In this document: positions 1-64,000 of the stretch, in pieces | How positions within the stretch are numbered: position 1 is the first letter of the stretch | How the letters are laid out: every line of letters starts with the position of its first letter | NCBI GenBank assembly: GCA_963603365.1 | Contig: CAVCMI010000006.1 | Location: forward strand, 82-64,081 | Source: Oscillospiraceae bacterium | GTDB taxonomy: Bacteria; Bacteroidota; Bacteroidia; Bacteroidales; WCHB1-69 | Direction of reading: 5' to 3' | DNA: 64,000 bases | Notes under the pieces: model-generated | Told to the model about the DNA's origin: nothing | What the model saw: only the letters and a program-made list of their open reading frames with translations | Database searches by the model: none | Program-made: the position numbers and the translations under genes

Positions 1-137
1 TTTATGCTCTTTTGAGTTTTAGCGGACAGCAATAGAAAACAATAGCAGGTGTATCAAAAGAAAGCACCTTTCGCAGTCTGTGGTTTAACTTGTCATCAAC
101 TCAAGACGCATTAATCCTTTAAGATGGTGAGTGATTT

Positions 138-707
138 TTAGAACAGCCGGCTGTTCCCGTTCCGCAACTGCTCGTCGGTAGGCTCCATGTCAGTTATGGT
201 GTCAACATTTATTTCGAGCGGCCGCCCATATATTGCTCGGGTTCTACGGGAGACAGGCTTGGTTTCGGATTTGTCTGTCTGCCCTTTCAACAGGGTGTCG
301 TTCACAACGGGGACGGCAGCGACATTGTTTTTCTTGGCAACTGTTTTTTTCGTGACAGTATTTGCGTCAAATCGATCCACATGTGGGGATGCGGCAACCT
401 CTTCTTTTTGTGGCAGTTGTATGACAGCTGTGTCTGACGTTACGCTTGCGGAGTCTGCAACCGCCGTCTCTGCAGGCATCTGCGGCTGCTGGCGTGTTTT
501 GTTGGCATGTGTGAGAAGTCCGAAGATGGCGGTTGTGGTTATGACGGCAGCAACTGCTATGGACAACACCGTGTGCGCCCCCTTGAAGCGATGACCGGAA
601 GCAAGCCCGGACATTTGGGAAAAACTATCCCATGCTGCCTCTTTGAAGGGGTATTGGGCCTGTTCTGCCTTGCCTTTGATTGCCTGGTCAAATTCTTTTC
701 CTGTCAT
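138..707 (-). CDS. Putative anti-sigma factor (single-pass membrane protein) paired with the ECF sigma gene immediately upstream
   Basis: ATG at 707, 5 nt after the sigma gene stop. Short N-terminal segment with motif YPFKEAAWDSF, then one hydrophobic helix (VLSIAVAAVITTTAIFGLL). No recognisable C-terminal domain. Confidence 0.45.
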   Translation of the reverse strand: MTGKEFDQAIKGKAEQAQYPFKEAAWDSFSQMSGLASGHRFKGAHTVLSIAVAAVITTTAIFGLLTHANKTRQQPQMPAETAVADSASVTSDTAVIQLPQKEEVAASPHVDRFDANTVTKKTVAKKNNVAAVPVVNDTLLKGQTDKSETKPVSRRTRAIYGRPLEINVDTITDMEPTDEQLRNGNSRLF

Positions 708-711
708 AACG

Positions 712-1272
712 CTATAGGTTGTTCATTTTCAGAATCTCTTTTTTGAGACGTGTGCGTGCGGCGTTTACGTGCCAAGCGGAAGTTCCCTCGCTCATTCCTA
801 ACCTTGCCGCGATTTCGGCATGCGAATAGCCTTCAAACGCAAAGAGGTTGAAGACAGTCCTCGTGGCGGGCGGCAGTTGCTGTATCAGCCGGGTCACCGC
901 TTCGGCTGACAGCCGGTCGATTGCCGCATTGACACCGGCGCCGATTTCGGAACTCTCTTCGATTTCCGTCAATTCTGCCATCGTGACTTTGGGGATGTAT
1001 TTCCTGCGGTAGTCGAGCGACGCATTCACCATTACCCGTGCCATCCACGATTCAAAAGAGCCTGTGTTCTCGTATTTTCCAATGTTGGAGAACACTTTCA
1101 TAAAACCTTCGTTCAGCATGTCCTCCGCTTCCTCCCTGCTGCCGGCATATCGCATGCAGATGCCAAACATCTTGCTGTAAAAATGCCTGAACAGCTGGTA
1201 TTGCGCCTGCCGGTTGCCCTCACGGCATCCCTCTATCCAACGGAGAATGTCCGCATTTTCAAACGTTCTCAT
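712..1272 (-). CDS. RNA polymerase ECF-type (sigma-70 family) sigma factor
   Basis: 186 aa. Region 2 (FRHFYSKMFGICMRYAGSREEAEDMLNEGFMKVF) and region 4 HTH (YSHAEIAARLGMSEGTSAWHVNAARTRLKK) are typical of ECF sigmas. Confidence 0.85.
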   Translation of the reverse strand: MRTFENADILRWIEGCREGNRQAQYQLFRHFYSKMFGICMRYAGSREEAEDMLNEGFMKVFSNIGKYENTGSFESWMARVMVNASLDYRRKYIPKVTMAELTEIEESSEIGAGVNAAIDRLSAEAVTRLIQQLPPATRTVFNLFAFEGYSHAEIAARLGMSEGTSAWHVNAARTRLKKEILKMNNL

Positions 1273-1449
1273 CTTTATAAACGGATTCCAAAGAAGAAAC
1301 CTTGGGTTTCAGTTGTTTTTTTTTCTTTTCCGCAAAATGTCCACGGCAAAGATTGGGCAAACAGTCTTCTGACGTCAGTAAGCAAACTGACCCGCTCCGT
1401 CGGGAGGGATAGTCTTGCCGGCTGTCAATAGGTTTGCGTGTTGTCATAG

Positions 1450-2097
1450 TCAGAACTGGTAGAAATAACTGAACATCAAGACAGAATTGTACTGTTTCTT
1501 TATTCTTCGGCTGATGGCCCAGTTGGGGATCCTGACCGGTATGAGTGAGTTGGCGAAGCGGAAACTCAGCCCATGGTGCTCGTTGAACATCCAAGACAGC
1601 CCGGCCATGGCAGAAAACTCAAAGGTGCGGAAGTCGGGCCTGCCGTTGATGATGCCGTAAATGTCGCGCTCTTTCTTGAAGATGTTGACGCCAAACACAG
1701 GACCTGCTTCAAACTCGAAGTCGCTGTTTCCCATAATGGTAATACGGGCGAATTTCCATTTCAACAGTATGGGCATTTCAAGGTATCCGAGCGTGAGCAC
1801 ATATTTGGCGCTGGGGTTAGCCGCCTGTTTGGGCGGTGTATAGTTGCGGCTGCCTTTCATGGTGAAGTCAATCTCTGCTTGCAGTTTCAGATTGTCGCGG
1901 TCGTTGAGAGGACATGTGGCAAAGAGTCCGGCCGTGGCACCGATTTGGTGAAACCCCATGAGGTCATCGCCTGAAATCTGCGTGGCGGTCATGCCTGCAC
2001 GCACGCCGCCCCGGAAGTTGCTGAAAGCGGTGGAACGCTGACCGTAAAGCGTTACGAAACAAGTGATCAGGAAAATGGTTGCGAGGGTACGTTTCAT
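1450..2097 (-). CDS. Small outer-membrane beta-barrel protein (OMP_b-brl_2 / PorT-like family)
   Basis: 215 aa. Signal peptide followed by Q. Alternating beta-strand pattern and C-terminal aromatic end (MFSYFYQF). Confidence 0.55.
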   Translation of the reverse strand: MKRTLATIFLITCFVTLYGQRSTAFSNFRGGVRAGMTATQISGDDLMGFHQIGATAGLFATCPLNDRDNLKLQAEIDFTMKGSRNYTPPKQAANPSAKYVLTLGYLEMPILLKWKFARITIMGNSDFEFEAGPVFGVNIFKKERDIYGIINGRPDFRTFEFSAMAGLSWMFNEHHGLSFRFANSLIPVRIPNWAISRRIKKQYNSVLMFSYFYQF

Positions 2098-2104
2098 GCT
2101 TGTT

Positions 2105-2686
2105 TCAGTTAGCGTGGATGTTTTCAGGGATTTTAAGCCAATGCCAGTAGTCGTCGCCCAATATGGTTACAGCCTTGGACCAAATTTTGTCGGTATCGGT
2201 CTTGAACACAAGTTCTGGCGTGGGGTTCCCGACAACCCAACGGTTGTCGCGCAGCTCTTCGTCCAGTTGTCCCGGACTCCATCCGGAATATCCTATCAGG
2301 AAACGGTATTGCATGGCGGGTATGGCGTTGTGTTCGATAAGAGCCAGCAGGGTGTTGTCGTAGCCTACGAAAAGACCGGGCGCGACTTTGAAAGCGGACC
2401 TGCAACTCTCGAAGTCGTGCAGAAGGAAGAGATGCTCCGACATGACAGGGCCGCCGACGTACAACGGCGCGTCAGACCGGATTTCGTCCGCCAGCTGATT
2501 GACGCGCCAATGTAATTTTCGGTTGAGGACAAGTCCGGCGGTGGTTTCCGGGCCATAATCTGTCAGAAGTACCACCGTGCGGTTGAAGAAAGCATCGTTG
2601 CTGTAAGGGACAGAAATCAGAATTCGGCCTGCGGCAGGCTCGAATTCTGTCTGTTTTAATTTCAGCAAGTCAATATCGTACGGCAT
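2105..2686 (-). CDS. YqgE/AlgH family protein (UPF0301)
   Basis: 193 aa. Family signature GRILISVPYSNDAFFNRTVVLLTDYGPETTAGLVLNR ... YVGGPV. Confidence 0.8.
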   Translation of the reverse strand: MPYDIDLLKLKQTEFEPAAGRILISVPYSNDAFFNRTVVLLTDYGPETTAGLVLNRKLHWRVNQLADEIRSDAPLYVGGPVMSEHLFLLHDFESCRSAFKVAPGLFVGYDNTLLALIEHNAIPAMQYRFLIGYSGWSPGQLDEELRDNRWVVGNPTPELVFKTDTDKIWSKAVTILGDDYWHWLKIPENIHAN

Positions 2687-2707
2687 GGCTGAGATTTAAG
2701 TGTTCGA

Positions 2708-3811
2708 TTATAGTTTTTCTATTTCTTTGTAAATCAAGTTTATGGCATCCGGTTGGGCGAATTTTCGCAGATTGTTTCCCATCCTTTCGCATTGTTCCGG
2801 ATCGTTTGCCAGCCGCATGAGGGCAGGCATCAATTCCTCACTGGCTTGAGAGTCGGGCACTAATAAAGCAGCATCTTGCGACGAGAGCGCTTTAGCGTTG
2901 TAAGTTTGATGGTCTTCGGCCGCATACGGGAAAGGCACCAATATGGACGGCACGCCGACAATGGCGAGTTCGGAGATGGCCAGTGCTCCGGCGCGGGAGA
3001 TGATGATGTCGGCCATGCTGTAAGCGTCGTTCATGTTGCGGATGAACGGAAGGATGCGCACGTGGTCGTCTTGCTGTGCCAGCAGCGAGGAGTCCATGTT
3101 GAGGTAGAATTGTTCGCCGGTCTGCCACAACAGTTGGAGGTCGGCTTTCCGGAAATCGTCAAGGTGCGCAGCCATCGTCAAGTTGAGTGTGCGTGCGCCA
3201 AGGCTTCCGCCAACGACAAGCACCGTTTTCTTTTCGGGAGAGAAATCGAAGAATTTGTAGGCATTGGGGTCTTTGCGTTTCAGATTGAGGATCTCTGCCC
3301 TCACAGGGTTGCCGGTACGGATGATTTTCTCGGCGGGGAAATACTTTTCCAGTCCGTCGTATGCCACACAGATCCGTTTGGCTTTTGCTGCCAGCATTTT
3401 GTTGGTGATGCCCGGGTAGGAGTTCTGCTCTTGCAGCAGGGTGGGGATGCCCATCTGGTCGGCGGCTTTCAGTGCCGGTCCCGATGCGAATCCGCCTACG
3501 CCTATGGCAAGGTCAGGTTGGAACTCTTTGATTATTCTCCGCGCTTTCCGCATGGCAGACATCAAAACGAACGGCAGTTTGATGTTCTTGCCAAGCCCTT
3601 TTAAGGAAAAGTCTCGGCTGATGCCGTATATCTCGAGACCTTCTATCGGATAGCCGGCTTCGGGCATTCGCTTCATTTCCATCTTGTCTCGTGCGCCGAT
3701 AAACAAGATTTGCGCGTCCGGATTCTCTTTTTTTATTTTGTTGGCTATGGCCAGTGCCGGAAAGATGTGTCCGCCTGTGCCGCCGCCGCTGATAAGGAAT
3801 CTGTTTTTCAT
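2708..3811 (-). CDS. murG: UDP-GlcNAc:lipid I N-acetylglucosaminyltransferase MurG
   Basis: 367 aa. N-terminal GGGTGGHIFPALAIA loop and GT28 layout throughout. Confidence 0.9.
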   Translation of the reverse strand: MKNRFLISGGGTGGHIFPALAIANKIKKENPDAQILFIGARDKMEMKRMPEAGYPIEGLEIYGISRDFSLKGLGKNIKLPFVLMSAMRKARRIIKEFQPDLAIGVGGFASGPALKAADQMGIPTLLQEQNSYPGITNKMLAAKAKRICVAYDGLEKYFPAEKIIRTGNPVRAEILNLKRKDPNAYKFFDFSPEKKTVLVVGGSLGARTLNLTMAAHLDDFRKADLQLLWQTGEQFYLNMDSSLLAQQDDHVRILPFIRNMNDAYSMADIIISRAGALAISELAIVGVPSILVPFPYAAEDHQTYNAKALSSQDAALLVPDSQASEELMPALMRLANDPEQCERMGNNLRKFAQPDAINLIYKEIEKL

Positions 3812-3853
3812 ATTAAAGTGGGTGATTCTTATTTATTCTTCTGTGGTTGTCTG

Positions 3854-5140
3854 CTATATCATTTTGGAGTCGGCAGGGCGTGCTTTCATCACGAACTGCG
3901 TGGTGCTGCGGCTGGTTTGCTCCAACAGCACCTCTCGCTCCGCCAATACCCGGTCTATGGCCTCCTGATTGTAGTGCCGTATGGTGACCAGGTCCACGTC
4001 CTCGTTGTATTTGACTTTGTAGCGTTCTTTCAAGGCATCTATGCACCGGCTGACGCGGTTTTTGTCGGAACCGGTACATACGGAGAGGCTGAGCGCCGAG
4101 TTCTGCATCATATTGACGCGGATCCTGAATGTCGAGAATTGCGAGAAGATTTCTGACAGGTTGTCGACATCCATAAAGGAGAAGTCGCGCGGAGAGACGG
4201 TAAGCAGGGTCTGTCGGTCTTTGACGATGAATGAGGGCACTTCCGGGTACACGGTGCATGCCGTGATGACGCTCCCCTCGTCATCGGGACGGAAAAAGGA
4301 CTTGACATACAGCGGAATGTCCTTGTTCTGTAGCGGCTTCAAGGTTTTGGGGTGTATGACTGATGCACCGTAGAAGGAGAGTTCAACGGCCTCTTCGTAG
4401 GGAATGCGGGACAGTTTCACGGCATCCGGGAAGCGTTTCGGGTCGGCATTGAGCAACCCGGGCACGTCTTTCCATATTGTTACGCTTCCGGCATCAAGGG
4501 CGTAAGCTATCACCGCGGCCGAGAAGTCAGACCCCTCGCGCCCTAATGTGGTCGTCAGACATTCCGCCGTCCCGCCGATGAAGCCTTGTGTGACGACAAT
4601 CCTGTTTCCTTGCCCTGACACGGCGTCCCTTATTTGTGCTGCAGTTGTGTCCCAAAGGATATGTCCCTCGCGGTAGGTGCTGTCGGTGCGCATCAAGCGG
4701 CGAGCGTCCAGCCAGGTGTTGGCGATCCCAGACCGGTTGAGGTATTCCGATATGAGTGTGGTGGACAGAAGTTCGCCGAAGCTGACGATCTGGTCGTAGT
4801 CGAAGTCGTAATTGTTGGAGTGTTGGGTCAGAAGCCGTGCGCGAAGCTTGTCAAACAGGGGGCGCATGGCCGCATTCAGCGTTTCCGGATTTGCAAGCAG
4901 TCCTTCGGCAATCTGTTCATGATGCCGTTGCAGTTCGTCTGCCATTTGGAGCGCCTCATCAGGATGATGATAATAGGCGTCCAAGGTCTTTTCCAGGAAG
5001 TTTGTGGTCTTGCCGATAGCCGATATGACGATGGCGAGATGCTCTTCGGGATATCGATGTAGGATGTCCCGAAGATTTTCGATGGCGGCAGCGTCCTTTA
5101 CCGAAGCGCCACCGAACTTGAAGACTTTGTATTGTTTCAT
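3854..5140 (-). CDS. lysC: Aspartate kinase
   Basis: 428 aa. Amino-acid kinase N-terminus (VFKFGGASVKD) and a C-terminal ACT-like regulatory region. The start overlaps the upstream gene stop by 4 nt. Confidence 0.9.
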   Translation of the reverse strand: MKQYKVFKFGGASVKDAAAIENLRDILHRYPEEHLAIVISAIGKTTNFLEKTLDAYYHHPDEALQMADELQRHHEQIAEGLLANPETLNAAMRPLFDKLRARLLTQHSNNYDFDYDQIVSFGELLSTTLISEYLNRSGIANTWLDARRLMRTDSTYREGHILWDTTAAQIRDAVSGQGNRIVVTQGFIGGTAECLTTTLGREGSDFSAAVIAYALDAGSVTIWKDVPGLLNADPKRFPDAVKLSRIPYEEAVELSFYGASVIHPKTLKPLQNKDIPLYVKSFFRPDDEGSVITACTVYPEVPSFIVKDRQTLLTVSPRDFSFMDVDNLSEIFSQFSTFRIRVNMMQNSALSLSVCTGSDKNRVSRCIDALKERYKVKYNEDVDLVTIRHYNQEAIDRVLAEREVLLEQTSRSTTQFVMKARPADSKMI

Positions 5141-6123
5141 TTTTCGTTCCTGATTACGTGAAGCACTGTTGTCCCCACTACGCCCAATGTCGTCTTGTCA
5201 ATGTTTTGGACGTTGTCGTTGTGGGTATGCCATGTTGAGGGGAATCCCGTTCCGGAATGACGGTCATAATGGATGATGTCTATCATTTTGAACGGAGCGT
5301 ATTTGTTGACATAGTAATGGTCGTCGGTGATGATGCCGCCGGGTTGGTTGATGAAATAGTCGCCGTGTCCGAGTTCGTAGGCGGCAGACCAGACCTTGGC
5401 TACGACGGGCTGGGCGTCGCGTACGGAGAAGCTTTCCTGATAAAAGCGGGCGTCGGCCGCGCCTACCATGTCCAGCAGTATGCCATAGCGTGCCATATAG
5501 CCGGGGCGGTGCAGATGTTGCGCCCAGTATTGTGACCCCAAACCCCACCAGTCGCCGTCCGGGGAGCTTTCGCCCTCTTTGGGCCCGTAGTCTTCCAAGT
5601 CGAAGAATACAATGTCGATGCCAACTTCTGGGCGTTGCAGGTGCAGTTGCCGGGCTGCTTCGAGCAGAACGCCAACGCCGGAAGCGCCGTCGTTGGCGCC
5701 GTCTATAGGCTTGTTGAGGTTGGACGGTGTGGCGTCATGGTCGGCAAAGGGGCGGGAGTCCCAATGAGAGGAGAGCACGACGCGTTCGCTCTTTTCGGGA
5801 GAGAACGAGCCTATGATGTTCTTGCCGGTATAAAGGTTGCCGTTGTATGTGACGGCAGGAAAAGTCTGGACAAACGCCGTGTCGCAATACTGCGAGAGTT
5901 TATGCAGCAGATAAAGGGCGCATTGGTCATGACTGTCGCTGCCGGGAACGCGCGGGCCGAATGCGGTTTGCGCAGCCACGAAACTGTAAGCAGAATCGCA
6001 GTCAAAGGAGGGCATGGCAACGTCGGGTTTCTCAGGTTCGGTGCGGCTTCCTTTTGAACGGCTGCTGCACCCTGCGGAGAGCAGGCACACTGAAATCAAC
6101 GCAAGCAAGTAGTAGTGTCTCAT
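5137..6123 (-). CDS. Lipoprotein with M28 fold, probable glutaminyl-peptide cyclotransferase (type II QC)
   Basis: 328 aa. Lipobox LLSAGC. Metal-site blocks SHWDSRPFADHD, GANDGASGVGVLLE, FFDLEDYG and WHTHNDN resemble bacteroidetal/animal-type QC. Confidence 0.6.
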   Translation of the reverse strand: MRHYYLLALISVCLLSAGCSSRSKGSRTEPEKPDVAMPSFDCDSAYSFVAAQTAFGPRVPGSDSHDQCALYLLHKLSQYCDTAFVQTFPAVTYNGNLYTGKNIIGSFSPEKSERVVLSSHWDSRPFADHDATPSNLNKPIDGANDGASGVGVLLEAARQLHLQRPEVGIDIVFFDLEDYGPKEGESSPDGDWWGLGSQYWAQHLHRPGYMARYGILLDMVGAADARFYQESFSVRDAQPVVAKVWSAAYELGHGDYFINQPGGIITDDHYYVNKYAPFKMIDIIHYDRHSGTGFPSTWHTHNDNVQNIDKTTLGVVGTTVLHVIRNEK

Positions 6124-6299
6124 TTTCTAATAACAATAATACGTTTCACATAACGACAAGCCCCGCCATTTAGTATTTATTGTTCCAGCCTGATATTTGC
6201 TTTAATCGATGGGTTCAAAGGTATATGTGTGATACTTACGCCATTACGAACGTTCATCTGTAGTGACTGTTTTAAGCCGACGGTCGCATCTTCACCGGC

Positions 6300-9161
6300 T
6301 CACTGCCGGTTGCAGATGACTTTGAAGTCACAGTGCTTGCAATGGTTTACCTCTGTGGTCTGGACAAACGGAATGCTCTTGTCTAATAATTGTTTCAAAA
6401 CATTGTACATTTCTTTTTCAATGATGTCCAGAAAGCTGTTGTCGAAAGTCCTGGAACTGTCGTGTGCTCTTTTTTTTGAAGATACCTCAGCATAATGCAG
6501 GTATTCACTGTTCTGTTTGTTCGCTTCCTTGATGCTGATGATGCCGCTACTGTACTGGCAGCCCTGCCGGTCAATGTCTTTGAAGATCCCATTGTCGGAA
6601 TGACGGCACAGTATCATGTATAACAAGAGTTGCACAAGCTGTTCGTGATTATTACCGTCGAAAACAGATTCCGGCTCGCTCCGATAGGCTTTTAAGTTCT
6701 TGTCAACACTTCCGGTCTTGTAGTCGAGTACTGTCAAAATCCCGTTTTCGTACTGTATTCGGTCGATTTTTCCTTCCAAAATGATGTCCATGCCATCAAT
6801 GTTCCGTTTGGTTTCCAGTTTTTGCTCATTGCCGAGTATGGTGATTTCGCCGGCCGACAGCTCCTTTTTTGCTGCGGTAAGGTAGGTCCGGACGTCGTTG
6901 AAGATGATGCGTATGGCCAGGTAGGGTCTCCCGGATGCAAGGTCGCCTTCGGTGAGTTTCAGTTTTGTGTTCGCCAACAATTGTTTCCGGATGTTATTGT
7001 CAAGTTTGTCTTTCTGGATGTAGTCGTCAATGATGTCGGCATAATCCGCCGGTGTTTGTTTTATTCTGTCGAAAACTTCGCAGTAGCAGTTGTGAACGGT
7101 TTCCCCGATAATGTTGCTGTCTGTGATGTCACAGAATGTGTCTGGAGCATTTATTTTGTTGATGCAGTTGAGATAAAACTGCAAGGGACAATTGAGGTAT
7201 TTGTTGAAAGTGGTAGGCGAGAACTTGAAGTTGCGGATCTGTTCTATGATTTCGTCGTTTTTATCGATGGTTATAGTATCTTGCCTTTCCGGCAGGTAAG
7301 GAATCCCGGTGTCGTCATGTTCTATTTTGATGTTCCCCAATTTTTTCTCTGTAACCATAAACTCCAATTGGGCGACAAACCGGCTTTTTTCGTTCAAGGT
7401 TCCTTCGCTGACACTGCTGTTGTAAAGTAGTGTGATGTCTTTTGCACGCTGCAGCAACCGGAAGAAATGGTAGGCATAGACCTGGTCTTTGTACAGGTAG
7501 CTGGGGAGCGACTGGTCGTCGTACTTCAACTCGAACGGCAGCAGCGTGTTCTGGCTGATGCCTTTGGGCAGTATCCCCTCATTGACGGACATCAGGATGA
7601 TGTTTTCGAAGTCGAGCGTTCTCGTTTCCAGCAGTCCCATGACCTGCAACCCTTGCAGAGAGCCGCCGGCAATGGGCACGTTGAGGCTGCCGGTCTGAAG
7701 TCCGATGAGGTATTTCAGCGACGAGAAATCGACATTCTGCACGTTCAGTTGCTGCAAGGTGTCTTGCGTTTTCTGGAGCGTGTCAGCCAAAAGTGAAAGC
7801 ATGGCGGCATCTCGCCGCGATTTCCCTTCGGCTTGTTGCAGCAGTTTTTTCGTATAGTTGACGATTGCCGGAAGGCACCGGTTCGGGTTCGTGGTGAATG
7901 CCGGCAGGACTCCCTCCGGCAGTTCGCTTTGAGTGTAGAGCACCTTGATGTTGCGGGCAATACCGTTTACAATGTTTCCGCTTGTTTTCCGGTCGTCAAA
8001 GGCATATTGTTTCACTAACGGGTTGTGCAGCAAGGTGGAAAGGTCGCGCCGATGATAGCGGAGCTCTCCGCCGGCATTGCCGCGAAGGGCAGTGGCGGTA
8101 CCGTAAAGGTCCAGCAGAGTGTTGAGCATCGTGCTGGCCGGGGTGGCCGAAAAGGGATATCCCATTGTGATGTTTGCGCATTCGGGACTGTAAGCGGACA
8201 GGAACGGTATCAACAACGATTCGTCAGCCAATACCAACGCCGTGCTGTCCAAGTTGCCCTGCCGCTCTTTTATCTCTTCTATCTTTTTGATGGCGAAGTA
8301 TATCTGGTTGACGTTCTGTGAAGCGCCTACAACGTGTATGTGCTTCTCTGTCGCTTCGAAGTGACTATCGCAGAATTGAAGACGTTCGGGATCAAGTTCC
8401 AGTTCCCGGCAGATTTTACGGAGAAAGAATGCGGTGGTGAACCGGTCGTCCTGACTGAAGTCGCAGTAAAACGGGTCAATGTCAAAGTAGAAACGGGTGT
8501 CATAAAGGTTCTTTATATGTTTTATTACGGCGATTTCGGCGGGCGAGAAGACATGGAAACCGGCAAAGATGAAATGTTTGGAGCACCATTCCGGACGGTT
8601 GGCGTAGGTTGCGATGTTCTCGGCGCAGTCGCGGTACCGGAATCCGGCATACGATTTTCCGGTCTCTCGCATCTTTTGGTGGAAGGCGGTGTAAAGCGTG
8701 CCGAAAAGGGAATAGCATTCCATTTTTTTCTTTATGGCTTCGCTGTTTTTAGAAGGGTCGGACATGGCAAGGGAGAATTCTTTGTCAAAAGCCAGCGTTT
8801 TGAACACGTATTCGCCGTCCTGCATTTGCATGTCTATCTCGTCGATGTCTGACAGAAATGCCGGCGCCCAGGAGAGCATCTTGTTGAAGTCGTCGGCAAT
8901 GGCGGGCGAAAGTGTTTGTTGGGTTTCAAAAAGGAGTGCCAGCGTCTCGATTTGCTCCATATCCTTGAGCGGCGACAAATGGTCGATGAACTCGTCGATG
9001 GTGAGGACTTTAGGGGCGAATACAGGTTTGTCGCTGCATGCCAGATGCCTAAACAATACTCTGCCGGCACGCTTGTTGGGCAGGATGATGAAGGTGTCTT
9101 CCAGTGCGAAGCCGGACTCTTTGATGGCGGCAGACAGTTTTTCCAAAAATGAAGTTGTCAT
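6300..9161 (-). CDS. AddB-like PD-(D/E)XK nuclease family protein
   Basis: The track start 9191 is TTG, so I moved the start to ATG 9161 (MTTSFLEKL). RecB-type nuclease motif LTVLDYKTG. C-terminal CX2CX5C (CKHCDFKVIC) plus an upstream Cys (NCPLQFY), as in the AddB iron-sulfur staple. Confidence 0.7.
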   Translation of the reverse strand: MTTSFLEKLSAAIKESGFALEDTFIILPNKRAGRVLFRHLACSDKPVFAPKVLTIDEFIDHLSPLKDMEQIETLALLFETQQTLSPAIADDFNKMLSWAPAFLSDIDEIDMQMQDGEYVFKTLAFDKEFSLAMSDPSKNSEAIKKKMECYSLFGTLYTAFHQKMRETGKSYAGFRYRDCAENIATYANRPEWCSKHFIFAGFHVFSPAEIAVIKHIKNLYDTRFYFDIDPFYCDFSQDDRFTTAFFLRKICRELELDPERLQFCDSHFEATEKHIHVVGASQNVNQIYFAIKKIEEIKERQGNLDSTALVLADESLLIPFLSAYSPECANITMGYPFSATPASTMLNTLLDLYGTATALRGNAGGELRYHRRDLSTLLHNPLVKQYAFDDRKTSGNIVNGIARNIKVLYTQSELPEGVLPAFTTNPNRCLPAIVNYTKKLLQQAEGKSRRDAAMLSLLADTLQKTQDTLQQLNVQNVDFSSLKYLIGLQTGSLNVPIAGGSLQGLQVMGLLETRTLDFENIILMSVNEGILPKGISQNTLLPFELKYDDQSLPSYLYKDQVYAYHFFRLLQRAKDITLLYNSSVSEGTLNEKSRFVAQLEFMVTEKKLGNIKIEHDDTGIPYLPERQDTITIDKNDEIIEQIRNFKFSPTTFNKYLNCPLQFYLNCINKINAPDTFCDITDSNIIGETVHNCYCEVFDRIKQTPADYADIIDDYIQKDKLDNNIRKQLLANTKLKLTEGDLASGRPYLAIRIIFNDVRTYLTAAKKELSAGEITILGNEQKLETKRNIDGMDIILEGKIDRIQYENGILTVLDYKTGSVDKNLKAYRSEPESVFDGNNHEQLVQLLLYMILCRHSDNGIFKDIDRQGCQYSSGIISIKEANKQNSEYLHYAEVSSKKRAHDSSRTFDNSFLDIIEKEMYNVLKQLLDKSIPFVQTTEVNHCKHCDFKVICNRQ

Positions 9162-9187
9162 GGTTATGTTTTGTTTTTTGTGTGGTT

Positions 9188-10975
9188 TCAATCAAGTTTC
9201 AGTACGGCAAGGAAGGCAGACTGCGGCACCTCTACGTTTCCGATCTGGCGCATTCTCTTTTTGCCTTTCTTCTGTTTTTCAAGCAGCTTGCGTTTTCGGG
9301 TAATGTCGCCGCCGTAGCATTTTGCAGTTACGTCTTTGCGCACGGCCTTGACGGTTTCGCGGGCGATGATCTTGGACCCGATGGCGGCCTGTATGGCGAT
9401 GTCGAACTGCTGTCTGGGGATCAGTTCCTTGAGTTTTTCACAGATTCGCCGTCCGAATGCGTAGGCGTTGTCGGCATGGATGAGCGCCGAGAGGGCATCC
9501 ACGGAGTCGCCGTTCAGCAGGATGTCCAGCTTTACCAGATTGGCGGGCCTGAAATCGGTGATGTGGTAGTCGAACGAGGCGTATCCCTTGGATATGCTTT
9601 TCAGTTTGTCGTAGAAGTCGAAGACGATTTCGCCCAGCGGCATGTCGAAGGTCAGTTCGATGCGGTTGGCGGCCACATACATCTGGTTGACCAGCGATCC
9701 GCGCTTGTCGATGCAGAGTTTCATGATGGGGCCGATATAGTCGTCTTTAGTGATGATCTGGGCGCGGATGAAGGGTTCTTCCACATGGTCGATCTCGGTC
9801 GGGGCGGGCATTCCGGAGGGGTTATATACCTCTAACCACTGTTTTTTTGTGGTCATCACGCGGTACGAGACGTTGGGCACGGTGGCGATGACATCCTGGT
9901 CGAACTCGCGGTCGAGCCGTTCTTCGATGATTTCCATGTGCAGAAGTCCGAGGAAGCCGCAACGGAAACCGAACCCGAGGGCGGCAGACGACTCAGGCTC
10001 GAAGGTGAGCGAGGCGTCGTTCAGGCGAAGCTTTTCAAGCGAGGAACGCAACTCTTCGTATTGGTCGGCTTCGGTAGGGTAGATGCCGGCAAAGAGCATA
10101 GGCTTCACCTCCTGGAATCCCTCGATGGCTTCGGAGCACGGCCGCGCCACATGGGTGATGGTGTCGCCGACTTTCACCTCCGTGGAGGTTTTGATGCCCG
10201 TGATAAGGTAGCCGACATCGCCTGCCGACAAGGTGTCTTTGGGCACGCGGTCCATCTTCAGGATGCCGATTTCGTCTGCGTCGTACTCTTTTTTTGTGGA
10301 AATGAATTTCACGAGGTCGTGCGTCTTGACAGTTCCGTTGAAGATGCGGAAATAGGCGATGATGCCTCTGAATGAGTTGAATATGGAGTCGAAGATGAGC
10401 GCCTGCAGCGGAGCGTCAGGGTCACCTTTTGGGGCGGGTATGCGTTCGATGATGGCCTCAAGGATCTGCTCCACGCCCTGCCCCGTCTTTCCGGAGGCTT
10501 CGATGATGTCTGTCTCTTCGCAGCCGAGAAGGTCAACAATCTGGTCCTTGACCTCTGCGGGCATGGCCGCCGGCATGTCCATTTTGTTCAGCACAGGTAT
10601 GATCTCCAAGTTGCTGTCGATGGCCTGATAGAGGTTTGAGATGGTCTGCGCCTGAACGCCTTGCGTGGCGTCAACCAACAGCAGCGCGCCCTCGCAAGCC
10701 GCGATGGACCGCGACACTTCGTACGAGAAGTCCACATGTCCCGGCGTGTCTATAAGGTTGAGAATGTAATGCTGCCCTTTGTGCTGGTATTCCATTTGGA
10801 TGGCATGGCTCTTGATGGTGATGCCGCGTTCGCGCTCGAGGTCCATGTCGTCAAGGACCTGGTTCTGGAACTCGCGGTCGTTAACGGTTTTCGTGTATTG
10901 CAGCAGGCGGTCAGCCAACGTGCTTTTGCCATGGTCTATATGGGCAATGATGCAGAAATTCCGGATGTTTTTCAT
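9188..10975 (-). CDS. lepA: Translation elongation factor 4 (LepA)
   Basis: 595 aa. GTPase motifs AHIDHGKST and DTPGHVDF, and the LepA-specific C-terminal domain. Confidence 0.95.
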
Positions 10976-11020
10976 AAGCGTGCAAAAATAACATAAAACT
11001 TTAAAAGCAGAGCCCCTGGA

Positions 11021-11569
11021 TCAGAAGTCAGAGTCTATCTCCTCTCTGTCCTGTCTGGAGTTCCGGTAGTCGATGTAGGAGATGACTAACGGGGAGGTGG
11101 ATCGGTAACTGCATTTGGAGAGCACAACCTGGTTGCAGTTGCCGGTGACGGTGTCTTTGTTGACGTTCCATAAGGTATAGTCGGTCGTGTAGTTGACGAA
11201 GACCTCTTCTTCTTTCAGATTATTCACTTCCGTGAAATCGGTGCCGTATTTGACCTGTAATTTCTTCTTCAGGATGTCGTACGAGTAACTTGTGCTGTGG
11301 TTGAAGCGCACCAGCACGCTGGCGATGAGTTTGGTTTTGGGGGCATTGTGCACTTCAAGGCGCACCCGCTCCCCGGCGAACATGCCTTTCATGTAGATGA
11401 TGTTGTCACGGCTGTTGGGGTCTTGCGAGAAGCCTTTCCCTTTCATCTTCGACACGAATGTGGTCATGGTGCAGTTGAGGTTCACCCCCATAAATTTCAT
11501 GGGCTGCGTCTGCGCTGCGCAGGAAAGCGCGGCAGAGAAGAGCAGAAGGGCAAGAAGAAGTCTTTTCAT
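11021..11569 (-). CDS. Secreted hypothetical protein
   Basis: Start set at ATG 11569 (MKRLLLALLLFSAALSCAAQ signal peptide). No recognisable domain. Confidence 0.5.
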   Translation of the reverse strand: MKRLLLALLLFSAALSCAAQTQPMKFMGVNLNCTMTTFVSKMKGKGFSQDPNSRDNIIYMKGMFAGERVRLEVHNAPKTKLIASVLVRFNHSTSYSYDILKKKLQVKYGTDFTEVNNLKEEEVFVNYTTDYTLWNVNKDTVTGNCNQVVLSKCSYRSTSPLVISYIDYRNSRQDREEIDSDF

Positions 11570-11641
11570 ATTGTTGTCAGTCTCTTTCGGTGGTTGTGAA
11601 CGACGGCATGCCAATAGCCAGACGTGTATGAACGGCAGACA

Positions 11642-12949
11642 CTACATGATGCCCAGCAGTGCGAGCGGCACATGTATCCAGTGTGCGACGATGCCGGCAA
11701 CAAGTCCGCCAATGGTGTGTGCAGCGATGGCTTTGCCGATGAGTTTGCGGTAGCCCAGTGAGTCAAGCATGGCCGTGTGTGTGCTGAGGTATCCGCTCCA
11801 GCACATGCCCATGGCGGTGAATACGGCAATGGCGTTGCTGTCGATGATGCCTTGCGCGATGAACTTGGGAACCAGTCCCAAGGCTGCGCCTACGGCCCCT
11901 AAGGCCGTGATAGGGAATGATATGAGTTGCGGAAACTGGAATCCGAAGAGCCAGTAGAACACGACGTTGATTTTGTCGGCAAGTTTGGTGATGATGGGGA
12001 CACCTTCATAGGCCACGCCTAAATAGGTGCCGTTTTCGCCGGAGGGGCCGAAGGTCATCATCATCACGAGCGTGGATATGACCAACACGCCCGGTATGAT
12101 GGCCAGGCCGATGTTGACGCCCTCTTTTCCGCCGTCGAGGATGCCGTTGAGGAAACGCATAAACGGAGAGCCTTCACTTTTGTAGGAGATCTGCTGCTCG
12201 TCGCCTTCCAGTTCTTTTTGGGCTGCCGCAGTGTCTGCCGGCATCTCTTCCGGTTGCACACTCCCGGGCATGGTCTCTTCTTCCGATTCGTCTATCACGG
12301 GCGTGTCCAGTTCGGGAAAGGCTTTCAGCGTGAAGCGCTGCATGAGACGGGTGGAGACAATGCTGCCGATGACGGCTCCCACGATGCCGAGCATCGCGCT
12401 TTTGCCGTATCCGATGCCGGTCATGAATGCCAGCACCATAAGACCCATGCCGAAAGCGGTGCCGAAGTTGGTGAGTGACACTAATTGGTATTTCTTGAAG
12501 TAACGGCTGAAGTTCTTGTCTTTTGACAGGGTGATGATGGCCGGGTTGTCGCTCAGGAATGTCAAGACAGCCCCTAATGCTGCCACGCCGGGAAGGTTGT
12601 AGAGCGGCTTCATCAACGGACGCAGGATGTTTTCCATCAGGCGCACTACACCGAACTCTGTCAGCAGTTTCCCGATGGCGCCGGTGAGCACACAGATGGC
12701 CATGATGTAGAACACGGTCTCTATCAGCAGCGAATATGCCGTCTGCATCAAGGTACTCAGCATCTTGGGCAGTGTCATCACATGGGCAATGGCTGCGAAG
12801 AAGGCGATGAAGAGGGTGAGGAATACGAGAGCCTCAAGCGTGCGCTTCCCGGTGAACGTCATCGGTCGTTTTATCTTCTTCTCTATTTTCAAGAATAGAT
12901 TTTCTACTGTTTTGTGGTAGGAAAAAGTCTTTTTCCGGTCTGTCTTCAT
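11642..12949 (-). CDS. Polytopic inner-membrane protein, nucleoside-recognition (Gate) domain-like transporter
   Basis: Start set at ATG 12949, which forms an ATGA overlap with the upstream gene stop. Multiple hydrophobic helices split by an acidic loop (VIDESEEETMPGSVQPEEM). The family call is from memory only. Confidence 0.45.
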   Translation of the reverse strand: MKTDRKKTFSYHKTVENLFLKIEKKIKRPMTFTGKRTLEALVFLTLFIAFFAAIAHVMTLPKMLSTLMQTAYSLLIETVFYIMAICVLTGAIGKLLTEFGVVRLMENILRPLMKPLYNLPGVAALGAVLTFLSDNPAIITLSKDKNFSRYFKKYQLVSLTNFGTAFGMGLMVLAFMTGIGYGKSAMLGIVGAVIGSIVSTRLMQRFTLKAFPELDTPVIDESEEETMPGSVQPEEMPADTAAAQKELEGDEQQISYKSEGSPFMRFLNGILDGGKEGVNIGLAIIPGVLVISTLVMMMTFGPSGENGTYLGVAYEGVPIITKLADKINVVFYWLFGFQFPQLISFPITALGAVGAALGLVPKFIAQGIIDSNAIAVFTAMGMCWSGYLSTHTAMLDSLGYRKLIGKAIAAHTIGGLVAGIVAHWIHVPLALLGIM

Positions 12950-14067
12950 TTTACCTTTTTGTTTATGTATTTGAGGAAATTGAAATTGCAAGAGATGCCG
13001 AGGCTGGCGGCTATCTTGTGCCTGCTCTCATCCGGCATCATGTCCTGAATGCTGCCGTCGAACCCGTTGCTTGTGCGGAAGTCTGCCACGTATGCATGCA
13101 GCCGCACGTCGGGGCACCTCTCCGGCCGGTATTCGCAACCAATGCCGCCGAAACAGTAGGTTTGCCCCGGAAAGGAAAGGCAGTCCCACACGTTCTTCGT
13201 TTCCAGATAGGATTCGTATTCATCGCGGTCTTTGTTCTGTTCGTAGCCGCCCTTGACGAACAGGCTGACACCCTTGCCGAGCAGCACGTCCGCGCGGGCA
13301 ATCACGCCGAAGTTCTTCAACAACTGCTGCATACTGTTGGCACGGTGTATCAAGTCAACATAAAGGCTCCACCGCGGATAGGTCACTTTGTTGCCTATGG
13401 CGATGCAGTTCATATAATGCCCCTCACGGTCGCGCTGGAACATGTTGATGGAGTATAGAGCCTGAAAGTGGTCGTATCTGCCTGACCAGAAGAGGCTGTA
13501 ACTTAAGAGCGAGTTCTGGAACGTAGAACCGTAATGTACATACGGGGAGTTGCCGACTTGTGCCATAACCGTGTTTTTCCCGTCACTGGTGTGATAGGAA
13601 ACCGAGGCTGCCAACTGGAAGCAGTAGAAATAGTCCCAATAATAGGCGTTGAAGAAGACATCGATGGGAGGCGCGTCGTACTCGAAACCGCCGACTGCCA
13701 AGGCGTCTTTTCCGGCGCGCACGCTCCAATTGCGGTGAAACCGGTAGTTGAGGTAAAGGAAGTCGGTGTTGTCAAAGAATCTGATGCTGCCTTCGTTTGC
13801 GATGATGCGCTGCCGGAAGTAGTAGGAGACCTGCCGGTTGAGATTCCCGCCCAAATGGAGGTTGAAGTAACGTCCCGTGAAGCCGTAATTGTTCTGTTCG
13901 GGGACAACGGCGCCGTTGATGACACGCATAGGGTGCGCAAAGTCGGCATCCGCCCGCATTTCGATCCGCAAGGTGTTGAACAGAGGAACGGAGTCCGCCT
14001 GCGCTTGAGCCCATAGAGAGAGCAAGCAAAAGGCAGCGAGGCAAAGAGATAGTCTGGTCGCTTTCAC
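12946..14067 (-). CDS. Outer-membrane porin-like beta-barrel protein
   Basis: 373 aa. GTG start at 14067 is required to include the signal peptide (LLSLWAQAQ). Beta-rich sequence with many aromatic residues. Confidence 0.45.
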   Translation of the reverse strand: MKATRLSLCLAAFCLLSLWAQAQADSVPLFNTLRIEMRADADFAHPMRVINGAVVPEQNNYGFTGRYFNLHLGGNLNRQVSYYFRQRIIANEGSIRFFDNTDFLYLNYRFHRNWSVRAGKDALAVGGFEYDAPPIDVFFNAYYWDYFYCFQLAASVSYHTSDGKNTVMAQVGNSPYVHYGSTFQNSLLSYSLFWSGRYDHFQALYSINMFQRDREGHYMNCIAIGNKVTYPRWSLYVDLIHRANSMQQLLKNFGVIARADVLLGKGVSLFVKGGYEQNKDRDEYESYLETKNVWDCLSFPGQTYCFGGIGCEYRPERCPDVRLHAYVADFRTSNGFDGSIQDMMPDESRHKIAASLGISCNFNFLKYINKKVK

Positions 14068-14098
14068 ATTCTTTGGCGTTTAGAGATGGAATGTGTTT

Positions 14099-15307
14099 TT
14101 AGTCGAGATGAAGGTTGTGCCCCATTTTCTCCTGCTTGGTTTTGAGATAACGCTTGTTGATGGCGTTGGGCTGCACGATGATGGGGACGGTTTCTTCAAT
14201 GTGGATGCCGTGTGCTGAAAGTCCTACTCTTTTTGCAGGGTTATTGGTGATGAGACGTATGTTGGTGGCGTTCAGGTCGCGCAGGATCTGAGCGCCGATG
14301 CCGTAGTCGCGTTCGTCAGCCTTGAATCCGAGTTCGAGGTTTGCCTCAACGGTGTCGCGCCCCAGTTCCTGGAGGTGGTAGGCGCGGAGTTTGTTCACCA
14401 GTCCTATGCCTCGTCCTTCTTGGCTCATATAGAGAACCAGCCCTTTGCCGGCATCTTCAATCATCTGCATGGAGCGGTGCAGTTGCTCGCCGCAGTCGCA
14501 TTTCTCGGAGCCGAATATGTCGCCCGTGGCACATGAGGAGTGTACGCGTGTAAGGATGGGTTCGCCCTCATTCCAGTCGCCTTTTTTGAGCGCCAGATGT
14601 GTGGCGCCGTTGTTGAGCTGGGTGTAGGCGATGAGCTGGAATGTGCCCCAAAGGGTGGGAAGCGTGACTTCCTGTTCTTTGCGGATGAGTTTCTCGCGCT
14701 CCAGCCGGTAGGCGATGAGTTTTTCGACACTGGTGATCTTGAGGTCGTGTTTCTTTGCGACTTCGATGAGTTGCGGCAAACGGGCCATAGTGCCGTCAGG
14801 GTTGATGATCTCTATGAGTGAACCTGCCGGGGCGAGCCCTGCCAGACGTGCCATGTCAACGGTGGCTTCGGTATGTCCGGCGCGTACCAGTACGCCGCCG
14901 TCTCGTGCCATCAGCGGGTTGATGTGTCCGGGACGGCCAAAATTGCCCGGCTTCATGCTCGGGTCGGCAAGCGCCTTTATGGTGGCGGCACGGTCATGCA
15001 TCGACACTCCGGTAGTGCAGCCGTGTTCCAACAAGTCAACGGTGATGGTGAACGGCGTTCCGTGCAGAGAGGTGTTGCTGCTAACCTGCATGTCGAGGTC
15101 CAATTGCTGGCAACGCTCCCGGGAAAGCGGCGCACACAAGACGCCACGCCCGTATTGGAGCATGAAATTGACCTTTTCAGGGGTTATCTTCTCGGCGGCA
15201 ATGATAAAGTCACCCTCGTTCTCGCGGTCTTCGTCATCAACCATTATGATAAATTTTCCGGCTTTGAAATCTTCTAAAGCTTCTTCAATGGAATTGAGCT
15301 GATACAT
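14099..15307 (-). CDS. ribBA: Bifunctional 3,4-dihydroxy-2-butanone-4-phosphate synthase / GTP cyclohydrolase II
   Basis: 402 aa. RibB half ([16 protein letters not shown]) fused to a RibA half (CDCGEQL, EGRGIGL). Confidence 0.95.
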
Positions 15308-15334
15308 TTGTCAGGTATGTTTTGTTTGTTTTGT

Positions 15335-16630
15335 CTATTTCTGTGATTTTTGGTATATGCCCATGCTTCGCACGCTCCAACGTGTGCCGTCAGCGCTGCC
15401 GCTCTTGCGGTAACGGAGCGCGATTCTGAAACTGCCGCCCCCGACAGAAGAAAGACTGAGTTCGTTGCTGTTGCCAAACGTGGACGGGAACGTGTTGATG
15501 TTAGGACTGAAGGCCTGCCAGTCGCTCTCGTTGATGTCACCGCCGCTGTAAGTGGTGGAGTAGTAGGCCTGATAGTAGGAAGCCGGACTGCCTGCCACAT
15601 TGTTGGCATGGTCGATGACTAAAAAGGCGTCAGAGGCGTCCTCAATGCTGATTTCTGGCGAGATGAGCCAGTCGTCGCAGAGTTCGTCCGTTTCCAGATG
15701 CACCATGAATTGGTTTCCCTGGAACGACTGGTAACGCCATTCCCCTTCAGGCCACGAACGCCATCCGCCTGCGGTCAGCGACTGGTCGTCGAAAGTGAAA
15801 TGCTTGAGCACCACATCTTCTTCATGCCGGGCAAGCTGTATGTCGTCTCTTGTACGGAGGGTCAGCTGGTACTCGGAATTGTAAACGGAAAGGATGCCGT
15901 ACAGGCAGTATTCAGCATCGGCATCGATGAGGTCGGACCTGAAATTAGCATAGTTGGAGGTGCGGACAATGAAACTCTGTCCGTTGATGGTGGCGTCGCG
16001 GTCGGTGGTGAAGTCGTTGCTGGCAAAAGGCATCCCGTCACACTCTTCGGCAAAGCGGACACCGTTGATTTTGACGAAACGGTTGACATTCTCGAGCGAG
16101 AGTTGGGAGGCTCCCGTAACCTCTAACGGTTGGGAAAGAAACGGGTGGTTTGGGTTCGGAAGCCCGTCTTTGTGCAGGTAGTTCTTGAGGGCTTCGGTAT
16201 GGATTCGCCCAACAGATCCGTTGTATTTCCAGCCTATTTGGTATTTTTTGTAATAGTCGCCCACAATGAGCCCGCGGCAGTCGAGATAGACGGTTTGACC
16301 CACGGGATATTCGTTGTATAGTCCGCTTCGGTCGATGGCGATCTCAATGCCGCCGGTTTCGTCCTGTATGGTCAGGTATTTGTAGCAGTTCCCGCCTTGG
16401 TCGGAACTGACCACTATGGCTTTGACGATGAATGTCTCGTCGGAGGAGCAGATGGAGTCAAGGTTTCCGGAACTTAATGTGTGCATGGCTTTGATGTCGG
16501 CGATTGTGCGGTTGGCCTGAGGTCCGTCGTATGCCGGCGCCTGAAATAATGGCTCTTCCCATTTGTTGCAGGAAGAGAGCAGGAGTGTGAAAGCCGAAAG
16601 AAACCAAAGGCTCAAAACGTTTTTTGTCAT
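15335..16630 (-). CDS. Surface lipoprotein with an OB-fold-like module (DUF5689-like) and a C-terminal choice-of-anchor-J-like domain
   Basis: 431 aa. Lipobox LLLSSC. Has GNCYKYLTIQDETGGIEIAID and a C-terminal WLISPEISI motif. Paralogue of the next gene. Confidence 0.5.
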   Translation of the reverse strand: MTKNVLSLWFLSAFTLLLSSCNKWEEPLFQAPAYDGPQANRTIADIKAMHTLSSGNLDSICSSDETFIVKAIVVSSDQGGNCYKYLTIQDETGGIEIAIDRSGLYNEYPVGQTVYLDCRGLIVGDYYKKYQIGWKYNGSVGRIHTEALKNYLHKDGLPNPNHPFLSQPLEVTGASQLSLENVNRFVKINGVRFAEECDGMPFASNDFTTDRDATINGQSFIVRTSNYANFRSDLIDADAEYCLYGILSVYNSEYQLTLRTRDDIQLARHEEDVVLKHFTFDDQSLTAGGWRSWPEGEWRYQSFQGNQFMVHLETDELCDDWLISPEISIEDASDAFLVIDHANNVAGSPASYYQAYYSTTYSGGDINESDWQAFSPNINTFPSTFGNSNELSLSSVGGGSFRIALRYRKSGSADGTRWSVRSMGIYQKSQK

Positions 16631-16644
16631 TGTGTTCTGTGTTT

Positions 16645-17910
16645 TTATTGGTTTACGGTTGCCGAAATGTTGATGTTGCGGATGGCCCAGATGGTGCCGT
16701 TCCCGGAGTATCTGTAAGCGAATCTGAAACCTGACGTGACGGCGGAGGACGGTATTTCAAAACGCTCGTTCCGGAAAGTGCTGCTGTACCCGCTGACGGG
16801 TATTTCAGTCCAGTCTGTCGTGTTTACATCGCCGGTATAATTGAGGGTATAGTAGCATTTCATTGCGGCGTTCTCGCTGCTTCCGGAGATCCGGTGGCTG
16901 TAGGTGAGCAGTGGATCTGCAGTGCCGGACAGGTTGATGGCGGGCGAGATGAGCCAACTGTCGCTCTCCGCTTGCGGCTGTATCAGGAAACCCGTGAACG
17001 AAGAATTGGAGAGCACAGTCCATTCGCTCCCGGACGTGGCACGAATCCAGCCGTCAGCAAAAGCGTTTTCGTAGTTTACGGTGAAGATGTCGGCCGTGTG
17101 CGGGGCATTCCCGAAGCCTTGCAGGTCATCCAGTCCGCGGATTACGATTTGTATGGTGTTATTGTATCGTGTGAGGAGGCCTGTCACAGTCCCTGAACCT
17201 GTGGGAAGGGTCTCTTGCCGGAAGTCGGCATAGTTGCTGGTACGCATCGTGATGGTGGTGCCGTCTGCCATGACGATGTCACGGCTGGTTGCAGAGTTGT
17301 CTGCCGAGAAGTTGGCGACCCCTCCCTCTGTGAACGTGGCGTTCTCCAATACGGCCAAACGGTTGTAGTAGGTGTCGGGCATGTCTGCGACACTCGGAAT
17401 GGAGGTGAGCCGGATGGCGGGTTTGAACGTTTCCGGAGACCCGTCTAAGAACACATAACGCGACACTTTGTTGGAAGGAATCTGCTGTATGGATCCGTTG
17501 GCCCAGATTCCGAGGCAGGGCAGTTTGCGGTAGTCTCCTATATCAAGACCGTTGCACTTGACATAGATGCGCTGCCCGACACGGTATTTTTTGTACAGAT
17601 AGCTGTTGTTGATGCGGATCTGGATGCCTCCGGTGGCGTCTTCGATGTTGAGGTATTTGTAGCAGTTGCCATGCTCGTCCGAAGAGGTTACAATGCCGCA
17701 GATGACGATCTCTGCGGAGTCTTCCGAGATGTGGTTGTAGGAGTCGGACGAACCGATCTGGTGCAATTTGAGCAGTCGGGCAATGGTGGTGGTGGCTTCG
17801 CCCGCATAGGCAGGCAAGGGCGCGACATCAGGTTCGGTGTTGCAGCCTGCAAGGCATCCGGCCAAGACTACTGCCAGCATGAGGACAACGGGTGTATGTG
17901 AACGTTTCAT
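16645..17910 (-). CDS. Paralogous surface lipoprotein (OB-fold-like plus choice-of-anchor-J-like)
   Basis: 421 aa. Lipobox LAGCLAGC. Has GNCYKYLNIEDATGGIQIRIN and WLISPAINL. Same architecture as 15335-16630. Confidence 0.5.
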   Translation of the reverse strand: MKRSHTPVVLMLAVVLAGCLAGCNTEPDVAPLPAYAGEATTTIARLLKLHQIGSSDSYNHISEDSAEIVICGIVTSSDEHGNCYKYLNIEDATGGIQIRINNSYLYKKYRVGQRIYVKCNGLDIGDYRKLPCLGIWANGSIQQIPSNKVSRYVFLDGSPETFKPAIRLTSIPSVADMPDTYYNRLAVLENATFTEGGVANFSADNSATSRDIVMADGTTITMRTSNYADFRQETLPTGSGTVTGLLTRYNNTIQIVIRGLDDLQGFGNAPHTADIFTVNYENAFADGWIRATSGSEWTVLSNSSFTGFLIQPQAESDSWLISPAINLSGTADPLLTYSHRISGSSENAAMKCYYTLNYTGDVNTTDWTEIPVSGYSSTFRNERFEIPSSAVTSGFRFAYRYSGNGTIWAIRNINISATVNQ

Positions 17911-17925
17911 GATATCGGATTGCGG

Positions 17926-20508
17926 TTAGTTGAAAGTGAAATTCAGGCCGATGTAGAATGTCGTGCCAAAAGCGTAATAATATTTGTTGGCGTATTTGTC
18001 GGGATTGTAACTGTAATAGTCGAAACGGTACTGCTCGTATGCGGTGGTGATCAGGTTCTTGTTGTTCAGCAGGTTGGTGACGCTGGCATTGATGCCGAGA
18101 ATGTAACGTTTTATTTTCCATGACTTGCTGACGGAGAGGTCAAGGGTGAATTGCCCTTTCATGCGGGTTTGGTCTGCAATCTGATGGTAGAGTTCAGAGT
18201 CGGCATCAAGGGAGCCGCGTGCGGCGGAGGTCCTCCGTTCCGGGTTCAGGTCGCAATAAATTTTGTCGAAATAGTTGGCGTTGACAGTAACCCACCAGTA
18301 GTTGTGGTTGAATTTGAGCCCTATGGTGGAAGCTGCCTGCGGCGTGCCGGCAACGTGGAAGTTCTTCCAGTAAACGGTCCGGATGATCTCCTCTTCAAAG
18401 TCGGTGCCGTTTTCTGCAATCATGACTACGGAGGCCTGGTCAGAGTAACGGTAGTCGCCGTAAGTGCCGGCAAGTATCAGCGCGAACATGCTGCCCAGCT
18501 TGATTTCACTGCCGAGTTCGATGCCGTAATGACGTTGGTCGATCCCGGAAACGGAATAGTTTACCATACTGGAAAGGTCGTCATGGTAGAAACTGATCAA
18601 CTTGTTGATGTCCTGCATTTGCGTAATGAATGCCGCGACCCTGAGCTTGATGACGGGATGATTGAGCACGTAGGAGAGGTCTGCGGAATAGATGGTCTCA
18701 TTGGAAAGATTCTCCACGTAACCGTTCTGGATGCGCGGCGACACGAATGCGTTCATGACGGAAGGGGCGGACGACCCGAACTGGCCGTTCAGCACAAGGT
18801 AGTTGCGTCCGGTGATTTTGTAGGTCAGGCCAGCCTTGGCCGCACCCTCGAGGAAGGCTTTCTTTTCTGAATTGCCGAGAGAGTTGTTCCTGAAACGTCC
18901 GTTCTTCATTTGTCCGGTGCGCCAGAATTCTGTCGCGCCGATTTGTCCGCCAATATGAAAGTCGAGATGGGGAAATGAGAACACGGCGGTTGCCCACAGA
19001 CGCTGGGCGTAGATGTGATAGTCGTAGCTGTAGCCGAAGATGTCACCCTCGTGCAGGGTGTCGTTCATGTGCAGGAGGTCGTTGTATTGCACCTGTTGGT
19101 TTTCGGGGAAGTCTCCCTCGGAGAACTTGTCCACGTCAAGCCAGTAGGAGCCCCCCAGCAGGTCGTTGATGGTCTTGTAGTTCTCCTGTTTCATGCCGCG
19201 CACGTCAAGTCCGGCGTAGAGTCTGGCGTGTTTGGTGAAAGAGTAGGAGAGGTGAGAGGCTCCGCCAAACAAGATGTGGTCACGCACACGGTTCTCAATC
19301 ATGTATTGGGCCCGCTTGCCTTGTACAGCTGCCAATTGGTTCACTTCATAGAGGCGGTCCCAGTTGATTTGGGTATAGGACTGGTCATTCTCGCTCCAGA
19401 GACGCCGGATTTCGCCGTAGTAGTCGGCGGTGTCGCCGTCGCTGATCTGGTAGGAGGGCAGATAACGGTAGTAGTCAGGACGCGGGTCGGGAGCGTCGTA
19501 CCAGTTGAGTGAAGTGGTGCTGTTTCGCCCGAATGTGGCCGCCAGCGTGCTTGTGATCCTCAGCCGGTTGTCTTTTGGCGCGTAACTGTGGGTGAGCAGA
19601 ATGACCGGCTCGCATACGGTGCGTACGCGTGCATTGCGCCGTTTGCCTTGATACCACCCCCAGTTGGCGTTGTAATAGTTGTCGTTCAGCAGGTTGTAGG
19701 CCTCTTGCACTGAACTCGACTGCAGCCCCCGCGAGGAGTAGTTGGCAAAAGCCGACAGGTTGAGCCGGTGTGCTGAATTGAAGATCTTCTCAACGGCAAG
19801 GAAGCCGGCAAAACTGTTGTATGAGGTGCCCTCCACGTAGGAGATGCCGTCGCCGAAGCGTGCTGACAGCGACCCTGCGACTGACCATCCGTTTTTCATC
19901 ACGCCGGTGGCGCCGGTGAGCATGACCCGGTTGTTGTACGTGCGGTTGGCGAGCGAATAGGAAGCGCGGACTTGGCGGCGGAAATTGCTGGCGCAGAGAT
20001 TGTAGTTGCCGGCACCGCCGATGTTGCCGAACGCGAACCCGGCCGCATCCATGTTGGTGATGTATTCAGGATAACGGAATATATGGTTCAGACCGCCCCA
20101 TTGCGAATAGGTGGCCCGGCCGGTGACACTGCTGTTCATGGAAAACCCGTTCATGAACACGTCGGAATACTTGCCGTCATAGCCGCGCGCCCGGAAATAG
20201 GCAATGCTGAACGTGTAGGAAGAGTTCCTCGAGAAGACATCCTGCGAGGAGTGCAGCAGCCCGGGCATAGGACTCGATGAATACCCGCTCTCGTCCTCTT
20301 GCATGTCATTGATTTCCGAAAACCCGACTGCATCCTCGAACTCGTCGTTGTCGATGGCAAACGCGGCGTCTTTGTCCGCGGCCGTGCTGTCTGCCGGCAT
20401 CTGCGTTTTGGCAACCCGCAGGTCTTTTTTTGCCGGCTTTTGGGCGAACGCAATGCTTCCGGCCAGCATAATCGTTGTAAATGTCAGAATGAAATGTAGA
20501 TTTTTCAT
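17926..20508 (-). CDS. TonB-dependent-receptor-like outer-membrane beta-barrel protein
   Basis: Start set at ATG 20508 (MKNLHFILTFTTIMLAGSIAFAQ). About 860 aa of beta-rich sequence ending in YIGLNFTFN. An acidic low-complexity stretch follows the signal peptide. Confidence 0.6.
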   Translation of the reverse strand: MKNLHFILTFTTIMLAGSIAFAQKPAKKDLRVAKTQMPADSTAADKDAAFAIDNDEFEDAVGFSEINDMQEDESGYSSSPMPGLLHSSQDVFSRNSSYTFSIAYFRARGYDGKYSDVFMNGFSMNSSVTGRATYSQWGGLNHIFRYPEYITNMDAAGFAFGNIGGAGNYNLCASNFRRQVRASYSLANRTYNNRVMLTGATGVMKNGWSVAGSLSARFGDGISYVEGTSYNSFAGFLAVEKIFNSAHRLNLSAFANYSSRGLQSSSVQEAYNLLNDNYYNANWGWYQGKRRNARVRTVCEPVILLTHSYAPKDNRLRITSTLAATFGRNSTTSLNWYDAPDPRPDYYRYLPSYQISDGDTADYYGEIRRLWSENDQSYTQINWDRLYEVNQLAAVQGKRAQYMIENRVRDHILFGGASHLSYSFTKHARLYAGLDVRGMKQENYKTINDLLGGSYWLDVDKFSEGDFPENQQVQYNDLLHMNDTLHEGDIFGYSYDYHIYAQRLWATAVFSFPHLDFHIGGQIGATEFWRTGQMKNGRFRNNSLGNSEKKAFLEGAAKAGLTYKITGRNYLVLNGQFGSSAPSVMNAFVSPRIQNGYVENLSNETIYSADLSYVLNHPVIKLRVAAFITQMQDINKLISFYHDDLSSMVNYSVSGIDQRHYGIELGSEIKLGSMFALILAGTYGDYRYSDQASVVMIAENGTDFEEEIIRTVYWKNFHVAGTPQAASTIGLKFNHNYWWVTVNANYFDKIYCDLNPERRTSAARGSLDADSELYHQIADQTRMKGQFTLDLSVSKSWKIKRYILGINASVTNLLNNKNLITTAYEQYRFDYYSYNPDKYANKYYYAFGTTFYIGLNFTFN

Positions 20509-20544
20509 CAAAGCCTTACGATTTCGTGATACGAAAAAAGTGCG

Positions 20545-20552
20545 CAAAAATA
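20545..20552 (-). promoter_or_regulatory. Candidate Bacteroidota -7 promoter box (TATTTTTG) for the receptor operon
   Basis: The reverse complement of caaaaata matches TAnnTTTG, about 37 nt upstream of ATG 20508. The same GTATTTTTGCGC context recurs at 25222. Confidence 0.35.
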
Positions 20553-20608
20553 CAAAAAATGCGGTTATTCAGCACAGGGCGGGTTTGCCCGACGGCACTG
20601 CCATGGGA

Positions 20609-21337
20609 CTACTCTGTTTCCAACAATGCCCGTATTGCAGCAGAGGCGGCGAAACAACCGAAGACGGCTGGCATATAGGATATTGTACCTACAGTTGACA
20701 GTTTGTTGATTTCTTCGTCTTTGTCAATGACAACAGCCTCTTCAGGCACTTTTTCAGGCGAATAGACAACTTGCACGCCTTTGCGGATGCCAAGCCGGTA
20801 TAGCCTTTTGCGTACGGTCTTGGCCAACCGGCAGTACGACGACCTGGATATGTCGTCAATCCTGACTTGCCCGGGGTCTGTCTTGCCGCCGGCACCCATC
20901 ACGGATACTATTTCCAGCCCTTGCCGCAATGCCTGATAGATAAGGAATACTTTCGGCGAGAGGGTGTCGATGGCATCAACGACATAGTCGTATGGTGCCG
21001 CCGCCAACAACTCCTCGGTGCGCCCGTCACGGATGAATTCTTCCACGCAATGTACCTTAAGGCTTGGGTTAATGTCGAGCAGCCGATCTGCCATAACCCT
21101 CACCTTGCTTTTCCCTATGGTGGAGTGTAACGCCGGCAACTGCCGGTTGAGGTTGGTGACCGACACCTTGTCCGCATCTACGAGGGTGATCTCGCCGATG
21201 CCGGCACGGCAAAGCATCTCTGCCGAGTAGGCGCCTACTCCGCCCAGGCCGACTTGCAGCACATGTGCTTTTGACAGTCTTTCAAGCCCCTGCTCTCCTG
21301 TCAGCAACGCTGTTCTCGATAGCCAATGTTCGCTCAT
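20609..21337 (-). CDS. tcdA: tRNA threonylcarbamoyladenosine dehydratase (ThiF family)
   Basis: The track start is TTG, so I moved the start to ATG 21337. Rossmann motif VGLGGVGAYSAEMLCRAGIGEITLVDADKVSVTNLNRQ. Confidence 0.8.
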   Translation of the reverse strand: MSEHWLSRTALLTGEQGLERLSKAHVLQVGLGGVGAYSAEMLCRAGIGEITLVDADKVSVTNLNRQLPALHSTIGKSKVRVMADRLLDINPSLKVHCVEEFIRDGRTEELLAAAPYDYVVDAIDTLSPKVFLIYQALRQGLEIVSVMGAGGKTDPGQVRIDDISRSSYCRLAKTVRKRLYRLGIRKGVQVVYSPEKVPEEAVVIDKDEEINKLSTVGTISYMPAVFGCFAASAAIRALLETE

Positions 21338-21357
21338 AAGGTTGTGTTCTGTATGTT

Positions 21358-22728
21358 TCAAGTTTCCGGACAATTGCTGCCTTTGAGTTGTTCAAGATAG
21401 ATTTGGTTGTAGTATGTGCGATATTGGCGACTACAGAAATGGTTGTGCCACAATATGATAAAGTCTCCCTCTACGGCTTCGCACCTTTGCCGGAGTAACG
21501 ATGTCAGCCGGTTGCCTTCGGCAGGAGAGAGGTGCCGGTAGTCTACAAGGCTGCCGTCCATGACGATGAGGGGGTGCTCCGTAATTCCCGTGGGTCTGTC
21601 AGCCTCGTTGTCATACAGACGGTAGGGGTGGCAAGTGCCGCACCGGAACCCGGGCTGCTCGGCATAGCCAAGCGTGTAGTCATCTGTCAGCCCTGCCGCC
21701 CGCCATGCGTCCAATGTGCTGTTGCCCTCTCCTTCGGCTTCAAGCCTGAATCGGAGATAATGCTGCCGGACGTTTGTGATCCGCTGTCCCGCAGCGGTTT
21801 CCAAAGCCTCTTTTTCACGGCAGAGGCGGTCTTTGAGCGTATAGCTTTCGTAACTGCCGTGCAGCCCGATGTCCATGCCTGCTTCCCTTACGGCATCGAT
21901 ACAATAACGCACGTTCGGGTCCCGGACATCGTAGGCAGCGCCGGGGTCGGCATGGGAGTCGCTCCTGAAAAAGAAAACAGACTGCAATCCGTACATTTTC
22001 GACAGGTGCGCGAATTCGATTATGGCGGTAATGTAGGGGTCGTGTCTTGCATCGTTGCGCCATTGCCGGTACTCTTTCCATGATGCCGCCGCACACGAGA
22101 GGCTGCGGTCAAGCAGAAGGTCCCTGCCCAGTATGGACTTTGCCGCCTGTATCGGATTCCGGAACCGGTATAGCAGGTCGATGTCATGCGTGGGAATGAA
22201 ACGGTATCTCCGATGTGCCGGTTTTATGGACGGCCGAAATGCTTCGATAATCCATTTCCGCAGCAGCATGGCATATTCGTCCGCAAGGGGGATGTGGATG
22301 AAACGGTAAAGGTCTGGCAGACTGCGACGGAACGGGAACCTGTCGTGCCGGTCTCTTAAGGCATCTGCCGGTTCGTCTCTCTTTGAAAGCAGCAGGAATG
22401 AGATGGTTATAAGGTCGAAAGGGATGTGCAACTCGTTTCGCCCGATGTCTTGGCTGATCGTCTCGCCATCTGCCTTTGACGGACGGAACAAGGGCACTTG
22501 CACTCTCCCGTCTGCCGACAAAAATAGCAAGGGAGCAAGTGCTCCCTTGTAAAGTGCTTGGATGTCAGAGTCTGACATCAGTTTGATTATAATGTGCCAT
22601 TGTTCTGAAATGGCTATATGGAGTGTCTCTCCGTTTGCTGTGAATGTAACCTCGTGCCGTTCAATGTCAGGAAAGGATACTTGCGTCAAATGTTGAAGCG
22701 TATAGGCTATGGCATTGCGTGACAGCAT
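21358..22728 (-). CDS. Hypothetical protein, polysaccharide-deacetylase-like C-terminal region
   Basis: 456 aa. Blocks THDIDLLYRF, FFFRSDSHADP and GLHGSYESY are reminiscent of the deacetylase/NodB-like fold. Weak call. Confidence 0.35.
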   Translation of the reverse strand: MLSRNAIAYTLQHLTQVSFPDIERHEVTFTANGETLHIAISEQWHIIIKLMSDSDIQALYKGALAPLLFLSADGRVQVPLFRPSKADGETISQDIGRNELHIPFDLITISFLLLSKRDEPADALRDRHDRFPFRRSLPDLYRFIHIPLADEYAMLLRKWIIEAFRPSIKPAHRRYRFIPTHDIDLLYRFRNPIQAAKSILGRDLLLDRSLSCAAASWKEYRQWRNDARHDPYITAIIEFAHLSKMYGLQSVFFFRSDSHADPGAAYDVRDPNVRYCIDAVREAGMDIGLHGSYESYTLKDRLCREKEALETAAGQRITNVRQHYLRFRLEAEGEGNSTLDAWRAAGLTDDYTLGYAEQPGFRCGTCHPYRLYDNEADRPTGITEHPLIVMDGSLVDYRHLSPAEGNRLTSLLRQRCEAVEGDFIILWHNHFCSRQYRTYYNQIYLEQLKGSNCPET

Positions 22729-22761
22729 ACACGAGAGAGGTCAAGGGGGATGAATCCCGTT

Positions 22762-23277
22762 TTAACGTTTCTTCTTTCCTGAATTAATGTAGGTGTCTTT
22801 TTCTGCCTGGGAGGTGCTTTTCTGACATTTCATCTTGTTTACCAGATCACGCCTGTACTGTTCGTCTATCCTGTAGAAGTCCTGAATGTGTCTTGGAGAA
22901 AGAATGGTCTTGAGTTTTTTGTAAAATGTGGACTCGAGGTTCAGCATGTTCTTGCGGAGTTCGAATTTCTGGTCTTGCATATAGGTCATCTGCTTGTCGG
23001 TCAGGCTGGCGTAAGACTCCTTGTTCAGGCAGACGCATTGCTTGATGCCGTTTTTCTCCATATTGGTCCTGAAAGTCTCGTGGTATTTGATTTCGCTGTG
23101 CAGGAACTGTTCGTATGCGGTGTAGAAGCTTTTGCTTTCGGAAGGCGAAAGGGAGAGGTTCTGGCGCATGTTGTCCATACGCTCTTTCACCATCTTTCCG
23201 GTGTCGGGTTTCTCTTGGGCCTGGACTGCGGCCGCAAATGCTGTTAAAAGGCAGACTAAAGCTATGATTCGTTTCAT
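22762..23277 (-). CDS. Periplasmic helical protein with LTXXQ motif (Spy/CpxP-like)
   Basis: 171 aa. Signal peptide (AAAVQAQ). LTDKQ motif, Lys-rich C-terminus. Third gene of an ECF sigma module. Confidence 0.45.
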   Translation of the reverse strand: MKRIIALVCLLTAFAAAVQAQEKPDTGKMVKERMDNMRQNLSLSPSESKSFYTAYEQFLHSEIKYHETFRTNMEKNGIKQCVCLNKESYASLTDKQMTYMQDQKFELRKNMLNLESTFYKKLKTILSPRHIQDFYRIDEQYRRDLVNKMKCQKSTSQAEKDTYINSGKKKR

Positions 23278-23303
23278 TGTTGCATTATTTAGGTATGGTT
23301 AGT

Positions 23304-23639
23304 TTAGAAGTTGTAATATTCCATTCGTGCAAAGTCGCTGCTGTAATAGTCAACCATTTGCCGCTCCAAAGGGGTCGCGGTTTCTTCAGGTTGTGTCACT
23401 TCGATCTGCTTTTCGTTGACGATGGGCTGCTGTTCCACGCCCGAGGAAACGGTTCTGTAAACGAAAGTGCCGCAGATGACAAGGGCAAGGGCAGCGGCCA
23501 CGCCGGAGAGTTGGAAAATCCGACGTTTTGTCTTTTCTTTCCTGATTCTGTTCATTACCTGACCGGGCAGATTGTTGAAATAGCCCTCGGGGATCTGGTA
23601 GTTTTCCTCTTTGGGCAGGTTGTTCAAGTCTATATCCAT
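23304..23639 (-). CDS. Putative anti-sigma factor, single-pass membrane protein
   Basis: 111 aa. Short N-terminal region, then a TM helix (LSGVAAALALVICGTFVY). Lies directly downstream of an ECF sigma gene. Confidence 0.5.
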   Translation of the reverse strand: MDIDLNNLPKEENYQIPEGYFNNLPGQVMNRIRKEKTKRRIFQLSGVAAALALVICGTFVYRTVSSGVEQQPIVNEKQIEVTQPEETATPLERQMVDYYSSDFARMEYYNF

Positions 23640-23684
23640 GATGCTAAATATAAAATGTAAACTTTGCGTTTGACTCCGGTTGTT

Positions 23685-24242
23685 TCAAAAAGTTAAACGC
23701 TCAGATATTTTTTTCTTGATTTTTTCTGCGGCGAAGTGGTAAGAGGCTTTCAGCGCGCTTTCGGACGTGTCGAAGATCTTGGACATTTCTGCGTAAGGGG
23801 TCTCGTCATAGTATCGCATCGTGAATACGGCGCGTTGCTTTGGAGGAAGTCTAAGTATTTCTTCCTGAAGTATTTGTTGTATTTCGTCCGGTGAGATGAA
23901 ATTCGTTTCGGGCTGGCTCACGACAAGGAAGTCGGCATAACTGTCGTCGGTGAGGTTCAGGGTCTTTTTCTTTTTCTCTATGAATGTCAACGCTTCATTT
24001 ACGGAAATCTTCGTTATCCAGGACTTGAGGCTTGATTCTCTGCGGAAATTGTGCAGGTTCTGCCAGATTTTGATGAAGACGTTTTGGGTGACGTCATTCG
24101 CGTCTTCGTGGAGGGAGACGATGCGTCTCGTGTTGAAATAGATGGTTTTCTGGTATTTTTTCACCAGCAGTTCAAAAGCCTGTTCTTTGGTCTTGCTGTT
24201 TTCGAAAAGGGCAAGGATGAAATCGTCAGACGCTTCTGGCAT
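23685..24242 (-). CDS. RNA polymerase ECF-type sigma factor
   Basis: 185 aa. Region 2 (TIYFNTRRIVSLHEDANDVTQNVFIKIW) and region 4 (PYAEMSKIFDTSESALKASYHFAAEKIKK). Confidence 0.85.
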   Translation of the reverse strand: MPEASDDFILALFENSKTKEQAFELLVKKYQKTIYFNTRRIVSLHEDANDVTQNVFIKIWQNLHNFRRESSLKSWITKISVNEALTFIEKKKKTLNLTDDSYADFLVVSQPETNFISPDEIQQILQEEILRLPPKQRAVFTMRYYDETPYAEMSKIFDTSESALKASYHFAAEKIKKKISERLTF

Positions 24243-24248
24243 AAGTAG

Positions 24249-25202
24249 TTATTTCTTACGGGCGATAACTTTTTTGCAGGCTTCCGCGATGTGTTCAGTG
24301 TCAAGCCCGTGGAGTTTCATCAGTTCGTCAGGAGTTCCGCTTTCCCCGAAGACATCGTTTACGGCCACCATTTCAACGGGGACGGGCAGTTCCCGGCACG
24401 ACAGCTGGCAGATGGAGTCGCCCATGCCGCCGTTCATAAGGTGCTCTTCGGCTGTGACGGCACATCCCGTCTTGGCAAGGCTGGCAAGCACGGCTTCCTC
24501 GTCAAGCGGCTTGATGGTGGTTATGTCAATGACCTCTGCTGAAATGCCCTGTTCGTTGAGTGCGTACGCAGCCTGAAGTGCCGGATAGACCATGTGCCCG
24601 GTGGCAAATACAGTCACATCAGTGCCCTCGTTCATGGTGATGGCCTTGCCGATGACAAACGTTGTCTCTGCCGTGAAGTCAGGCACGGCCGGACGACCGA
24701 AGCGCAGATATACCGGTCCCTCGTACTCGGCAGCGGCTATAGTGGCCATCTTCGTCTGGGTGTAGTCGCACGGATTGAGCACAACCATGTTGGGCAGCAT
24801 CTTCATAAGCCCTATGTCTTCAATCATCTGATGGGTGGCGCCGTCTTCGCCGACGGTAAGGCCGGCATGGGAGGCGCAAATCTTGACGTTAAGGTTGGAA
24901 TAGGCTGCCGTCATGCGTATCTGGTCGTAAACGCGCCCGCTGACAAAACCGGCAAACGCGGCGGCAAACGGAACCTTGCCGCTTAAGGAAAGACCGGCTG
25001 AAATGCCGATCATGTTCGCTTCGGCTATGCCGACCTGAATGAAACGGTCCGGGAAAGCCGCTTTGAAGTCCCCCATCTTTACGCTGCCTGTGACATCCGC
25101 AGTCAAGGCGAAAACATTAGAATTGGCCTTTCCGGCCTCTAACAAGCCAGCCCCGAAGCCGGAACGCGTATCCTTCATACCTTTGCTCGTGATCTTTTCC
25201 AT
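24249..25202 (-). CDS. Transketolase, C-terminal (pyrimidine-binding) subunit of a split transketolase
   Basis: 317 aa. Blocks FIQVGIAEANMIGISAGL and GEDGATHQMIEDIG. Confidence 0.9.
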   Translation of the reverse strand: MEKITSKGMKDTRSGFGAGLLEAGKANSNVFALTADVTGSVKMGDFKAAFPDRFIQVGIAEANMIGISAGLSLSGKVPFAAAFAGFVSGRVYDQIRMTAAYSNLNVKICASHAGLTVGEDGATHQMIEDIGLMKMLPNMVVLNPCDYTQTKMATIAAAEYEGPVYLRFGRPAVPDFTAETTFVIGKAITMNEGTDVTVFATGHMVYPALQAAYALNEQGISAEVIDITTIKPLDEEAVLASLAKTGCAVTAEEHLMNGGMGDSICQLSCRELPVPVEMVAVNDVFGESGTPDELMKLHGLDTEHIAEACKKVIARKK

Positions 25203-25221
25203 ACCTTAAAATTTTTGGGCG

Positions 25222-25229
25222 CAAAAATA
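25222..25229 (-). promoter_or_regulatory. Candidate -7 promoter box (TATTTTTG) for the transketolase gene
   Basis: The reverse complement of caaaaata matches TAnnTTTG, 20-27 nt upstream of ATG 25202. Confidence 0.3.
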
Positions 25230-25275
25230 CGAAAATTGACAATCGGGAGTTATTGGAATAAGATTTTCTTTTCTG

Positions 25276-28200
25276 ATGGACTTTAGGCACATCGGCATCT
25301 TTCTTGTTGTCTGCTGTCTGCAACACTGCTGTCTGCATGCACAGTATACTTGCCGTTTCGGATGCATAACCCCCGATTCGATGCGCATGCGCTTCGACAC
25401 GCTCTCTGTGGTCCCCCATTCGTTCCAGTTGGAGGGCACGCCCGCTGCCGCCATCGACATTGATTACATCGCCGCAACAATCTATCTGAAAGATTCCGCC
25501 CTGCTGGGCAAACCGCTCTGCTTCCGGTACCAAGTCTATAGTTCCGACTTCTCAGCCCCGCGGCGCCACCGCCCGCTCTCCCTCATTGAACCGCCGCTCC
25601 CCGACTTCAGAGCAGCAGAGAGCCACATCCTGCCGGTGGCCGATGCCGTGCAGGACAACCTGCTCAATACTGCCGGCTCTGTGTCTCGCGGCATCTCTGT
25701 CGGAAACCGGCAAGACCTCGTGCTAAATTCGGCTCTCAATCTCCAATTGTCAGGGAAACTCTCGGATGACCTTGAAATCATCGCCTCCCTCTCAGACCAG
25801 AACATGCCGCTGCAACCGGAAGGCAATACGGAATACATCACCGACTTGAGCAGCGTGTTCATTACCCTGCGCTACAAAAACGTTGTTAGGGTAGACGGCG
25901 GCGATATATCCGTGTCTTCACCTAATGACGATTTCTTGAAGGTAAACCGCAGCCTGCTCGGCATGAAAGCCGCAGTCAGTTGCCACAATGGCAGCCAGAC
26001 GGCAAAGTATGTAAACAGTGCCGGCGGCGGTGTCTCCAAAGGCAAATTTGTCCGGCAAAATATAGAATCCAAAAACGGCGTGCAAGGTCCATATAGACTT
26101 TACGGCCCTAACAACGAAACCGGCATTGCAGTGGTGGCAGGCTCCGAGCGCGTCTATGTTGACGGAGAACTCAAAACCAGAGGACAAGACCGCGACTATG
26201 TGATGGACTACAACACCGCCGAGCTGACCTTTACCCCGTCTATGCTGGTGACCGAAGAGAAAAGAATTGTTGTATGGTTCGAATGTACAGACCGCAATTA
26301 TGTGCGGTACAGTTTGTTTTCGTACAATGAGATGACTTTTGGCAAGAAAAGGCCGCTCACGTTGACAGTTAACTATTATCAGGAACAGGACCTTAAAAAC
26401 CGGTCAGTTCAGCCAGAACTCGACGACAGCCAGAAACTATTCCTCTCCCGGCTTGCTCCTGGCGAGGAGACGGCATATTACAGTCAGGCGGATTCGACGG
26501 CGTTCACTCCTGACAGGGTGCTCTATGCCAAACGCGACACTTTGGCGGCCGGGAAAGAATACGAGGTGTATTGCTATTCTGTGGACAATTCCGAACAATT
26601 GTACAGTTTGAGTTTCTCCTACGTGGGCAAGAACAAGGGCAACTATGTGTTGCAGAGCAGCACCGCCAACGGACGCGTGTTCGGATGGACTGCCCCCGAA
26701 GAGGGTGTTCCGCAGGGCGATTACGAACCCGTGAGGCTGCTGACCGCTCCGAAGCTGCAGCAGATGGCTACGATCGGCGCGGCGTACCGCTTCGCCCCGA
26801 AGTCGCTGCTGCGCGGAGAACTTGCATTGTCGAACTATAACAGCAACACGTTCCTGAAAAAGAACGGAAACGCCGGACTTGCCGGCACCATAGAACTGAA
26901 GCACGAACAGGGACTGAAGAAAAAGGATGCCGACACCGCCAAATGGCATCTGTCAACGGAACTGCTGTGGCAGTATCGACAGAAGGATTTCTGTGAGGTG
27001 GAGCCCAGCCGCGAGGTTGAGTTCTCCCGCAAATACAACCTTTCCGACATTGACAGCGAACACTTCGCTGAACAGATGCTGCAGGCTTCTGTGGGCATCG
27101 CGGCCCCGCAATGCAGTTCATCGAAATATACGCTCAACTGGTATTCACGTCCGGGGAATCTCTCGGCGCTGCGACAGGAGATTGTATCCGGCAGCAGACT
27201 GAAAAACATACAGTTCACGACTGCCACATCCTGGCTCCTGCAGCAAGACACGCTCCGAAATAGTTCATTCGTCGCGTCAAACAACAACCTCTCGCTGAAC
27301 ATCGGGAAGGTCATTGTCGGCATCCGGGACCTGTTGGAACATAATATGTTCCGAGACCGTCTTCTGGACACCCTTTGCGCTGACAGTTATGCATTTAATG
27401 AAGCCATGCTCTATGTCAAGAGCGGCGACAGCACCCGGTTCGGGAAGTATGCCCTTTATTACAAAAACAGGATAGAATATCTGCCCTCGGCCGACAGCCT
27501 GTCGCGGCATACAGTTCTGGACGAACTCAGCGTCAACGGCGCTATAGACCGTATCCGTAACCAGCATTTCGGCGTAAAGGCCACATACCGCAACCAGCGC
27601 GGCCGTGTTGAGGAAAACACCCGTGCCGAGCATTATTATGTGGGAAATCTCGAGTACTCCGGACGTTTCTGGCACAATTTCCTCACGCTGAACACTTATT
27701 ATGAACTCGGAAGCGGCATGGAACTGCGCAGGAGCTACACCTTCATCAAGGTGGCGAAAGGGCAGGGCACTCATGTCTGGAACGACTACAACGGCAACGG
27801 GGTGGAGGAACTTGAAGAATTTGAGGTTTCAGCATTCCAGGATGCTGCAGACTATGTCAAAGTGTGGCTTTCAGGAAGAGACTACATCAATACCTATAAC
27901 AGCAAGTTTACGCAAAGTGTCCGTCTGTCCCCCGCGGTCCTTTGGCGGAACGCCAAAGGACTGAAAAAGTTCATCTCCCGCTTTTCGGATGCCGCCACAT
28001 TCCGTGCCGGCGTAAAACGGACCGTCCCGAACGTCAATCCTTTCTTTGCGGACTTGTCGGACACCGGGCTTGTCAGCCGCAATTTGTCGTTCAGCAACAC
28101 CTTCTCGTTCAACAACAGCGCCTCCAAATTCGCGTTTGACTTTACGGTGCAGGAGAATCAGAACAAGAACCTGCTTTATTATGGCTTTGAGCGAAACAGC

Positions 28201-28719
28201 GTGTCCATGCAGCAAGTCGTACTGAAAGGACGTGTCGGGAAAAGTCTCGCTTTCCATACCACTTATGAGCATCAGGAGACGGGGAACCAGTCGGAGCAGA
28301 TGTCCACACGATGCTACACGATAAGGCAGCACAGGGTAGGCGAAGAGGTCCGGTATCAGTTCCGTAATGTCTTGAATATGTCTCTGGAGTACAGTTACGG
28401 CAGCAAGCGCAACCGTTCGGGCATTGAGCGGATTTGGACGCACAGTGCACTGCTGGAAGCAGCAGGACGTTTTGCCGAACGAGGTACGGTGACGTCTTCA
28501 CTGCAGTATGTCTATGCCGGCGGCAGGATAGAAGAGAGCAACACCGTTTCGTACCTGATGATGAACGGCCTTTCGCTTGGTCAGAATGTCCTGTGGAAGT
28601 GCGACTGCCGCATCTCCGTCACGGAATATATGCAATTGTCTCTCCAGTATGAAGGCCGGAAAACGCAGGGCAACAAATCCGTGCACACAGGCGCCATGAC
28701 GGTAAAGGCCATGTTCTGA
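25276..28719 (+). CDS. Large secreted beta-rich protein of unknown family, probable outer-membrane barrel, encoded upstream of porP
   Basis: 1147 aa with no competing long ORF. N-terminal hydrophobic signal ([18 protein letters not shown]). Alternating beta pattern throughout. C-terminal ...TVKAMF aromatic end typical of OMPs. Confidence 0.55.
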   Translation: [1147 protein letters not shown]

Positions 28720-28749
28720 ATGACGCCCCCTTAACGGCTTCCCTCGTCG

Positions 28750-28775
28750 GACGATGATTATAGACGATGATTATA
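28750..28775. repeat. Perfect tandem 13-mer x2 (gacgatgattata)
   Basis: Read directly: 28750-28762 and 28763-28775 are identical. Lies in the 340-bp intergenic region upstream of porP. Confidence 0.85.
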
Positions 28776-28793
28776 ATGGCGGGAATGTCATCT

Positions 28794-28805
28794 GCTGACG
28801 TCAGC
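28794..28805. promoter_or_regulatory. Perfect 12-bp palindrome gctgacgtcagc (possible operator or short hairpin)
   Basis: Self-complementary sequence read directly. It sits between the 1147-aa gene stop and porP. Confidence 0.3.
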
Positions 28806-28906
28806 ACGGGAATACACCGGACAGCGCGGAATACTTTAAAAACGGCGGACGGAAGCCAACGGAAAATAAAAAAAAAACAAGCGGCATTGCAAATTAAAAA
28901 TAATCG

Positions 28907-28914
28907 TATTTTTG
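28907..28914 (+). promoter_or_regulatory. Candidate -7 promoter box (TATTTTTG) upstream of porP
   Basis: Matches TAnnTTTG in an AT-rich spacer about 145 nt upstream of ATG 29060. Confidence 0.3.
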
Positions 28915-29059
28915 GCGCTTAAAAAAAAGAAATGTAATTGCAGCATGTAACTTAATTGTTGAAGAATGGTAAAAGATATACTGAATTAAAGTTATAAAAG
29001 CGGGATAATAAAGAATAACATGTTGTAAGACAATTGTTTGAGGAAATAAAAACTAAACT

Positions 29060-30112
29060 ATGCTTATAAGGTCTCGTATAATCCGATGTGCAATTCTGCT
29101 TGTGGTTATCCTTTCTGCCGTGAAAGTCAGCCAGGCGCAGGACGATGCGCAATTTACGCTTTTCCCGTGGGCTTCTTCTTATTACAATGCCGGAGCCATT
29201 GGTGAACAGAGCAATACGTTATGCTTTACAGCCCTTTACAATAACAAATACACGGGTTGGAGTGATGTTTACACGAACGGAGATTCGTTGAAGAAAGACA
29301 AGACTGCACCGCACGATGTTCTTATAAACATAGAGTCATATCTGAAGAAACTGAAAGGATCGATCGGCTTGTCGCTGGTCAACGACGTAATAGGATATTA
29401 CAACAACATTGGGGTCAAGCTCGGTTATTCGTACAAGTTGAGGATAGCGGGCGGTCATTTAGGCATCGGCTTGCAGGCCTCGCTATACAACCAGAATATT
29501 TCAAAGGACGGTTTCCGTCCCATCCAGACCGGCGACCCGGTGATTGACAACCTCGGAGAATCGACGATGGACCTTGACTTCAACTTCGGGGTCCAGTACA
29601 AATGCGACCAATGGCATGCCGGCATCAGTTTCACACAAATTGCCAGCGCCTTTGACAAGAACCATGCTTTGAGAGTCTCGGGCGAGAAGAATGCCGTGAA
29701 CCGTACCCCGCAAATGTACGTACATGGCGGTTATACGTGGATAGTGCCGGCAAACCCGAGTTGGGAGGTTATGCCTTACGCGATGGTGAAGACGGATTTC
29801 AAGACCTACCAGATAGACATTATGGGGCTGGTAAGGTACAACGGCATATTCTGGGGCGGTGCAGGCTACCGCATAAACGACAACATCAACCTTATTTTCG
29901 GCGCGCGCCCGTTCTACAATTCTTCCAACGTATATCTCAAAGGCCTGGAGGCGGCACTCAGTTACGGCATCACGGCTAACAAATTGGGATACAAACCGAA
30001 CCGCAGTTTCGGCGACATTGAAGTCATGGTGCGCTACTGCTTTGACATATACAAGCCGGAAATATTCTCGGGTTATGGGTCAACACGTTACATCTACAAA
30101 AATCAGTACTGA
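29060..30112 (+). CDS. porP: T9SS outer-membrane protein PorP/SprF family
   Basis: 350 aa. Signal peptide, then QDDAQFTLFPWASSYYNAGAIG (PorP/SprF N-terminal signature). Positioned directly upstream of porK, as in the porPKLMN operon. Confidence 0.85.
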   Translation: MLIRSRIIRCAILLVVILSAVKVSQAQDDAQFTLFPWASSYYNAGAIGEQSNTLCFTALYNNKYTGWSDVYTNGDSLKKDKTAPHDVLINIESYLKKLKGSIGLSLVNDVIGYYNNIGVKLGYSYKLRIAGGHLGIGLQASLYNQNISKDGFRPIQTGDPVIDNLGESTMDLDFNFGVQYKCDQWHAGISFTQIASAFDKNHALRVSGEKNAVNRTPQMYVHGGYTWIVPANPSWEVMPYAMVKTDFKTYQIDIMGLVRYNGIFWGGAGYRINDNINLIFGARPFYNSSNVYLKGLEAALSYGITANKLGYKPNRSFGDIEVMVRYCFDIYKPEIFSGYGSTRYIYKNQY

Positions 30113-30164
30113 GAAAAAATAAATCAGCATCATCAACGTTAGAAAAATCATAAATACGATAAAA

Positions 30165-31595
30165 ATGAAAAGGTTAATTATTATGCTCGCAGTGACAATG
30201 GTCGTGCTGTCGTCTTGCAACAGCGGCGGAGACGGCCAGCTTGTCGGAGTCAAGGACCGTCCTGACTTCGTCGACCTCGAACCATACGGAATGGTGTATG
30301 TACCCGCCGGTCATTACGTCATGGGGGGCGGCGACCAGGATGTGCCGTTCGCATTGACTCAGCAGTCCAAGAACGTCACGGTAGGTGCGTTCTGGATGGA
30401 CGAAACTGAAATCACGAACAACGAGTACCGCCAGTTTGTCTATTGGGTCCGCGACTCGATTGCACATGTCCTGCTGGGAGACGCCGAAATCGAAGATGCC
30501 GAGAAATACGGCCACTACAAGAAATATGTGAGCGGCGAGAACGAGGGCGAGGTGATAGAACCCAAGATTATCAACTGGAAAGAAGAGATCCCGTGGGATT
30601 CTGACAACGAGGAGGTGCAGGCTGCACTCAGCCCGCTTTTCAATAAGGTGAACACAAGGTTTTACCATTACCGCCCGAATACGACCAACGTGTCGATGTA
30701 TAATTTCGAGTATTGGTGGTACGACTTCCGCAATTACCGCGACCCTAAAAACCCTGAGGAGTTCGGTGCCTCTACAAAGGAGTTTGACAAGGACGCTTCC
30801 GACTACGGCGGTCTCTACTGCAACCGTCCGAGCAGTGTAGGCACGGGTTACCAGCGCTTCATCAAACACGAGGTGGTCAATATTTATCCCGACACGCTGT
30901 GCTGGGCCCACGACTTTGTCTATTCGTACAACGAGCCTATGGTGCTGAACTATTTCTCGAACCCGCAGTACGACAACTATCCTGTTGTCGGCGTCAGCTG
31001 GAAGCAGGCCAAGGCATTCTCATATTGGAGGACAATGCTTCGCATGTCATGGCTTTCCACAAAAGAATACGCCAACGAGCACGATTTCAGGCTGCCATCC
31101 GAAGCCGAATGGGAATGGGCCGCACGCGGCGGCAACTCCCTCGCTTCCTATCCCTGGGGCGGTCCCTACACCACCAACAGCAACGGCTGCTTCCTCAGCA
31201 ACTTCAAGCCTCAACGCGGCAACTACATCGCTGACGACAACCTCTATCCAAGCATCGTGGCCCACTATTACCCGAACGACTGGGGGCTGTTTGACATGAG
31301 CGGCAATGTGGCAGAATGGTGCGAAGACGCTTTTGACAAGTCTGCCACGAACTTCACGCACGACATGAACCCGCAATATACATATTATGCCCGCAAGGAC
31401 GACTCTCCTGCCAAGAAGAGAAAAGTCATCCGCGGCGGTTCATGGAAGGATGTCAGCTATTACACGACCGTCTATGCCAGGTCGTACGAGTACCAGGACA
31501 CTTGCAAATCATACGTTGGTTTCCGTAACGTCCAGGCTTTCATGGGACGCCAGAGAGGCGACAACTCATCACAGAGCGCATCACATGTTTATTAG
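30165..31595 (+). CDS. gldK: T9SS lipoprotein PorK/GldK (SUMF1/FGE-like domain)
   Basis: 476 aa. Lipobox VVLSSC. Blocks RLPSEAEWEWAARGG and RGGSWKD. Confidence 0.9.
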   Translation: MKRLIIMLAVTMVVLSSCNSGGDGQLVGVKDRPDFVDLEPYGMVYVPAGHYVMGGGDQDVPFALTQQSKNVTVGAFWMDETEITNNEYRQFVYWVRDSIAHVLLGDAEIEDAEKYGHYKKYVSGENEGEVIEPKIINWKEEIPWDSDNEEVQAALSPLFNKVNTRFYHYRPNTTNVSMYNFEYWWYDFRNYRDPKNPEEFGASTKEFDKDASDYGGLYCNRPSSVGTGYQRFIKHEVVNIYPDTLCWAHDFVYSYNEPMVLNYFSNPQYDNYPVVGVSWKQAKAFSYWRTMLRMSWLSTKEYANEHDFRLPSEAEWEWAARGGNSLASYPWGGPYTTNSNGCFLSNFKPQRGNYIADDNLYPSIVAHYYPNDWGLFDMSGNVAEWCEDAFDKSATNFTHDMNPQYTYYARKDDSPAKKRKVIRGGSWKDVSYYTTVYARSYEYQDTCKSYVGFRNVQAFMGRQRGDNSSQSASHVY

Positions 31596-31649
31596 AAAAA
31601 TAAAATCACTATTTATTAATCATCAATCAAATCTAAATTCAATTAAAAA

Positions 31650-32372
31650 ATGAACGCAATTAACAGATTAGTTAGAACTAACGGGTACAAGAACTTTATG
31701 GCAAAACTGTATGGTTGGGGTGCCGCAGTGGTTATTGTAGGTGCATTGTTCAAAATTCTGCACTGGCCGGGCGCTAACCTTATGCTTATGGTCGGTATGT
31801 TCACGGAGAGTGTGATTTTCTTCCTGTCAGCATTTGAACCGCCTCACGTTGAGTTCAACTGGTCTTTAGTATATCCTGAACTTGCCACCGGCGAAGAGAC
31901 GCCGTCAGAATCCACGAAGAGAGAGAAGAAAAAACAGATGCAGGGCGCCAGTGCCACACAACAGCTGGACAAGATGCTCGAAGAAGCCAAGATCGGCCCC
32001 GAACTGATTGAAAGCCTTGCAACAGGCATGAGAAACCTCAGCGACAATGCCAAGAAACTTGCAGGCGTTTCTGACGCTGCAGTTGCAACGGACAGCTTTG
32101 TGGGCAATATGACCAAGGCCGCCGAGTCTGTACGCAACCTCACCCTCAAATACGACAAGGTTGCCGCCTCTCTCGACACCGACAGCAACGCTTCTGCTGC
32201 TTACCTTGAAAGCCTCAAGAAGGCCACCAATGCCGTGAACCAGCTGACAGCCGCCTACGAGCAGACCACCAACTACAAGGCTGAAATGGACAAACTGACC
32301 AAGAACATCTCTTCTCTCAGCACCATTTACGGCAATATGCTGGCAGCTATGGGCGTTCACCCCGGCAAATAG
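31650..32372 (+). CDS. gldL: T9SS motor component PorL/GldL
   Basis: 240 aa. Two N-terminal TM helices (GWGAAVVIVGALFKILHWPGANLMLMVGMFTESVIFFLSAFEPP), then a helical tail. Confidence 0.9.
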   Translation: MNAINRLVRTNGYKNFMAKLYGWGAAVVIVGALFKILHWPGANLMLMVGMFTESVIFFLSAFEPPHVEFNWSLVYPELATGEETPSESTKREKKKQMQGASATQQLDKMLEEAKIGPELIESLATGMRNLSDNAKKLAGVSDAAVATDSFVGNMTKAAESVRNLTLKYDKVAASLDTDSNASAAYLESLKKATNAVNQLTAAYEQTTNYKAEMDKLTKNISSLSTIYGNMLAAMGVHPGK

Positions 32373-32432
32373 TTTTGAATCATCTAAATCATTTACCTTA
32401 ATTAAATCCTAACTACAATAATACTATAGAAA

Positions 32433-34067
32433 ATGGGAGCAACAAATTGTCCGGAGACCCCGAGACAGAGAATGATCCAGATGATGTATCTGGTCTATAC
32501 TGCAATGTTGGCTTTGAACGTATCCGCCGATATCCTCAATGCTTTCATTGTGGTTGATGACACGCTGCAGACAAGTATGCGCAATACCACCGTCCAAAAC
32601 GGCAATGACTACAACTGGTTTGAACAACAGAAATTGATATTGGGAGAAGCCAAGATCCATGACGCATACGTCAATGCCAAAACGCTCAGAAAAGAGACTG
32701 CTGACATTGTCAATTACCTCGAGAAGTTGAGAAGTGACCTTATTTTCTACGTTGATGGCGACACAATAGCTGAAGTGAAGACGGAAGACGGGAAGAAAGT
32801 GAAACAGACAAAGACTATCGCCACGATGGAGTCCAAGGAAAACTTCGACAAACCTACCGATTTCATGATCAACAAAGGCAATGCTCTTGCCATGAAGAAA
32901 AAGATCAAAGATTACAAAGCCAATGTCCTGAAGATGGTGAGACCCGCAGACCAAAAGAGAATCAGCGCGTTGGTCGGTCTTGATGTTGACACGAAGTTCA
33001 AGAAAGACGGATTTGAACAGACTTGGGAGGAGCATAATTTCGACCATATCATCGCTGCCGCCGCCGTTACACTTATAAACAAGGAAATCGGCGAGATACG
33101 CAACGCCGAGTCTGTTATGCTTGCCTACCTCAAGTCATCCATCAGTGCCGATGACTTCAAGTTCGACCAAGTGTCAGGCCGCGCCATTCCTAATTCCCGT
33201 ATGGTGTTCTCCGGCGACAGTTATGAGGCTGACATCATTGTGGCTGCTTATGACACCAAACAGACCCCGGAGGTTTACTACAAGATGGGCGCTGACACGT
33301 TGACGGAAGCCGGTATTTCATCCGCAACCAAGTTGGAGGGAGAGAACGGCATCGTAAAACTGAAGATTTCTGCCGGCAACCCGGGCGACCAGAAATATGC
33401 CGGCCTTATCAAAATCATGGACCCGAACGGTCAGCCCAAGTATTATGGATTTAAAGACAAGTATTCAGTTCTGAAGCCTTCGGCAACCATTGCTGCAGAA
33501 AAGATGAACGTGCTCTATGCAGGCATCGCGAACCCAGTTTCTGTCTCCGCCCCCGTTGACCCCGGCAAGTTGAGCGTCTCTTTCCCAGGATGTAATGTCA
33601 CGAATGCCGGCGGAGGCAAGTTCAACGTGTCTGTGCCCTCCAATATGATCGGCAAGACGGTTAATGCTACGGTATCCGCCAAATTAGGCGATGCTGCAAG
33701 CAAGAACCTCGGCGCCACGACATTCCGTGTCAAGCGGGTTCCGGATCCGCGTGCCGTGCTCGGCGCCGGCATCCGCGGCGGAAAACGCGCCAAAGCCGAA
33801 CTTACGGCAAACCCCGTGATCCGCGCTACAATGGGCGAGGACTTCGCTTACGACTTGAAATGGAAAGTCAACTCGTTCAGGGTGATCTTTGTCAGCAAAG
33901 GAATGGAAGACCCTGCCATCGCTTGCCAAGGCGGCGCACTCTCCGAAACGGTCCAGAACAAGATCAAGAAGGCCTCAGCCAATACCGTTATTTATTTTAC
34001 CGACATTAAGGTTTCTTCAGAAGCAGGAACCCGCACACTCGACGAGTTCTCCGTACGTATCAGATAA
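32433..34067 (+). CDS. gldM: T9SS motor/periplasmic shaft component PorM/GldM
   Basis: 544 aa. N-terminal signal-anchor RMIQMMYLVYTAMLALNVS and a long periplasmic region. Gene order K-L-M-N. Confidence 0.9.
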   Translation: MGATNCPETPRQRMIQMMYLVYTAMLALNVSADILNAFIVVDDTLQTSMRNTTVQNGNDYNWFEQQKLILGEAKIHDAYVNAKTLRKETADIVNYLEKLRSDLIFYVDGDTIAEVKTEDGKKVKQTKTIATMESKENFDKPTDFMINKGNALAMKKKIKDYKANVLKMVRPADQKRISALVGLDVDTKFKKDGFEQTWEEHNFDHIIAAAAVTLINKEIGEIRNAESVMLAYLKSSISADDFKFDQVSGRAIPNSRMVFSGDSYEADIIVAAYDTKQTPEVYYKMGADTLTEAGISSATKLEGENGIVKLKISAGNPGDQKYAGLIKIMDPNGQPKYYGFKDKYSVLKPSATIAAEKMNVLYAGIANPVSVSAPVDPGKLSVSFPGCNVTNAGGGKFNVSVPSNMIGKTVNATVSAKLGDAASKNLGATTFRVKRVPDPRAVLGAGIRGGKRAKAELTANPVIRATMGEDFAYDLKWKVNSFRVIFVSKGMEDPAIACQGGALSETVQNKIKKASANTVIYFTDIKVSSEAGTRTLDEFSVRIR

Positions 34068-34089
34068 TCTTTATAAAACATCCTTTATT

Positions 34090-35028
34090 ATGAAAAAGTT
34101 CAGTTTGTTATTTTTAGCCCTTGCCGCCTCGTTTTCACTCTTCGCACAGGAAGAGGAAGAGACTACCGGCAGCACCATGAACCAGCCGGTGCGCAAGCCG
34201 GTCGAGTTCAGTTGGGAACAGGTTGACGTGGGCGAGTTTTCTGACCCTGTCGCATACCCTTCCATCCGTCAGGCAGACGTGATGTATTACTACACGGTAT
34301 GGAGAACTATCGACTTGCGCGAGAAAATCAACCACCCGCTCTATTTCCCGACGGAAACAAAAGGCACGTGGAGAAGTCTTTCGCAGGTGATTTTCGATGC
34401 CATGGATGTCCAGAATCCAGAAAAGACGGAAGGCGTGCTTCCAATCTACTCGGATGAGATGTGTACGCTTCCGTTCTCAAGGGACGAATTGAGGGGAAAC
34501 CTCTCTGAAGTGTCCCAGATCCCTGAAATCGACCTCGAAACCGGTGAAGAGATCGGCATGAAAGAGATGATTGTCGAATATGAACCGAAACAGGTCATCT
34601 CCTACAATGTGAAAGAGATATGGTATTTCGACAAACAGGCTTCACGTTTCTTTGTCCAGATCCTTGAAATCGAGCCTATCATTGAACATGAACGCCAAGG
34701 CACCTCCTCCTATGACGAAGAGGGCAGCGGCGACGAGGATGTCAGAGGGGTCATGATGAAGAAAAGGGTAGGGTACATCTACTACAATGAACTCCGTCCT
34801 TTCCTCGCCAAACAGGAGGTCTATAACGTCAAGAACAATGCTCAACGCATTTCATTCGACGACCTGATTACCTGGAAACGCGACTTCACCAGTTTCATTT
34901 ATAAGGAGGCAAATGTCTATGACCGTGACATCGCCGACTATATAGCAAATTCAAGAGACCAGCGCCTCGAATCCGAAAGAATCACTGACAAACTCCGTAC
35001 GTTTGAGAGCGACCTTTGGGAATTTTAG
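34090..35028 (+). CDS. gldN: T9SS periplasmic ring protein PorN/GldN
   Basis: Start set at ATG 34090 (MKKFSLLFLALAASFSLFAQ), because the track start 33889 lies inside gldM. Blocks WRTIDLREKINHPLYFP and VKEIWYFDKQASRF. Confidence 0.85.
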   Translation: MKKFSLLFLALAASFSLFAQEEEETTGSTMNQPVRKPVEFSWEQVDVGEFSDPVAYPSIRQADVMYYYTVWRTIDLREKINHPLYFPTETKGTWRSLSQVIFDAMDVQNPEKTEGVLPIYSDEMCTLPFSRDELRGNLSEVSQIPEIDLETGEEIGMKEMIVEYEPKQVISYNVKEIWYFDKQASRFFVQILEIEPIIEHERQGTSSYDEEGSGDEDVRGVMMKKRVGYIYYNELRPFLAKQEVYNVKNNAQRISFDDLITWKRDFTSFIYKEANVYDRDIADYIANSRDQRLESERITDKLRTFESDLWEF

Positions 35029-35058
35029 AATACTGAACTTTTTCATGATAAATACTAA

Positions 35059-35089
35059 ATGGGGTGTTCGGCGACACTCCATTTTTTTT
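35059..35089 (+). terminator. Rho-independent terminator after gldN
   Basis: 9-bp stem atggggtgt/acactccat (one G-U pair), 6-nt loop, then a T8 run. Confidence 0.6.
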
Positions 35090-35112
35090 AATTTTGCACC
35101 AAAATTCAACAG

Positions 35113-36078
35113 ATGATTATAGTTACTGGAGCAGCCGGTTTCATCGGCAGTTGTATGTGTGCGAAACTTAATGAGATGGGACATTCCGACCTTATCCTTG
35201 TGGACGACTTCGCCAAAGAGGAGAAACGCCGGAATTGGGAAGGCAAAAAGTATGCCGACAAAGTCCAGCGCAATGATTTCTTTGACTGGGCAGCGAAAAA
35301 CGCCGGACATATCGACTGCATAGTACATCTCGGGGCACGTACCGACACCACCGAAACGGACTACACTGTTTTTGAAAAGTTGAACGTGGAGTTTACACGA
35401 AGGGTCTGGCATCTGGCATCCCGTATTGGCGTCCCTTTGCTGTATGCCTCGTCGGCCGCCACATACGGGGCCGGGGAGTTCGGATATAAGGATGACGAAA
35501 AACTGTCACAGGCGCTTCAGCCGCTCAATGCATACGGACGCTCGAAGAATGAGGTCGACAAGTGGATACTGAAACAGGCCGTTGTGCCCCCGTGTTGGTA
35601 TGGCTTCAAGTTTTTTAACGTCTATGGCCCCAATGAGTACCACAAAGGCCGAATGGCCTCGGTGATTTTCCACTCCTTCAACCAGATAAAGGAGACCGGC
35701 GGAGTGCGGCTTTTCCGCTCCCATAATCCGGACTATGAGGACGGCAAGCAGTTACGTGATTTCATTTATGTCAAGGATGTGGTGAGGGTGCTCTATTGGT
35801 TTATACAGCACCGTCCGGCCAGTGGCATCTATAATCTCGGCACAGGAAGCGCACGCTCGTTTCGGGCTCTCGCCGCGGCGGTTTTCCGCGCCTTGCACGC
35901 CGAACAGCAAATAGAATATATCGACATTCCCGTTGACATCCGCGACAGATATCAGTATTTTACAGAAGCCGACATCACTAAAATGCGGAGCAACGGTTAC
36001 CGGAGACCATTCACCCCGTTGGAGCAAGGCGTAAAATCGTATGTGACCAAATATTTGACCAAAAACGCCATATATTGA
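35113..36078 (+). CDS. hldD: ADP-L-glycero-D-manno-heptose 6-epimerase
   Basis: 321 aa. Blocks MIIVTGAAGFIGS, YGRSKNEVDKW (YxxxK) and FFNVYGPNEYHKGRMASVIFH closely parallel enterobacterial HldD. Confidence 0.8.
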   Translation: MIIVTGAAGFIGSCMCAKLNEMGHSDLILVDDFAKEEKRRNWEGKKYADKVQRNDFFDWAAKNAGHIDCIVHLGARTDTTETDYTVFEKLNVEFTRRVWHLASRIGVPLLYASSAATYGAGEFGYKDDEKLSQALQPLNAYGRSKNEVDKWILKQAVVPPCWYGFKFFNVYGPNEYHKGRMASVIFHSFNQIKETGGVRLFRSHNPDYEDGKQLRDFIYVKDVVRVLYWFIQHRPASGIYNLGTGSARSFRALAAAVFRALHAEQQIEYIDIPVDIRDRYQYFTEADITKMRSNGYRRPFTPLEQGVKSYVTKYLTKNAIY

Positions 36079-36137
36079 AAGCAACTTTTATATTTCATTA
36101 TTTTGGGCGTAAGTATAATCCCGCACGGAAATTTTTT

Positions 36138-36145
36138 TATTTTTG
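36138..36145 (+). promoter_or_regulatory. Candidate -7 promoter box (TATTTTTG) upstream of recQ
   Basis: Matches TAnnTTTG about 75 nt upstream of ATG 36220. Confidence 0.3.
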
Positions 36146-36219
36146 TTTCCGTTTTCCAAAATCAGGGGAAATACTCAATGAATACTTAGAAAGTGAGAAC
36201 CAAAATCTTTTATTGACGA

Positions 36220-38424
36220 ATGAAAAACTTTACTGATAAGGAGATTCACCAGACCCTGAAAACAGTCTTCGGCTTTGACAAGTTCAAGGGAGAACAGCTG
36301 AAAGTCATCAAGGCTTTGCTGAAAGGGAAAGACTGTTTTGTCATTATGCCTACCGGCGGGGGAAAGTCTATGTGCTACCAGCTTCCGGCCATGATGAAGG
36401 AGGGTACGGCTATCATCATATCGCCGCTTATTGCTTTGATGAAGAATCAGGTGGACGCCATCCGCGGTTTCGGAGCCGAAAACGGCATCGCCCATTTTCT
36501 CAACTCCTCGCTTACAAAACAGGAGATCAATGAGGTGCGGCAGGATCTGCTTGCCGGGAAAACGAAACTGCTCTATGTGGCGCCGGAATCTTTGACCAAG
36601 GAAGAGAATGTCCATTTTTTCCAAGACATAAACATATCCTTCTATGCCATTGACGAGGCGCACTGCATTTCGGAATGGGGGCACGATTTCCGCCCGGAAT
36701 ACCGTCGCATCAGAGCCATCATCGACAAAATCGGGCAGAAAGTGCCGGTGATTGCGCTTACGGCTACAGCCACACCGAAAGTCCAGGCCGACATACAGAA
36801 GAATTTGGGCATGCTCAAGGCAGAGGTGTTCATCTCTTCATTCAACCGTCCGAACCTCTACTATGAAATCCGCGAGAAGACGAAAGACGTGGACAAGGAT
36901 GTGGTGAAGTTCATCAACAGCCATCCCGGAAAGTCCGGCATCATCTATTGTCTGAGCCGCAAAAAGGTCGAGGAGCTTGCCACGTTCCTGCAGGCCAACC
37001 AGATCAAGGCGTTGCCGTACCATGCCGGCCTCGATTCCAAGACGCGCGTGCAGAACCAGGACGATTTCCTGATGGAGAAAGCAGATGTCATTGTCGCCAC
37101 CATTGCTTTCGGCATGGGCATCGACAAGCCTGACGTGCGCTATGTGATCCATTATGACATGCCCAAGAGCCTTGAGGGCTACTATCAAGAGACCGGCCGC
37201 GCCGGCCGCGATGACGGAGAGGGGCTTTGCATCGCTTTCTATGACTACAAAGACCTGCACAAACTCGAGAAATTCTCCAACAAGAAGGCGGTGGCCGAAC
37301 AGGAAATCGTAAAGGAACTGCTTGCAGAAACCGCCGCATACGCTGAAACTACCAGCTGCCGCCGCAAACACCTGCTTCACTATTTCGGCGAAAGCTATAA
37401 CGAGGAGAACTGCCACAACTGCGACAACTGCAATAACCCTAAAGTGAAGATGAATGCTTCTGAACAGATTCTGCTTGCGCTGGACGTGATCCAGACCGTC
37501 AAGCAGCAGTTCAAGGAGGAGCAGATCGTAGACATCATCACGGGCAACAAGACCACTTCCATAGTGAAGTTCAAGCACAACAAGCTTAAGCAGTTTGGCG
37601 AGGGACAAGAGTATGACGCCAAATTCTGGTCCAACATTGTCCGGCTTGCCATCTTCGATGACCTTATTGTCAAGGACGTGGAGAACTATGGACTGCTCAA
37701 AATCACCCCGAAAGGAGAAAAATATATGGTCAACCCGTATTCCATCCAGACTATCAAGCCCGTGAGAGAGGGGGATGACAACGACGACAAGGATGTGGAC
37801 AGCCCGGTGGTGGGCGGTGTCGAAGATGCTTTTGACAAAACCTTGTTCAGCCTCCTCAAAGACCTCCGCAAAGACATATCCCGATCCGAAAACATCCCGC
37901 CGTTCGTGATATTCCAGGACCCGTCGCTTGAAGACATGTGCATCCAGTACCCTACCACTATGGAAGAGATGACCCACATCTCCGGCGTGGGGATGGGAAA
38001 GGCGCAGAAGTATGGGAAGCGTTTCATTGAACTTATCAAGAAGTATGTAGACGATAACGAGATAGAACGTCCGCAGGACTTTGTAGTCCGTTCCGTGGTC
38101 AAGAAATCTGCCATCAAGGTTTTCATTATCCAGAGCATTGACCGCAAGTTGAGCTTCGAGGACATCGCCATCGCCAAGGGGCTCGACATGAACGAGCTGC
38201 TCACGGAAATAGAGATGATTGTCTCTTCAGGAACGAAGATAGACATCGGCTACTATATCGACGAAGAGATTGAACCGTATCATCAGGAAGAGATACTGGA
38301 TTATTTTGCCAATGCGGAATCGGATTCTGTAGATTTGGCCCTGCGCGAGCTGGGTGAGGACGAATATTCAATGGAGGAGATACGCATTATGCGCATCAAG
38401 TATCTCTCTGATGTAGGAAATTGA
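36220..38424 (+). CDS. recQ: ATP-dependent DNA helicase RecQ
   Basis: 734 aa. DEAH box (IDEAHCISEWGHDFRPEY), RecQ zinc-binding Cys cluster (CRRKHLLHYF...CHNCDNC), and a C-terminal HRDC-like region. Confidence 0.95.
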   Translation: MKNFTDKEIHQTLKTVFGFDKFKGEQLKVIKALLKGKDCFVIMPTGGGKSMCYQLPAMMKEGTAIIISPLIALMKNQVDAIRGFGAENGIAHFLNSSLTKQEINEVRQDLLAGKTKLLYVAPESLTKEENVHFFQDINISFYAIDEAHCISEWGHDFRPEYRRIRAIIDKIGQKVPVIALTATATPKVQADIQKNLGMLKAEVFISSFNRPNLYYEIREKTKDVDKDVVKFINSHPGKSGIIYCLSRKKVEELATFLQANQIKALPYHAGLDSKTRVQNQDDFLMEKADVIVATIAFGMGIDKPDVRYVIHYDMPKSLEGYYQETGRAGRDDGEGLCIAFYDYKDLHKLEKFSNKKAVAEQEIVKELLAETAAYAETTSCRRKHLLHYFGESYNEENCHNCDNCNNPKVKMNASEQILLALDVIQTVKQQFKEEQIVDIITGNKTTSIVKFKHNKLKQFGEGQEYDAKFWSNIVRLAIFDDLIVKDVENYGLLKITPKGEKYMVNPYSIQTIKPVREGDDNDDKDVDSPVVGGVEDAFDKTLFSLLKDLRKDISRSENIPPFVIFQDPSLEDMCIQYPTTMEEMTHISGVGMGKAQKYGKRFIELIKKYVDDNEIERPQDFVVRSVVKKSAIKVFIIQSIDRKLSFEDIAIAKGLDMNELLTEIEMIVSSGTKIDIGYYIDEEIEPYHQEEILDYFANAESDSVDLALRELGEDEYSMEEIRIMRIKYLSDVGN

Positions 38425-38446
38425 TTTATTTACAATTACGATTTAT

Positions 38447-39130
38447 ATGGATAATTATCAAGAGAATCAAGTACAGGAGAATCCCGCTGTTTTTGGGCCG
38501 GAAGAGGAGACGTGCCGTACAAAAAAGTGCAAGTGCGGGTGCAAGGCCGGCATCATTTGCCATGTGGTCACGCTCGCCGCAGTAGTGGCGCTGTTTATTT
38601 TGCATTTCACCGGTGGGAAGAAGCCGAACAATGCTGTTGCCGTGAACGTCACTCCCGGCAACGGTGACATCGTTTATGTGAACATCGACTCCATCAATAC
38701 GGGTTATGAGATGGTTTCGTTGTTGACGGACAGTATAGAGGCGGAGAAGCAGAAACAGACCGTCAATTTCCAGAACCGCCAGAAAAAGTTGGAAACGAAG
38801 TTTGCCAATTACCAGCACAATGTGCAGACGGGCCAGCTTACGGCACAGCAGGCACAGTATGCAGAGGCGTCCCTTCAGCAGGAGAGTCAGGCCTTGCAGA
38901 GCGACTATGCCCAGGCCGTGGAGTCGCTCGAGGCACGCTATGCCGCAGCGATGAGTCAGATCGCCGATTCGCTCAAGGCGGCAGCCCTGCGTGTGAACGC
39001 CAAATACAACGCCTCGTTCGTGTTCTCATACGGCAACGGCGGACAGATGATATGCGCCGACCCCACGAAGGACATTACCGCCGAGGTGCTCGACGAATTG
39101 AACAAGCCCTTTAAGAAAAAGAAGAGATGA
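38447..39130 (+). CDS. OmpH/Skp-like periplasmic chaperone family protein
   Basis: 227 aa. N-terminal hydrophobic anchor. Gln-rich coiled coil (QKKLETKFANYQHNVQTGQLTAQQAQYAEASLQQESQALQ). Confidence 0.6.
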   Translation: MDNYQENQVQENPAVFGPEEETCRTKKCKCGCKAGIICHVVTLAAVVALFILHFTGGKKPNNAVAVNVTPGNGDIVYVNIDSINTGYEMVSLLTDSIEAEKQKQTVNFQNRQKKLETKFANYQHNVQTGQLTAQQAQYAEASLQQESQALQSDYAQAVESLEARYAAAMSQIADSLKAAALRVNAKYNASFVFSYGNGGQMICADPTKDITAEVLDELNKPFKKKKR

Positions 39131-39714
39131 CAACAAGACAGACAGATCCGAAAAAGAGGAAACGGACAGTCGCCGCAATCGTCGCTGCGGCAGCCGTTGC
39201 GGCCGCGCTTCTTGTATGGCTGATTGTGGCGCTTGTGACACGCAACGCCGTCGAGAACAAAGTGTCTGAGGAGCAAGATGCCGGCGAACTGGCCGCTCTG
39301 CACGTCTTCCCGCCTATAGAGTTTGCAGACTCTCTGTATTATAAGAAAGAAATCGTCTCCTACAAGAACGAAAAGCCTTGCGACGTGTTCTATTACGAAA
39401 AAGACAGTCTTGGACAGCCCACGAACGTGAAGGTGCACGAGACGCATTACTATCCGGAAGAAAAAGTCTATATTGACGGCAATATAAAGGACAACGAACG
39501 CGACGGGCTTTGGTATGCGTACCACAAGAACGGCAATGTTCAGACGATGGCTCACTACAAAAACGGCCGGCCTGACGGTCTTTATGCCGTGTATCACGAG
39601 AACGGCAATGTCTATTACACCGGCCAGTACAAGGAGGGCAAGCGCACAGGAGTGTGGAAGTTCTATGATGAGAAAGAAAAGTTGGTGCGTACAGAGAATT
39701 TTGACCAAAAATAA
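39127..39714 (+). CDS. MORN-variant repeat protein (YwqK-family naming in databases)
   Basis: 195 aa. ATGA overlap with the upstream stop. TM helix, then repeats (GLWYAYHKNGNVQTMAHYKNGRPDGLYAVYHENGNVYYTGQYKEGKRTGVWKFY). Confidence 0.7.
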   Translation: MTTRQTDPKKRKRTVAAIVAAAAVAAALLVWLIVALVTRNAVENKVSEEQDAGELAALHVFPPIEFADSLYYKKEIVSYKNEKPCDVFYYEKDSLGQPTNVKVHETHYYPEEKVYIDGNIKDNERDGLWYAYHKNGNVQTMAHYKNGRPDGLYAVYHENGNVYYTGQYKEGKRTGVWKFYDEKEKLVRTENFDQK

Positions 39715-39751
39715 TCCACAATAATCTAATAATCTAAATACAATAAAGAAT

Positions 39752-41128
39752 ATGGAAATACCTTTTGCAGAAGCGTGGAAAATCAAGATGGTGGAACCCA
39801 TCAAGAAGTCCACAAGAGAAGAACGCGAGAAATGGCTTGCAGAAGCCTACAACAACATTTTCATGCTGAAGTCCGACCAAGTTTATATCGACCTTTGTAC
39901 AGACTCCGGGACCGGCGCCATGAGCGACCGTCAATGGGCTGCAATGATGATGGGCGACGAGAGCTATGCCGGCGCCCGCAGCTTTACCCACATGAAAGAC
40001 ACGATTACCGAAATCACAGGCTTCGATTACGTGATACCGACACATCAAGGCCGTGCTGCCGAGAACGTGCTGTTCTCTTATCTGGTGAAGCCGGGCAACA
40101 TCGTGCCGGGCAACGCCCATTTTGACACCACAAAGGGACATATCGAGAGCCGCAAGGCATTCGCCATTGATGTCACTTGCGATGAAGCGCATGACACACA
40201 GCTTGAGATGCCGTTCAAGGGAAATGTCAGTCTTGAGAAACTCGAGAAGGTGTTGAAAGAGAACCGGGGCAATGTGCCGTTTATGGTTCTTACAGTCACG
40301 AACAACACGGTCGGCGGCCAGCCGGTCAGCATGCAGAACATCCGCGAGACCTGCGAGCTCTGCCACAAATACGGCGTGCCCGTCAACATCGACTCTGCCC
40401 GCTTTATCGAGAACTCCTATTTCATCAAGACTCGCGAAAAAGGATACGAGAACAAGACGCTGGCTGAAATCGCGAAGGAGATGTTCAGTTATGCTGACGG
40501 AATGACAATGTCAGCCAAGAAAGACGGTCTGGTGAATATGGGCGGCTTTATCGCAACCAGAAAGCAAGAATGGTACGAAGGCGCCAAGATGTTCTGCATT
40601 CCGTTTGAGGGCTTCCTGACCTACGGCGGCATGAACGGACGCGACATGGATGCTTTGGCTGTGGGCTTGCGCGAGAACCTGGAGTTCACGATGGTGGAGA
40701 CCCGCGTGAAACAAGTAGCGTACCTGGCCGGCAAACTCGACGAGTACGGCATCCCTTACCAGCGCCCGGCCGGCGGACATGCCATCTTTGTGGATGCTGA
40801 CAAGGTGTTGACCCACGTCCCCAAAGAGGAGTTCCCGGCACAGACGCTCACCTGCGAGCTTTACCTCGAGTCGGGCATCCGTGCCTGCGAGATCGGCTAT
40901 GTGCTCGCAGACAGAGACCCTGTGACACGCGAGAACCGTTTCGGCGGTCTCGACTTCGTGCGCCTTTGCATCCCGAGACGCGTTTACACTAACAACCACA
41001 TGGATGTGATTGCCGCATCTCTCAAGAATGTGTATGACCGCCGCGAAAGCATCAAGCGTGGTCTCGAAATCACTTGGGAAGCAGAACTGATGCGCCATTT
41101 CACCTGCCAGTTCAAACGCCTTAAATAA
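39752..41128 (+). CDS. tnaA: Tryptophanase (beta-eliminating lyase family)
   Basis: 458 aa. N-terminus MEIPFAEAWKIKMVEPI. PLP-lysine context MSAKKDGLVNMGG. Confidence 0.85.
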   Translation: MEIPFAEAWKIKMVEPIKKSTREEREKWLAEAYNNIFMLKSDQVYIDLCTDSGTGAMSDRQWAAMMMGDESYAGARSFTHMKDTITEITGFDYVIPTHQGRAAENVLFSYLVKPGNIVPGNAHFDTTKGHIESRKAFAIDVTCDEAHDTQLEMPFKGNVSLEKLEKVLKENRGNVPFMVLTVTNNTVGGQPVSMQNIRETCELCHKYGVPVNIDSARFIENSYFIKTREKGYENKTLAEIAKEMFSYADGMTMSAKKDGLVNMGGFIATRKQEWYEGAKMFCIPFEGFLTYGGMNGRDMDALAVGLRENLEFTMVETRVKQVAYLAGKLDEYGIPYQRPAGGHAIFVDADKVLTHVPKEEFPAQTLTCELYLESGIRACEIGYVLADRDPVTRENRFGGLDFVRLCIPRRVYTNNHMDVIAASLKNVYDRRESIKRGLEITWEAELMRHFTCQFKRLK

Positions 41129-41133
41129 GAAGA

Positions 41134-41700
41134 ATGCTCATTGTTGGGGATGTTCTCGTTTCGGACGAACTTGTTGACAAGAGTTTTTGTTGTGACTTGC
41201 CGGAATGCCGGGGAGCGTGCTGCGTGGAGGGCGATGCCGGAGCGCCGCTGACCCCGGAAGAGCCGGCCGACCTGGACGAGAATTACCATATATTCAGAAA
41301 ATACATGACCCGCGAAGGTGTTGCCACGGTCGAGCAGAACGGCGACACCTTCGTGTTTGACAACGGGGAATTCATGACCCCGCTGATGCCGCATGACGCC
41401 GCCTGTGCGTTTTCGTTTTTTGAAAACGGCATCTGCAAATGTGCCATAGAGACGGCTTTCCTTAAAGGCGAAATCCCGTTCCGTAAACCGGTCTCGTGCT
41501 TCCTTTATCCGGTCAGGGAGAGCAAAGTTGGCAAGTATATTGCGCTTAACTACCACCATTGGGATATCTGCGCTTCCGCCTGCCGAAAAGGAAGAGAACT
41601 GTCGCTGCCTGTTTACCGATATCTTAAGGTTCCTCTGGAGCAAAGATTCGGCAAGGAGTGGTACCGGCACCTTTGCGAAGCCGTCAGCCAAAGAACCTGA
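41134..41700 (+). CDS. DUF3109 family Cys-rich protein
   Basis: 188 aa. FCCDLPECRGACCVEG N-terminal cluster that I recognise as DUF3109. Confidence 0.65.
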   Translation: MLIVGDVLVSDELVDKSFCCDLPECRGACCVEGDAGAPLTPEEPADLDENYHIFRKYMTREGVATVEQNGDTFVFDNGEFMTPLMPHDAACAFSFFENGICKCAIETAFLKGEIPFRKPVSCFLYPVRESKVGKYIALNYHHWDICASACRKGRELSLPVYRYLKVPLEQRFGKEWYRHLCEAVSQRT

Positions 41701-41712
41701 ATTAGACAATAA

Positions 41713-42783
41713 ATGAAAAAAAACATAATACTGCTGCTGCTCATGCTGCTGCCGGGGTTGACGGCATTCTCCCAAAAAGAGTACGAGCTGATAGCGCACC
41801 GCAAAGTAGTCGAAAACGGCTACAATTTCTGGCTTTCTGTGCCGGAAACATACGAGGATACAAAAGAAAAGATGCCGGTGGTGCTTTTCCTGCATGGCAA
41901 CAGTCTGTGCGGAAACGACCTGAACAGAGTACGCAAATATGGCTGTCTTGACGCGCTCGCTATGGGAAGAACCATCAACGCGCTGATTGTGGCGCCGCAG
42001 AACCCCGGCGGTCCATGGAAACCGGCCAAGATCAACAATGTGCTCGACTGGGTGCAGAACCACTATGATTTGGACACGAACCGCATTTATGTAATCGGCA
42101 TGAGTCTTGGCGGATATGGCACGTTCGAGTATGTGGCAACCTACCCTGAGCGCGTGGCGGCGGCTATGGCGCTGTGCGGCGGCAGCAACCTCAAAAGCCA
42201 TTGCAGCCTCAATCAGGTGCCGCTATGGATCATTCACGGGACCGCCGACCGCGCCGTGTCTGTGTCTTGCTCGCAACGCATCGTAAATGACATGAAAAGC
42301 TGCGGAGACACCGGCTTGCTTCGTTTCGACAAGTTGAAAGGCGTCAACCATAGCCAATTGGCTAAGATGTTCTATCTGCCGCAGACCTATGAATGGCTCT
42401 TCAGCCACTCCAAGGCTGATATGCCGCGAACCGTAAACAAAGACATCCCCATTTCGGTGGCCACGCTGAATACGGCGTACCAGAATATCGACCGTAAGGC
42501 CAATACGCTGGTTGTAATGGAACCAAACAAGTTCATTGTTACAGATACTTCCGGCAAGAGCAGTCAGGATAAACTTGATACGGCCAAAGCATGCAATGCC
42601 GCCTCTTTGCAAAGCGAAAGCACGGATTCAGACTCTGCGCCGCAGTATCACAAGGTGAAGCAAGGTGACACGTTGTCAGCCATCGCACGCCGTTATCACA
42701 CCACAGTGTCAAAGTTGTGCCAACTAAACAAGATAAAGGAGACAGGCATCCTCTCTATCGGGCAGAATATAAGGGTGAAATAG
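41713..42783 (+). CDS. Secreted alpha/beta-hydrolase (esterase-like) with C-terminal LysM domain
   Basis: 356 aa. Signal peptide. Nucleophile elbow GMSLGG. LysM domain (YHKVKQGDTLSAIARRYHTTVSKLCQLNKI). Confidence 0.65.
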   Translation: MKKNIILLLLMLLPGLTAFSQKEYELIAHRKVVENGYNFWLSVPETYEDTKEKMPVVLFLHGNSLCGNDLNRVRKYGCLDALAMGRTINALIVAPQNPGGPWKPAKINNVLDWVQNHYDLDTNRIYVIGMSLGGYGTFEYVATYPERVAAAMALCGGSNLKSHCSLNQVPLWIIHGTADRAVSVSCSQRIVNDMKSCGDTGLLRFDKLKGVNHSQLAKMFYLPQTYEWLFSHSKADMPRTVNKDIPISVATLNTAYQNIDRKANTLVVMEPNKFIVTDTSGKSSQDKLDTAKACNAASLQSESTDSDSAPQYHKVKQGDTLSAIARRYHTTVSKLCQLNKIKETGILSIGQNIRVK

Positions 42784-42795
42784 AGGATAAGCAGC

Positions 42796-44883
42796 CTACC
42801 GCAGCAAGGTGACGCTGCCTCGGAGCTGCCGCATGCCGCCTTGCACATCCATATAGTCGATGATATAAACATAAACCCCTGCCGGAGCATGGGAACCGTC
42901 CATGTTGTTGCCGTCCCATCCCGCTGCCGGGTCGTTAGTCCGGAAAACCGTCTTGCCGAACCGCGAAATGACGGTGAAGGCATAGCGTTCGCTGGACACG
43001 AAAGCGTTTACAGGTCTGAATACCTCATTGAGTCCGTCATAGTTGGGCGTGAAAGCATTGGGCATTATAATGGTGGACGCCTGTTGCAGGGTGACATAGT
43101 TGGAAGCGCTGCTTTCTTCAAAGCCGTAGCTGTCGTGACTTTCCCGTGCAACGATGCAGTAGGTAAACTTGGATCCGGTTTCTGACATTTCGGCCACGTT
43201 GTCGGTGTAAGCATTGCGGGGAAGCGGCGGCAGGTCACCGGTAAGTTGCAGGAAACTGTTTTCGTATTCGGTTTTCAGCAGCACTTCGTAATGGCTTACT
43301 TCGCCGTCCCATCCCTCATAGCCTTGCCATTGGAGGTTGCATTGGTGAGCCGCGTCAGTTGTTCCGGAAAGCAGGATATTGTGCGAAATGTTGGAGATGC
43401 CGGATTCTATGCCGCAGTCGCTGCTGATGACACATGTGCGGTAGTAATAGACTTTCGACGTGAAGTCGGCGGTAGTGTCCCTGAATTCATACTCGGCCTG
43501 ATTATTGTAGGGCAGTTCGGCAATGGGCGTGAAACTGATGCCGTCGTCGCTTCGATGCAGCAACAGTTTTTCGAACGGATAATCATCGCCGGAGGTGTGT
43601 ACCTTGACGGTGATGTATGCATTGTCGGTGACGGATACGGAGCGAATGTAGGTTTCGTCGGGGGAGTCTTCATTTTCGATGCGGAAGTTCATGCGGTTGC
43701 TGCTTGCCGTGATGCTGCTGTCTTGGTTTACGGCGCGAACGAAAGCGCGGTACTCGATGCCGGTTTCAAGGTTTTCGAGTGTAAAATCCGGCGTGGCAGC
43801 GTTGCCGGCGCAGCGGTATGTGGCTCCGCCGTCCGTGCTGAGGAAGATGCGGTACTCCAGAAGACCGCCAGACATGTTGGCATAGCCTCCCCAGTGCAAC
43901 TGCGCGCTCTTGCGGCAGGCATCCGTTGCCGGCGTGGCCAGCACCATGTTCGACTGCGGTTCTTCGGTCATGTTAGAGCAGTTGTTGCAGGAGTCGAGGA
44001 CGGCGATCTTGTACCCGCGCTGCTCTGCGGAGGGGTTCAGCGCGGGGTCGGGCCATTGTGTGGCGTTGAAGACCGTGTCCAAAAAAACGCCGCCGCCGAT
44101 GCCGTCATCCTGATATACGATATAGGCCCACATGTAAGGTTCGGCACTGTGGAAACCTAACAGCACGGTATTGTCCTCTGTTACCGAAACACTGTCGAGA
44201 GCCGGCACCAGGGGCTTTATGTTGTCGTAGAGTTTGATGGTTTTGATCTTCGATGTGAAGTAGCAGGCATTGCTGCCAGAGGTGCTGGTGTGGTTGGTGA
44301 TGCCGATCTGGTAAGAGATATTGCGGTTGCATACGTCTGAGGTGTCAAGGAACGAAGGGGCAGTGTTGGTGAAGGGGATGGAGGCCACGGGTGACCGGTA
44401 GTCGAAATCCTCTTCGAACTCCCGTTTCTTGTAAACGCAGTAGCAAGAGTCCCAAGTCGCACTCATAGTGCCGTTGGTGAGCGCGGGCCACTCGAGGAGC
44501 GCGCCGCTGCTGTCGCGGCCGTCAATGGTGCGCGGGGTGACGGTGAGGCTCAAGGTGGTTAGCGTGTTCGACCTTACGCTGTCGGTGCTGCTGCTGTTTT
44601 TGGCCATGATGTGACACGAATATGTCTCTGCCGTGGAGGAGAGTGCGATCCGCGTGTTTCCGATAATCACGGCTGCCGACTGGTTGAGCGTGGCGGCTTT
44701 TGTGCCGTTGATGTAGATGTCGTAGATGTCAGAGCCGACGTTGCCCGGATTGTCCCAAGTCCAGGAGATTTCCAGCTGTGTGTTGTTTGTTACGGGCTTT
44801 ATGCACTGAAGAACGGGCGGTTCTACGGCAAAAGCTCCCTTCAAGGAAAGAAGAAGTCCAAGAATGGCGAGTGTTTTCTTCAT
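42796..44883 (-). CDS. Secreted multi-Fn3/Ig-like protein with T9SS type B C-terminal sorting domain
   Basis: 695 aa. Signal peptide. Repeated beta-sandwich-like segments. The C-terminal 91 aa match the gliding-motility-associated CTD pattern (MPNAFTPNYDGLNEVF...GWDGN...GVYVYII...GSVTLLR). Confidence 0.8.
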   Translation of the reverse strand: MKKTLAILGLLLSLKGAFAVEPPVLQCIKPVTNNTQLEISWTWDNPGNVGSDIYDIYINGTKAATLNQSAAVIIGNTRIALSSTAETYSCHIMAKNSSSTDSVRSNTLTTLSLTVTPRTIDGRDSSGALLEWPALTNGTMSATWDSCYCVYKKREFEEDFDYRSPVASIPFTNTAPSFLDTSDVCNRNISYQIGITNHTSTSGSNACYFTSKIKTIKLYDNIKPLVPALDSVSVTEDNTVLLGFHSAEPYMWAYIVYQDDGIGGGVFLDTVFNATQWPDPALNPSAEQRGYKIAVLDSCNNCSNMTEEPQSNMVLATPATDACRKSAQLHWGGYANMSGGLLEYRIFLSTDGGATYRCAGNAATPDFTLENLETGIEYRAFVRAVNQDSSITASSNRMNFRIENEDSPDETYIRSVSVTDNAYITVKVHTSGDDYPFEKLLLHRSDDGISFTPIAELPYNNQAEYEFRDTTADFTSKVYYYRTCVISSDCGIESGISNISHNILLSGTTDAAHQCNLQWQGYEGWDGEVSHYEVLLKTEYENSFLQLTGDLPPLPRNAYTDNVAEMSETGSKFTYCIVARESHDSYGFEESSASNYVTLQQASTIIMPNAFTPNYDGLNEVFRPVNAFVSSERYAFTVISRFGKTVFRTNDPAAGWDGNNMDGSHAPAGVYVYIIDYMDVQGGMRQLRGSVTLLR
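42799..43071 (-). other. Segment encoding a T9SS type B CTD (TIGR04131-like)
   Basis: PNAFTPNxDGxN...WDG...G.Y.Y...G.vtLlR pattern read in the translated sequence. Confidence 0.75.
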
Positions 44884-46211
44884 AGGGGTTTCAGGTTGTC
44901 GGTTTTTCCAACGACGATTCTTGCGAAATTATTGCATTCGAAATACTTTTGGGCCAAAGACTGCAGCTGTTCTGGCGAGATGCTCCGTATCAGGCGGATG
45001 GTTTCGGTAAATTCGCGCTCGTCGGTGCCGTGATGATGCCAGAATGAATATTTTTTGGTGTAGGAAACGGAATTTTCAACACTGCGGAGCATCTCACCCA
45101 GGAGGTAGTTGCGGGCAGACTCCAGTTCTTCGCCGCTGATCGTTGTCATCCTCAGGCGTTCAGTCTCTTCGAGACAGGCATCGACGGCGTCTTGGGTGTG
45201 TTCAGCGTTGACGTCGCTGTTGATGATGAACAGCGACTGGCCGCCGAAATAGACGGAGCCTGCCGACACGCCATAGGTATAGCCGTTCCGCTCTCTGAGG
45301 TTCTGCATCAGACGTGAGCCGAAGTAGCCGCCCAGCACGGTGGAGAGGATGGAAAAACCCTGCCGGTCGGGGTGCATATAGCCTATGCACGGCATGCAGA
45401 GCGTGATGGACGACTGTACGCTTCCCGGCATCTCTTCGGCAATGACAGGCGAGCGGTCGGCGGGCATCTGTATATGCGCCAAGGGCAATGCCGGTTGCCC
45501 ATGAGGCACTTGGGCAAACAGGCCGCAGATGCACGCTTCGGTGTCGCCGTCTAAATTGCCGGTGATGAAAAGGCTCAGGTTCTCAGCAATGAAAGTGTTG
45601 CTGTGAAATGCCTCAATGTCTTGTACGGTGACGGCTTGAAGGTTTTCGCGTGTGGAGAATTGCCCTGCCGTAAGCCCGTCGCCGAACATGGCGTGGAGCA
45701 TAAGCCGGGTGTTGCGCACATCGTTTTTTTGCGAGTTGTATTCAAGGTCTTTGATCTTGAGTTGCTTGTAACGTTCGAGGTTCTCCTCCCGGTAGTAGGG
45801 TGAAGCCATGCAGCGGTAAACCTTCGGCAATACGGTCGGCACGTTGCGTTTGGGCACGGTGAGGAGCATCGTGGTTTTGTCGAGGGTTTCCGACACGGTT
45901 AGATAGGCCCCGTAGAAGTCCATGAACGCCGACATCTCGTCGGAAGTGCAGTCGGGCGAGCTCTCTTTCAGGAGCGCGTAGGCGAAGAGGGCGGTGTGCT
46001 TGGTCTGCTCATAGAGGATGCCGGTGCGTATGGAGACTACAATGTGGATGAGTTCCAGCTGGCTGTTGTCGAAGAGGAGTGCCGGGATGCCGTTCGGGAG
46101 CGTCTGTTGCCGCGGGGCGGTGAGGCGGAGGTCTGTGACGGGGTTGAGCGGGGGAGGTGCAGTTCTGTCTATTTGTTGCATGATGTTATCGGATGAGTAG
46201 TATTTGACCAT
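44880..46211 (-). CDS. M16 (pitrilysin) family peptidase homologue with degenerate zinc motif
   Basis: 443 aa (alternative ATG at 46181). M16 two-domain layout. The position of HxxEH reads HTALF, so the Glu and the second His are absent. ATGA overlap with the downstream gene. Confidence 0.7.
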   Translation of the reverse strand: MVKYYSSDNIMQQIDRTAPPPLNPVTDLRLTAPRQQTLPNGIPALLFDNSQLELIHIVVSIRTGILYEQTKHTALFAYALLKESSPDCTSDEMSAFMDFYGAYLTVSETLDKTTMLLTVPKRNVPTVLPKVYRCMASPYYREENLERYKQLKIKDLEYNSQKNDVRNTRLMLHAMFGDGLTAGQFSTRENLQAVTVQDIEAFHSNTFIAENLSLFITGNLDGDTEACICGLFAQVPHGQPALPLAHIQMPADRSPVIAEEMPGSVQSSITLCMPCIGYMHPDRQGFSILSTVLGGYFGSRLMQNLRERNGYTYGVSAGSVYFGGQSLFIINSDVNAEHTQDAVDACLEETERLRMTTISGEELESARNYLLGEMLRSVENSVSYTKKYSFWHHHGTDEREFTETIRLIRSISPEQLQSLAQKYFECNNFARIVVGKTDNLKPL

Positions 46212-47091
46212 GTTCGGTGCCCGACTTGCCTTCGGCGGTTCGGTATTTCACGGTATAGACATACACGGACTGCGGCAGCGGGTCGCCGGTGTCAAGGCGT
46301 TTGCCGTTCCAGCCCTGGTCGATATGTTTGGAGCTGAAGACGTTTTCGCCGTTTCGGGTGTAGATGTCGAGTTCAAAGAAAGTGCATTGCTCGCTGCATT
46401 GCAGCAGGAAAAGGTCGTTGAGGCCGTCGTTGTTGGGGGTGAAGGCGTTTGGTGCTATGAACAGCCGCGTCGGCTCTGCGGCGGGCCCGGGCGCAGGTTC
46501 GACAGTGTCAGGGGCGGTTTCTTGGATGCCGGCGTCGGCTGCTTTAGGCTGCAGTTCGGAGAACGGCAGCGGCTGCAACGGCTTTACCGGCGGGACGCTC
46601 TTGCTGACGCCAGGCGAGAGCGGCTTGAGGCTGATGTGTTGAGTTCCGTTGCCCGGGGCCGGAACAGTCTGGGCGGGGCGGCTGCTGTTGTCGGCGGCTT
46701 GTGCCCGAGGTGTTGCAGTTGTGGCAGCAGGGGCTGCATCTCTCTCTTTGTGGACGGTTGCGGCGGCTTTTGTCTCCAGTGGGGAATGGGCAGTCGTTGC
46801 TGCTGTTGTGCAGTCGTTGTCAGCGGATGTTGCGGGCGTGGCTTGCGCCGAGGGCTGAGCATGGCCGGCAAAGGTTGTTGCGGCGCGTTGCGGGCGCGGC
46901 AGGGCAATGCACAGGGCTACGGCAACGGCAGCTATGGTGATGCAAGCCGTTCCGAAGGGCAGGAACTTGCGCAGTTTGCGTATGCGCCGGTTGCGCTTCA
47001 ACGCGGAGTCGCGGTCAAGACGTGCCCACCCGGCCTCATCTATGGGCGGACGGTATGCTTCAAATTGTTCTTTCAGTGTCTTCTTGTTCAT
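46186..47091 (-). CDS. Anti-sigma-like single-pass membrane protein carrying a T9SS type B C-terminal sorting domain
   Basis: 301 aa. ATGA overlap with the ECF sigma stop. N-terminal 40 aa with PPIDEAGWARL (compare YPFKEAAWDSF in ORF 138-707). TM helix FGTACITIAAVAVALCIAL. Ala/Pro/Thr-rich linker. C-terminal 92 aa APNAFTPNNDGLNDLF...GWNGK...SVYVYTV...GQILLIR. Confidence 0.7.
   Translation of the reverse strand: MNKKTLKEQFEAYRPPIDEAGWARLDRDSALKRNRRIRKLRKFLPFGTACITIAAVAVALCIALPRPQRAATTFAGHAQPSAQATPATSADNDCTTAATTAHSPLETKAAATVHKERDAAPAATTATPRAQAADNSSRPAQTVPAPGNGTQHISLKPLSPGVSKSVPPVKPLQPLPFSELQPKAADAGIQETAPDTVEPAPGPAAEPTRLFIAPNAFTPNNDGLNDLFLLQCSEQCTFFELDIYTRNGENVFSSKHIDQGWNGKRLDTGDPLPQSVYVYTVKYRTAEGKSGTEHGQILLIR
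46189..46464 (-). other. Segment encoding a T9SS type B CTD (TIGR04131-like)
   Basis: Same pattern as 42799-43071, read directly in translation. Confidence 0.7.
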
Positions 47092-47645
47092 ATATTGTAT
47101 TCTTCGTGATTCAAATAGCGTCTTATTTTCTGTTTCAGGATGTTTCGTGCCCTGAACACCAGTGTCCGCACGTTTGTGGGGGTTTCGCCCATCTTCGTGA
47201 CTATGTCATCATAGTCCATGCCGTCAATGACATACAGGTTGAAGGCTATGCGGTATTTGTCGGGCAGTTCGTTGATGAATGACACGAGCTTTGCCATAGA
47301 GAGCGTTTCCTCGCCGGTTTTGATGTCTGCGGCGGCGGGTTCGCAGGTCAGGTCCTCGAGAGGCATCTGCCTGGTGCGCTGGCATTTGCGGTAGTGGTCG
47401 ATGGCCTTGTTCACGGCAATGCGGCGAAGCCAGGCCTGCAGCGAGGTGATGTTCTCGAAACGGCGGAAGTTGACCAAGATGAACAGGAACGTGTCGTGGA
47501 AGAGGTCTTCGGCCTCCTCCGGCGAGGCGGCATACCGCATGCAGATGCCCCGTATGGCAGGGCCGTACTCCAGATAGAGTTGCCTCTGGCTTGCTTTGTC
47601 GCCCTCCATGCACCCTTTTATCAGTTGTCGTTCTTTCTCGGACAT
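47088..47645 (-). CDS. RNA polymerase ECF-type sigma factor
   Basis: Start set at ATG 47645 (MSEKERQLIKGCMEGD). Region 2 (RQLYLEYGPAIRGICMRYAASPEEAEDLFHDTFLFI) and region 4 (DYDDIVTKMGETPTNVRTLVFRARNILKQK). Confidence 0.85.
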   Translation of the reverse strand: MSEKERQLIKGCMEGDKASQRQLYLEYGPAIRGICMRYAASPEEAEDLFHDTFLFILVNFRRFENITSLQAWLRRIAVNKAIDHYRKCQRTRQMPLEDLTCEPAAADIKTGEETLSMAKLVSFINELPDKYRIAFNLYVIDGMDYDDIVTKMGETPTNVRTLVFRARNILKQKIRRYLNHEEYNI

Positions 47646-47738
47646 CGTGCGGTTGTTCTTTCTGTTGACGATTGTTGACGCTTTGCGTTGCAGTCTGCCT
47701 TTTTTTTTGTTGTTTTGCAACCTTGTTTTTCCTTTGGA

Positions 47739-48341
47739 ATGAAGAAACTGCAAAAATCGTTTTTTTTAGGACACGACGTGCTGGGAATTGCCCGCAGTCT
47801 GCTGGGAAAATATCTGTTCACGATGAAAGAAGGGCAGATTGCGGGCGGCATCATCTCGGAGGTGGAGGCCTACAAAGGCACTGCCGACCGGGGCTCGCAT
47901 GCTTACGGGGGACGCCGCACCCGACGCAATGAGATGATGTACCACCAAGGCGGCGTGGCCTATATCTACCGCTGCTACGGCATACACAATCTGCTGAACT
48001 TCGTCACGAACGAGGCTGACGAGCCCGATGCCGTATTGGTGCGCGGCATCATTCCGACCCACGGCGAGGAACTGATGCTGTTGCGCAGCGGCAAACGGCA
48101 GGCTTCCCCGTACATGGCCACCGGTCCCGGCAGGGTGTCCCGCGCACTCGGGCTGACAATGGAAGACAACGGCCGCCCCCTCGACGGCGATGTCATCTGG
48201 CTTGAAGACCGTGGCCTTGAAACGCCGTCCGGACACATTGCAGCCACTCCACGCATCGGCATTGACTACGCCGGCCCAGACGCCCTGCTGCCGTACCGCT
48301 TCGTGCTGCATTATGGCCTCTTGCCTCTTGCCCCTTGCTGA
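47739..48341 (+). CDS. mpg: DNA-3-methyladenine glycosylase (Mpg/AAG family)
   Basis: Start set at ATG 47739. Blocks GGIISEVEAYKGTADRGSHAYGGRRTRRNEMMY and GVAYIYRCYGIHNLLNFV. Confidence 0.85.
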   Translation: MKKLQKSFFLGHDVLGIARSLLGKYLFTMKEGQIAGGIISEVEAYKGTADRGSHAYGGRRTRRNEMMYHQGGVAYIYRCYGIHNLLNFVTNEADEPDAVLVRGIIPTHGEELMLLRSGKRQASPYMATGPGRVSRALGLTMEDNGRPLDGDVIWLEDRGLETPSGHIAATPRIGIDYAGPDALLPYRFVLHYGLLPLAPC

Positions 48342-48483
48342 CATCCCTTCTCCTTACACAGAATACCTCCACAGGAGTCCGGAACCGACAAATAAACATT
48401 CATTAACGTTTTTATTGCTCTGAAATAAAGCAATATATATGTTTTAATGTAAAACAGGAGGCGAATGTGACTCCCTTTTGACG

Positions 48484-48491
48484 TAATTTTG
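48484..48491 (+). promoter_or_regulatory. Candidate -7 promoter box (TAATTTTG)
   Basis: Matches TAnnTTTG 67 nt upstream of ATG 48558. It lies in sequence paralogous to the promoter region of the giant gene. Confidence 0.35.
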
Positions 48492-48557
48492 CGCGTTCGT
48501 TCCGGGGGAGGCAATGATGCACAAAGCGGCACAGCACACGCCCGGCGGCACAACGCT

Positions 48558-49631
48558 ATGCAAATGAAACGTCTCACACTCTTCGCGCTCTGCCTTCTCT
48601 CGGGCGCAGGCTATGTTTCAGCTCAAGGACCCTATCAGTTCCCGAATGCCGACTTTGAGAGCTGGGTCTCCACCGGCAGCGGCAATGCCGTGCCCGCCCA
48701 CTGGCACTCGTTCAGCAATATGCAGTGCGACTTGACGTTGGGCATAGGCTGCGGCACGGCCATGAAGAACCACAGCGACCGCATTGCACGCCCGAACGGC
48801 GGCTATGCCCTCCAGATCTACGCCAAAAGCGTTCTGGGCATCATTGCCAACGGCGCTATGACCACAGGACGCACCCGTGTGGCAAGCCTTAACGCCGGCA
48901 GCCCCGAGAACTACAATTACGACCCTGCGGGCTACCGCTGGCCTTTTCACGGCCGCCCCGATTCCATTGCGTTCCTTGCCCGCAGCAGCGGCGGCATCTC
49001 CGGCAACGCCCTCTTCAAGGTGTTCATACACGACGGCCGTACCTATTACGACAAGGCAAACGGCGACTTACAAGGCACCTGCTACGGGCAGATGATCATT
49101 GCTTTCCATCCCACCTCCCACTGGAAACGCTTTGCCAAGAAAGTTACCTGGACCGGCTCTGCCGCGCGCCCGAGCCTGATTCTCGGCTCTTTCTCGACCA
49201 ACGAGAAGGCCGGCGGAGGCTCCAGCAGCGACAAACTCGATGTGGATGCGCTGCGCTGCATCTACGACAAGGGGCTCTCTTCGCTCTCTGTTGACGGCGT
49301 GAACCAACCCGGCATGCTTGATGCCTTTAACTGTGCCGAGTTTGCCACCCACGACGGACTCACCCACGACGGATCCAACTCGGGCATCGCCTCCGCCCTC
49401 TATGTGCTCCCCGCCGACTTCAACACAAGCAGTGGCTTTCCGCTGGTGCGCGCAGAAAAACGCTCTCCGCTTGCCACTTCCGTTATGGTGACGCAGGCCA
49501 CGAAAAGCACCCCCCAAGCCACCATTACGGTTACCCACAACGACGGCTCCGCCTTTACCTACATTGTCCGTTTCGCTCCTTCACGCACATCTGCCGAAAC
49601 AGCAATGCTCTGCCGCCCCGGTGGGGAGTAG
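48558..49631 (+). CDS. Secreted stand-alone paralogue of the giant protein N-terminal domain (PCMD-like, putative carbohydrate-binding)
   Basis: Start set at ATG 48558/48564 (MQMKRLTLFALCLLSGAGYVSAQ). By eye, roughly two thirds of residues are identical to residues 1-335 of ORF 49930-60513 (QFPNADFE.W, GGYALQIYAKSV, ARSSGGISGNALFKVFIHDG, ATITVTHNDGS). No CTD. Confidence 0.6.
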   Translation: MQMKRLTLFALCLLSGAGYVSAQGPYQFPNADFESWVSTGSGNAVPAHWHSFSNMQCDLTLGIGCGTAMKNHSDRIARPNGGYALQIYAKSVLGIIANGAMTTGRTRVASLNAGSPENYNYDPAGYRWPFHGRPDSIAFLARSSGGISGNALFKVFIHDGRTYYDKANGDLQGTCYGQMIIAFHPTSHWKRFAKKVTWTGSAARPSLILGSFSTNEKAGGGSSSDKLDVDALRCIYDKGLSSLSVDGVNQPGMLDAFNCAEFATHDGLTHDGSNSGIASALYVLPADFNTSSGFPLVRAEKRSPLATSVMVTQATKSTPQATITVTHNDGSAFTYIVRFAPSRTSAETAMLCRPGGE

Positions 49632-49632
49632 A

Positions 49633-49666
49633 GCTTAGAGCTTGGAGCTTGGAGCTAAGCGCTTTT
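49633..49666 (+). terminator. Weak candidate terminator / gagctt-type short repeat
   Basis: Imperfect stem gcttag(ag)ct ... agctaagc, followed by a run of only four T. Confidence 0.25.
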
Positions 49667-49846
49667 CCCGCATAATATCAAATCTACGTTCTCTAATCTA
49701 AGAACCAAGTTCTAAAAAGCCGTTAGCAAGCCTCCCCATAGTTTCTATTATGTGATTCACATTCATTAACATTTTTATTTAGTTGATAATTAGTAATATA
49801 AATATTTTAATAAAACGAAAAAGGCGAAAGCAAGGTGCTTTTGTCG

Positions 49847-49854
49847 TATTTTTG
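49847..49854 (+). promoter_or_regulatory. Candidate -7 promoter box (TATTTTTG) for the giant cargo gene
   Basis: Matches TAnnTTTG 76 nt upstream of ATG 49930, in an AT-rich spacer. Confidence 0.35.
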
Positions 49855-49929
49855 CCACCGTTTTGCGGGAGAACTGTTTTCTGCCCGAAAGACTTTATGT
49901 TTTTTTGAGAATAATAAAAATCTATACAA

Positions 49930-52900
49930 ATGAAAAAATTTACATTGTCAGCCCTCTGCCTGCTCTTTGTAGCAGCCACGGCTTGCGCCCAGGGCGTTTA
50001 CCAGTTCCCGAACGCAGATTTTGAAGAATGGACCTCTTATGACGACGGCAATGCCGTGCCCGAACTATGGCACACGTTTAATACAATGCAGTGCGACTTG
50101 TTGATAGGCTGCGCCACGGCCAAGCAAAATCACAGCAACCGTGTAACAAGAGACGGCGGCGGTTATGCCCTCCAGATCTACGCCAAAAGCGTTTGGGGCA
50201 ACATTGCCAACGGCGCCATGACTACGGGGCTAACAAGAGTAGGTTCTACAACTCCGTCCAGTAATGAAAACTACAATTACGACCCTACGGGCTACCGCTG
50301 GTCTTTTCACGGCCGCCCCGACTCCATCTCTTTTTATGCGCGCAGCAGCGGCGGCATCTCCGGCAACGCCCTCTTCAAGGTGTTCATACACGACGGCAAC
50401 ACCTTTCAAGATAAAGCAGACGGCAGTTTGTCTGGGACATCATACGGCAGTATGATTTATGCTTTTCACCCCACCTCGTCGTGGGGGCGGTTTGTCAAGG
50501 AGGTTTCCTGGACAAACACCACTGCTACGCCGCAGCTGATTTTAGGTTCTTTCTCCACGAATGAGGCGGCAGGAGCGGGTTCCAGCAGCGACAAACTCGA
50601 TTTAGATGCGTTGCGCTGCATCTACGACAAGGGTCTGGCCTCACTCACCATTGGCGGCGTGAGTCAGGAAGCCATGTTGGCCACGTTCAACAATGCGGAG
50701 TTTGCCACCCATGCGGGGCTTACGGGCAACCGCACCAACTCGGGCGCAGCTGTCGCCACCTGTACGCAGCTGGTATGCTACACCTCCGACAGCGACTTTC
50801 CGCAGGTGAGCGCCACCAAACGCTCTCCGCTGGCCACCTCCATCACCGTAACACAGGCCACAATGAGCGACCCAAAAGCTACCATCACCGTCACCCATAA
50901 CGACGGTTCAACCTTTTTATATACCATATATTTCAGTGCCCATCGGCAACCTGCCACGCCGGTAATAACCACGGCGGGCAATGTGCATGCCTGCTGCGCC
51001 ACGGATGCCCTCACGCTGTCGGTATCCAACCCCAGCAACAATGCCATCCAGTGGTACCGCTTCGGCGAGCCCATCACGGGCCAAACTTCCAACAGTCTCA
51101 ACGTTTCCTTCGAAAGCCAGACTGCCGCCTCGCAGACTTACGAATATACCTGCAGGATCGACAGCAGCGGCTGCACCGCCACCTCGCAGGTCTATGCCGT
51201 GACGGTTGACTATGTGACGCCGCTCTCCAGCGCCACCGTTGCCCCCGCGAGCATCTGCGGCGCCGGCACGGTAACGTTTGCCGCCACTACTACCGCCAAC
51301 CAGGTGGTAGTATGGAAACACAACGGCATAGTGGCAGACTCCGCCATGGTGAACGCCGGCAGTGCGCGCACTTTTACGCACACCTTCACGGAGAATGACG
51401 CCGCCGGCATTTACACATACGAGTGCTATTCCAAGAATACTGCCGGATCCAACTGCCACAGCAGCGTCCGCAGCGTGGAGGTTACGCTGAATGAGATACC
51501 CGCCGCACCTGCGGTCTATTCCGACTCGCGCTGCGGGGCAGGGGAAATCTCGCTGTGGGTTTCAACCTTAGACATGGGCGACTCTGACATCTTCAGATGG
51601 TACGACAGCCCGAGCGGCGGCTCACCGCTCGCCACCGCAAACAATGACGGCAGAACCTTTACAACGACGATAAGCCAGACCACCACATTCTATGTGGAAC
51701 GCTACAATATGGCTACAGGCTGCGTGAGCGCCCGCACCGAGGTGGAGGCAAGAGTCATCACTTCTGTGCCTATGCCTACTGCCACGGTTACATCCGTGAC
51801 GCTCTGCGGGCCTGACGCTTCAGTTGAACTGGAAGCCACGCCAGCGCCGCAAACATATATATTATGGTACGCCGATGCCGATGGGCAAGATGTGGTCTTT
51901 CAAGGTTCCGTCATGTCCGTGTATGGGTCAGACGAGCCCTCCGTGCGCACTTTCTATGCTGCCGGCCATCTTGAAGGATGTCCCAGCGAGCGTTTGGCCT
52001 TCACCGTCACCACCAATGCCGTGCCCGACTTTCCCGAGGTGGTTAATGTTGGCCGCTGCGGTGCCGGCGAGGTGACATTAGAGGCTAATGGCGCCGGCAC
52101 AATCTATTGGTACGCCACCCGAGACACTGACGAGCCGATAGCCACGGGAGAGACTTTCACCACGACCATCTCGCAGACGCAAGCCTTCTTTGTGGCCGCA
52201 CGTTCTGAGGCCGGCTGTTTTAGCGGACGTTCGGAAGTTTATGGCTTTGTGCAAGAACTCCCCCAGGCGCCGCTTACGACAGACCAGTCCTATTGCGGCG
52301 CGCAGACCGTCACGCTTGATGCCAACAGCAACTATGAGCTTTCGTGGTTCAGCGATGAGGAGGGCACGCTGGCGTTGAACAGCACTGAGCAGGCCGTTTC
52401 ATCCACCACCACATTCTATGCTTTTGCCATCGACCCTCAGACCTCCTGCCGCAGCGTTGCCGCTCCGCTCACCGTGACCATCCATCCGGTGCCGGGCGTG
52501 CCCGCTACTGCCTCGCAAGTTTGTCTTGCCGGCGGCCGCATAACCCTGACGGCCGAGCCTGGAACGAACGCTACGGGCTGCTACTGGTACTTGCCCACAC
52601 AAGGGACTGTGCAAGGCACGACCTACACAACCCGCACAGTGGGCACCTACAGTGTATCTTCGTACAACGAGCATTGTGAGAGCGAATCGGTACAGGTTGT
52701 GGTGAACGCCACTCCGGACGCTCCCGTTGCCTCAGGAGACGAGCGTTGCGGTGCCGGCACTGTCATGCTGAAAGTCCAAAACCCGTCCGATGCCGCTTCT
52801 TACCTCTGGTATGCCCAGGCCCAAGGCGGCGAGCCGCTCTATACAGACTCTGCTTTCACTGTTGCAAACCTGCAGACTACCACCACCTATTATGTGGCTG

Positions 52901-55900
52901 CTTTGGTCAACGGCTGCGAGAGTCCGCGCACGGCAGTTACCGCAACAGTCAATCCGCTCCCTGCCGCCCCTATGGTATCGGGAGATATGGAAGTATGTTA
53001 CGGTCAAAGCACTATACTCACGGCCACGTTGATCAACCCCTCTGCCACCCATTGCCAGTGGCTTGGCAGTCCCAATATGGTAACGAATACTTTAACCTTA
53101 GACAACATATATGAAGACATTGTCGTCACCGTGGCTGCAGTTGACAACCTTACCTACTGCGAGAGCGAGGCCGTTACGGTGACTGTCACCATGAACCCCA
53201 CTCCTGACGAGCCTATGGTATATGACGATACGGTTTGTGCCGGCAGTCAGGTTGTGCTGCGTGCCGAACCCACGGAGCCGGAACACAGGGTGCGCTGGTA
53301 TGCCAGCCGAAACGCCACGACGGTGCTGGCAGAGGGCAACGAACTGCGCCCCGAAGGCTTGAACGTGGGAACAACCACATTCTATGCTTCTGAATACAAC
53401 ACGGCCACCGGCTGTGAGAGTGCGAGAGTGCCCGTCTACGCCGTAGTGAAGATAATGCCTGCACTGCCCGTCGTTGCCGACCTTTCCTATTGCGGCACGA
53501 GCGATGCCCAGCTCTCCATTGCCGGCGCAAGCAACGATGCTCACAGATGGTATGCCGACGCGCAGGGCAACTCCTTGATAGCCGAGGGCAACAGTTGCAC
53601 CATACGCAACGTCGCTGCAACCACTGTCTTCTATGTGGCAGCCAATCATGGCGGATGCGAAACCGCGCGGGTGCCTGTTACCGTCACCATCAACGACATT
53701 CCTGCCACGCCCATCGCCCAAGGTGACACACTTTGCTCAGCCGGGCAGGCTCAATTGACGGCCGTGCCAGCCCAAGGAACGGTCTGTCGCTGGTATGACA
53801 TAGACCTGATCAATGTAGGCAATAATGGCGACAGCCGCTCATATACCACAGAAAGCCTCGAAGAGGGAACCTATACCTATTACGTCACCTCCTACAACGA
53901 AGAAACGGGGTGCGAAAGCCAATCAGCAACTGTGAATGTACTCGTTGCCGCCCCGCTCTCTGCACCTTTCACCGAGGCGGACAGCATCTGCGGCGCCGGC
54001 ACGCTGACACTGGGCGCACGCCCGGGGAGCGACAATGTGGAATGCCGCTGGTACTTGAACGAACAACTGGTGCATACCGGAGACCACCTCGTCATTGAGA
54101 ACGCTACGAACACCGCTACTTACTTCGTTTGCCGGCACGACATGCAGAGCGGCTGCGAAAGCCAGAAGGTTGCCGTCACGGCCAAGGTGTTCCCCGTCTT
54201 CAACACCTCTTTCAGCGAAACTGTCTGCGACCGCTATACGTGGGTCAACGACACCTATACCGAGTCGGGCGACTATACCAAGACTTTCTATACGGTGAAC
54301 GGCTGCGACAGCGTAGTGACGCTGCATTTGACCGTTAACAACAGCAAGACCTCCGAGTTTGATGCCGTGGCCTGCGACCGCTATATGTGGGGCAACGACA
54401 CCTATACTGAGTCGGGCGACTATACCAAGACTTTCCAGACCGTGAACGGCTGCGACAGCGTAGTGACGATGCACCTCACCGTCAACCGTTCGACAACCGC
54501 ACAGCAAACCTTGACGCTCTGCAGCAACGAGTTGCCGGTTACTTACCACACTCTTGCCATTACGGAGGCCGGCATTTATGATGTGCATATCCAAAACCGG
54601 AACGGCTGTGACAGTCTCATCCGTCTCACCGTCGTTGTCAACCCTCAGCCTGTCGCTCCTGTTGTGTCTGACGTGGCCAAGTGCGGAGCAGGGCAGAGCT
54701 TCACCCTCCGGGCTTCGGTAGGGGAGAACGGTACTGTATGCAGATGGTACAGCACGGCAGATTCGCGGCAGAGCGCGGCTGAAGGAGCCTCGCTGGAGTT
54801 GCGCAACGTGCAGCGCGACACCGTTGTCTATGTCAGCAGTTACAATGCCGTTACCGGCTGCGAGAGCGAACGTGTTCCCGCAAGGGCTGTCGTCAACGCC
54901 ATTCCCGCCATGCCTGTTGCAGATAACCAGGAAATGTGCGGCGGCGGCACGTTTGCCTTTGAGGTTGCACCGGCTACGGAGACCAATGTCGTATTCCGTT
55001 GGTATCCGTCGCCAAATGCTGTCATGCCCATTGCCGGCGCAGGCATCACCTATGCCCCCGAAGTGTTCCAGACCACCTCATACTACGTGGAAAGCTACAG
55101 CACCGAAACGCAGTGCAAGAGCGACCGCCAGGAGGTGGTGGCCATGGTACGTGACATCCCCGCTGCGCCTTCCTTTGAACCTTACGAGTTCTGCGGTCAG
55201 GGTTCCGTAGCCCTCAACCGTCCCGAATCCGGCAACTACCGCTGGTATGCCACCGCCGACGCGGCAGAACCCCTCGCCGGCATGGAACTGAACACCATCG
55301 GCCCCGTCAGCGAAAGCGTCACCTACTACCTCAGCACCTACATCGACTATCAAAGCATTGTCTGCGAAAGCACGCAACGCGGCGCACTTCAGATAAACGT
55401 ATATCCCGCATATCAACCAAGAACCCTCTATGACACCGTCTGCCAAGGCGTGGCATACAGCAACTACGGGTACAGCAACCTTTATGAGCAGAGCGGCGAC
55501 TATACCGTTACCTTAAACCGCATATCCTCACACGGCTGCGACAGCCTCGTCACACTGCAGTTGCGGGTCAACCCTGCACAGGAAAGCCGCTTTGCCGAAA
55601 CCGTTTGCGACAGCTATGTTTGGAACGGACAGACCTATACCCAAACCGGCATCTACCAACAGACCCTCCGTACCGTCAATGGTTGTGACAGCGTAGTGAC
55701 GTTGCATTTGACCGTCAACAACAGCAAGGCCTCCGAGTTTGATGCCGTGGCCTGCGACCGCTATACGTGGGGCAACAACACCTATACGGAGACGGGCGAC
55801 TATACCAAGACTTTCTATACCGTGAACGGCTGCGACAGCGTAGTGACGCTGCATCTCATCGTCAACAACAGCAAGGCCTCCGAGTTTGATGCCGTGGCCT

Positions 55901-58900
55901 GCGACCAATACATTTGGCAGAACGACACCTATACGGAGACGGGCGACTACACCAAGACTTTCCGTACCGTCAATGGCTGCGACAGCGTAGTGACGCTGCA
56001 TTTGACCGTCAACCATCCTGTGACGGAGCAGCTGCAGGCCACCATCTGTTTAGGCGAGACTTACCGGCAGAACGGCTTTTACGTTGCCCCGACGGCAGCC
56101 GGAACAATTGTGGAGCGCCGCCAGCTTTCGTCTCTCGTAACGGGCTGCGACAGCACCGCCGTGCTCACCTTGACGGTCAATCCCTCCTACAACGAGAACA
56201 TCTCGCTGACCATCTGCAACAACGCATTGCCTTACACTTGGCGCGACACCTTGTTTGAAGACAATACCGTGTCGGGCACATATACCTTCAAGCGCCAGAC
56301 CGTCAACGGCTGCGACAGCATTGTCAGACTCTCTCTCTCCATCAGCCATGAGTACCGCGAAACCATCGATGCTCACATTTGCAGCGGAACTGTCTATGAC
56401 GCCAACGGCTTCCAAGAGTCGGAAACAGGCACATACCAGCAACAACTCACGGCCGTCAACGGCTGCGACAGTGTTGTAGTGCTCAACCTTACTGTCCACG
56501 AGCCCGTTGTCACCACATTAAACGCCACAGTCTGCCAGAGCGAACGTTACACCGGAAACGGCTTTGATGTCCTGATCGGCGAGGCGGGCACAACACAGCA
56601 CGAGCGCAACCTCCGTACCGTCAACGGCTGTGACAGTACCGTAATACTCACGCTTACCGTTCACCCGACCTACAGTTTCGCCGAGACTGCCGAGACCTGC
56701 GACAATGTCCCATACGTATGGCGAGGACACAGCAACGTCACCATCCCGACAGTTGCCGGCAAGTATACGCTCTACGACAGACTGACCACGGAAAACGGCT
56801 GCGACAGCATCTACAAGTTGACCCTCACTGTCCATCCGACCTACAGTTTCGCCGAGACTGCCGAGACCTGTGACAATGTCCCATACGTATGGCGAGGACA
56901 CAGCAACGTCACCATCCCGACAGTTGCCGGCACGTATACGCTCTACGACAGGCTGACCGCGGCGAGCGGCTGCGACAGCATCCACAAGTTGACCCTCACC
57001 GTCCATCCGACCTACATTTTTGCAGAGACTGCCGAGACTTGCGACAACGAGCCCTACGTATGGCAAGGACACAGCAACGTCACCATCCCGACAGTTGCCG
57101 GCACTTATACGATCTACGACAGGCTGACCGCGGCGAGCGGCTGCGACAGCATCCACAAGTTGACCCTCACCGTCCATCCGACCTACATTTTTGCAGAGAC
57201 TGCCGAGACTTGCGACAACGAGCCCTACGTATGGCAAGGACACAGCAACGTCACCATCCCGACAGTTGCCGGCACTTATACGATCTACGACAGGCTGACC
57301 GCGGCGAGCGGCTGCGACAGCATCCACAAGTTGACCTTGACCGTGAAGCCGGTGAAATACAAGGATGTTTATGCCGAAATCTGTCATGGTGACATCTACA
57401 CTTTCAACGGAAGGATATATGACGAAACCGGCGACTACAGCGCGACGCTCACCTCTTCTGCAATGTGCGACTCCGTAGTGACGCTGCACCTGACCGTCAA
57501 TCCCGTCTATCACATTGACACGGCCATCTACATCTGTCAGGGGGCGTTGCCGTACGCATTCGACAACGACCACATATTCACGCAAGCCGGCAACTACACC
57601 GTCTCTCTGACCTCGCAAAGCGGATGCGACAGCGTTTATAGCATCGAACTGTTTGTTACCCCTTATGCACGCCTTGCCGAAAGGGCAACGGTGTGTTCTG
57701 ATGAACTGCCGTATTTGTTCAAGGGGCAAAGTTACACGCAGTCGGGGGTTTACGAAATTACCGAGGTGCAAGACAACGGCTGCAACGTGATCACCACTTT
57801 GACCCTCACGGTCAATCCGTCGTACAAACAATACGACACGGTTACCGTTTGCCAGAACAGGATGCCGTACCTTTACGATGCCAACCGCCTCTTGAGCCGT
57901 GCCGGCAACGACACGATTCACTACCGCACCGTAAAGGGTTGCGACAGCACCGTGATTGTGACTTTGTTTGTGCAGTCCAATCCGGTCTCTTCAGACACAC
58001 GCTATGTCTGCGAGAACGAACTCCCGTTGCAGTACGGCGACAGTACCATCTCCGAAGCCGGCAGGTATGAAGTCGTTTTCCGCCGTGCGGATGCTTGCGA
58101 CAGCATCGTCACGCTTAATGTAGCAGTATATCCGACATACAATGCCACGGAGAGCCTTGTCCTATGCCGGAGCGAGCTGCCTTATGCTTGGCGCGACACC
58201 ACCTTCATGGAGGGCACAAGCAGCGGCAACTATGTGTTCCGCCGCACCAGCGTCAACGGCTGCGACAGCATCACCACGCTGGCCTTGACGGTGAACAGCA
58301 CTTACCGCATAGAGGAGACTGTTGAGGTTTGCGAGGGCGAGCCTTTTGTGTGGCAGGGGCATGCCGGCGTGAACATTCCAGCCACCCCAGGCACATATAC
58401 GCTTTATGACAATCTGACCACTGCCGGCGGATGCGACAGCGTTCACGTGTTGAACTTCACCGTTAACCGCGCTTACCATTTCGAGGATACCGCCACCGCG
58501 CGCGAAGACAGGCCGTTTGTTTGGCAGGGACATGCCGGCGTGACCATCCCGACCGTTGAAGGCACTCACGTCGTCTATGACAGGCTGCAGACCGCCGAGG
58601 GTTGCGACAGCGTCTATAAACTCACCCTTACCGTCTTCAGAACGTTCTACCACGAGAGCAGCGTTTCCGTCTGCGAGAACGAACCTTATGTTTGGGAAGG
58701 CCATAGCCGCATACAGATTCCGACCGCCCCGGGCACCTATGTCCTTTATGACAGCCTGCTCACCCGCGACGGCATGGACAGTGTCTATAAACTCACGCTG
58801 ACCGTCAATCCCGTCTACTATGCTGAAATGTCTGATGCAGTCTGCAACAACGAGCCGTACATCTGGCAAGGCCACAGCAATGTGAGAATACCGGAACTCC

Positions 58901-60513
58901 CGGGCAATTACACCCTTTACGACAGTCTGACCACCGCCAGCGGCTGCGACAGCGTGTTCTGTCTCAAGCTTACGGTGTCGCCGGCATACCTTATAAGTGA
59001 GAATGTAACCGTCTGTTCCGTCGAAACACCCTATCTGTGGCACGGAAAGTCTTTGGTTGCCACGGGTGTCTATTACGACAGCTTGACCGCCGCCGGAGGC
59101 TGCGACAGCGTTTATGTGCTCCGTCTCACCGTCAACCCATCCAACACCTACCGCAGCAGCGACATCGAACTTTGTCAGGGTGAAACGGCCACTTGGCGCG
59201 GCCGCACGCTTTCTGAAAGCGGCACATATACTGACACGGTGAGCAACATCTATGGCTGTTTTGATTACTACACGGTGAATGTGCTGGTGCATTCCCCATA
59301 TCACATCGCAACGGCTGACACGGTGTGCAGCAGTGAGCTGCCTTACGTATGGCATAACTATACGATGAACGAGAGCGGAACCCGCACGGTGAACCTGCAG
59401 ACGGCCGACGGCTGCGACAGCATCCTCACCTTCACGCTTACAGTGCTGCCGTCGTACAGCTACACCGAAAACATCACCGTGTGCGCTACCGAAACACCTG
59501 TCGTATGGCACGGCAGAAGCTTCTCCGCTTCGGGCACTTTCTATGACAGCCTGGCTACGGTGAACGGCTGCGACAGTGTCTATCGCCTTAACCTTGTGGT
59601 CAATCCGAACGTTTCGCAGGCAGACACGGCCGTGGTGTGCGACACCCAGCTGCCTTACGTGTGGCGCGGACGCCAGCTGATGGCCTCGGGTGTATATATC
59701 GACACGGTGCCCAACAACTATGGATGCACAGACCGTTATATGCTGAACCTTACGGTGAACCGGAGTGCTGTGACCACCATTATGGATACCATTTGCCAAG
59801 GCGACCGCTACCAGCAGAACGGCTTCGATACGCTGCCGACCCAGTACGGGATGATATATTTGCAGCAGCGCCTGCAGTCGGCACAAGGCTGTGACAGCAC
59901 CGTTAACATAGTCTTGACCGTGAACAGAAACTATGAAATTCCCACGGTGGCTGCCACTTGCGACAATGTGCCTTACGAATGGCGCGGCAGGCATTATGAA
60001 CAGGCCGGCACCTACTACGACACGTTGCAGGCTTCTACGGGTTGCGACAGCGTCTTCGTGCTTATGCTGACACTCAATCCTACCTATGAGGTGTTGGTCG
60101 AGGACTCCGCATTGCGTGAACATGCCTATACCAACTACGGACTTGACTTTACGCCGATGGAAGAGGGCGACTTCGTGTACACCATTCAGTATTACACCGT
60201 TGACGGTTGCGACAGCATTGTCAAGCTCACACTCCATGTGGCTTTCAACTATGGCATTGACGATTTGGACGAGACGGTGCAGTTCAGCATCTACCCGAAC
60301 CCGGCTACGACAAATGTCCACATTGAAGGCAGGTTTATGGAAGAGATTTACCTCTATGACATGAACGGAAAACTGGTGGCCGCCAAACGCGCCGACAGTG
60401 ATACGAACACCGGGATCTATGTCGGGAACCTTCCTGCCGGCTACTACATGCTGCGCATCAGGCTGACAGACGGCAGCACCATTGACAAGAAAGTCATAGT
60501 GCGGACCCGATAG
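49930..60513 (+). CDS. Giant (3527 aa) modular cell-surface protein, T9SS type A cargo
   Basis: Uninterrupted ORF. Signal peptide (ATACAQ), then a PCMD-like N-domain. By my count about 16 Ig-like modules (CGAG...WY...YYV...GCES.R..V.A.V) and about 33 two-Cys modules ending GCDS..(L/V).LTV. C-terminal Por_Secre_tail-like CTD. Confidence 0.85.
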   Translation: MKKFTLSALCLLFVAATACAQGVYQFPNADFEEWTSYDDGNAVPELWHTFNTMQCDLLIGCATAKQNHSNRVTRDGGGYALQIYAKSVWGNIANGAMTTGLTRVGSTTPSSNENYNYDPTGYRWSFHGRPDSISFYARSSGGISGNALFKVFIHDGNTFQDKADGSLSGTSYGSMIYAFHPTSSWGRFVKEVSWTNTTATPQLILGSFSTNEAAGAGSSSDKLDLDALRCIYDKGLASLTIGGVSQEAMLATFNNAEFATHAGLTGNRTNSGAAVATCTQLVCYTSDSDFPQVSATKRSPLATSITVTQATMSDPKATITVTHNDGSTFLYTIYFSAHRQPATPVITTAGNVHACCATDALTLSVSNPSNNAIQWYRFGEPITGQTSNSLNVSFESQTAASQTYEYTCRIDSSGCTATSQVYAVTVDYVTPLSSATVAPASICGAGTVTFAATTTANQVVVWKHNGIVADSAMVNAGSARTFTHTFTENDAAGIYTYECYSKNTAGSNCHSSVRSVEVTLNEIPAAPAVYSDSRCGAGEISLWVSTLDMGDSDIFRWYDSPSGGSPLATANNDGRTFTTTISQTTTFYVERYNMATGCVSARTEVEARVITSVPMPTATVTSVTLCGPDASVELEATPAPQTYILWYADADGQDVVFQGSVMSVYGSDEPSVRTFYAAGHLEGCPSERLAFTVTTNAVPDFPEVVNVGRCGAGEVTLEANGAGTIYWYATRDTDEPIATGETFTTTISQTQAFFVAARSEAGCFSGRSEVYGFVQELPQAPLTTDQSYCGAQTVTLDANSNYELSWFSDEEGTLALNSTEQAVSSTTTFYAFAIDPQTSCRSVAAPLTVTIHPVPGVPATASQVCLAGGRITLTAEPGTNATGCYWYLPTQGTVQGTTYTTRTVGTYSVSSYNEHCESESVQVVVNATPDAPVASGDERCGAGTVMLKVQNPSDAASYLWYAQAQGGEPLYTDSAFTVANLQTTTTYYVAALVNGCESPRTAVTATVNPLPAAPMVSGDMEVCYGQSTILTATLINPSATHCQWLGSPNMVTNTLTLDNIYEDIVVTVAAVDNLTYCESEAVTVTVTMNPTPDEPMVYDDTVCAGSQVVLRAEPTEPEHRVRWYASRNATTVLAEGNELRPEGLNVGTTTFYASEYNTATGCESARVPVYAVVKIMPALPVVADLSYCGTSDAQLSIAGASNDAHRWYADAQGNSLIAEGNSCTIRNVAATTVFYVAANHGGCETARVPVTVTINDIPATPIAQGDTLCSAGQAQLTAVPAQGTVCRWYDIDLINVGNNGDSRSYTTESLEEGTYTYYVTSYNEETGCESQSATVNVLVAAPLSAPFTEADSICGAGTLTLGARPGSDNVECRWYLNEQLVHTGDHLVIENATNTATYFVCRHDMQSGCESQKVAVTAKVFPVFNTSFSETVCDRYTWVNDTYTESGDYTKTFYTVNGCDSVVTLHLTVNNSKTSEFDAVACDRYMWGNDTYTESGDYTKTFQTVNGCDSVVTMHLTVNRSTTAQQTLTLCSNELPVTYHTLAITEAGIYDVHIQNRNGCDSLIRLTVVVNPQPVAPVVSDVAKCGAGQSFTLRASVGENGTVCRWYSTADSRQSAAEGASLELRNVQRDTVVYVSSYNAVTGCESERVPARAVVNAIPAMPVADNQEMCGGGTFAFEVAPATETNVVFRWYPSPNAVMPIAGAGITYAPEVFQTTSYYVESYSTETQCKSDRQEVVAMVRDIPAAPSFEPYEFCGQGSVALNRPESGNYRWYATADAAEPLAGMELNTIGPVSESVTYYLSTYIDYQSIVCESTQRGALQINVYPAYQPRTLYDTVCQGVAYSNYGYSNLYEQSGDYTVTLNRISSHGCDSLVTLQLRVNPAQESRFAETVCDSYVWNGQTYTQTGIYQQTLRTVNGCDSVVTLHLTVNNSKASEFDAVACDRYTWGNNTYTETGDYTKTFYTVNGCDSVVTLHLIVNNSKASEFDAVACDQYIWQNDTYTETGDYTKTFRTVNGCDSVVTLHLTVNHPVTEQLQATICLGETYRQNGFYVAPTAAGTIVERRQLSSLVTGCDSTAVLTLTVNPSYNENISLTICNNALPYTWRDTLFEDNTVSGTYTFKRQTVNGCDSIVRLSLSISHEYRETIDAHICSGTVYDANGFQESETGTYQQQLTAVNGCDSVVVLNLTVHEPVVTTLNATVCQSERYTGNGFDVLIGEAGTTQHERNLRTVNGCDSTVILTLTVHPTYSFAETAETCDNVPYVWRGHSNVTIPTVAGKYTLYDRLTTENGCDSIYKLTLTVHPTYSFAETAETCDNVPYVWRGHSNVTIPTVAGTYTLYDRLTAASGCDSIHKLTLTVHPTYIFAETAETCDNEPYVWQGHSNVTIPTVAGTYTIYDRLTAASGCDSIHKLTLTVHPTYIFAETAETCDNEPYVWQGHSNVTIPTVAGTYTIYDRLTAASGCDSIHKLTLTVKPVKYKDVYAEICHGDIYTFNGRIYDETGDYSATLTSSAMCDSVVTLHLTVNPVYHIDTAIYICQGALPYAFDNDHIFTQAGNYTVSLTSQSGCDSVYSIELFVTPYARLAERATVCSDELPYLFKGQSYTQSGVYEITEVQDNGCNVITTLTLTVNPSYKQYDTVTVCQNRMPYLYDANRLLSRAGNDTIHYRTVKGCDSTVIVTLFVQSNPVSSDTRYVCENELPLQYGDSTISEAGRYEVVFRRADACDSIVTLNVAVYPTYNATESLVLCRSELPYAWRDTTFMEGTSSGNYVFRRTSVNGCDSITTLALTVNSTYRIEETVEVCEGEPFVWQGHAGVNIPATPGTYTLYDNLTTAGGCDSVHVLNFTVNRAYHFEDTATAREDRPFVWQGHAGVTIPTVEGTHVVYDRLQTAEGCDSVYKLTLTVFRTFYHESSVSVCENEPYVWEGHSRIQIPTAPGTYVLYDSLLTRDGMDSVYKLTLTVNPVYYAEMSDAVCNNEPYIWQGHSNVRIPELPGNYTLYDSLTTASGCDSVFCLKLTVSPAYLISENVTVCSVETPYLWHGKSLVATGVYYDSLTAAGGCDSVYVLRLTVNPSNTYRSSDIELCQGETATWRGRTLSESGTYTDTVSNIYGCFDYYTVNVLVHSPYHIATADTVCSSELPYVWHNYTMNESGTRTVNLQTADGCDSILTFTLTVLPSYSYTENITVCATETPVVWHGRSFSASGTFYDSLATVNGCDSVYRLNLVVNPNVSQADTAVVCDTQLPYVWRGRQLMASGVYIDTVPNNYGCTDRYMLNLTVNRSAVTTIMDTICQGDRYQQNGFDTLPTQYGMIYLQQRLQSAQGCDSTVNIVLTVNRNYEIPTVAATCDNVPYEWRGRHYEQAGTYYDTLQASTGCDSVFVLMLTLNPTYEVLVEDSALREHAYTNYGLDFTPMEEGDFVYTIQYYTVDGCDSIVKLTLHVAFNYGIDDLDETVQFSIYPNPATTNVHIEGRFMEEIYLYDMNGKLVAAKRADSDTNTGIYVGNLPAGYYMLRIRLTDGSTIDKKVIVRTR
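54211..54495 (+). repeat. Two about 141-bp two-Cys modules, near-identical to the modules at 55591-56015
   Basis: Translation FSETVCDRYTWVNDTYTESGDYTKTFYTVNGCDSVVTLHLTVNNSKTSEFDAVACDRYMWGNDTYTESGDYTKTFQTVNGCDSVVTMHLTVN. The nucleotide sequence is largely shared with block B. Confidence 0.7.
55591..56015 (+). repeat. Three about 141-bp two-Cys modules (block B of an intragenic segmental repeat)
   Basis: ...NNSKASEFDAVACDRYTWGNNTYTETGDYTKTFYTVNGCDSVVTLHLIVNNSKASEFDAVACDQYIWQNDTYTETGDYTKTFRTVNGCDSVVTLHLTVN. Confidence 0.7.
56650..57333 (+). repeat. Four in-frame tandem 171-bp (57-aa) units; units 3 and 4 are identical
   Basis: The unit 'cat/cac ccg acc tac' anchor recurs at 56662, 56833, 57004 and 57175, exactly 171 nt apart. 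Units 3 (56992-57162) and 4 (57163-57333) read identically, except that the last few nt differ (ctcacc vs ttgacc). Confidence 0.9.
60277..60510 (+). other. Segment encoding a T9SS type A CTD (Por_Secre_tail, TIGR04183-like)
   Basis: VQFSIYPNPATTNVHIEGRF...IYLYDMNGKLV...LPAGYYMLRIRLTDGSTIDKKVIV. Confidence 0.8.
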
Positions 60514-60573
60514 CCATGACACTGTGCAAGGTGACTGACGAACAAATGGAAAATACTGACAAATAATTGATTA

Positions 60574-60607
60574 AGGTTCGATGCAGTGTGCATCGAACCT
60601 TTTTTTG
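60574..60607 (+). terminator. Rho-independent terminator after the giant gene
   Basis: 12-bp perfect stem aggttcgatgca/tgcatcgaacct, 3-nt loop, then a T6 run. Confidence 0.7.
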
Positions 60608-60615
60608 TACCTTTG
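60608..60615 (+). promoter_or_regulatory. Candidate -7 promoter box (TACCTTTG)
   Basis: Matches TAnnTTTG 29 nt upstream of ATG 60644. Confidence 0.3.
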
Positions 60616-60643
60616 CCGGCTTTTTTGATAAAAACGAAACTTG

Positions 60644-63600
60644 ATGAATGAGAAGATCAACGTTGGAATAGACATAGGTTCAACGACTGTAAAAATAGTG
60701 GTTCTGGGCAGTCAGAAAAATGTAGTTTATACCGACTACCGCCGCCACAACATGAACATCCGCGAAACAGTAATGCGGGCAGTTTCTCCGATAGCGGAGC
60801 GTTGCAAGGGAAGCCGTCTCAAGGTTGCCGTCACAGGTTCCGTCGGAATGGGCTATGCCGAATGTTGGGGGATGCCCTTTGTGCAGGAGGTCATTGCAGC
60901 CGCCTCGCTGGTGAAAAGCCGCTTCCCCGAAACCAAGACATTCATTGACATCGGCGGCGAGGACAGCAAGATGATTTTCTTTGAGCAGGGCAGAGTGCCC
61001 GACATCCGAATGAACGGCAACTGCGCCGGCGGCACCGGCGCCTTTATCGACCAGACGGCCACCCTTCTCAACATCGAGCCCTCAGAACTCAACACCTTGG
61101 CGGAGCATGCCGAGACGGTCTATCCGATTGCCTCGCGCTGCGGCGTCTTCTCCAAAACAGACATTCAGAACCTGCTGGCGCGCCATGTCAGCAAAGAGAA
61201 TGTGGCCTTGTCGGTGTTCCATGCCGTGTCGCTTCAGGTCATCGGCACACTTTCAAGAGGACTTGACGTGAAGTCGCCCGTCTTCTTCTGCGGCGGCCCG
61301 TTCGCCTTTCTGCCGATGCTCAAGAAGGTGTTCCTCGAAAACCTGCACCTTTCCGAAGAGGATTGCATAGCGGTGCCTGACGCTAAGGTTGTGCCGGCGT
61401 ATGGCGCAGCGATGATGGCGGAAACGTCTTCAAAAGAGGACTGCTCTCTTGAGGATTTTATCTATAAAATTGAAAACCTTACCATTGACCGAGACACCGC
61501 GCTCAACAACAACAGTCTGCCGCCGCTCTTCAATGACCGGCAGGATTTTGAAGACTGGATGCATAAGAAGCAGAACTTCTTTGTGCCGCGCGTAACGTGG
61601 GAGCAACTCGACGGCAATACCGTTTTTGTAGGGGTGGACTCGGGCTCCACCACCACGAAGCTGGTGGTGCTGGACCGCATGGGGCGCATGCTTTACCGCG
61701 ACTACCGCAACAACCAAGGCGACAGTTTCGGAACATTCCTCAATGCGCTCAAGGGGTTCAGGGATGCCTGCAACGAGCACGGCTTCAAACCGGCCATTGC
61801 CGGCAGCGCCGTCACGGGCTATGGCGAGAACCTCCTCAAAACGGCTTTCGGGCTGCATTACGGCGTAGTGGAGACGATGGCGCACTATATGGGCGCCAGA
61901 AGCGTGTCGCCCGAGGTCTCTTTCATCCTCGACATCGGCGGCCAGGACATGAAGGCCATATTTGTGGAGAACAAGGCCATTCGCCGACTCGAGATCAACG
62001 AGGCCTGCTCCTCGGGCTGCGGCTCTTTCATAGAGACCTTTGCCCGCATGATGGGCTACACCGTCTCGGAGTTTGCGCAGATAGCATGCAAAGCCCGGCA
62101 CCCTTACGACCTCGGCACGCGCTGTACCGTCTTCATGAACTCCAAAGTGAAGCAGGCAATGCGCGAGGGCGCGCACCCCGAAGACATCTCCGCCGGCTTC
62201 GCCTATTCGGTCATCAAGAACTGCCTCTTCAAGGTGCTGAAACTGCGGCAGACCAAAGAACTGGGCGACCATATCGTGGTGCAGGGCGGCACTTTCAAGA
62301 ACCTTGCCGTGGTGAGGGCTCTGGAACTGCTCACCGAGAGGGAGGTGCGTTTCTCCGACATCCCCGAACTGATGGGCGCTTACGGCTGCGCACTCTTTGC
62401 CAAGGAACACCCTGCCGAGCACGTGCTTACGCTCGATGACCTGCTCTCCATACAGCAGTTTGAGACGGAACCGCAAGTGTGCCCGGGCTGCCCCAACCAC
62501 TGCACCGTGCTTTGCTACAAGTTCTCGAACGGACGCAGCTACTATTCCGGCAACAACTGCGAGAAGGTGTTCACCAATGAGACGGAGGTCACCGTCAAGG
62601 GGCGCAACCAGCATCACGAGCGGCTCAAGCTTCTATTCGGCAGGCCTCCCGGAGAACAGGCCAAACTGCGAATCGGCATTCCGCGTGCGCTCGGCATGTT
62701 CGAACTCTATCCGTTTTGGCATACCCTCTTCACAGAGTGCGGCTTCGCAACAGTGCTCTCCGGACCCTCAACCAACAAGCAGTACGAACAAGGACTCCAT
62801 ACAGTGATGTCCGAGAATATATGTTTCCCCGCCAAACTGATGCACGGTCACGTCTTCGACTTGGCAAAGCGCAGCGTTGACCGTATCTTTTATCCGTTCA
62901 TCGTGATGGAGCATCAGGCTGACGCCAGGGTGCGCAACAGTTACAACTGCCCCATCGTGGCAGGATACTCCGATGTGATGAAGAACGCTGTCGACACGGA
63001 GGCGCGCTTCAACATCCCCTTTGACGCTCCGGTCGTTTCTATGAACAACAGTTCGTTTATGCGTCAGAGTTGCCGCGACTATCTCAAGAGTCTTGGCGTT
63101 GACAGACGAACGGCTGACCGGGCGATAGACGCTGCCATGAAAGTGCAGCAGGCCTTTCTTGACACCCAGCACAGCCGCGCAACCGAGATTGTGAAACAGG
63201 CCGAGGCTGACGGCCGGATGACCGTAGTGCTGGCTGGAAGGCCGTACCATTCCGACCCGCTGGTGCAGCACAAGATTTCGGACGTGCTCGCCGACATGGG
63301 CATCGATGTGGTCACCGAGATGGTGGCCGGCGACAATGACGCCGAGGTCTATCGCGAGCTGGACTCCGTGACGCAGTGGACTTATCCTAACCGCATCTTC
63401 AAGGCCGCACACTACGTGGCCAACAGCAACGGCAATGTACATTTTATGATGATTACCTCGTTTGGCTGCGGCCCCGACGCCTTCATCATCGACGAAGTAC
63501 ACGACATCCTCGGCCGGAAAGGCAAGAGTTTGACCTTGCTGAAGGTTGATGACGTGAACAACATCGGCTCTTTGCGCCTCAGGGTACGCTCCATGGTGGA

Positions 63601-64000
63601 GAGTCTGCAGTTCAGCCGGCAGGAAAAAGTGAACCTGCCGTTTGTCACTACGCCGCTGTTTCAGGCTCAAGACCGCAGGCGTACCATACTCGCGCCTTAC
63701 TTTGCAGGAGGCTATTCGGAGTTCATTCCCACCCTCTTCAAGATGGCCGGCTACCGCCTTGTGACCTTGCCGTTAGGCGACCGCGAGTGTGTGGAACTGG
63801 GCCTGCAGTATGCCAACAACGAAGTCTGCTATCCCGCCACCATCGTGGTGGGCAGCCTCCTCAAAGCGTTGCGCAGCGGCGACTACAACTTGGACGACAC
63901 CGCCGTCATCATCACACAGACGGGCGGACAGTGCCGGGCCACCAACTACATTATGTTGATAAAGAAAGCGCTGGTGGCGGCGGGCTTCGGCAATGTGCCC
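60644..64000 (+). CDS. Fusion protein, 3'-truncated by the window edge: two BcrAD/BadFG-type activase ATPase domains plus a 2-hydroxyacyl-CoA-dehydratase-like (HgdB/D-type) domain
   Basis: Open from ATG 60644 to 64000 (1119 codons, no stop) and absent from the supplied ORF track. Has INVGIDIGSTTVKIVVL and VFVGVDSGSTTTKLVVL ATPase starts, NGNCAGGTGAFID / NEACSSGCGSFIE blocks, a CPGCPNHCTVLC linker, and then MSENICFPAKLMHGHV. Confidence 0.85.
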   Translation, partial: MNEKINVGIDIGSTTVKIVVLGSQKNVVYTDYRRHNMNIRETVMRAVSPIAERCKGSRLKVAVTGSVGMGYAECWGMPFVQEVIAAASLVKSRFPETKTFIDIGGEDSKMIFFEQGRVPDIRMNGNCAGGTGAFIDQTATLLNIEPSELNTLAEHAETVYPIASRCGVFSKTDIQNLLARHVSKENVALSVFHAVSLQVIGTLSRGLDVKSPVFFCGGPFAFLPMLKKVFLENLHLSEEDCIAVPDAKVVPAYGAAMMAETSSKEDCSLEDFIYKIENLTIDRDTALNNNSLPPLFNDRQDFEDWMHKKQNFFVPRVTWEQLDGNTVFVGVDSGSTTTKLVVLDRMGRMLYRDYRNNQGDSFGTFLNALKGFRDACNEHGFKPAIAGSAVTGYGENLLKTAFGLHYGVVETMAHYMGARSVSPEVSFILDIGGQDMKAIFVENKAIRRLEINEACSSGCGSFIETFARMMGYTVSEFAQIACKARHPYDLGTRCTVFMNSKVKQAMREGAHPEDISAGFAYSVIKNCLFKVLKLRQTKELGDHIVVQGGTFKNLAVVRALELLTEREVRFSDIPELMGAYGCALFAKEHPAEHVLTLDDLLSIQQFETEPQVCPGCPNHCTVLCYKFSNGRSYYSGNNCEKVFTNETEVTVKGRNQHHERLKLLFGRPPGEQAKLRIGIPRALGMFELYPFWHTLFTECGFATVLSGPSTNKQYEQGLHTVMSENICFPAKLMHGHVFDLAKRSVDRIFYPFIVMEHQADARVRNSYNCPIVAGYSDVMKNAVDTEARFNIPFDAPVVSMNNSSFMRQSCRDYLKSLGVDRRTADRAIDAAMKVQQAFLDTQHSRATEIVKQAEADGRMTVVLAGRPYHSDPLVQHKISDVLADMGIDVVTEMVAGDNDAEVYRELDSVTQWTYPNRIFKAAHYVANSNGNVHFMMITSFGCGPDAFIIDEVHDILGRKGKSLTLLKVDDVNNIGSLRLRVRSMVESLQFSRQEKVNLPFVTTPLFQAQDRRRTILAPYFAGGYSEFIPTLFKMAGYRLVTLPLGDRECVELGLQYANNEVCYPATIVVGSLLKALRSGDYNLDDTAVIITQTGGQCRATNYIMLIKKALVAAGFGNVP

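Follow-up and report, generated by a model that had tools for sequence, protein, structure and literature searches.

Can a T9SS sorting signal serve as the sensor that controls a transcription factor? This question is raised by a gene pair in a 64,000-nt stretch of DNA (the window) from an Oscillospiraceae bacterium, with the GTDB lineage Bacteria; Bacteroidota; Bacteroidia; Bacteroidales; WCHB1-69 (assembly GCA_963603365.1, contig CAVCMI010000006.1, positions 82 to 64,081, forward strand). To our knowledge, T9SS regulation is largely unknown outside Porphyromonas gingivalis (PorXY-SigP-PorA), and we know of no account of how the expression of type B cargo, adhesins for example, is matched to the supply of PorP/SprF carriers. 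An earlier note on this DNA described an ECF sigma gene (47088-47645) whose stop codon overlaps, as ATGA, the start of an ORF of 301 aa (46186-47091), and proposed that the sigma factor is released when a working T9SS engages the type B CTD of the 301-aa protein. Both ORFs and their overlap lie exactly where they were placed, and the interpretation is partly supported. The pair heads an operon of four genes, preceded by a candidate promoter:

47667-47692, minus strand: candidate ECF-type promoter, TGCAAC-N16-CGTC, ending 21 nt before the sigma ATG
47088-47645, minus strand: ECF sigma factor, 185 aa, with sigma2 and sigma4 domains only
46966-47091, minus strand: cytoplasmic N-terminal module of the 301-aa protein (residues 1-42), two short helices and a basic juxtamembrane segment
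46897-46965, minus strand: single TM helix (residues 43-65), a signal anchor with the N-terminus inside
46477-46896, minus strand: disordered Ala/Pro/Thr-rich periplasmic linker (residues 66-205), from AF2 and composition
46186-46476, minus strand: T9SS type B CTD (residues 206-301) plus stop codon, from TIGR04131 and PF13585
44880-46211, minus strand: M16-like pseudo-peptidase, 443 aa (433 aa if the ATG at 46181 is used), from Peptidase_M16_C
42796-44883, minus strand: secreted fn3 protein, 695 aa, with its own type B CTD, from CHU_C, TIGR04131 and fn3

The 301-aa protein (hereafter the TM-CTD protein) thus consists of a 42-residue cytoplasmic N-terminus, one TM helix, an Ala/Pro/Thr linker of ~140 residues and a complete type B CTD. 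The last of these is bona fide, as the earlier note had recognized. It passes the curated cut-offs of both TIGR04131 (48.7 bits, cut-off 35) and PF13585 CHU_C (65.1 bits, cut-off 27), and the TIGR04131 match covers profile positions 3-84 of 85 and lies at the extreme C-terminus (residues 213-300 of 301). CHU_C is matched by all 125 family members, in which the CTD hallmarks P214, F217, P219, W261 and G263 are invariant. The CTD has the highest identity of the four regions (62%), and its AF2 pLDDT is 95-98. In SprB, secretion needs the corresponding CTD motifs (PMC12618676).

The cleavable N-terminal Sec signal peptide of canonical T9SS cargo is lacking in this protein. Residues 43-65 are uncharged (Kyte-Doolittle 2.44), the N-terminus before them ends in RNRRIRKLRK, the net charge falls from +8 ahead of the helix to +2 behind it, and the AF2 model has a continuous helix over residues 29-63. 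The TM helix is present in 142 of the 144 analyzed representatives, starting at about residue 46, with a net charge of +4.7 before it and -0.3 after it. In the family, the uncharged span has a median length of 23 aa (98% reach 18 aa or more) and the N-terminus before it a median of 44 aa, which makes the span a signal anchor rather than a signal peptide; a conserved AXA cleavage site downstream of the helix is lacking in the family. The CTD is accordingly placed in the periplasm by prediction from the sequence. The linker between helix and CTD (A 21%, P 15%, T 12%) has no secondary structure in the AF2 model, with a pLDDT of about 50-60. Its sequence is the least conserved of the four regions (26% identity) while its length is kept (median 152 aa, interquartile range 146-162 in 109 representatives), which favours its reading as a tether, and we propose that this spacer is long enough to cross the periplasm.

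How widespread is this architecture, and how stable is its association with a sigma gene? An exhaustive profile search over 1.84 billion representatives gave 110 matches at E<=1e-30. Among the best 150 matches, about 130-140 are full-length (276-375 aa), and the same architecture was found there in about 130-140 distinct 50%-identity clusters. All members of the TM-CTD family come from metagenomes or MAGs; the database names of these proteins refer only to the CTD. The pair has a wide distribution in Bacteroidales-like genomes from the gut, the rumen and the environment. Wherever the upstream DNA of a family locus could be read (~17 loci, 20-98% identity), an ECF sigma gene lies directly upstream, at -7 to +14 nt, so that the pairing holds down to about 20% identity and chance is ruled out as its cause. 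The earlier note had named a lack of such conservation in related genomes as a refutation, and the pair withstands this check.

The upstream partner shows the features of an ECF (group 4) sigma-70 factor: sigma2 and sigma4 only, a length within about 170-200 aa, and scores of 83.4 bits with TIGR02937 (cut-off 42.9), 59.7 bits with Sigma70_r2 (PF04542) and 46.8 bits with r4_2 (PF08281). Its closest solved relatives are AlgU, SigH, SigE and SigW, and its sequence places it in the AlgU/RpoE/SigW type. ECF sigmas of this type are normally controlled by a single-pass anti-sigma partner. The pattern TGYAA-N17-CGTY has its sole match in the 64-kb window at the candidate promoter of the sigma operon, and since this promoter falls inside a longer ORF started by TTG, the ATG at 47645 is the likely sigma start. 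When 12 family loci were compared, AA[CGT]-N16-CGT occurred at -42 to -45 in five of them (shuffled mean 0.29, maximum 3), and the CGT -10 element was absent from the most distant ones. These matches suggest that TGCAAC-N16-CGTC functions as a promoter.

The other two operon genes encode proteins of different kinds. The M16-like gene, which comes next after the TM-CTD gene in the window clade and in loci L005, L088 and L094, passes Peptidase_M16_C (109 bits) and stays below the cut-off for Peptidase_M16 (14.3 bits, cut-off 22.3). The HxxEH zinc motif of peptidase family M16 is missing from its product and from 7 of 7 orthologues, where H-T-A-L-F stands at the equivalent place; neither this protein nor any of the 7 orthologues has a signal peptide, and its best PDB relatives are inactive M16 proteins or subunits (3gwb, 3amj_B). 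All this reads as a cytoplasmic, catalytically dead protein. The start of the fn3 gene overlaps the M16-like gene as ATGA. Its product begins with MKKTLAILGLLLSLKGAFA, carries a signal peptide of the cleavable type, and scores 53.5 bits with CHU_C, 40.7 with TIGR04131 and 36.9 with fn3; judged by these features, it is a genuine type B cargo, the T9SS cargo of this operon. Its orthologues are kept in loci L002-L006, L085 and L087. A type B cargo gene is co-operonic in the window clade and also in L090, where the cargo is a different one.

If the sigma factor belongs to a type that normally has a single-pass anti-sigma partner, then we can ask: Is the 42-residue head of the TM-CTD protein an anti-sigma element? 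The earlier note had called the protein anti-sigma-like; its N-terminus gave no Pfam or NCBIfam match at E<=1 and no PDB sequence match, and profile searches detected no anti-sigma domain in any of the 125 family members. The FecR domain (PF04773) likewise had no match in the window protein and the 125 members. A class I anti-sigma domain consists of a three-helix bundle plus a fourth helix (~80-90 aa), whereas the cytoplasmic part here has only ~42 aa, of which only about 28 residues lie before the basic juxtamembrane helix. AF2 with 125 sequences predicted two short helices (6-12 and 19-26; block-mean pLDDT 74-91 over residues 1-30) ahead of the juxtamembrane/TM helix 29-63, and sequence similarity to CnrY/NepR is absent from this modelled region. 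W22 is invariant in the 125 members, and the module is better conserved than the linker. A module HMM (48 positions, built from 155 family members) run on 5,810 local ORFs matched only sigma-adjacent family members. Residues 1-42 are, in our opinion, a candidate sigma-binding (anti-sigma) element; the 301-aa protein may act as an anti-sigma factor, and sigma release may be gated by the T9SS.

Two other pairs of a sigma gene and a small single-TM ORF are indeed present in the window (712-1272 with 138-707, and 23685-24242 with 23304-23639). The layout noticed earlier is common to the 301-aa ORF and ORF 138-707, and the letters EAGW/EAAW occur in both; however, homology of the two ORFs is not supported, since the module HMM did not match ORF 138-707 even at E<=10 among the local ORFs.

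A gate of this kind would need a T9SS, and its genes were found in the window on the opposite strand, 12 kb downstream of the sigma cassette:

29060-30112, plus strand: PorP/SprF-family outer-membrane protein, first gene of porP-K-L-M-N, from PF11751 and TIGR03519
30165-35028, plus strand: porK/gldK, porL/gldL, porM/gldM and porN/gldN, from Pfam

PorP scored 117.5 bits with PF11751 and 128.6 bits with TIGR03519 (cut-off 90.55), and the Pfam domains of porKLMN are FGE-sulfatase (GldK-type), GldL_N, GldM domains 1-4 and GldN. A porP/sprF-like carrier gene adjacent to type B cargo is frequent, not universal. The sigma operon has no such gene, and the porP of the window, which heads porKLMN, lies 17 kb away. 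Orphan type B CTDs that use a distant common carrier are known (PMC12618676), and the window PorP may be the carrier for both type B CTDs of the operon. Its distance and its lack of the Cys-x-Cys C-tail of moving carriers weigh against such a partnership. The idea of a PorP-CTD partnership is drawn from work on type B CTDs and carriers (PMC9143113, PMC12618676): type B CTDs remain bound to PorP-like carriers (PMC9143113), and the energy-requiring step is the ejection of the carrier-substrate complex from the translocon (PMC12635249).

What could such an operon do? The explanation that we prefer, with somewhat less than even confidence, is that the pair is an ECF sigma/anti-sigma couple whose sensor is a tethered type B secretion signal and which controls a type B cargo operon. 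The 301-aa protein would reside in the inner membrane, and its head with the invariant Trp would hold the co-translated sigma factor. The type B route of the T9SS (a PorP-family carrier and/or the translocon) would recognize the CTD, and capture by a working, energized T9SS would strain or expose the tether; the anti-sigma factor would then be cleaved or destabilized, as in regulated proteolysis of the RseA or FecR type. The freed sigma factor would transcribe its own operon from TGCAAC-N16-CGTC, including the 695-aa type B cargo and the M16-like protein, until fresh anti-sigma factor resets the switch. By this logic, type B cargo would be made only when its export route works. The scheme starts from what the sequences show, namely the architecture, topology signals, conservation, gene pairing, operon content and a T9SS in the window; we infer that the head binds sigma, that the CTD touches PorP, that proteolysis takes place and which way the switch works. 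In line with what the earlier note had supposed, a literature search turned up no description of an anti-sigma factor that bears a T9SS CTD.

Some observations weigh against this explanation. Absent anti-sigma similarity, the short head and the lack of a site-1 or site-2 protease gene in the operon, whose M16-like product is cytoplasmic and catalytically dead, speak against an anti-sigma factor gated by the T9SS. There is no cognate co-variation between the CTDs of the TM-CTD protein and the cargo, and an adjacent cargo gene is missing in some members (e.g., L092); both facts count against the preferred explanation as a whole. Moreover, the T9SS is unable to pull proteins out of the inner membrane, and the translocon might be jammed by a substrate that stays tethered. 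A bolder version of the scheme is unlikely in our judgement: the tethered CTD would be threaded through or captured at the outer-membrane T9SS so that the polypeptide spans the envelope, ejection driven by PorLM-PorKN would pull the tether and free the sigma factor, and the M16-like clamshell would be a cytoplasmic accessory for the released anti-sigma fragment. If this were true, the module would be a mechanically gated secretion checkpoint, and the TM-CTD protein would be the first T9SS substrate among anti-sigma factors and the first among all T9SS substrates to keep an inner-membrane anchor.

No polypeptide across both membranes is needed if the CTD is a periplasm-only sensor of the PorA kind, an alternative that we consider doubtful. 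The tethered CTD would never cross the outer membrane; it would bind a periplasmic face (PorP, PorE, PorK/N or other) or compete with free type B cargo CTDs for a carrier, and the second type B CTD of the operon could be such a competitor. What sigma activity reports would then be how far the carrier is occupied or how much cargo piles up in the periplasm, not whether secretion succeeds, and the direction of the switch could be opposite to that of the checkpoint model. The 1:1 complex of PG1035 and PorP at the PorK/N ring (PMC9143113) fits such docking. However, the kept spacer of ~150 residues exceeds the need for a partner located at the inner membrane, every secretion-essential hallmark of the CTD is retained, and the neighbourhood encodes neither a sensor kinase nor another periplasmic partner. 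The promoter motif also has no match upstream of porPKLMN, which makes the regulon unlike a feedback onto the T9SS machinery.

It is quite improbable, in our view, that the 301-aa protein is not an anti-sigma factor but a product of the sigma regulon, with the sigma factor controlled by something else. It would then be an anchored or unconventionally exported stalk with a type B CTD, and might join the inner membrane structurally to the PorP/T9SS complex. The CTD and the kept spacer length would also suit a structural tether, as would the lack of homology to known anti-sigma domains and the very short cytoplasmic segment, and PG1035 is thought to have merely a stabilizing or cap role on PorP (PMC9143113). 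Against this, the cytoplasmic module with its invariant Trp is kept better than the linker, and the operon holds no other anti-sigma candidate. The position of the gene after sigma, with overlap or near-overlap, is invariant in the ~17 deeply diverged loci, and a gene directly downstream of sigma and overlapping it is the classic sigma/anti-sigma arrangement; an AlgU/RpoE-type sigma without a single-pass anti-sigma partner would also depart from the norm.

We regard it as very improbable that the CTD is a co-opted Ig-like fold, a generic ligand sensor that no longer interacts with the T9SS and resembles type B CTDs for historical reasons only: its Foldseek matches include many generic Ig-like, PKD and fn3 beta-sandwiches as well as the PorU CTD and the translocon-bound NucA CTD, whereas its PF13585 score is above that of the operon's own cargo (65.1 vs 53.5 bits), nearly the whole TIGR04131 profile is covered, the domain stands at the extreme C-terminus in all members with every hallmark residue kept across 125 divergent members, and it co-occurs with type B cargo genes and porP.

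If the tethered type B signal is the sensor of an ECF sigma factor, as we prefer to think, then in the TM-CTD family a simple two-gene module would couple a T9SS sorting signal to a transcription factor, and through this pair gene expression may follow the state of the secretion machine. The working rule for CTD proteins, soluble periplasmic intermediates cleaved in the Sec pathway, does not hold for this family. With it one could test if CTDs are read from the periplasmic side, by which component, and if the energized machinery pulls on its substrates at all; T9SS activity could also be followed with the module as a natural reporter.

It remains to compare this module with known systems. The earlier note had likened it to FlgM-sigma28, and the logic is indeed the same: a sigma inhibitor bears the export signal of a secretion machine, and the sigma factor controls late substrates of that machine. 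The mechanism is not: soluble FlgM is exported whole from the cytoplasm through a T3SS, while the TM-CTD protein has an inner-membrane anchor. Since the T9SS works at the outer membrane alone, physical export of this inhibitor cannot release sigma. Trans-envelope signalling of the FecR type and regulated proteolysis of the RseA type are closer mechanistic parallels.

The FecR/FecA/FecI systems, including the SusC-linked anti-sigma/ECF pairs of Bacteroidota, likewise combine an ECF sigma factor with a single-pass inner-membrane anti-sigma factor and have a small adjacent operon as regulon; in both, a periplasmic C-terminus contacts an outer-membrane beta-barrel and passes its state to the cytoplasm, which is a proposal for the module described here. 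Unlike them, the TM-CTD protein has neither a FecR domain nor a TonB-dependent transducer, its periplasmic part is a disordered spacer with a secretion-signal domain, its proposed partner is a T9SS carrier or the translocon, and its cytoplasmic module of ~42 aa is far shorter. RseA, MucA and RsiW are class I single-pass anti-sigma factors removed by regulated intramembrane proteolysis. The RseA-sigmaE, MucA-AlgU and RsiW-sigmaW pairs resemble ours in the co-transcribed, N-in single-pass partner with a periplasmic sensor, and our sigma factor is closest to this group; in contrast to them, no class I domain is detectable in the TM-CTD protein, whose N-terminus is too short for a four-helix domain, its sensor is a T9SS CTD, and no protease was found in the operon. 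The class II anti-sigma factors CnrY/NepR form a two-helix clamp on sigma2 and sigma4 (PMC6101532). CnrY has a very short two-helix element followed by a TM segment, as the AF2 model predicts here, but sequence similarity is absent, and CnrY senses via periplasmic CnrX and not via a secretion signal.

On the secretion side, PG1035-PorP-PorE and SprB-SprF (PMC9143113, PMC12618676, PMC12635249) share with the TM-CTD protein a type B CTD that is expected to be uncleaved and to stay on a PorP-family barrel, and porP heads porKLMN here as it does in P. gingivalis. PG1035 and SprB have a cleavable signal peptide and reach the cell surface, whereas the TM-CTD protein is held by a TM anchor behind a 42-aa cytoplasmic head, and its gene is in every case preceded by a sigma gene. 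The PorA-PorY-PorX-SigP pathway of P. gingivalis (PMC7712824, PMC12152298) sets the precedent for a CTD that works as a periplasmic signal in the regulation of an ECF sigma factor, and PorA tethered to the inner membrane still signals (PMC12152298). There, a type A CTD on normal Sec-exported cargo signals via a two-component system and the T9SS machinery forms the regulon, while here a type B CTD is fused directly to a candidate anti-sigma factor and the apparent regulon is its own cargo operon.

The earlier note had described an ECF sigma gene followed by an anti-sigma-like membrane protein that carries a type IX secretion system (T9SS) sorting domain. This observation is confirmed, while the interpretation, in which engagement of the sorting domain by the T9SS would gate sigma release, is partly supported. 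The two genes were presented as a pair. The pairing stands, but the operon has four genes, two more with overlapping starts coming after the first two, and the core T9SS operon is also present in the window. The four genes are as follows:

47645..47088, minus strand: ECF sigma gene (185 aa, TIGR02937)
47091..46186, minus strand: 301-aa ORF, the TM-CTD gene
46211..44880, minus strand: M16-like protein, 443 aa, with only an M16_C inactive domain above cut-off
44883..42796, minus strand: 695-aa cargo protein: cleavable-type signal peptide, fn3 domain and a type B C-terminal sorting domain (CTD) of its own

The sigma protein scored 83.4 bits against TIGR02937 (cut-off 42.9), has sigma2 and sigma4 domains only and is closest to the AlgU/RpoE/SigW type. 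Single-pass anti-sigmas sequester sigmas of this type, and regulated proteolysis sets them free. The TGA stop of the sigma gene overlaps the ATG of the 301-aa ORF, and both the ATGA overlap and the order of parts in the encoded protein had been read correctly. The first 42 residues close with the basic run RNRRIRKLRK, an uncharged hydrophobic span occupies residues 43-65, and the linker (residues 66-205) is composed of Ala (21%), Pro (15%) and Thr (12%) to a large extent. The final 90 residues matched positions 3-84 of the 85-position TIGR04131 profile at 48.7 bits (cut-off 35), as the earlier assignment to the type B CTDs implied, and PF13585 at 65.1 bits (cut-off 27). Outside the CTD the protein had no match in Pfam or NCBIfam. 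An AlphaFold2 model built with a 125-sequence alignment has N-terminal helices at 6-12 and 19-26 (block-mean pLDDT 74-91 over residues 1-30), a single long helix 29-63 that traverses the membrane, a linker devoid of secondary structure (pLDDT about 50-60) and a beta-sandwich CTD (pLDDT 95-98).

How far does this protein extend beyond the window? A first homology search gave 13 full-length relatives with 28-98% identity, the closest (98%) in GCA_963632565.1. The profile made from these 13 was run exhaustively with HMMER against 1.84 billion cluster representatives, and 110 proteins were found at E<=1e-30. Of the best 150, some 130-140 were full-length matches of 276-375 aa. Every family member comes from a metagenome or MAG, and public databases name these proteins by the CTD only. 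A full-length profile scan of a genome collection returned mostly generic type B CTDs, with three useful loci (L005, L006 and L058); the window's own species was absent from its matches.

A strongly hydrophobic helix starts at about residue 46 in 142 of 144 representatives, flanked by a net charge of +4.7 on its N-terminal side and -0.3 on its C-terminal side. At the median, the uncharged span is 23 residues long (at least 18 in 98%) and the N-terminus preceding it 44. From these sequence features, the TM-CTD proteins are predicted to carry a signal anchor with the N-terminus inside. A long cleavable signal peptide was excluded because of the span length, the conserved 44-residue N-region and the missing conserved cleavage motif. 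Identity is lowest in the linker (26%), against 46% in the N-terminus and 62% in the CTD. Despite having the least conserved sequence the linker keeps its length, with a median of 152 residues and an interquartile range of 146-162 in the 109 representatives where it was measurable. Bacteroidota O-glycosylation sequons, D[ST][AILVMT], were not enriched in linkers (0.72 vs 0.57 per linker), and the idea of linker O-glycosylation was dropped for this reason.

In related genomes, where the earlier note had wanted the pairing checked, the sigma and TM-CTD genes stay together. In every locus whose contig continues upstream, an ECF sigma gene ends -7 to +14 nt from the TM-CTD start. Besides the window, these loci were L001/L002, L004, L005 (from a Bacteroidales MAG of horse faeces), L006 (from a rumen MAG), L058, L085-L087, L088, L089, L090, L092/L093, L094 and L095. 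Chance adjacency is excluded because the pairing is conserved across loci. The sigma/TM-CTD module is widespread and unannotated.

Upstream of the sigma gene, TGCAAC-N16-CGTC ends 21 nt 5' of the ATG. The pattern TGYAA-N17-CGTY has its sole match in the 64-kb window here, and no similar site precedes any other window gene. Among 12 family loci, AA[CGT]-N16-CGT was found at -42 to -45 in five, compared with 0.29 in shuffles (maximum 3). The site looks like a classic autoregulated ECF promoter and is a putative promoter of the operon's sigma gene. The motif pointed to no further regulon members in the window, one-mismatch matches being at chance level and within genes.

The divergent member in L058 (2123-3753) is 347 aa long and has a small extra beta-rich segment between linker and CTD. 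Its sigma/TM-CTD overlap is ATGA, and a TGCAAC -35-like element without a CGT -10 element lies upstream.

The four-gene cassette is retained down to 25% identity (L002-L006, L085 and L087), and in L088 and L094 the dead M16-like gene still follows the TM-CTD gene. The HxxEH zinc motif and a signal peptide are both missing from all seven M16-like orthologues; among solved structures, those of inactive M16 proteins come closest. For the M16-like gene, a start at ATG 46211 would give a 26-nt overlap with the upstream gene, an alternative ATG at 46181 lies 4 nt past the upstream stop, and L087 conserves both candidates. In L094 (1760-4782) the order is active M16 (HLMEH), ECF sigma, TM-CTD protein and inactive M16-like gene, which suggests a functional link between an M16B-like pair and the module. 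L090 (5429-12960) has a cargo other than the window's on the same theme, and L092 has no cargo gene next to the pair. No cognate co-variation between the CTDs of the TM-CTD proteins and of the cargo was detected (28-44% identity, no diagonal enrichment).

The organism clearly possesses a T9SS. A complete core operon (29060-35028, plus strand) is found on the opposite strand, 12 kb downstream of the sigma cassette, and a protein with a type A CTD is encoded on the same strand:

29060-30112, plus strand: porP/sprF (TIGR03519, 128.6 bits)
after porP, to 35028, plus strand: porK/gldK, porL/gldL, porM/gldM and porN/gldN
49930-60513, plus strand: giant protein (3527 aa) with numerous internal repeats; its CTD is of type A (Por_Secre_tail, 52.7 bits)

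The window PorP has no Cys-x-Cys C-tail and therefore resembles the non-gliding P. gingivalis type. Directly upstream of porP, a 1147-aa ORF (25276-28719, plus strand) with zero Pfam or NCBIfam matches could be an unrecognised T9SS-associated protein. Just upstream of the giant gene, a 380-aa ORF without a CTD (48489-49631, plus strand) shares 67% identity with the 340 N-terminal residues of the giant; it is a remnant or else a gene for a duplicated N-terminal domain.

Other sigma loci occur in the window. Downstream of a second ECF sigma gene (712-1272, minus), at a distance of 4 nt, comes a 189-aa single-TM protein in which no known domain was recognised (138-707, minus), and an OMP_b-brl_2 outer-membrane barrel gene (1450-2097, minus) lies just upstream of this sigma gene. 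The layout resembles the sigma/TM-CTD pair, but the EA(A/G)W motif formerly held to be common to both proteins did not extend to detectable homology of the N-terminal modules. A third ECF sigma gene (23685-24242, minus) precedes a 111-aa single-TM ORF (23304-23639, minus) and a 171-aa secreted protein without a family match (22762-23277, minus). Two tandem DUF5689 paralogues lie downstream of an 873-aa ORF with no match in Pfam or NCBIfam (15335-16630, 16645-17910 and 17926-20547, all minus).

If the TM-CTD protein does control the sigma, then we can ask: What would its CTD sense? PorP/SprF-family outer-membrane carriers recognise type B CTDs, which are uncleaved and remain on the carrier; in P. 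gingivalis the sole type B protein, PG1035, is bound 1:1 at the PorK/N ring by the sole PorP, encoded at the head of porPKLMN (PMC9143113). Secretion requires five conserved CTD motifs (PMC12618676). The step that needs energy is the ejection of carrier-substrate complexes from the translocon, and carriers can be mechanically driven (PMC12635249). In our model the 42-residue cytoplasmic head would hold the sigma, and the linker of about 140-150 residues, whose contour we estimate at about 45-50 nm, ample for crossing the periplasm, would bring PorP or the translocon within range of the CTD. Once a working system captured the CTD, the anti-sigma would be destabilised and the operon, its type B cargo included, turned on. 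The TM-CTD protein is probably the cognate anti-sigma factor, and we incline to the view that its CTD talks to T9SS components. The model as a whole, in which CTD capture by a working T9SS would release the sigma and switch on the cargo operon, is possible at slightly less than an even chance, and the direction of the switch is more doubtful still. Our guess is that the dead M16-like protein may be a cytoplasmic clamshell binding the released N-terminal fragment.

A CTD can also serve as a periplasmic regulatory signal, as in PorA, and a competition or occupancy sensor of this kind, acting in the periplasm only, is the best of the alternatives, albeit an unlikely one. It is still less probable that the protein is no anti-sigma but a sigma-regulated structural tether or an unconventional cargo. 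The anti-sigma role proposed for the N-terminus found no counterpart among domain models, known anti-sigma domains being present in 0 of 125 family members; a PDB sequence search with the N-terminal profile gave no anti-sigma match. As to the wider distribution of the N-terminal module, two word-index searches with N-terminal profiles were uninformative (short fragments only in one, no match in the other). Outside the CTD, W22 in this N-terminal part stands alone as invariant across the 125-member alignment. That the CTD is an Ig domain, co-opted and with no relation to the T9SS, is very improbable: Foldseek puts it near Ig-like sandwiches, among them the PorU CTD and the translocon-bound NucA CTD, but the CTD hallmarks (P214, F217, P219, W261 and G263) are intact and invariant, and CHU_C matched in 125 of 125 members.

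The pair would thus be an ECF sigma/anti-sigma module whose sensor is a secretion signal. No paper on an anti-sigma factor with a T9SS CTD was found, which, with incomplete literature coverage, is absence of evidence only. The TM-CTD protein lies outside the class I and FecR anti-sigma families because their domains are absent. Its N-terminus has two short helices in the model and may or may not belong to class II, the two-helix clamp (PMC6101532). The protein carries a bona fide type B CTD, but it has a predicted signal anchor in place of the signal peptide of canonical T9SS cargo. In function the proposed module would resemble FecR-type trans-envelope signalling and RseA-type anti-sigmas. 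The analogy with FlgM drawn in the earlier note holds for the logic and not for the mechanism, while with PorA the TM-CTD protein would have in common that a CTD serves for signalling.

What the first reader, a model, noticed from the sequence alone, without database searches (positions are those of the whole stretch)
55421..60249. About 33 copies of a compact two-cysteine 'C...W...G.Y...GCDS..(L/V).LTV' module that I cannot match to a named domain
The modules are 47-80 aa long. They share:
- an N-terminal Cys, often in the context C(D/E)N.PY.W.G;
- a central aromatic/Gly core (G.Y);
- a terminal (N/S/G)GCDS followed by a beta-strand ...L.LTV(N/H)P.

Degenerate copies replace GCDS with GCNV, GCFD, GCTD, GMDS or MCDS, which shows which positions tolerate change. 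Three further copies lie at 54211-54650. The length classes (47, 57 and about 75 aa) suggest a conserved core with variable loops. This may be an undescribed or poorly described disulfide-stabilised repeat family typical of Bacteroidales adhesins.
Basis: seen in the sequence. Interest (0 to 1): 0.6.

Follow-up and report, generated by a model that had tools for sequence, protein, structure and literature searches.

The report
Disulfide-laddered mini-domain stalk, unnamed family
Nearly half of a giant secreted surface protein of a gut-type Bacteroidota bacterium is 33 copies of a very common but uncatalogued 50-residue beta module, and its two cysteines most likely tie each module to the next one, not to itself, making a stiff, probably sugar-coated stalk.

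Summary
The repeat is real. Gene 49930-60513 (+) encodes a 3527-aa T9SS type A cargo: signal peptide, unassigned head domain, 16 Ig_7 domains, 33 two-Cys modules and a sorting domain. There are 30 modules at 55414-60243 and 3 at 54199-54642, so 33 in total, not 33+3. They are 47-57 aa long; there is no ~75-aa class.

No Pfam, NCBIfam or PDB sequence matches the module. The family is nevertheless very large: 30,876 representative proteins, with up to about 100 copies per protein.

- Across 250 relatives, loss of C1 in module i goes with loss of C2 in module i+1 (7905 both present, 454 both absent, 20 discordant).
- Loss is never shared within a module.
- DCA puts C1(i)-C2(i+1) first by a factor of three. 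It also shows beta1 parallel to beta5, which places the two Cys of one module at opposite poles.
- In this protein, R2858 and M2949 are such a co-lost pair, and the last module lacks C1.

AF2 folds four modules at pLDDT 95. The best structural match is the GhpA grappling-hook stem, which has inter-domain disulfides and glycans.

The conserved D-S-[IVT] after C2 matches the Bacteroidota O-glycosylation sequon.

Caveats: no coordinates were available, and the genome has no recognisable Dsb or VKOR genes.

The parts
49930..60513 (+). Gene for a 3527-aa T9SS type A cargo protein (P0001)
   Evidence: Single ORF. Por_Secre_tail PF18962 E=3.9e-13 and TIGR04183 E=1.6e-10. A 97%-identical homologue, P0007, is in GCA_963596145.1.
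49930..49989 (+). Signal peptide (aa 1-20, MKKFTLSALCLLFVAATACA|QG)
   Evidence: Read from the translation. The cleavage site before Gln is inferred.
49990..50949 (+). N-terminal head domain (aa 21-340), unassigned; presumed distal tip
   Evidence: No Pfam hit at E<=10 and no PDB hit. 67% identical to the stand-alone upstream gene 48489-49631.
50950..54195 (+). 13 Ig_7 (PF19081) domains, aa 341-1422
   Evidence: Pfam Ig_7 E=4.4e-129 with 15 stretches. jackhmmer delimits 16 copies in the whole protein.
54199..54642 (+). Module block A: 3 two-Cys modules (m01-m03, aa 1424-1571)
   Evidence: Module HMM hits of 54-68 bits; alignment.
54649..55407 (+). 3 further Ig_7 domains, aa 1574-1826
55414..60243 (+). 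Module block B: 30 two-Cys modules (m04-m33, aa 1829-3438), head to tail without linkers
   Evidence: AF2 on aa 3018-3225 gives pLDDT 95.3 and five strands per module.
56656..57344 (+). Four 171-bp (57-aa) near-identical tandem modules (m12-m15); recent expansion
   Evidence: TRF: period 171, 4.0 copies, 94% matches. P0007 has one more 57-aa unit (58 gap positions).
58501..58503 (+). Arg2858 in place of C1 of module m23
   Evidence: Forms a co-lost pair with Met2949.
58774..58776 (+). Met2949 in place of C2 of module m24 (GMDS): partner of the missing C1 of m23
   Evidence: The same R/M pair is kept in homologues P0006-P0009.
60289..60501 (+). T9SS type A C-terminal sorting domain (aa 3454-3524)
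   Evidence: PF18962 and TIGR04183.

Best explanation
The 33 modules are copies of a very widespread but uncurated ~51-residue all-beta mini-domain of Bacteroidota secreted surface proteins. In this protein they form the cell-proximal part of a long stalk. The C-terminal sorting domain is the end that T9SS attaches to the cell surface. The stalk therefore holds the 16 Ig_7 domains and the unassigned N-terminal head away from the cell.

Each module has five strands. Beta1 runs parallel to beta5, beta4 is antiparallel to beta5, and a beta2-beta3 hairpin carries the Y.W.G core. C1 sits at the end of beta1, at the 'top' pole beside the module's C-terminus. C2 sits just before beta5, at the 'bottom' pole beside its N-terminus. 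The two Cys of one module therefore cannot meet.

Instead, C1 of module i pairs with C2 of module i+1 across every junction, most likely as a disulfide. This gives overlapping, interleaved loops: a two-rail covalent ladder along the array. Such a ladder should stiffen the junctions and sharply limit extension and proteolytic unravelling.

The almost invariant D-S-[I/V/T] directly after C2 matches the Bacteroidota general O-glycosylation sequon. Each module probably also carries a glycan.

Shown here: the repeat, its family size, the Cys co-variation, the contact pattern and the confident fold.
Inferred: the chemical nature of the link (disulfide), the glycosylation, and the stalk role and orientation.
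For: Repeat and family:
- 33 copies score 44-77 bits.
- The profile finds 30,876 representative proteins at E<=1e-3 and 8,185 at E<=1e-30. My own HMM finds up to 104 copies per protein.
- Partner domains in relatives include the type A sorting domain (PF18962), the type B sorting domain (PF13585), or no recorded Pfam family at all.

Cys pairing:
- C1(i) x C2(i+1) on full-length modules gives [[2559,0],[2,106]], p=4e-189. The intramodule table is [[4117,423],[373,1]]. C2(i) x C1(i+1) is not coupled (p=0.31).
- With all hits: 7905 both present, 454 both absent, 20 discordant. The 454 fall into 242 clusters at 60% identity in 87 proteins, with dozens of different replacement pairs (S/Y, V/A, N/A, A/Y, S/F...).
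- Mean-field DCA on 5986 neighbour pairs (Meff 3815) scores C1(A)-C2(B) at 12.0; the next coupling scores 3.7.
- The next inter-module couplings, leaving out same-position ones, cluster at the same junction: A51-B38, A13-B2, A14-B40, A10-B38.
- C1 is missing in 43% of array-final modules against 8.8% of internal ones.
- In this protein, R2858/M2949 are a co-lost pair and the last module lacks C1.

Fold:
- DCA strand pairings (4-45, 6-45, 8-47, 10-49 parallel; 29-47, 31-45, 33-43 antiparallel) agree with AF2 DSSP. pLDDT is 95.3 for four modules and 87.4 for one.

Precedent:
- The best Foldseek hits are the GhpA neck and stem (9flp E=3.7e-8, 9flw E=7e-7).
- The GhpA preprint reports many intramolecular disulfides between nearby Ig-like domains, and glycans on all of them (10.1101/2024.01.29.577165).

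Sequon:
- D-[ST]-[AILVMT] occurs at positions 41-43 in 90.8% of 10,560 modules and in 30 of the 33 modules here.
- The protein has 57 sequons against 15.6+/-3.6 expected from composition.
- The motif is as stated in PMC8550257.

T9SS context: porP-porKLMN lies at 29060-35028 in the window.
Against: - The prediction tool gave no atomic coordinates, so the S-S distance in the AF2 model could not be measured. The link is inferred from co-variation, not seen.
- The genome (97.7% complete) has no hit to DsbA, DsbB, VKOR or Thioredoxin_4. The organism looks like an anaerobic gut Bacteroidales. How some 30 ordered disulfides would be made is therefore open. Disulfides are documented in the envelope of anaerobically grown P. 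gingivalis (PMC12635249).
- C2 of the first module of an array is still kept in 86% of cases. It is kept in 140/140 cases after an Ig_7 domain. Its partner there is unidentified.
- At module-to-Ig_7 junctions, 10 modules lack C1, yet only 1 of the 81 following Ig_7 domains lacks its C2. The rule may not carry over to Ig_7.
- The similarity to GhpA is structural only, with low TM scores (0.33-0.36), and comes from a multi-domain array. One module alone has no significant PDB match.
- Glycosylation rests on a motif match alone.
Confidence: 0.75

Rival explanations
1. One reading: each module is an independent disulfide-stabilised mini beta-sandwich whose own two Cys are bonded to each other.
For: There are two Cys per module, each ~91-92% conserved. 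Intradomain Cys pairs are the commonest arrangement in small extracellular repeats (general knowledge).
Against: - Both Cys of the same module are lost together in only 1 of 4914 modules (odds ratio 0.026).
- Intramodule DCA scores are -0.69 and -0.44.
- Beta1 is parallel to beta5, which puts C1 and C2 at opposite poles.
- m23 and m24 each keep one 'orphan' Cys in this protein and in its homologues.
Confidence: 0.03
2. C1(i) and C2(i+1) do touch at the junction but are not oxidised in vivo. They would act as a packed thiol pair, or as part of a metal site together with the neighbouring Asp. The stalk would then be held by non-covalent junctions only.
For: No DsbA, DsbB, VKOR or Thioredoxin_4 gene is found in the 97.7%-complete genome. 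The habitat is probably anaerobic. Co-variation proves contact or joint function, not bond chemistry.
Against: - Two thiols alone make a poor metal site.
- Replacement pairs are mostly small or polar plus aromatic or aliphatic (S/Y, A/Y, S/F, V/A). This looks like filling the space of a lost cystine, not keeping a ligand.
- The strict all-or-none co-loss (454 against 20) is typical of disulfides, where an unpaired Cys is harmful.
- The solved GhpA stem shows real inter-domain disulfides.
- Envelope disulfides exist in anaerobically grown P. gingivalis.
Confidence: 0.12
3. The modules are not a passive stalk. Each would be a ligand-binding (lectin-like or adhesive) unit, and the array a multivalent binding surface.
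For: There are conserved surface aromatics (Y17, W19, Y24, Y30). Sequence is diverse between modules (mean pairwise identity 36%). Other genes of the same genome also carry modules.
Against: - DCA places W19, Y24, L46 and L48 in mutual contact, as a core and not a binding face.
- The most conserved positions are the junction Cys and the sequon, not a pocket.
- In relatives the same module is combined with unrelated heads and other domains, as expected for a spacer.
- Copy number varies between near-identical strains.
Confidence: 0.1

Closest known systems
Ig-like stem and neck repeats of GhpA, the T9SS-secreted grappling-hook protein of Aureispira sp. CCB-QB1 (PDB 9flp, 9flw; bioRxiv 10.1101/2024.01.29.577165)
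   Same: Giant T9SS cargo. Long head-to-tail array of small all-beta domains forming a straight, rigid stem. Intramolecular disulfides between neighbouring domains, and glycans on every domain. Best Foldseek match of the four-module model (E=3.7e-8 and 7e-7, probability 1.0).
   Different: - No detectable sequence similarity: module profiles A1 and A4 do not hit any GhpA chain at E<=10, and identity in the structural alignment is 17%.
- TM scores are low (0.33-0.36).
- GhpA has about 52 repeats, and the one published Cys pair is 152 residues apart. Here the pair is ~80 residues apart with a ~51-residue period.
- GhpA forms a heptameric tube. Nothing here bears on oligomerisation.
Ig_7, 'Ig-like domain CHU_C associated' (Pfam PF19081), present 16 times in the same protein
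   Same: Same protein and same kind of array. Same layout of landmarks: 'P..P' start, first Cys at position ~12, a G-C-(D/E)-S motif just before the last strand, and an alternating hydrophobic last strand.
   Different: - Ig_7 is ~80 aa, against ~51 aa for the module.
- Pfam Ig_7 does not match the modules.
- hhalign of module against Ig_7 profiles gives probability 5%, with only the 12-column GC(D/E)S patch aligned.
- Ig_7 has E-S rather than the D-S sequon.
- Its Cys are 97% and 99.9% conserved, so its pairing could not be read from co-loss.
PKD domain (e.g. PDB 1l0q, Methanosarcina surface-layer protein)
   Same: A weak local resemblance, 'Y..sG.Y.v.L.v.n.nG.DS', to the F strand and F-G loop of PKD (E=0.36). 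An A'-G-like parallel pairing of the first and last strands.
   Different: Not significant, and it disappears with the deeper profile A4. There is no Pfam PKD hit at E<=1. The module is too short for the full two-sheet PKD sandwich.
Covalently cross-linked stalk domains of Gram-positive adhesins (isopeptide, ester or thioester Ig-like repeats, e.g. the Mobiluncus mulieris giant adhesin, PMC10619420)
   Same: Same engineering idea: a very long tandem-domain stalk reinforced by one covalent cross-link per repeat (abstract seen).
   Different: There the cross-links lie within each domain and form autocatalytically. Here the link is a Cys pair that spans the junction between consecutive domains. 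The proteins are unrelated in sequence and use a different secretion route.

Membership tests
T9SS type A cargo protein | C-terminal sorting domain matching PF18962 / TIGR04183 above the curated cut-off | tested here: met
   PF18962 49.9 bits (cut-off 27); TIGR04183 40.8 bits (cut-off 23), aa 3454-3525.
T9SS type A cargo protein | Sec signal peptide, and a T9SS machinery encoded in the genome | tested here: met
   N-terminal hydrophobic signal. porP, porK (FGE-sulfatase fold), porL, porM and porN at 29060-35028 in the same window.
Ig_7 (PF19081) | The modules match the Ig_7 profile, or are related at profile-profile level | tested here: not met
   The 16 Ig_7-type copies that jackhmmer delimits lie at aa 341-1826, outside the module blocks; Pfam counts 15 Ig_7 stretches. 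hhalign A1 against A3 gives probability 5% over 12 columns.
PKD domain (PF00801 / PF18911) | Significant match to a PKD profile or to a solved PKD domain | tested here: not met
   No Pfam PKD hit at E<=1. 1l0q matches only at E=0.36 with A1, and is absent with A4.
SprB repeat (PF13573) | Match to the SprB repeat profile | tested here: not met
   No hit in P0001 at E<=1. In relative P0054 the SprB repeat is a separate region at aa 214-248.
GhpA-type disulfide-linked Ig-like stem | Structural similarity of the array to the solved GhpA stem or neck | tested here: inconclusive
   The four-module model hits 9flp and 9flw at E=3.7e-8 and 7e-7, but TM is 0.33-0.36. A single module has no hit below E=0.3. 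There is no sequence match.
GhpA-type disulfide-linked Ig-like stem | Disulfides between neighbouring domains, not within a domain | tested here: inconclusive
   Co-loss (7905/454/20) and the top DCA coupling show that C1(i) and C2(i+1) are a functional pair across the junction. The bond itself was not observed, because no coordinates and no chemistry were available.
Bacteroidota general O-glycosylation substrates | Sequon D-(S/T)-(A/I/L/V/M/T) in a protein exported to the periplasm | tested here: met
   The sequon follows C2 in 30 of 33 modules and in 90.8% of 10,560 family modules. The motif is as given in PMC8550257.
Bacteroidota general O-glycosylation substrates | Glycan actually attached to the Ser/Thr | not testable with these tools
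   Needs glycoproteomics. The only indirect support is the glycan density on all the Ig-like domains of GhpA.

The most novel reading that the evidence does not exclude
The ~51-aa module may be a phylum-wide, so far undescribed building block (more than 30,000 representative proteins) with its own construction rule. Every junction would be stapled by C1(i)-C2(i+1). The disulfide loops would then overlap, and the chain would become a two-rail covalent ladder. Each rail would run beta5(i)-beta1(i+1) and then jump through a cystine. The array could then stretch only about 1.4-fold even if fully unfolded, and it would carry one O-glycan per rung. This would be a new solution to building 100-nm-scale, inextensible, protease-resistant surface fibres from a single polypeptide. 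It would apparently be made even by anaerobes that lack the classical Dsb machinery.
Probability: 0.55. Interest if true: 0.75.

Novelty: new variant of a known kind. Interest (0 to 1): 0.6.

Why it matters
**An annotation gap.** A domain found in tens of thousands of protein clusters, up to ~100 times per protein, has no entry in Pfam or NCBIfam and no solved structure. Many 4000-5000-aa Bacteroidota proteins are therefore recorded with no domains at all. Naming the module would annotate a large share of the 'dark' sequence of gut, rumen and environmental Bacteroidota surface proteins.

**An unusual and testable structural principle.** Junction-spanning, interleaved Cys pairs would explain how these bacteria build long, rigid stalks from one chain. 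They give a concrete prediction for mass spectrometry, force spectroscopy and structure determination.

**An open biochemical question.** It is unclear how ordered disulfides are formed in anaerobes without DsbA, DsbB or VKOR.

**Variation between strains.** The near-perfect tandem units and the copy-number difference from a 97%-identical strain show that stalk length varies on short time scales.

Tried and rejected
- Pfam-A and NCBIfam scans of the whole protein found nothing on the modules at E<=1.
- I checked whether newer Pfam families listed for relatives (PF28078, PF27267 and others) cover the modules. They are not in the local Pfam copy, and they are absent from the closest homologues' precomputed lists.
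- PDB profile searches with A1 and A4 gave only chance-level hits: 1l0q PKD at E=0.36, then SPT5 at E=0.72. I considered a PKD relationship and dropped it.
- hhalign of the module against Ig_7 gave probability 5%. Homology is not demonstrable.
- Foldseek with a single module gave nothing below E=0.3.
With a four-module query it returned only 3 MAG contigs with uninformative or doubtful titles. I therefore did not establish a species-level identity. 'Bacteroidales' rests on the names of relatives.
- I tried to read the Cys pairing of Ig_7 domains from co-loss. It was uninformative, because the Cys are 97% and 99.9% conserved.
Co-variation and DCA served as substitutes.
- Literature searches found no description of this module (GCDS + T9SS; Ig_7, tandem repeat, disulfide; SprB, Ig-like, disulfide).
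- Same-position couplings between neighbouring modules (46-46, 19-19, 24-24) were set aside as a subtype or duplication signal, not contacts.
Full report
**1. What is there**

The finding lies inside one ORF, 49930-60513 on the + strand, encoding 3527 aa. In order, the protein has:
- a signal peptide;
- an N-terminal domain of about 320 aa with no Pfam or PDB match;
- 13 Ig_7 domains (PF19081, delimited);
- three two-Cys modules (aa 1424-1571);
- three more Ig_7 domains (aa 1574-1826);
- thirty two-Cys modules without linkers (aa 1829-3438);
- a T9SS type A sorting domain (PF18962 E=3.9e-13, TIGR04183 E=1.6e-10).

The T9SS core genes porP and porKLMN lie in the same window at 29060-35028. A stand-alone paralogue of the head domain (67% identity) lies directly upstream at 48489-49631.

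**2. Check of the observation**

I cut the array at the 'GCDS...L.LTV' anchors and aligned the pieces.
- This gives 33 modules of 47-57 aa.
- The consensus is P.Y....T.tIC...PY.W.G..y..sG.Y...L.T.nGCDS[IVT].L.LTVn.
- Mean pairwise identity is 36%, ranging from 14% to 98%.
- An HMM of the copies scores each one at 44-77 bits.

Two details are not. There are 30+3 copies, not 33+3. There is no ~75-aa class; the ~80-aa units are the Ig_7 domains.

At DNA level, m12-m15 are a 171-bp tandem array with 94% matches, and m05-m07 are a 147-bp array. A 97%-identical homologue from another assembly (P0007, GCA_963596145.1) is 58 aa longer, which equals one extra 57-aa unit. Copy number therefore varies between close strains.

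**3. Is it a named domain?**

No, as far as these libraries show.
- Pfam-A and NCBIfam give nothing on the modules at E<=1.
- The precomputed, newer Pfam annotations of the closest homologues list only PF18962 and PF19081. Many relatives of 4000-5000 aa have no Pfam family on record at all.
- PDB profile searches with the 33 copies (A1) and with 100 diverse modules (A4) give only chance-level hits.
- Profile-profile comparison with the protein's own Ig_7 domains aligns only the 12-column GC(D/E)S patch, at probability 5%.
- Three literature searches found no description.

**4. How common is it?**
- The 51-position profile finds 30,876 representatives of 50%-identity clusters at E<=1e-3, and 8,185 at E<=1e-30. 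My own HMM finds up to 104 modules in one protein.
- Relatives pair the array with type A (PF18962) or type B (PF13585, CHU_C) sorting domains. Many have no recorded Pfam family at all. Where sources name them, they are Paludibacteraceae, Bacteroidales or Bacteroidetes.
- The window's own 2.04-Mb genome has 55 module matches, 22 of them outside this gene. Several sit at contig ends.
- In an even sample of the phylum, 28 of 301 genomes and 22 of 144 genera have the module. These include other orders and classes.

**5. The cysteines**

This is the main result, and it overturns the intramodule reading. I extracted modules from 250 relatives with the window's HMM.

Conservation and co-loss:
- Both Cys are 91-92% conserved.
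- Within a module they are essentially never lost together (1 of 4914; odds ratio 0.026).
- Loss of C1 in module i is coupled to loss of C2 in module i+1: [[2559,0],[2,106]], p=4e-189.
- C2(i) and C1(i+1) are not coupled (p=0.31).
- With all hits the table is 7905 both present, 454 both absent, 20 discordant.
- The 454 co-losses fall into 242 clusters at 60% identity in 87 proteins, with dozens of replacement pairs. The commonest combine a small or polar residue at C1 with Tyr, Phe, Ala or Thr at C2. They are therefore many independent events, not one inherited accident.
- Several of the 20 exceptions are one-column alignment shifts.

Direct-coupling analysis:
- Mean-field DCA on 5986 unique neighbour pairs (Meff 3815) puts C1(A)-C2(B) first at 12.0. 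The next coupling is at 3.7.
- The intramodule C1-C2 scores are negative.
- Apart from same-position couplings, the next inter-module couplings all lie around the same junction: A51-B38, A13-B2, A14-B40 and A10-B38.

Array ends and junctions with Ig_7:
- C1 is missing in 43% of array-final modules against 8.8% of internal ones.
- When nothing recognisable follows, C1 is kept in 60% of modules. When an Ig_7 domain follows, it is kept in 88%.

This protein obeys the rule:
- m23 has Arg2858 for C1 and the next module, m24, has Met2949 for C2.
- That pair is conserved in homologues P0006-P0009.
- The last module, m33, has lost C1.

**6. Fold and geometry**

The DCA intramodule contacts define five strands:
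- beta1 (positions 3-11) is parallel to beta5 (43-51), with pairs 4-45, 6-45, 8-47 and 10-49;
- beta4 (29-36) is antiparallel to beta5, with pairs 29-47, 31-45 and 33-43;
- a beta2-beta3 hairpin around W19-x-G21 packs W19 and Y24 on L46 and L48.

AlphaFold2 gives mean pLDDT 95.3 on aa 3018-3225 (four modules), using 47 homologous four-module windows. It predicts exactly these five strands per module. A single module with 99 homologues gives pLDDT 87.4 and the same strands.

Because beta1 and beta5 are parallel, C1 (end of beta1) lies at the pole where the module ends. C2 (start of beta5) lies at the pole where the module begins. C1(i) therefore meets C2(i+1) at the head-to-tail junction, while the two Cys of one module are a domain length apart. 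This geometric step is my inference from the contact map. The tool does not release coordinates, so I could not measure the distance.

**7. Closest structure**

Foldseek with the four-module model finds the cryo-EM structures of GhpA first. GhpA is the T9SS-secreted grappling-hook protein of Aureispira (9flp E=3.7e-8, 9flw E=7e-7, probability 1.0, TM 0.33-0.36, 17% identity).

The preprint describes the stem as follows (10.1101/2024.01.29.577165):
- 52 Ig-like repeats;
- glycan densities on all the Ig-like domains.

This is a solved precedent for the principle. There is no sequence similarity, the spacing differs, and a single module has no significant PDB match. I therefore treat GhpA as the closest analogue, not as the same family.

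**8. The 'DS' of GCDS**

- Positions 41-43 are D (95%), S (95%) and I/V/T/L (95%).
- 90.8% of 10,560 modules fit D-[ST]-[AILVMT] there.
- This is the Bacteroidota general O-glycosylation motif as stated in PMC8550257.
- In this protein 30 of 33 modules carry it after C2, and 17 also have a second sequon upstream ('YDSL'-type).
- The protein has 57 sequons in all, against 15.6+/-3.6 expected from composition.
- The motif is kept when the Cys is lost (GYDS, GMDS). It therefore serves a role of its own.

Glycosylation itself is an inference.

**9. Mechanism proposed**

After Sec export the array folds in the periplasm. Each junction is locked by C1(i)-C2(i+1), and the Ser after C2 is O-glycosylated. 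T9SS then exports the folded protein and attaches its C-terminus to the surface.

The modules would form the proximal stalk, the Ig_7 domains the distal stalk and the unassigned head the tip. At roughly 3 nm per module, the 33 modules alone would span on the order of 100 nm. That figure is an estimate from strand lengths.

The overlapping loops make a two-rail ladder. Each rail runs beta5(i)-beta1(i+1), about 23 residues, and then crosses a cystine to module i+2. Even a fully unfolded array could therefore lengthen only about 1.4-fold. This last step is pure inference.

**10. Caveats**

- The genome is 97.7% complete but has no Pfam-level DsbA, DsbB, VKOR or Thioredoxin_4 (with positive controls in named genomes). 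The oxidant is therefore unknown.
- Envelope disulfides do exist in anaerobically grown P. gingivalis (PMC12635249).
- C2 of the first module of an array is mostly retained (86%; 140/140 after an Ig_7 domain), without an identified partner.
- The Ig_7 Cys are too conserved to test.
- At module-to-Ig_7 junctions the co-loss rule does not visibly hold.
- One module (m25) has a third, unexplained Cys.

**11. Relation to earlier notes of this scan**

I made the co-loss and DCA analyses. A word search then showed that follow-up agents on other genomes had reached the same reading: an unnamed ~51-aa module, junction-spanning Cys pairs, an O-glycosylation motif and GhpA as the closest structure. Those are unchecked AI notes and I do not count them as evidence. 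Each claim was re-derived here on this protein's own relatives.

**12. Verdict**

- 'Uncurated family' is supported. 'Intramodule disulfide' is not.
- The most likely reading is a glycosylated, junction-stapled stalk module.
- Novelty: a new variant of a known kind, namely tandem beta-domain stalks of T9SS cargo with inter-domain disulfides as in GhpA.
- Interest is 0.6. The family is very large, uncatalogued and has an unusual, directly testable architecture. This particular instance is one more member of it.

Noticed in passing
window 56656-57344: Four 171-bp (57-aa) tandem modules with 94% matches. A 97%-identical homologue from another assembly (P0007, GCA_963596145.1) has one extra 57-aa unit. 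Stalk length is therefore polymorphic between close strains.
   Followed up: partly
window 48489-49631 (+): A stand-alone gene encodes a 67%-identical copy of the giant protein's signal peptide and N-terminal head domain, with no stalk or sorting domain. The head has no Pfam or PDB match.
   Followed up: partly
window 29060-35028 (+): A T9SS core operon: porP/sprF, porK (FGE-sulfatase fold), porL, porM (four GldM domains) and porN. It lies about 15 kb upstream of the cargo gene.
   Followed up: yes
own genome (G000), whole: No Pfam-level DsbA, DsbB, VKOR or Thioredoxin_4 in a 97.7%-complete 2.04-Mb genome. Yet it encodes at least 55 modules with conserved Cys pairs. The source of oxidising power is unexplained.
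   Followed up: partly
window 52492-54900: Ig_7 domains at aa 855, 1011, 1258, 1344 and 1574: Five of the 16 Ig_7 domains carry a third Cys in the 'C(R/Y/Q)W(Y/L)' strand. This is column 30, a Cys in 29% of 983 Ig_7 domains of relatives. Ig_7 1177 and Ig_7 1344 have further odd Cys. Their partners are unknown.
   Followed up: no
window 58960-58962 (aa 3011, 'VFCLK' in module m25): An extra, third Cys in the last strand of one module, with no obvious partner.
   Followed up: no
G000: C17:8-286, C22:38-313, C21:30017-30256: Other module-bearing genes of the same genome sit at contig ends. These repeats probably break the assembly, and the true module count is probably higher.
   Followed up: no
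L001 (CAVEXN010000015.1): An 89%-identical homologue lies on a MAG contig titled 'Oscillospiraceae bacterium'. That label is implausible for a T9SS cargo gene and suggests a mislabelled or contaminated bin.
   Followed up: no
window 60641-64000 (+): Downstream ORF running off the window: a fusion of BcrAD/BadFG-type activase ATPase domains with a DUF2229 (dehydratase-like) domain. The Pfam families were seen on the homologous locus L004.
   Followed up: no
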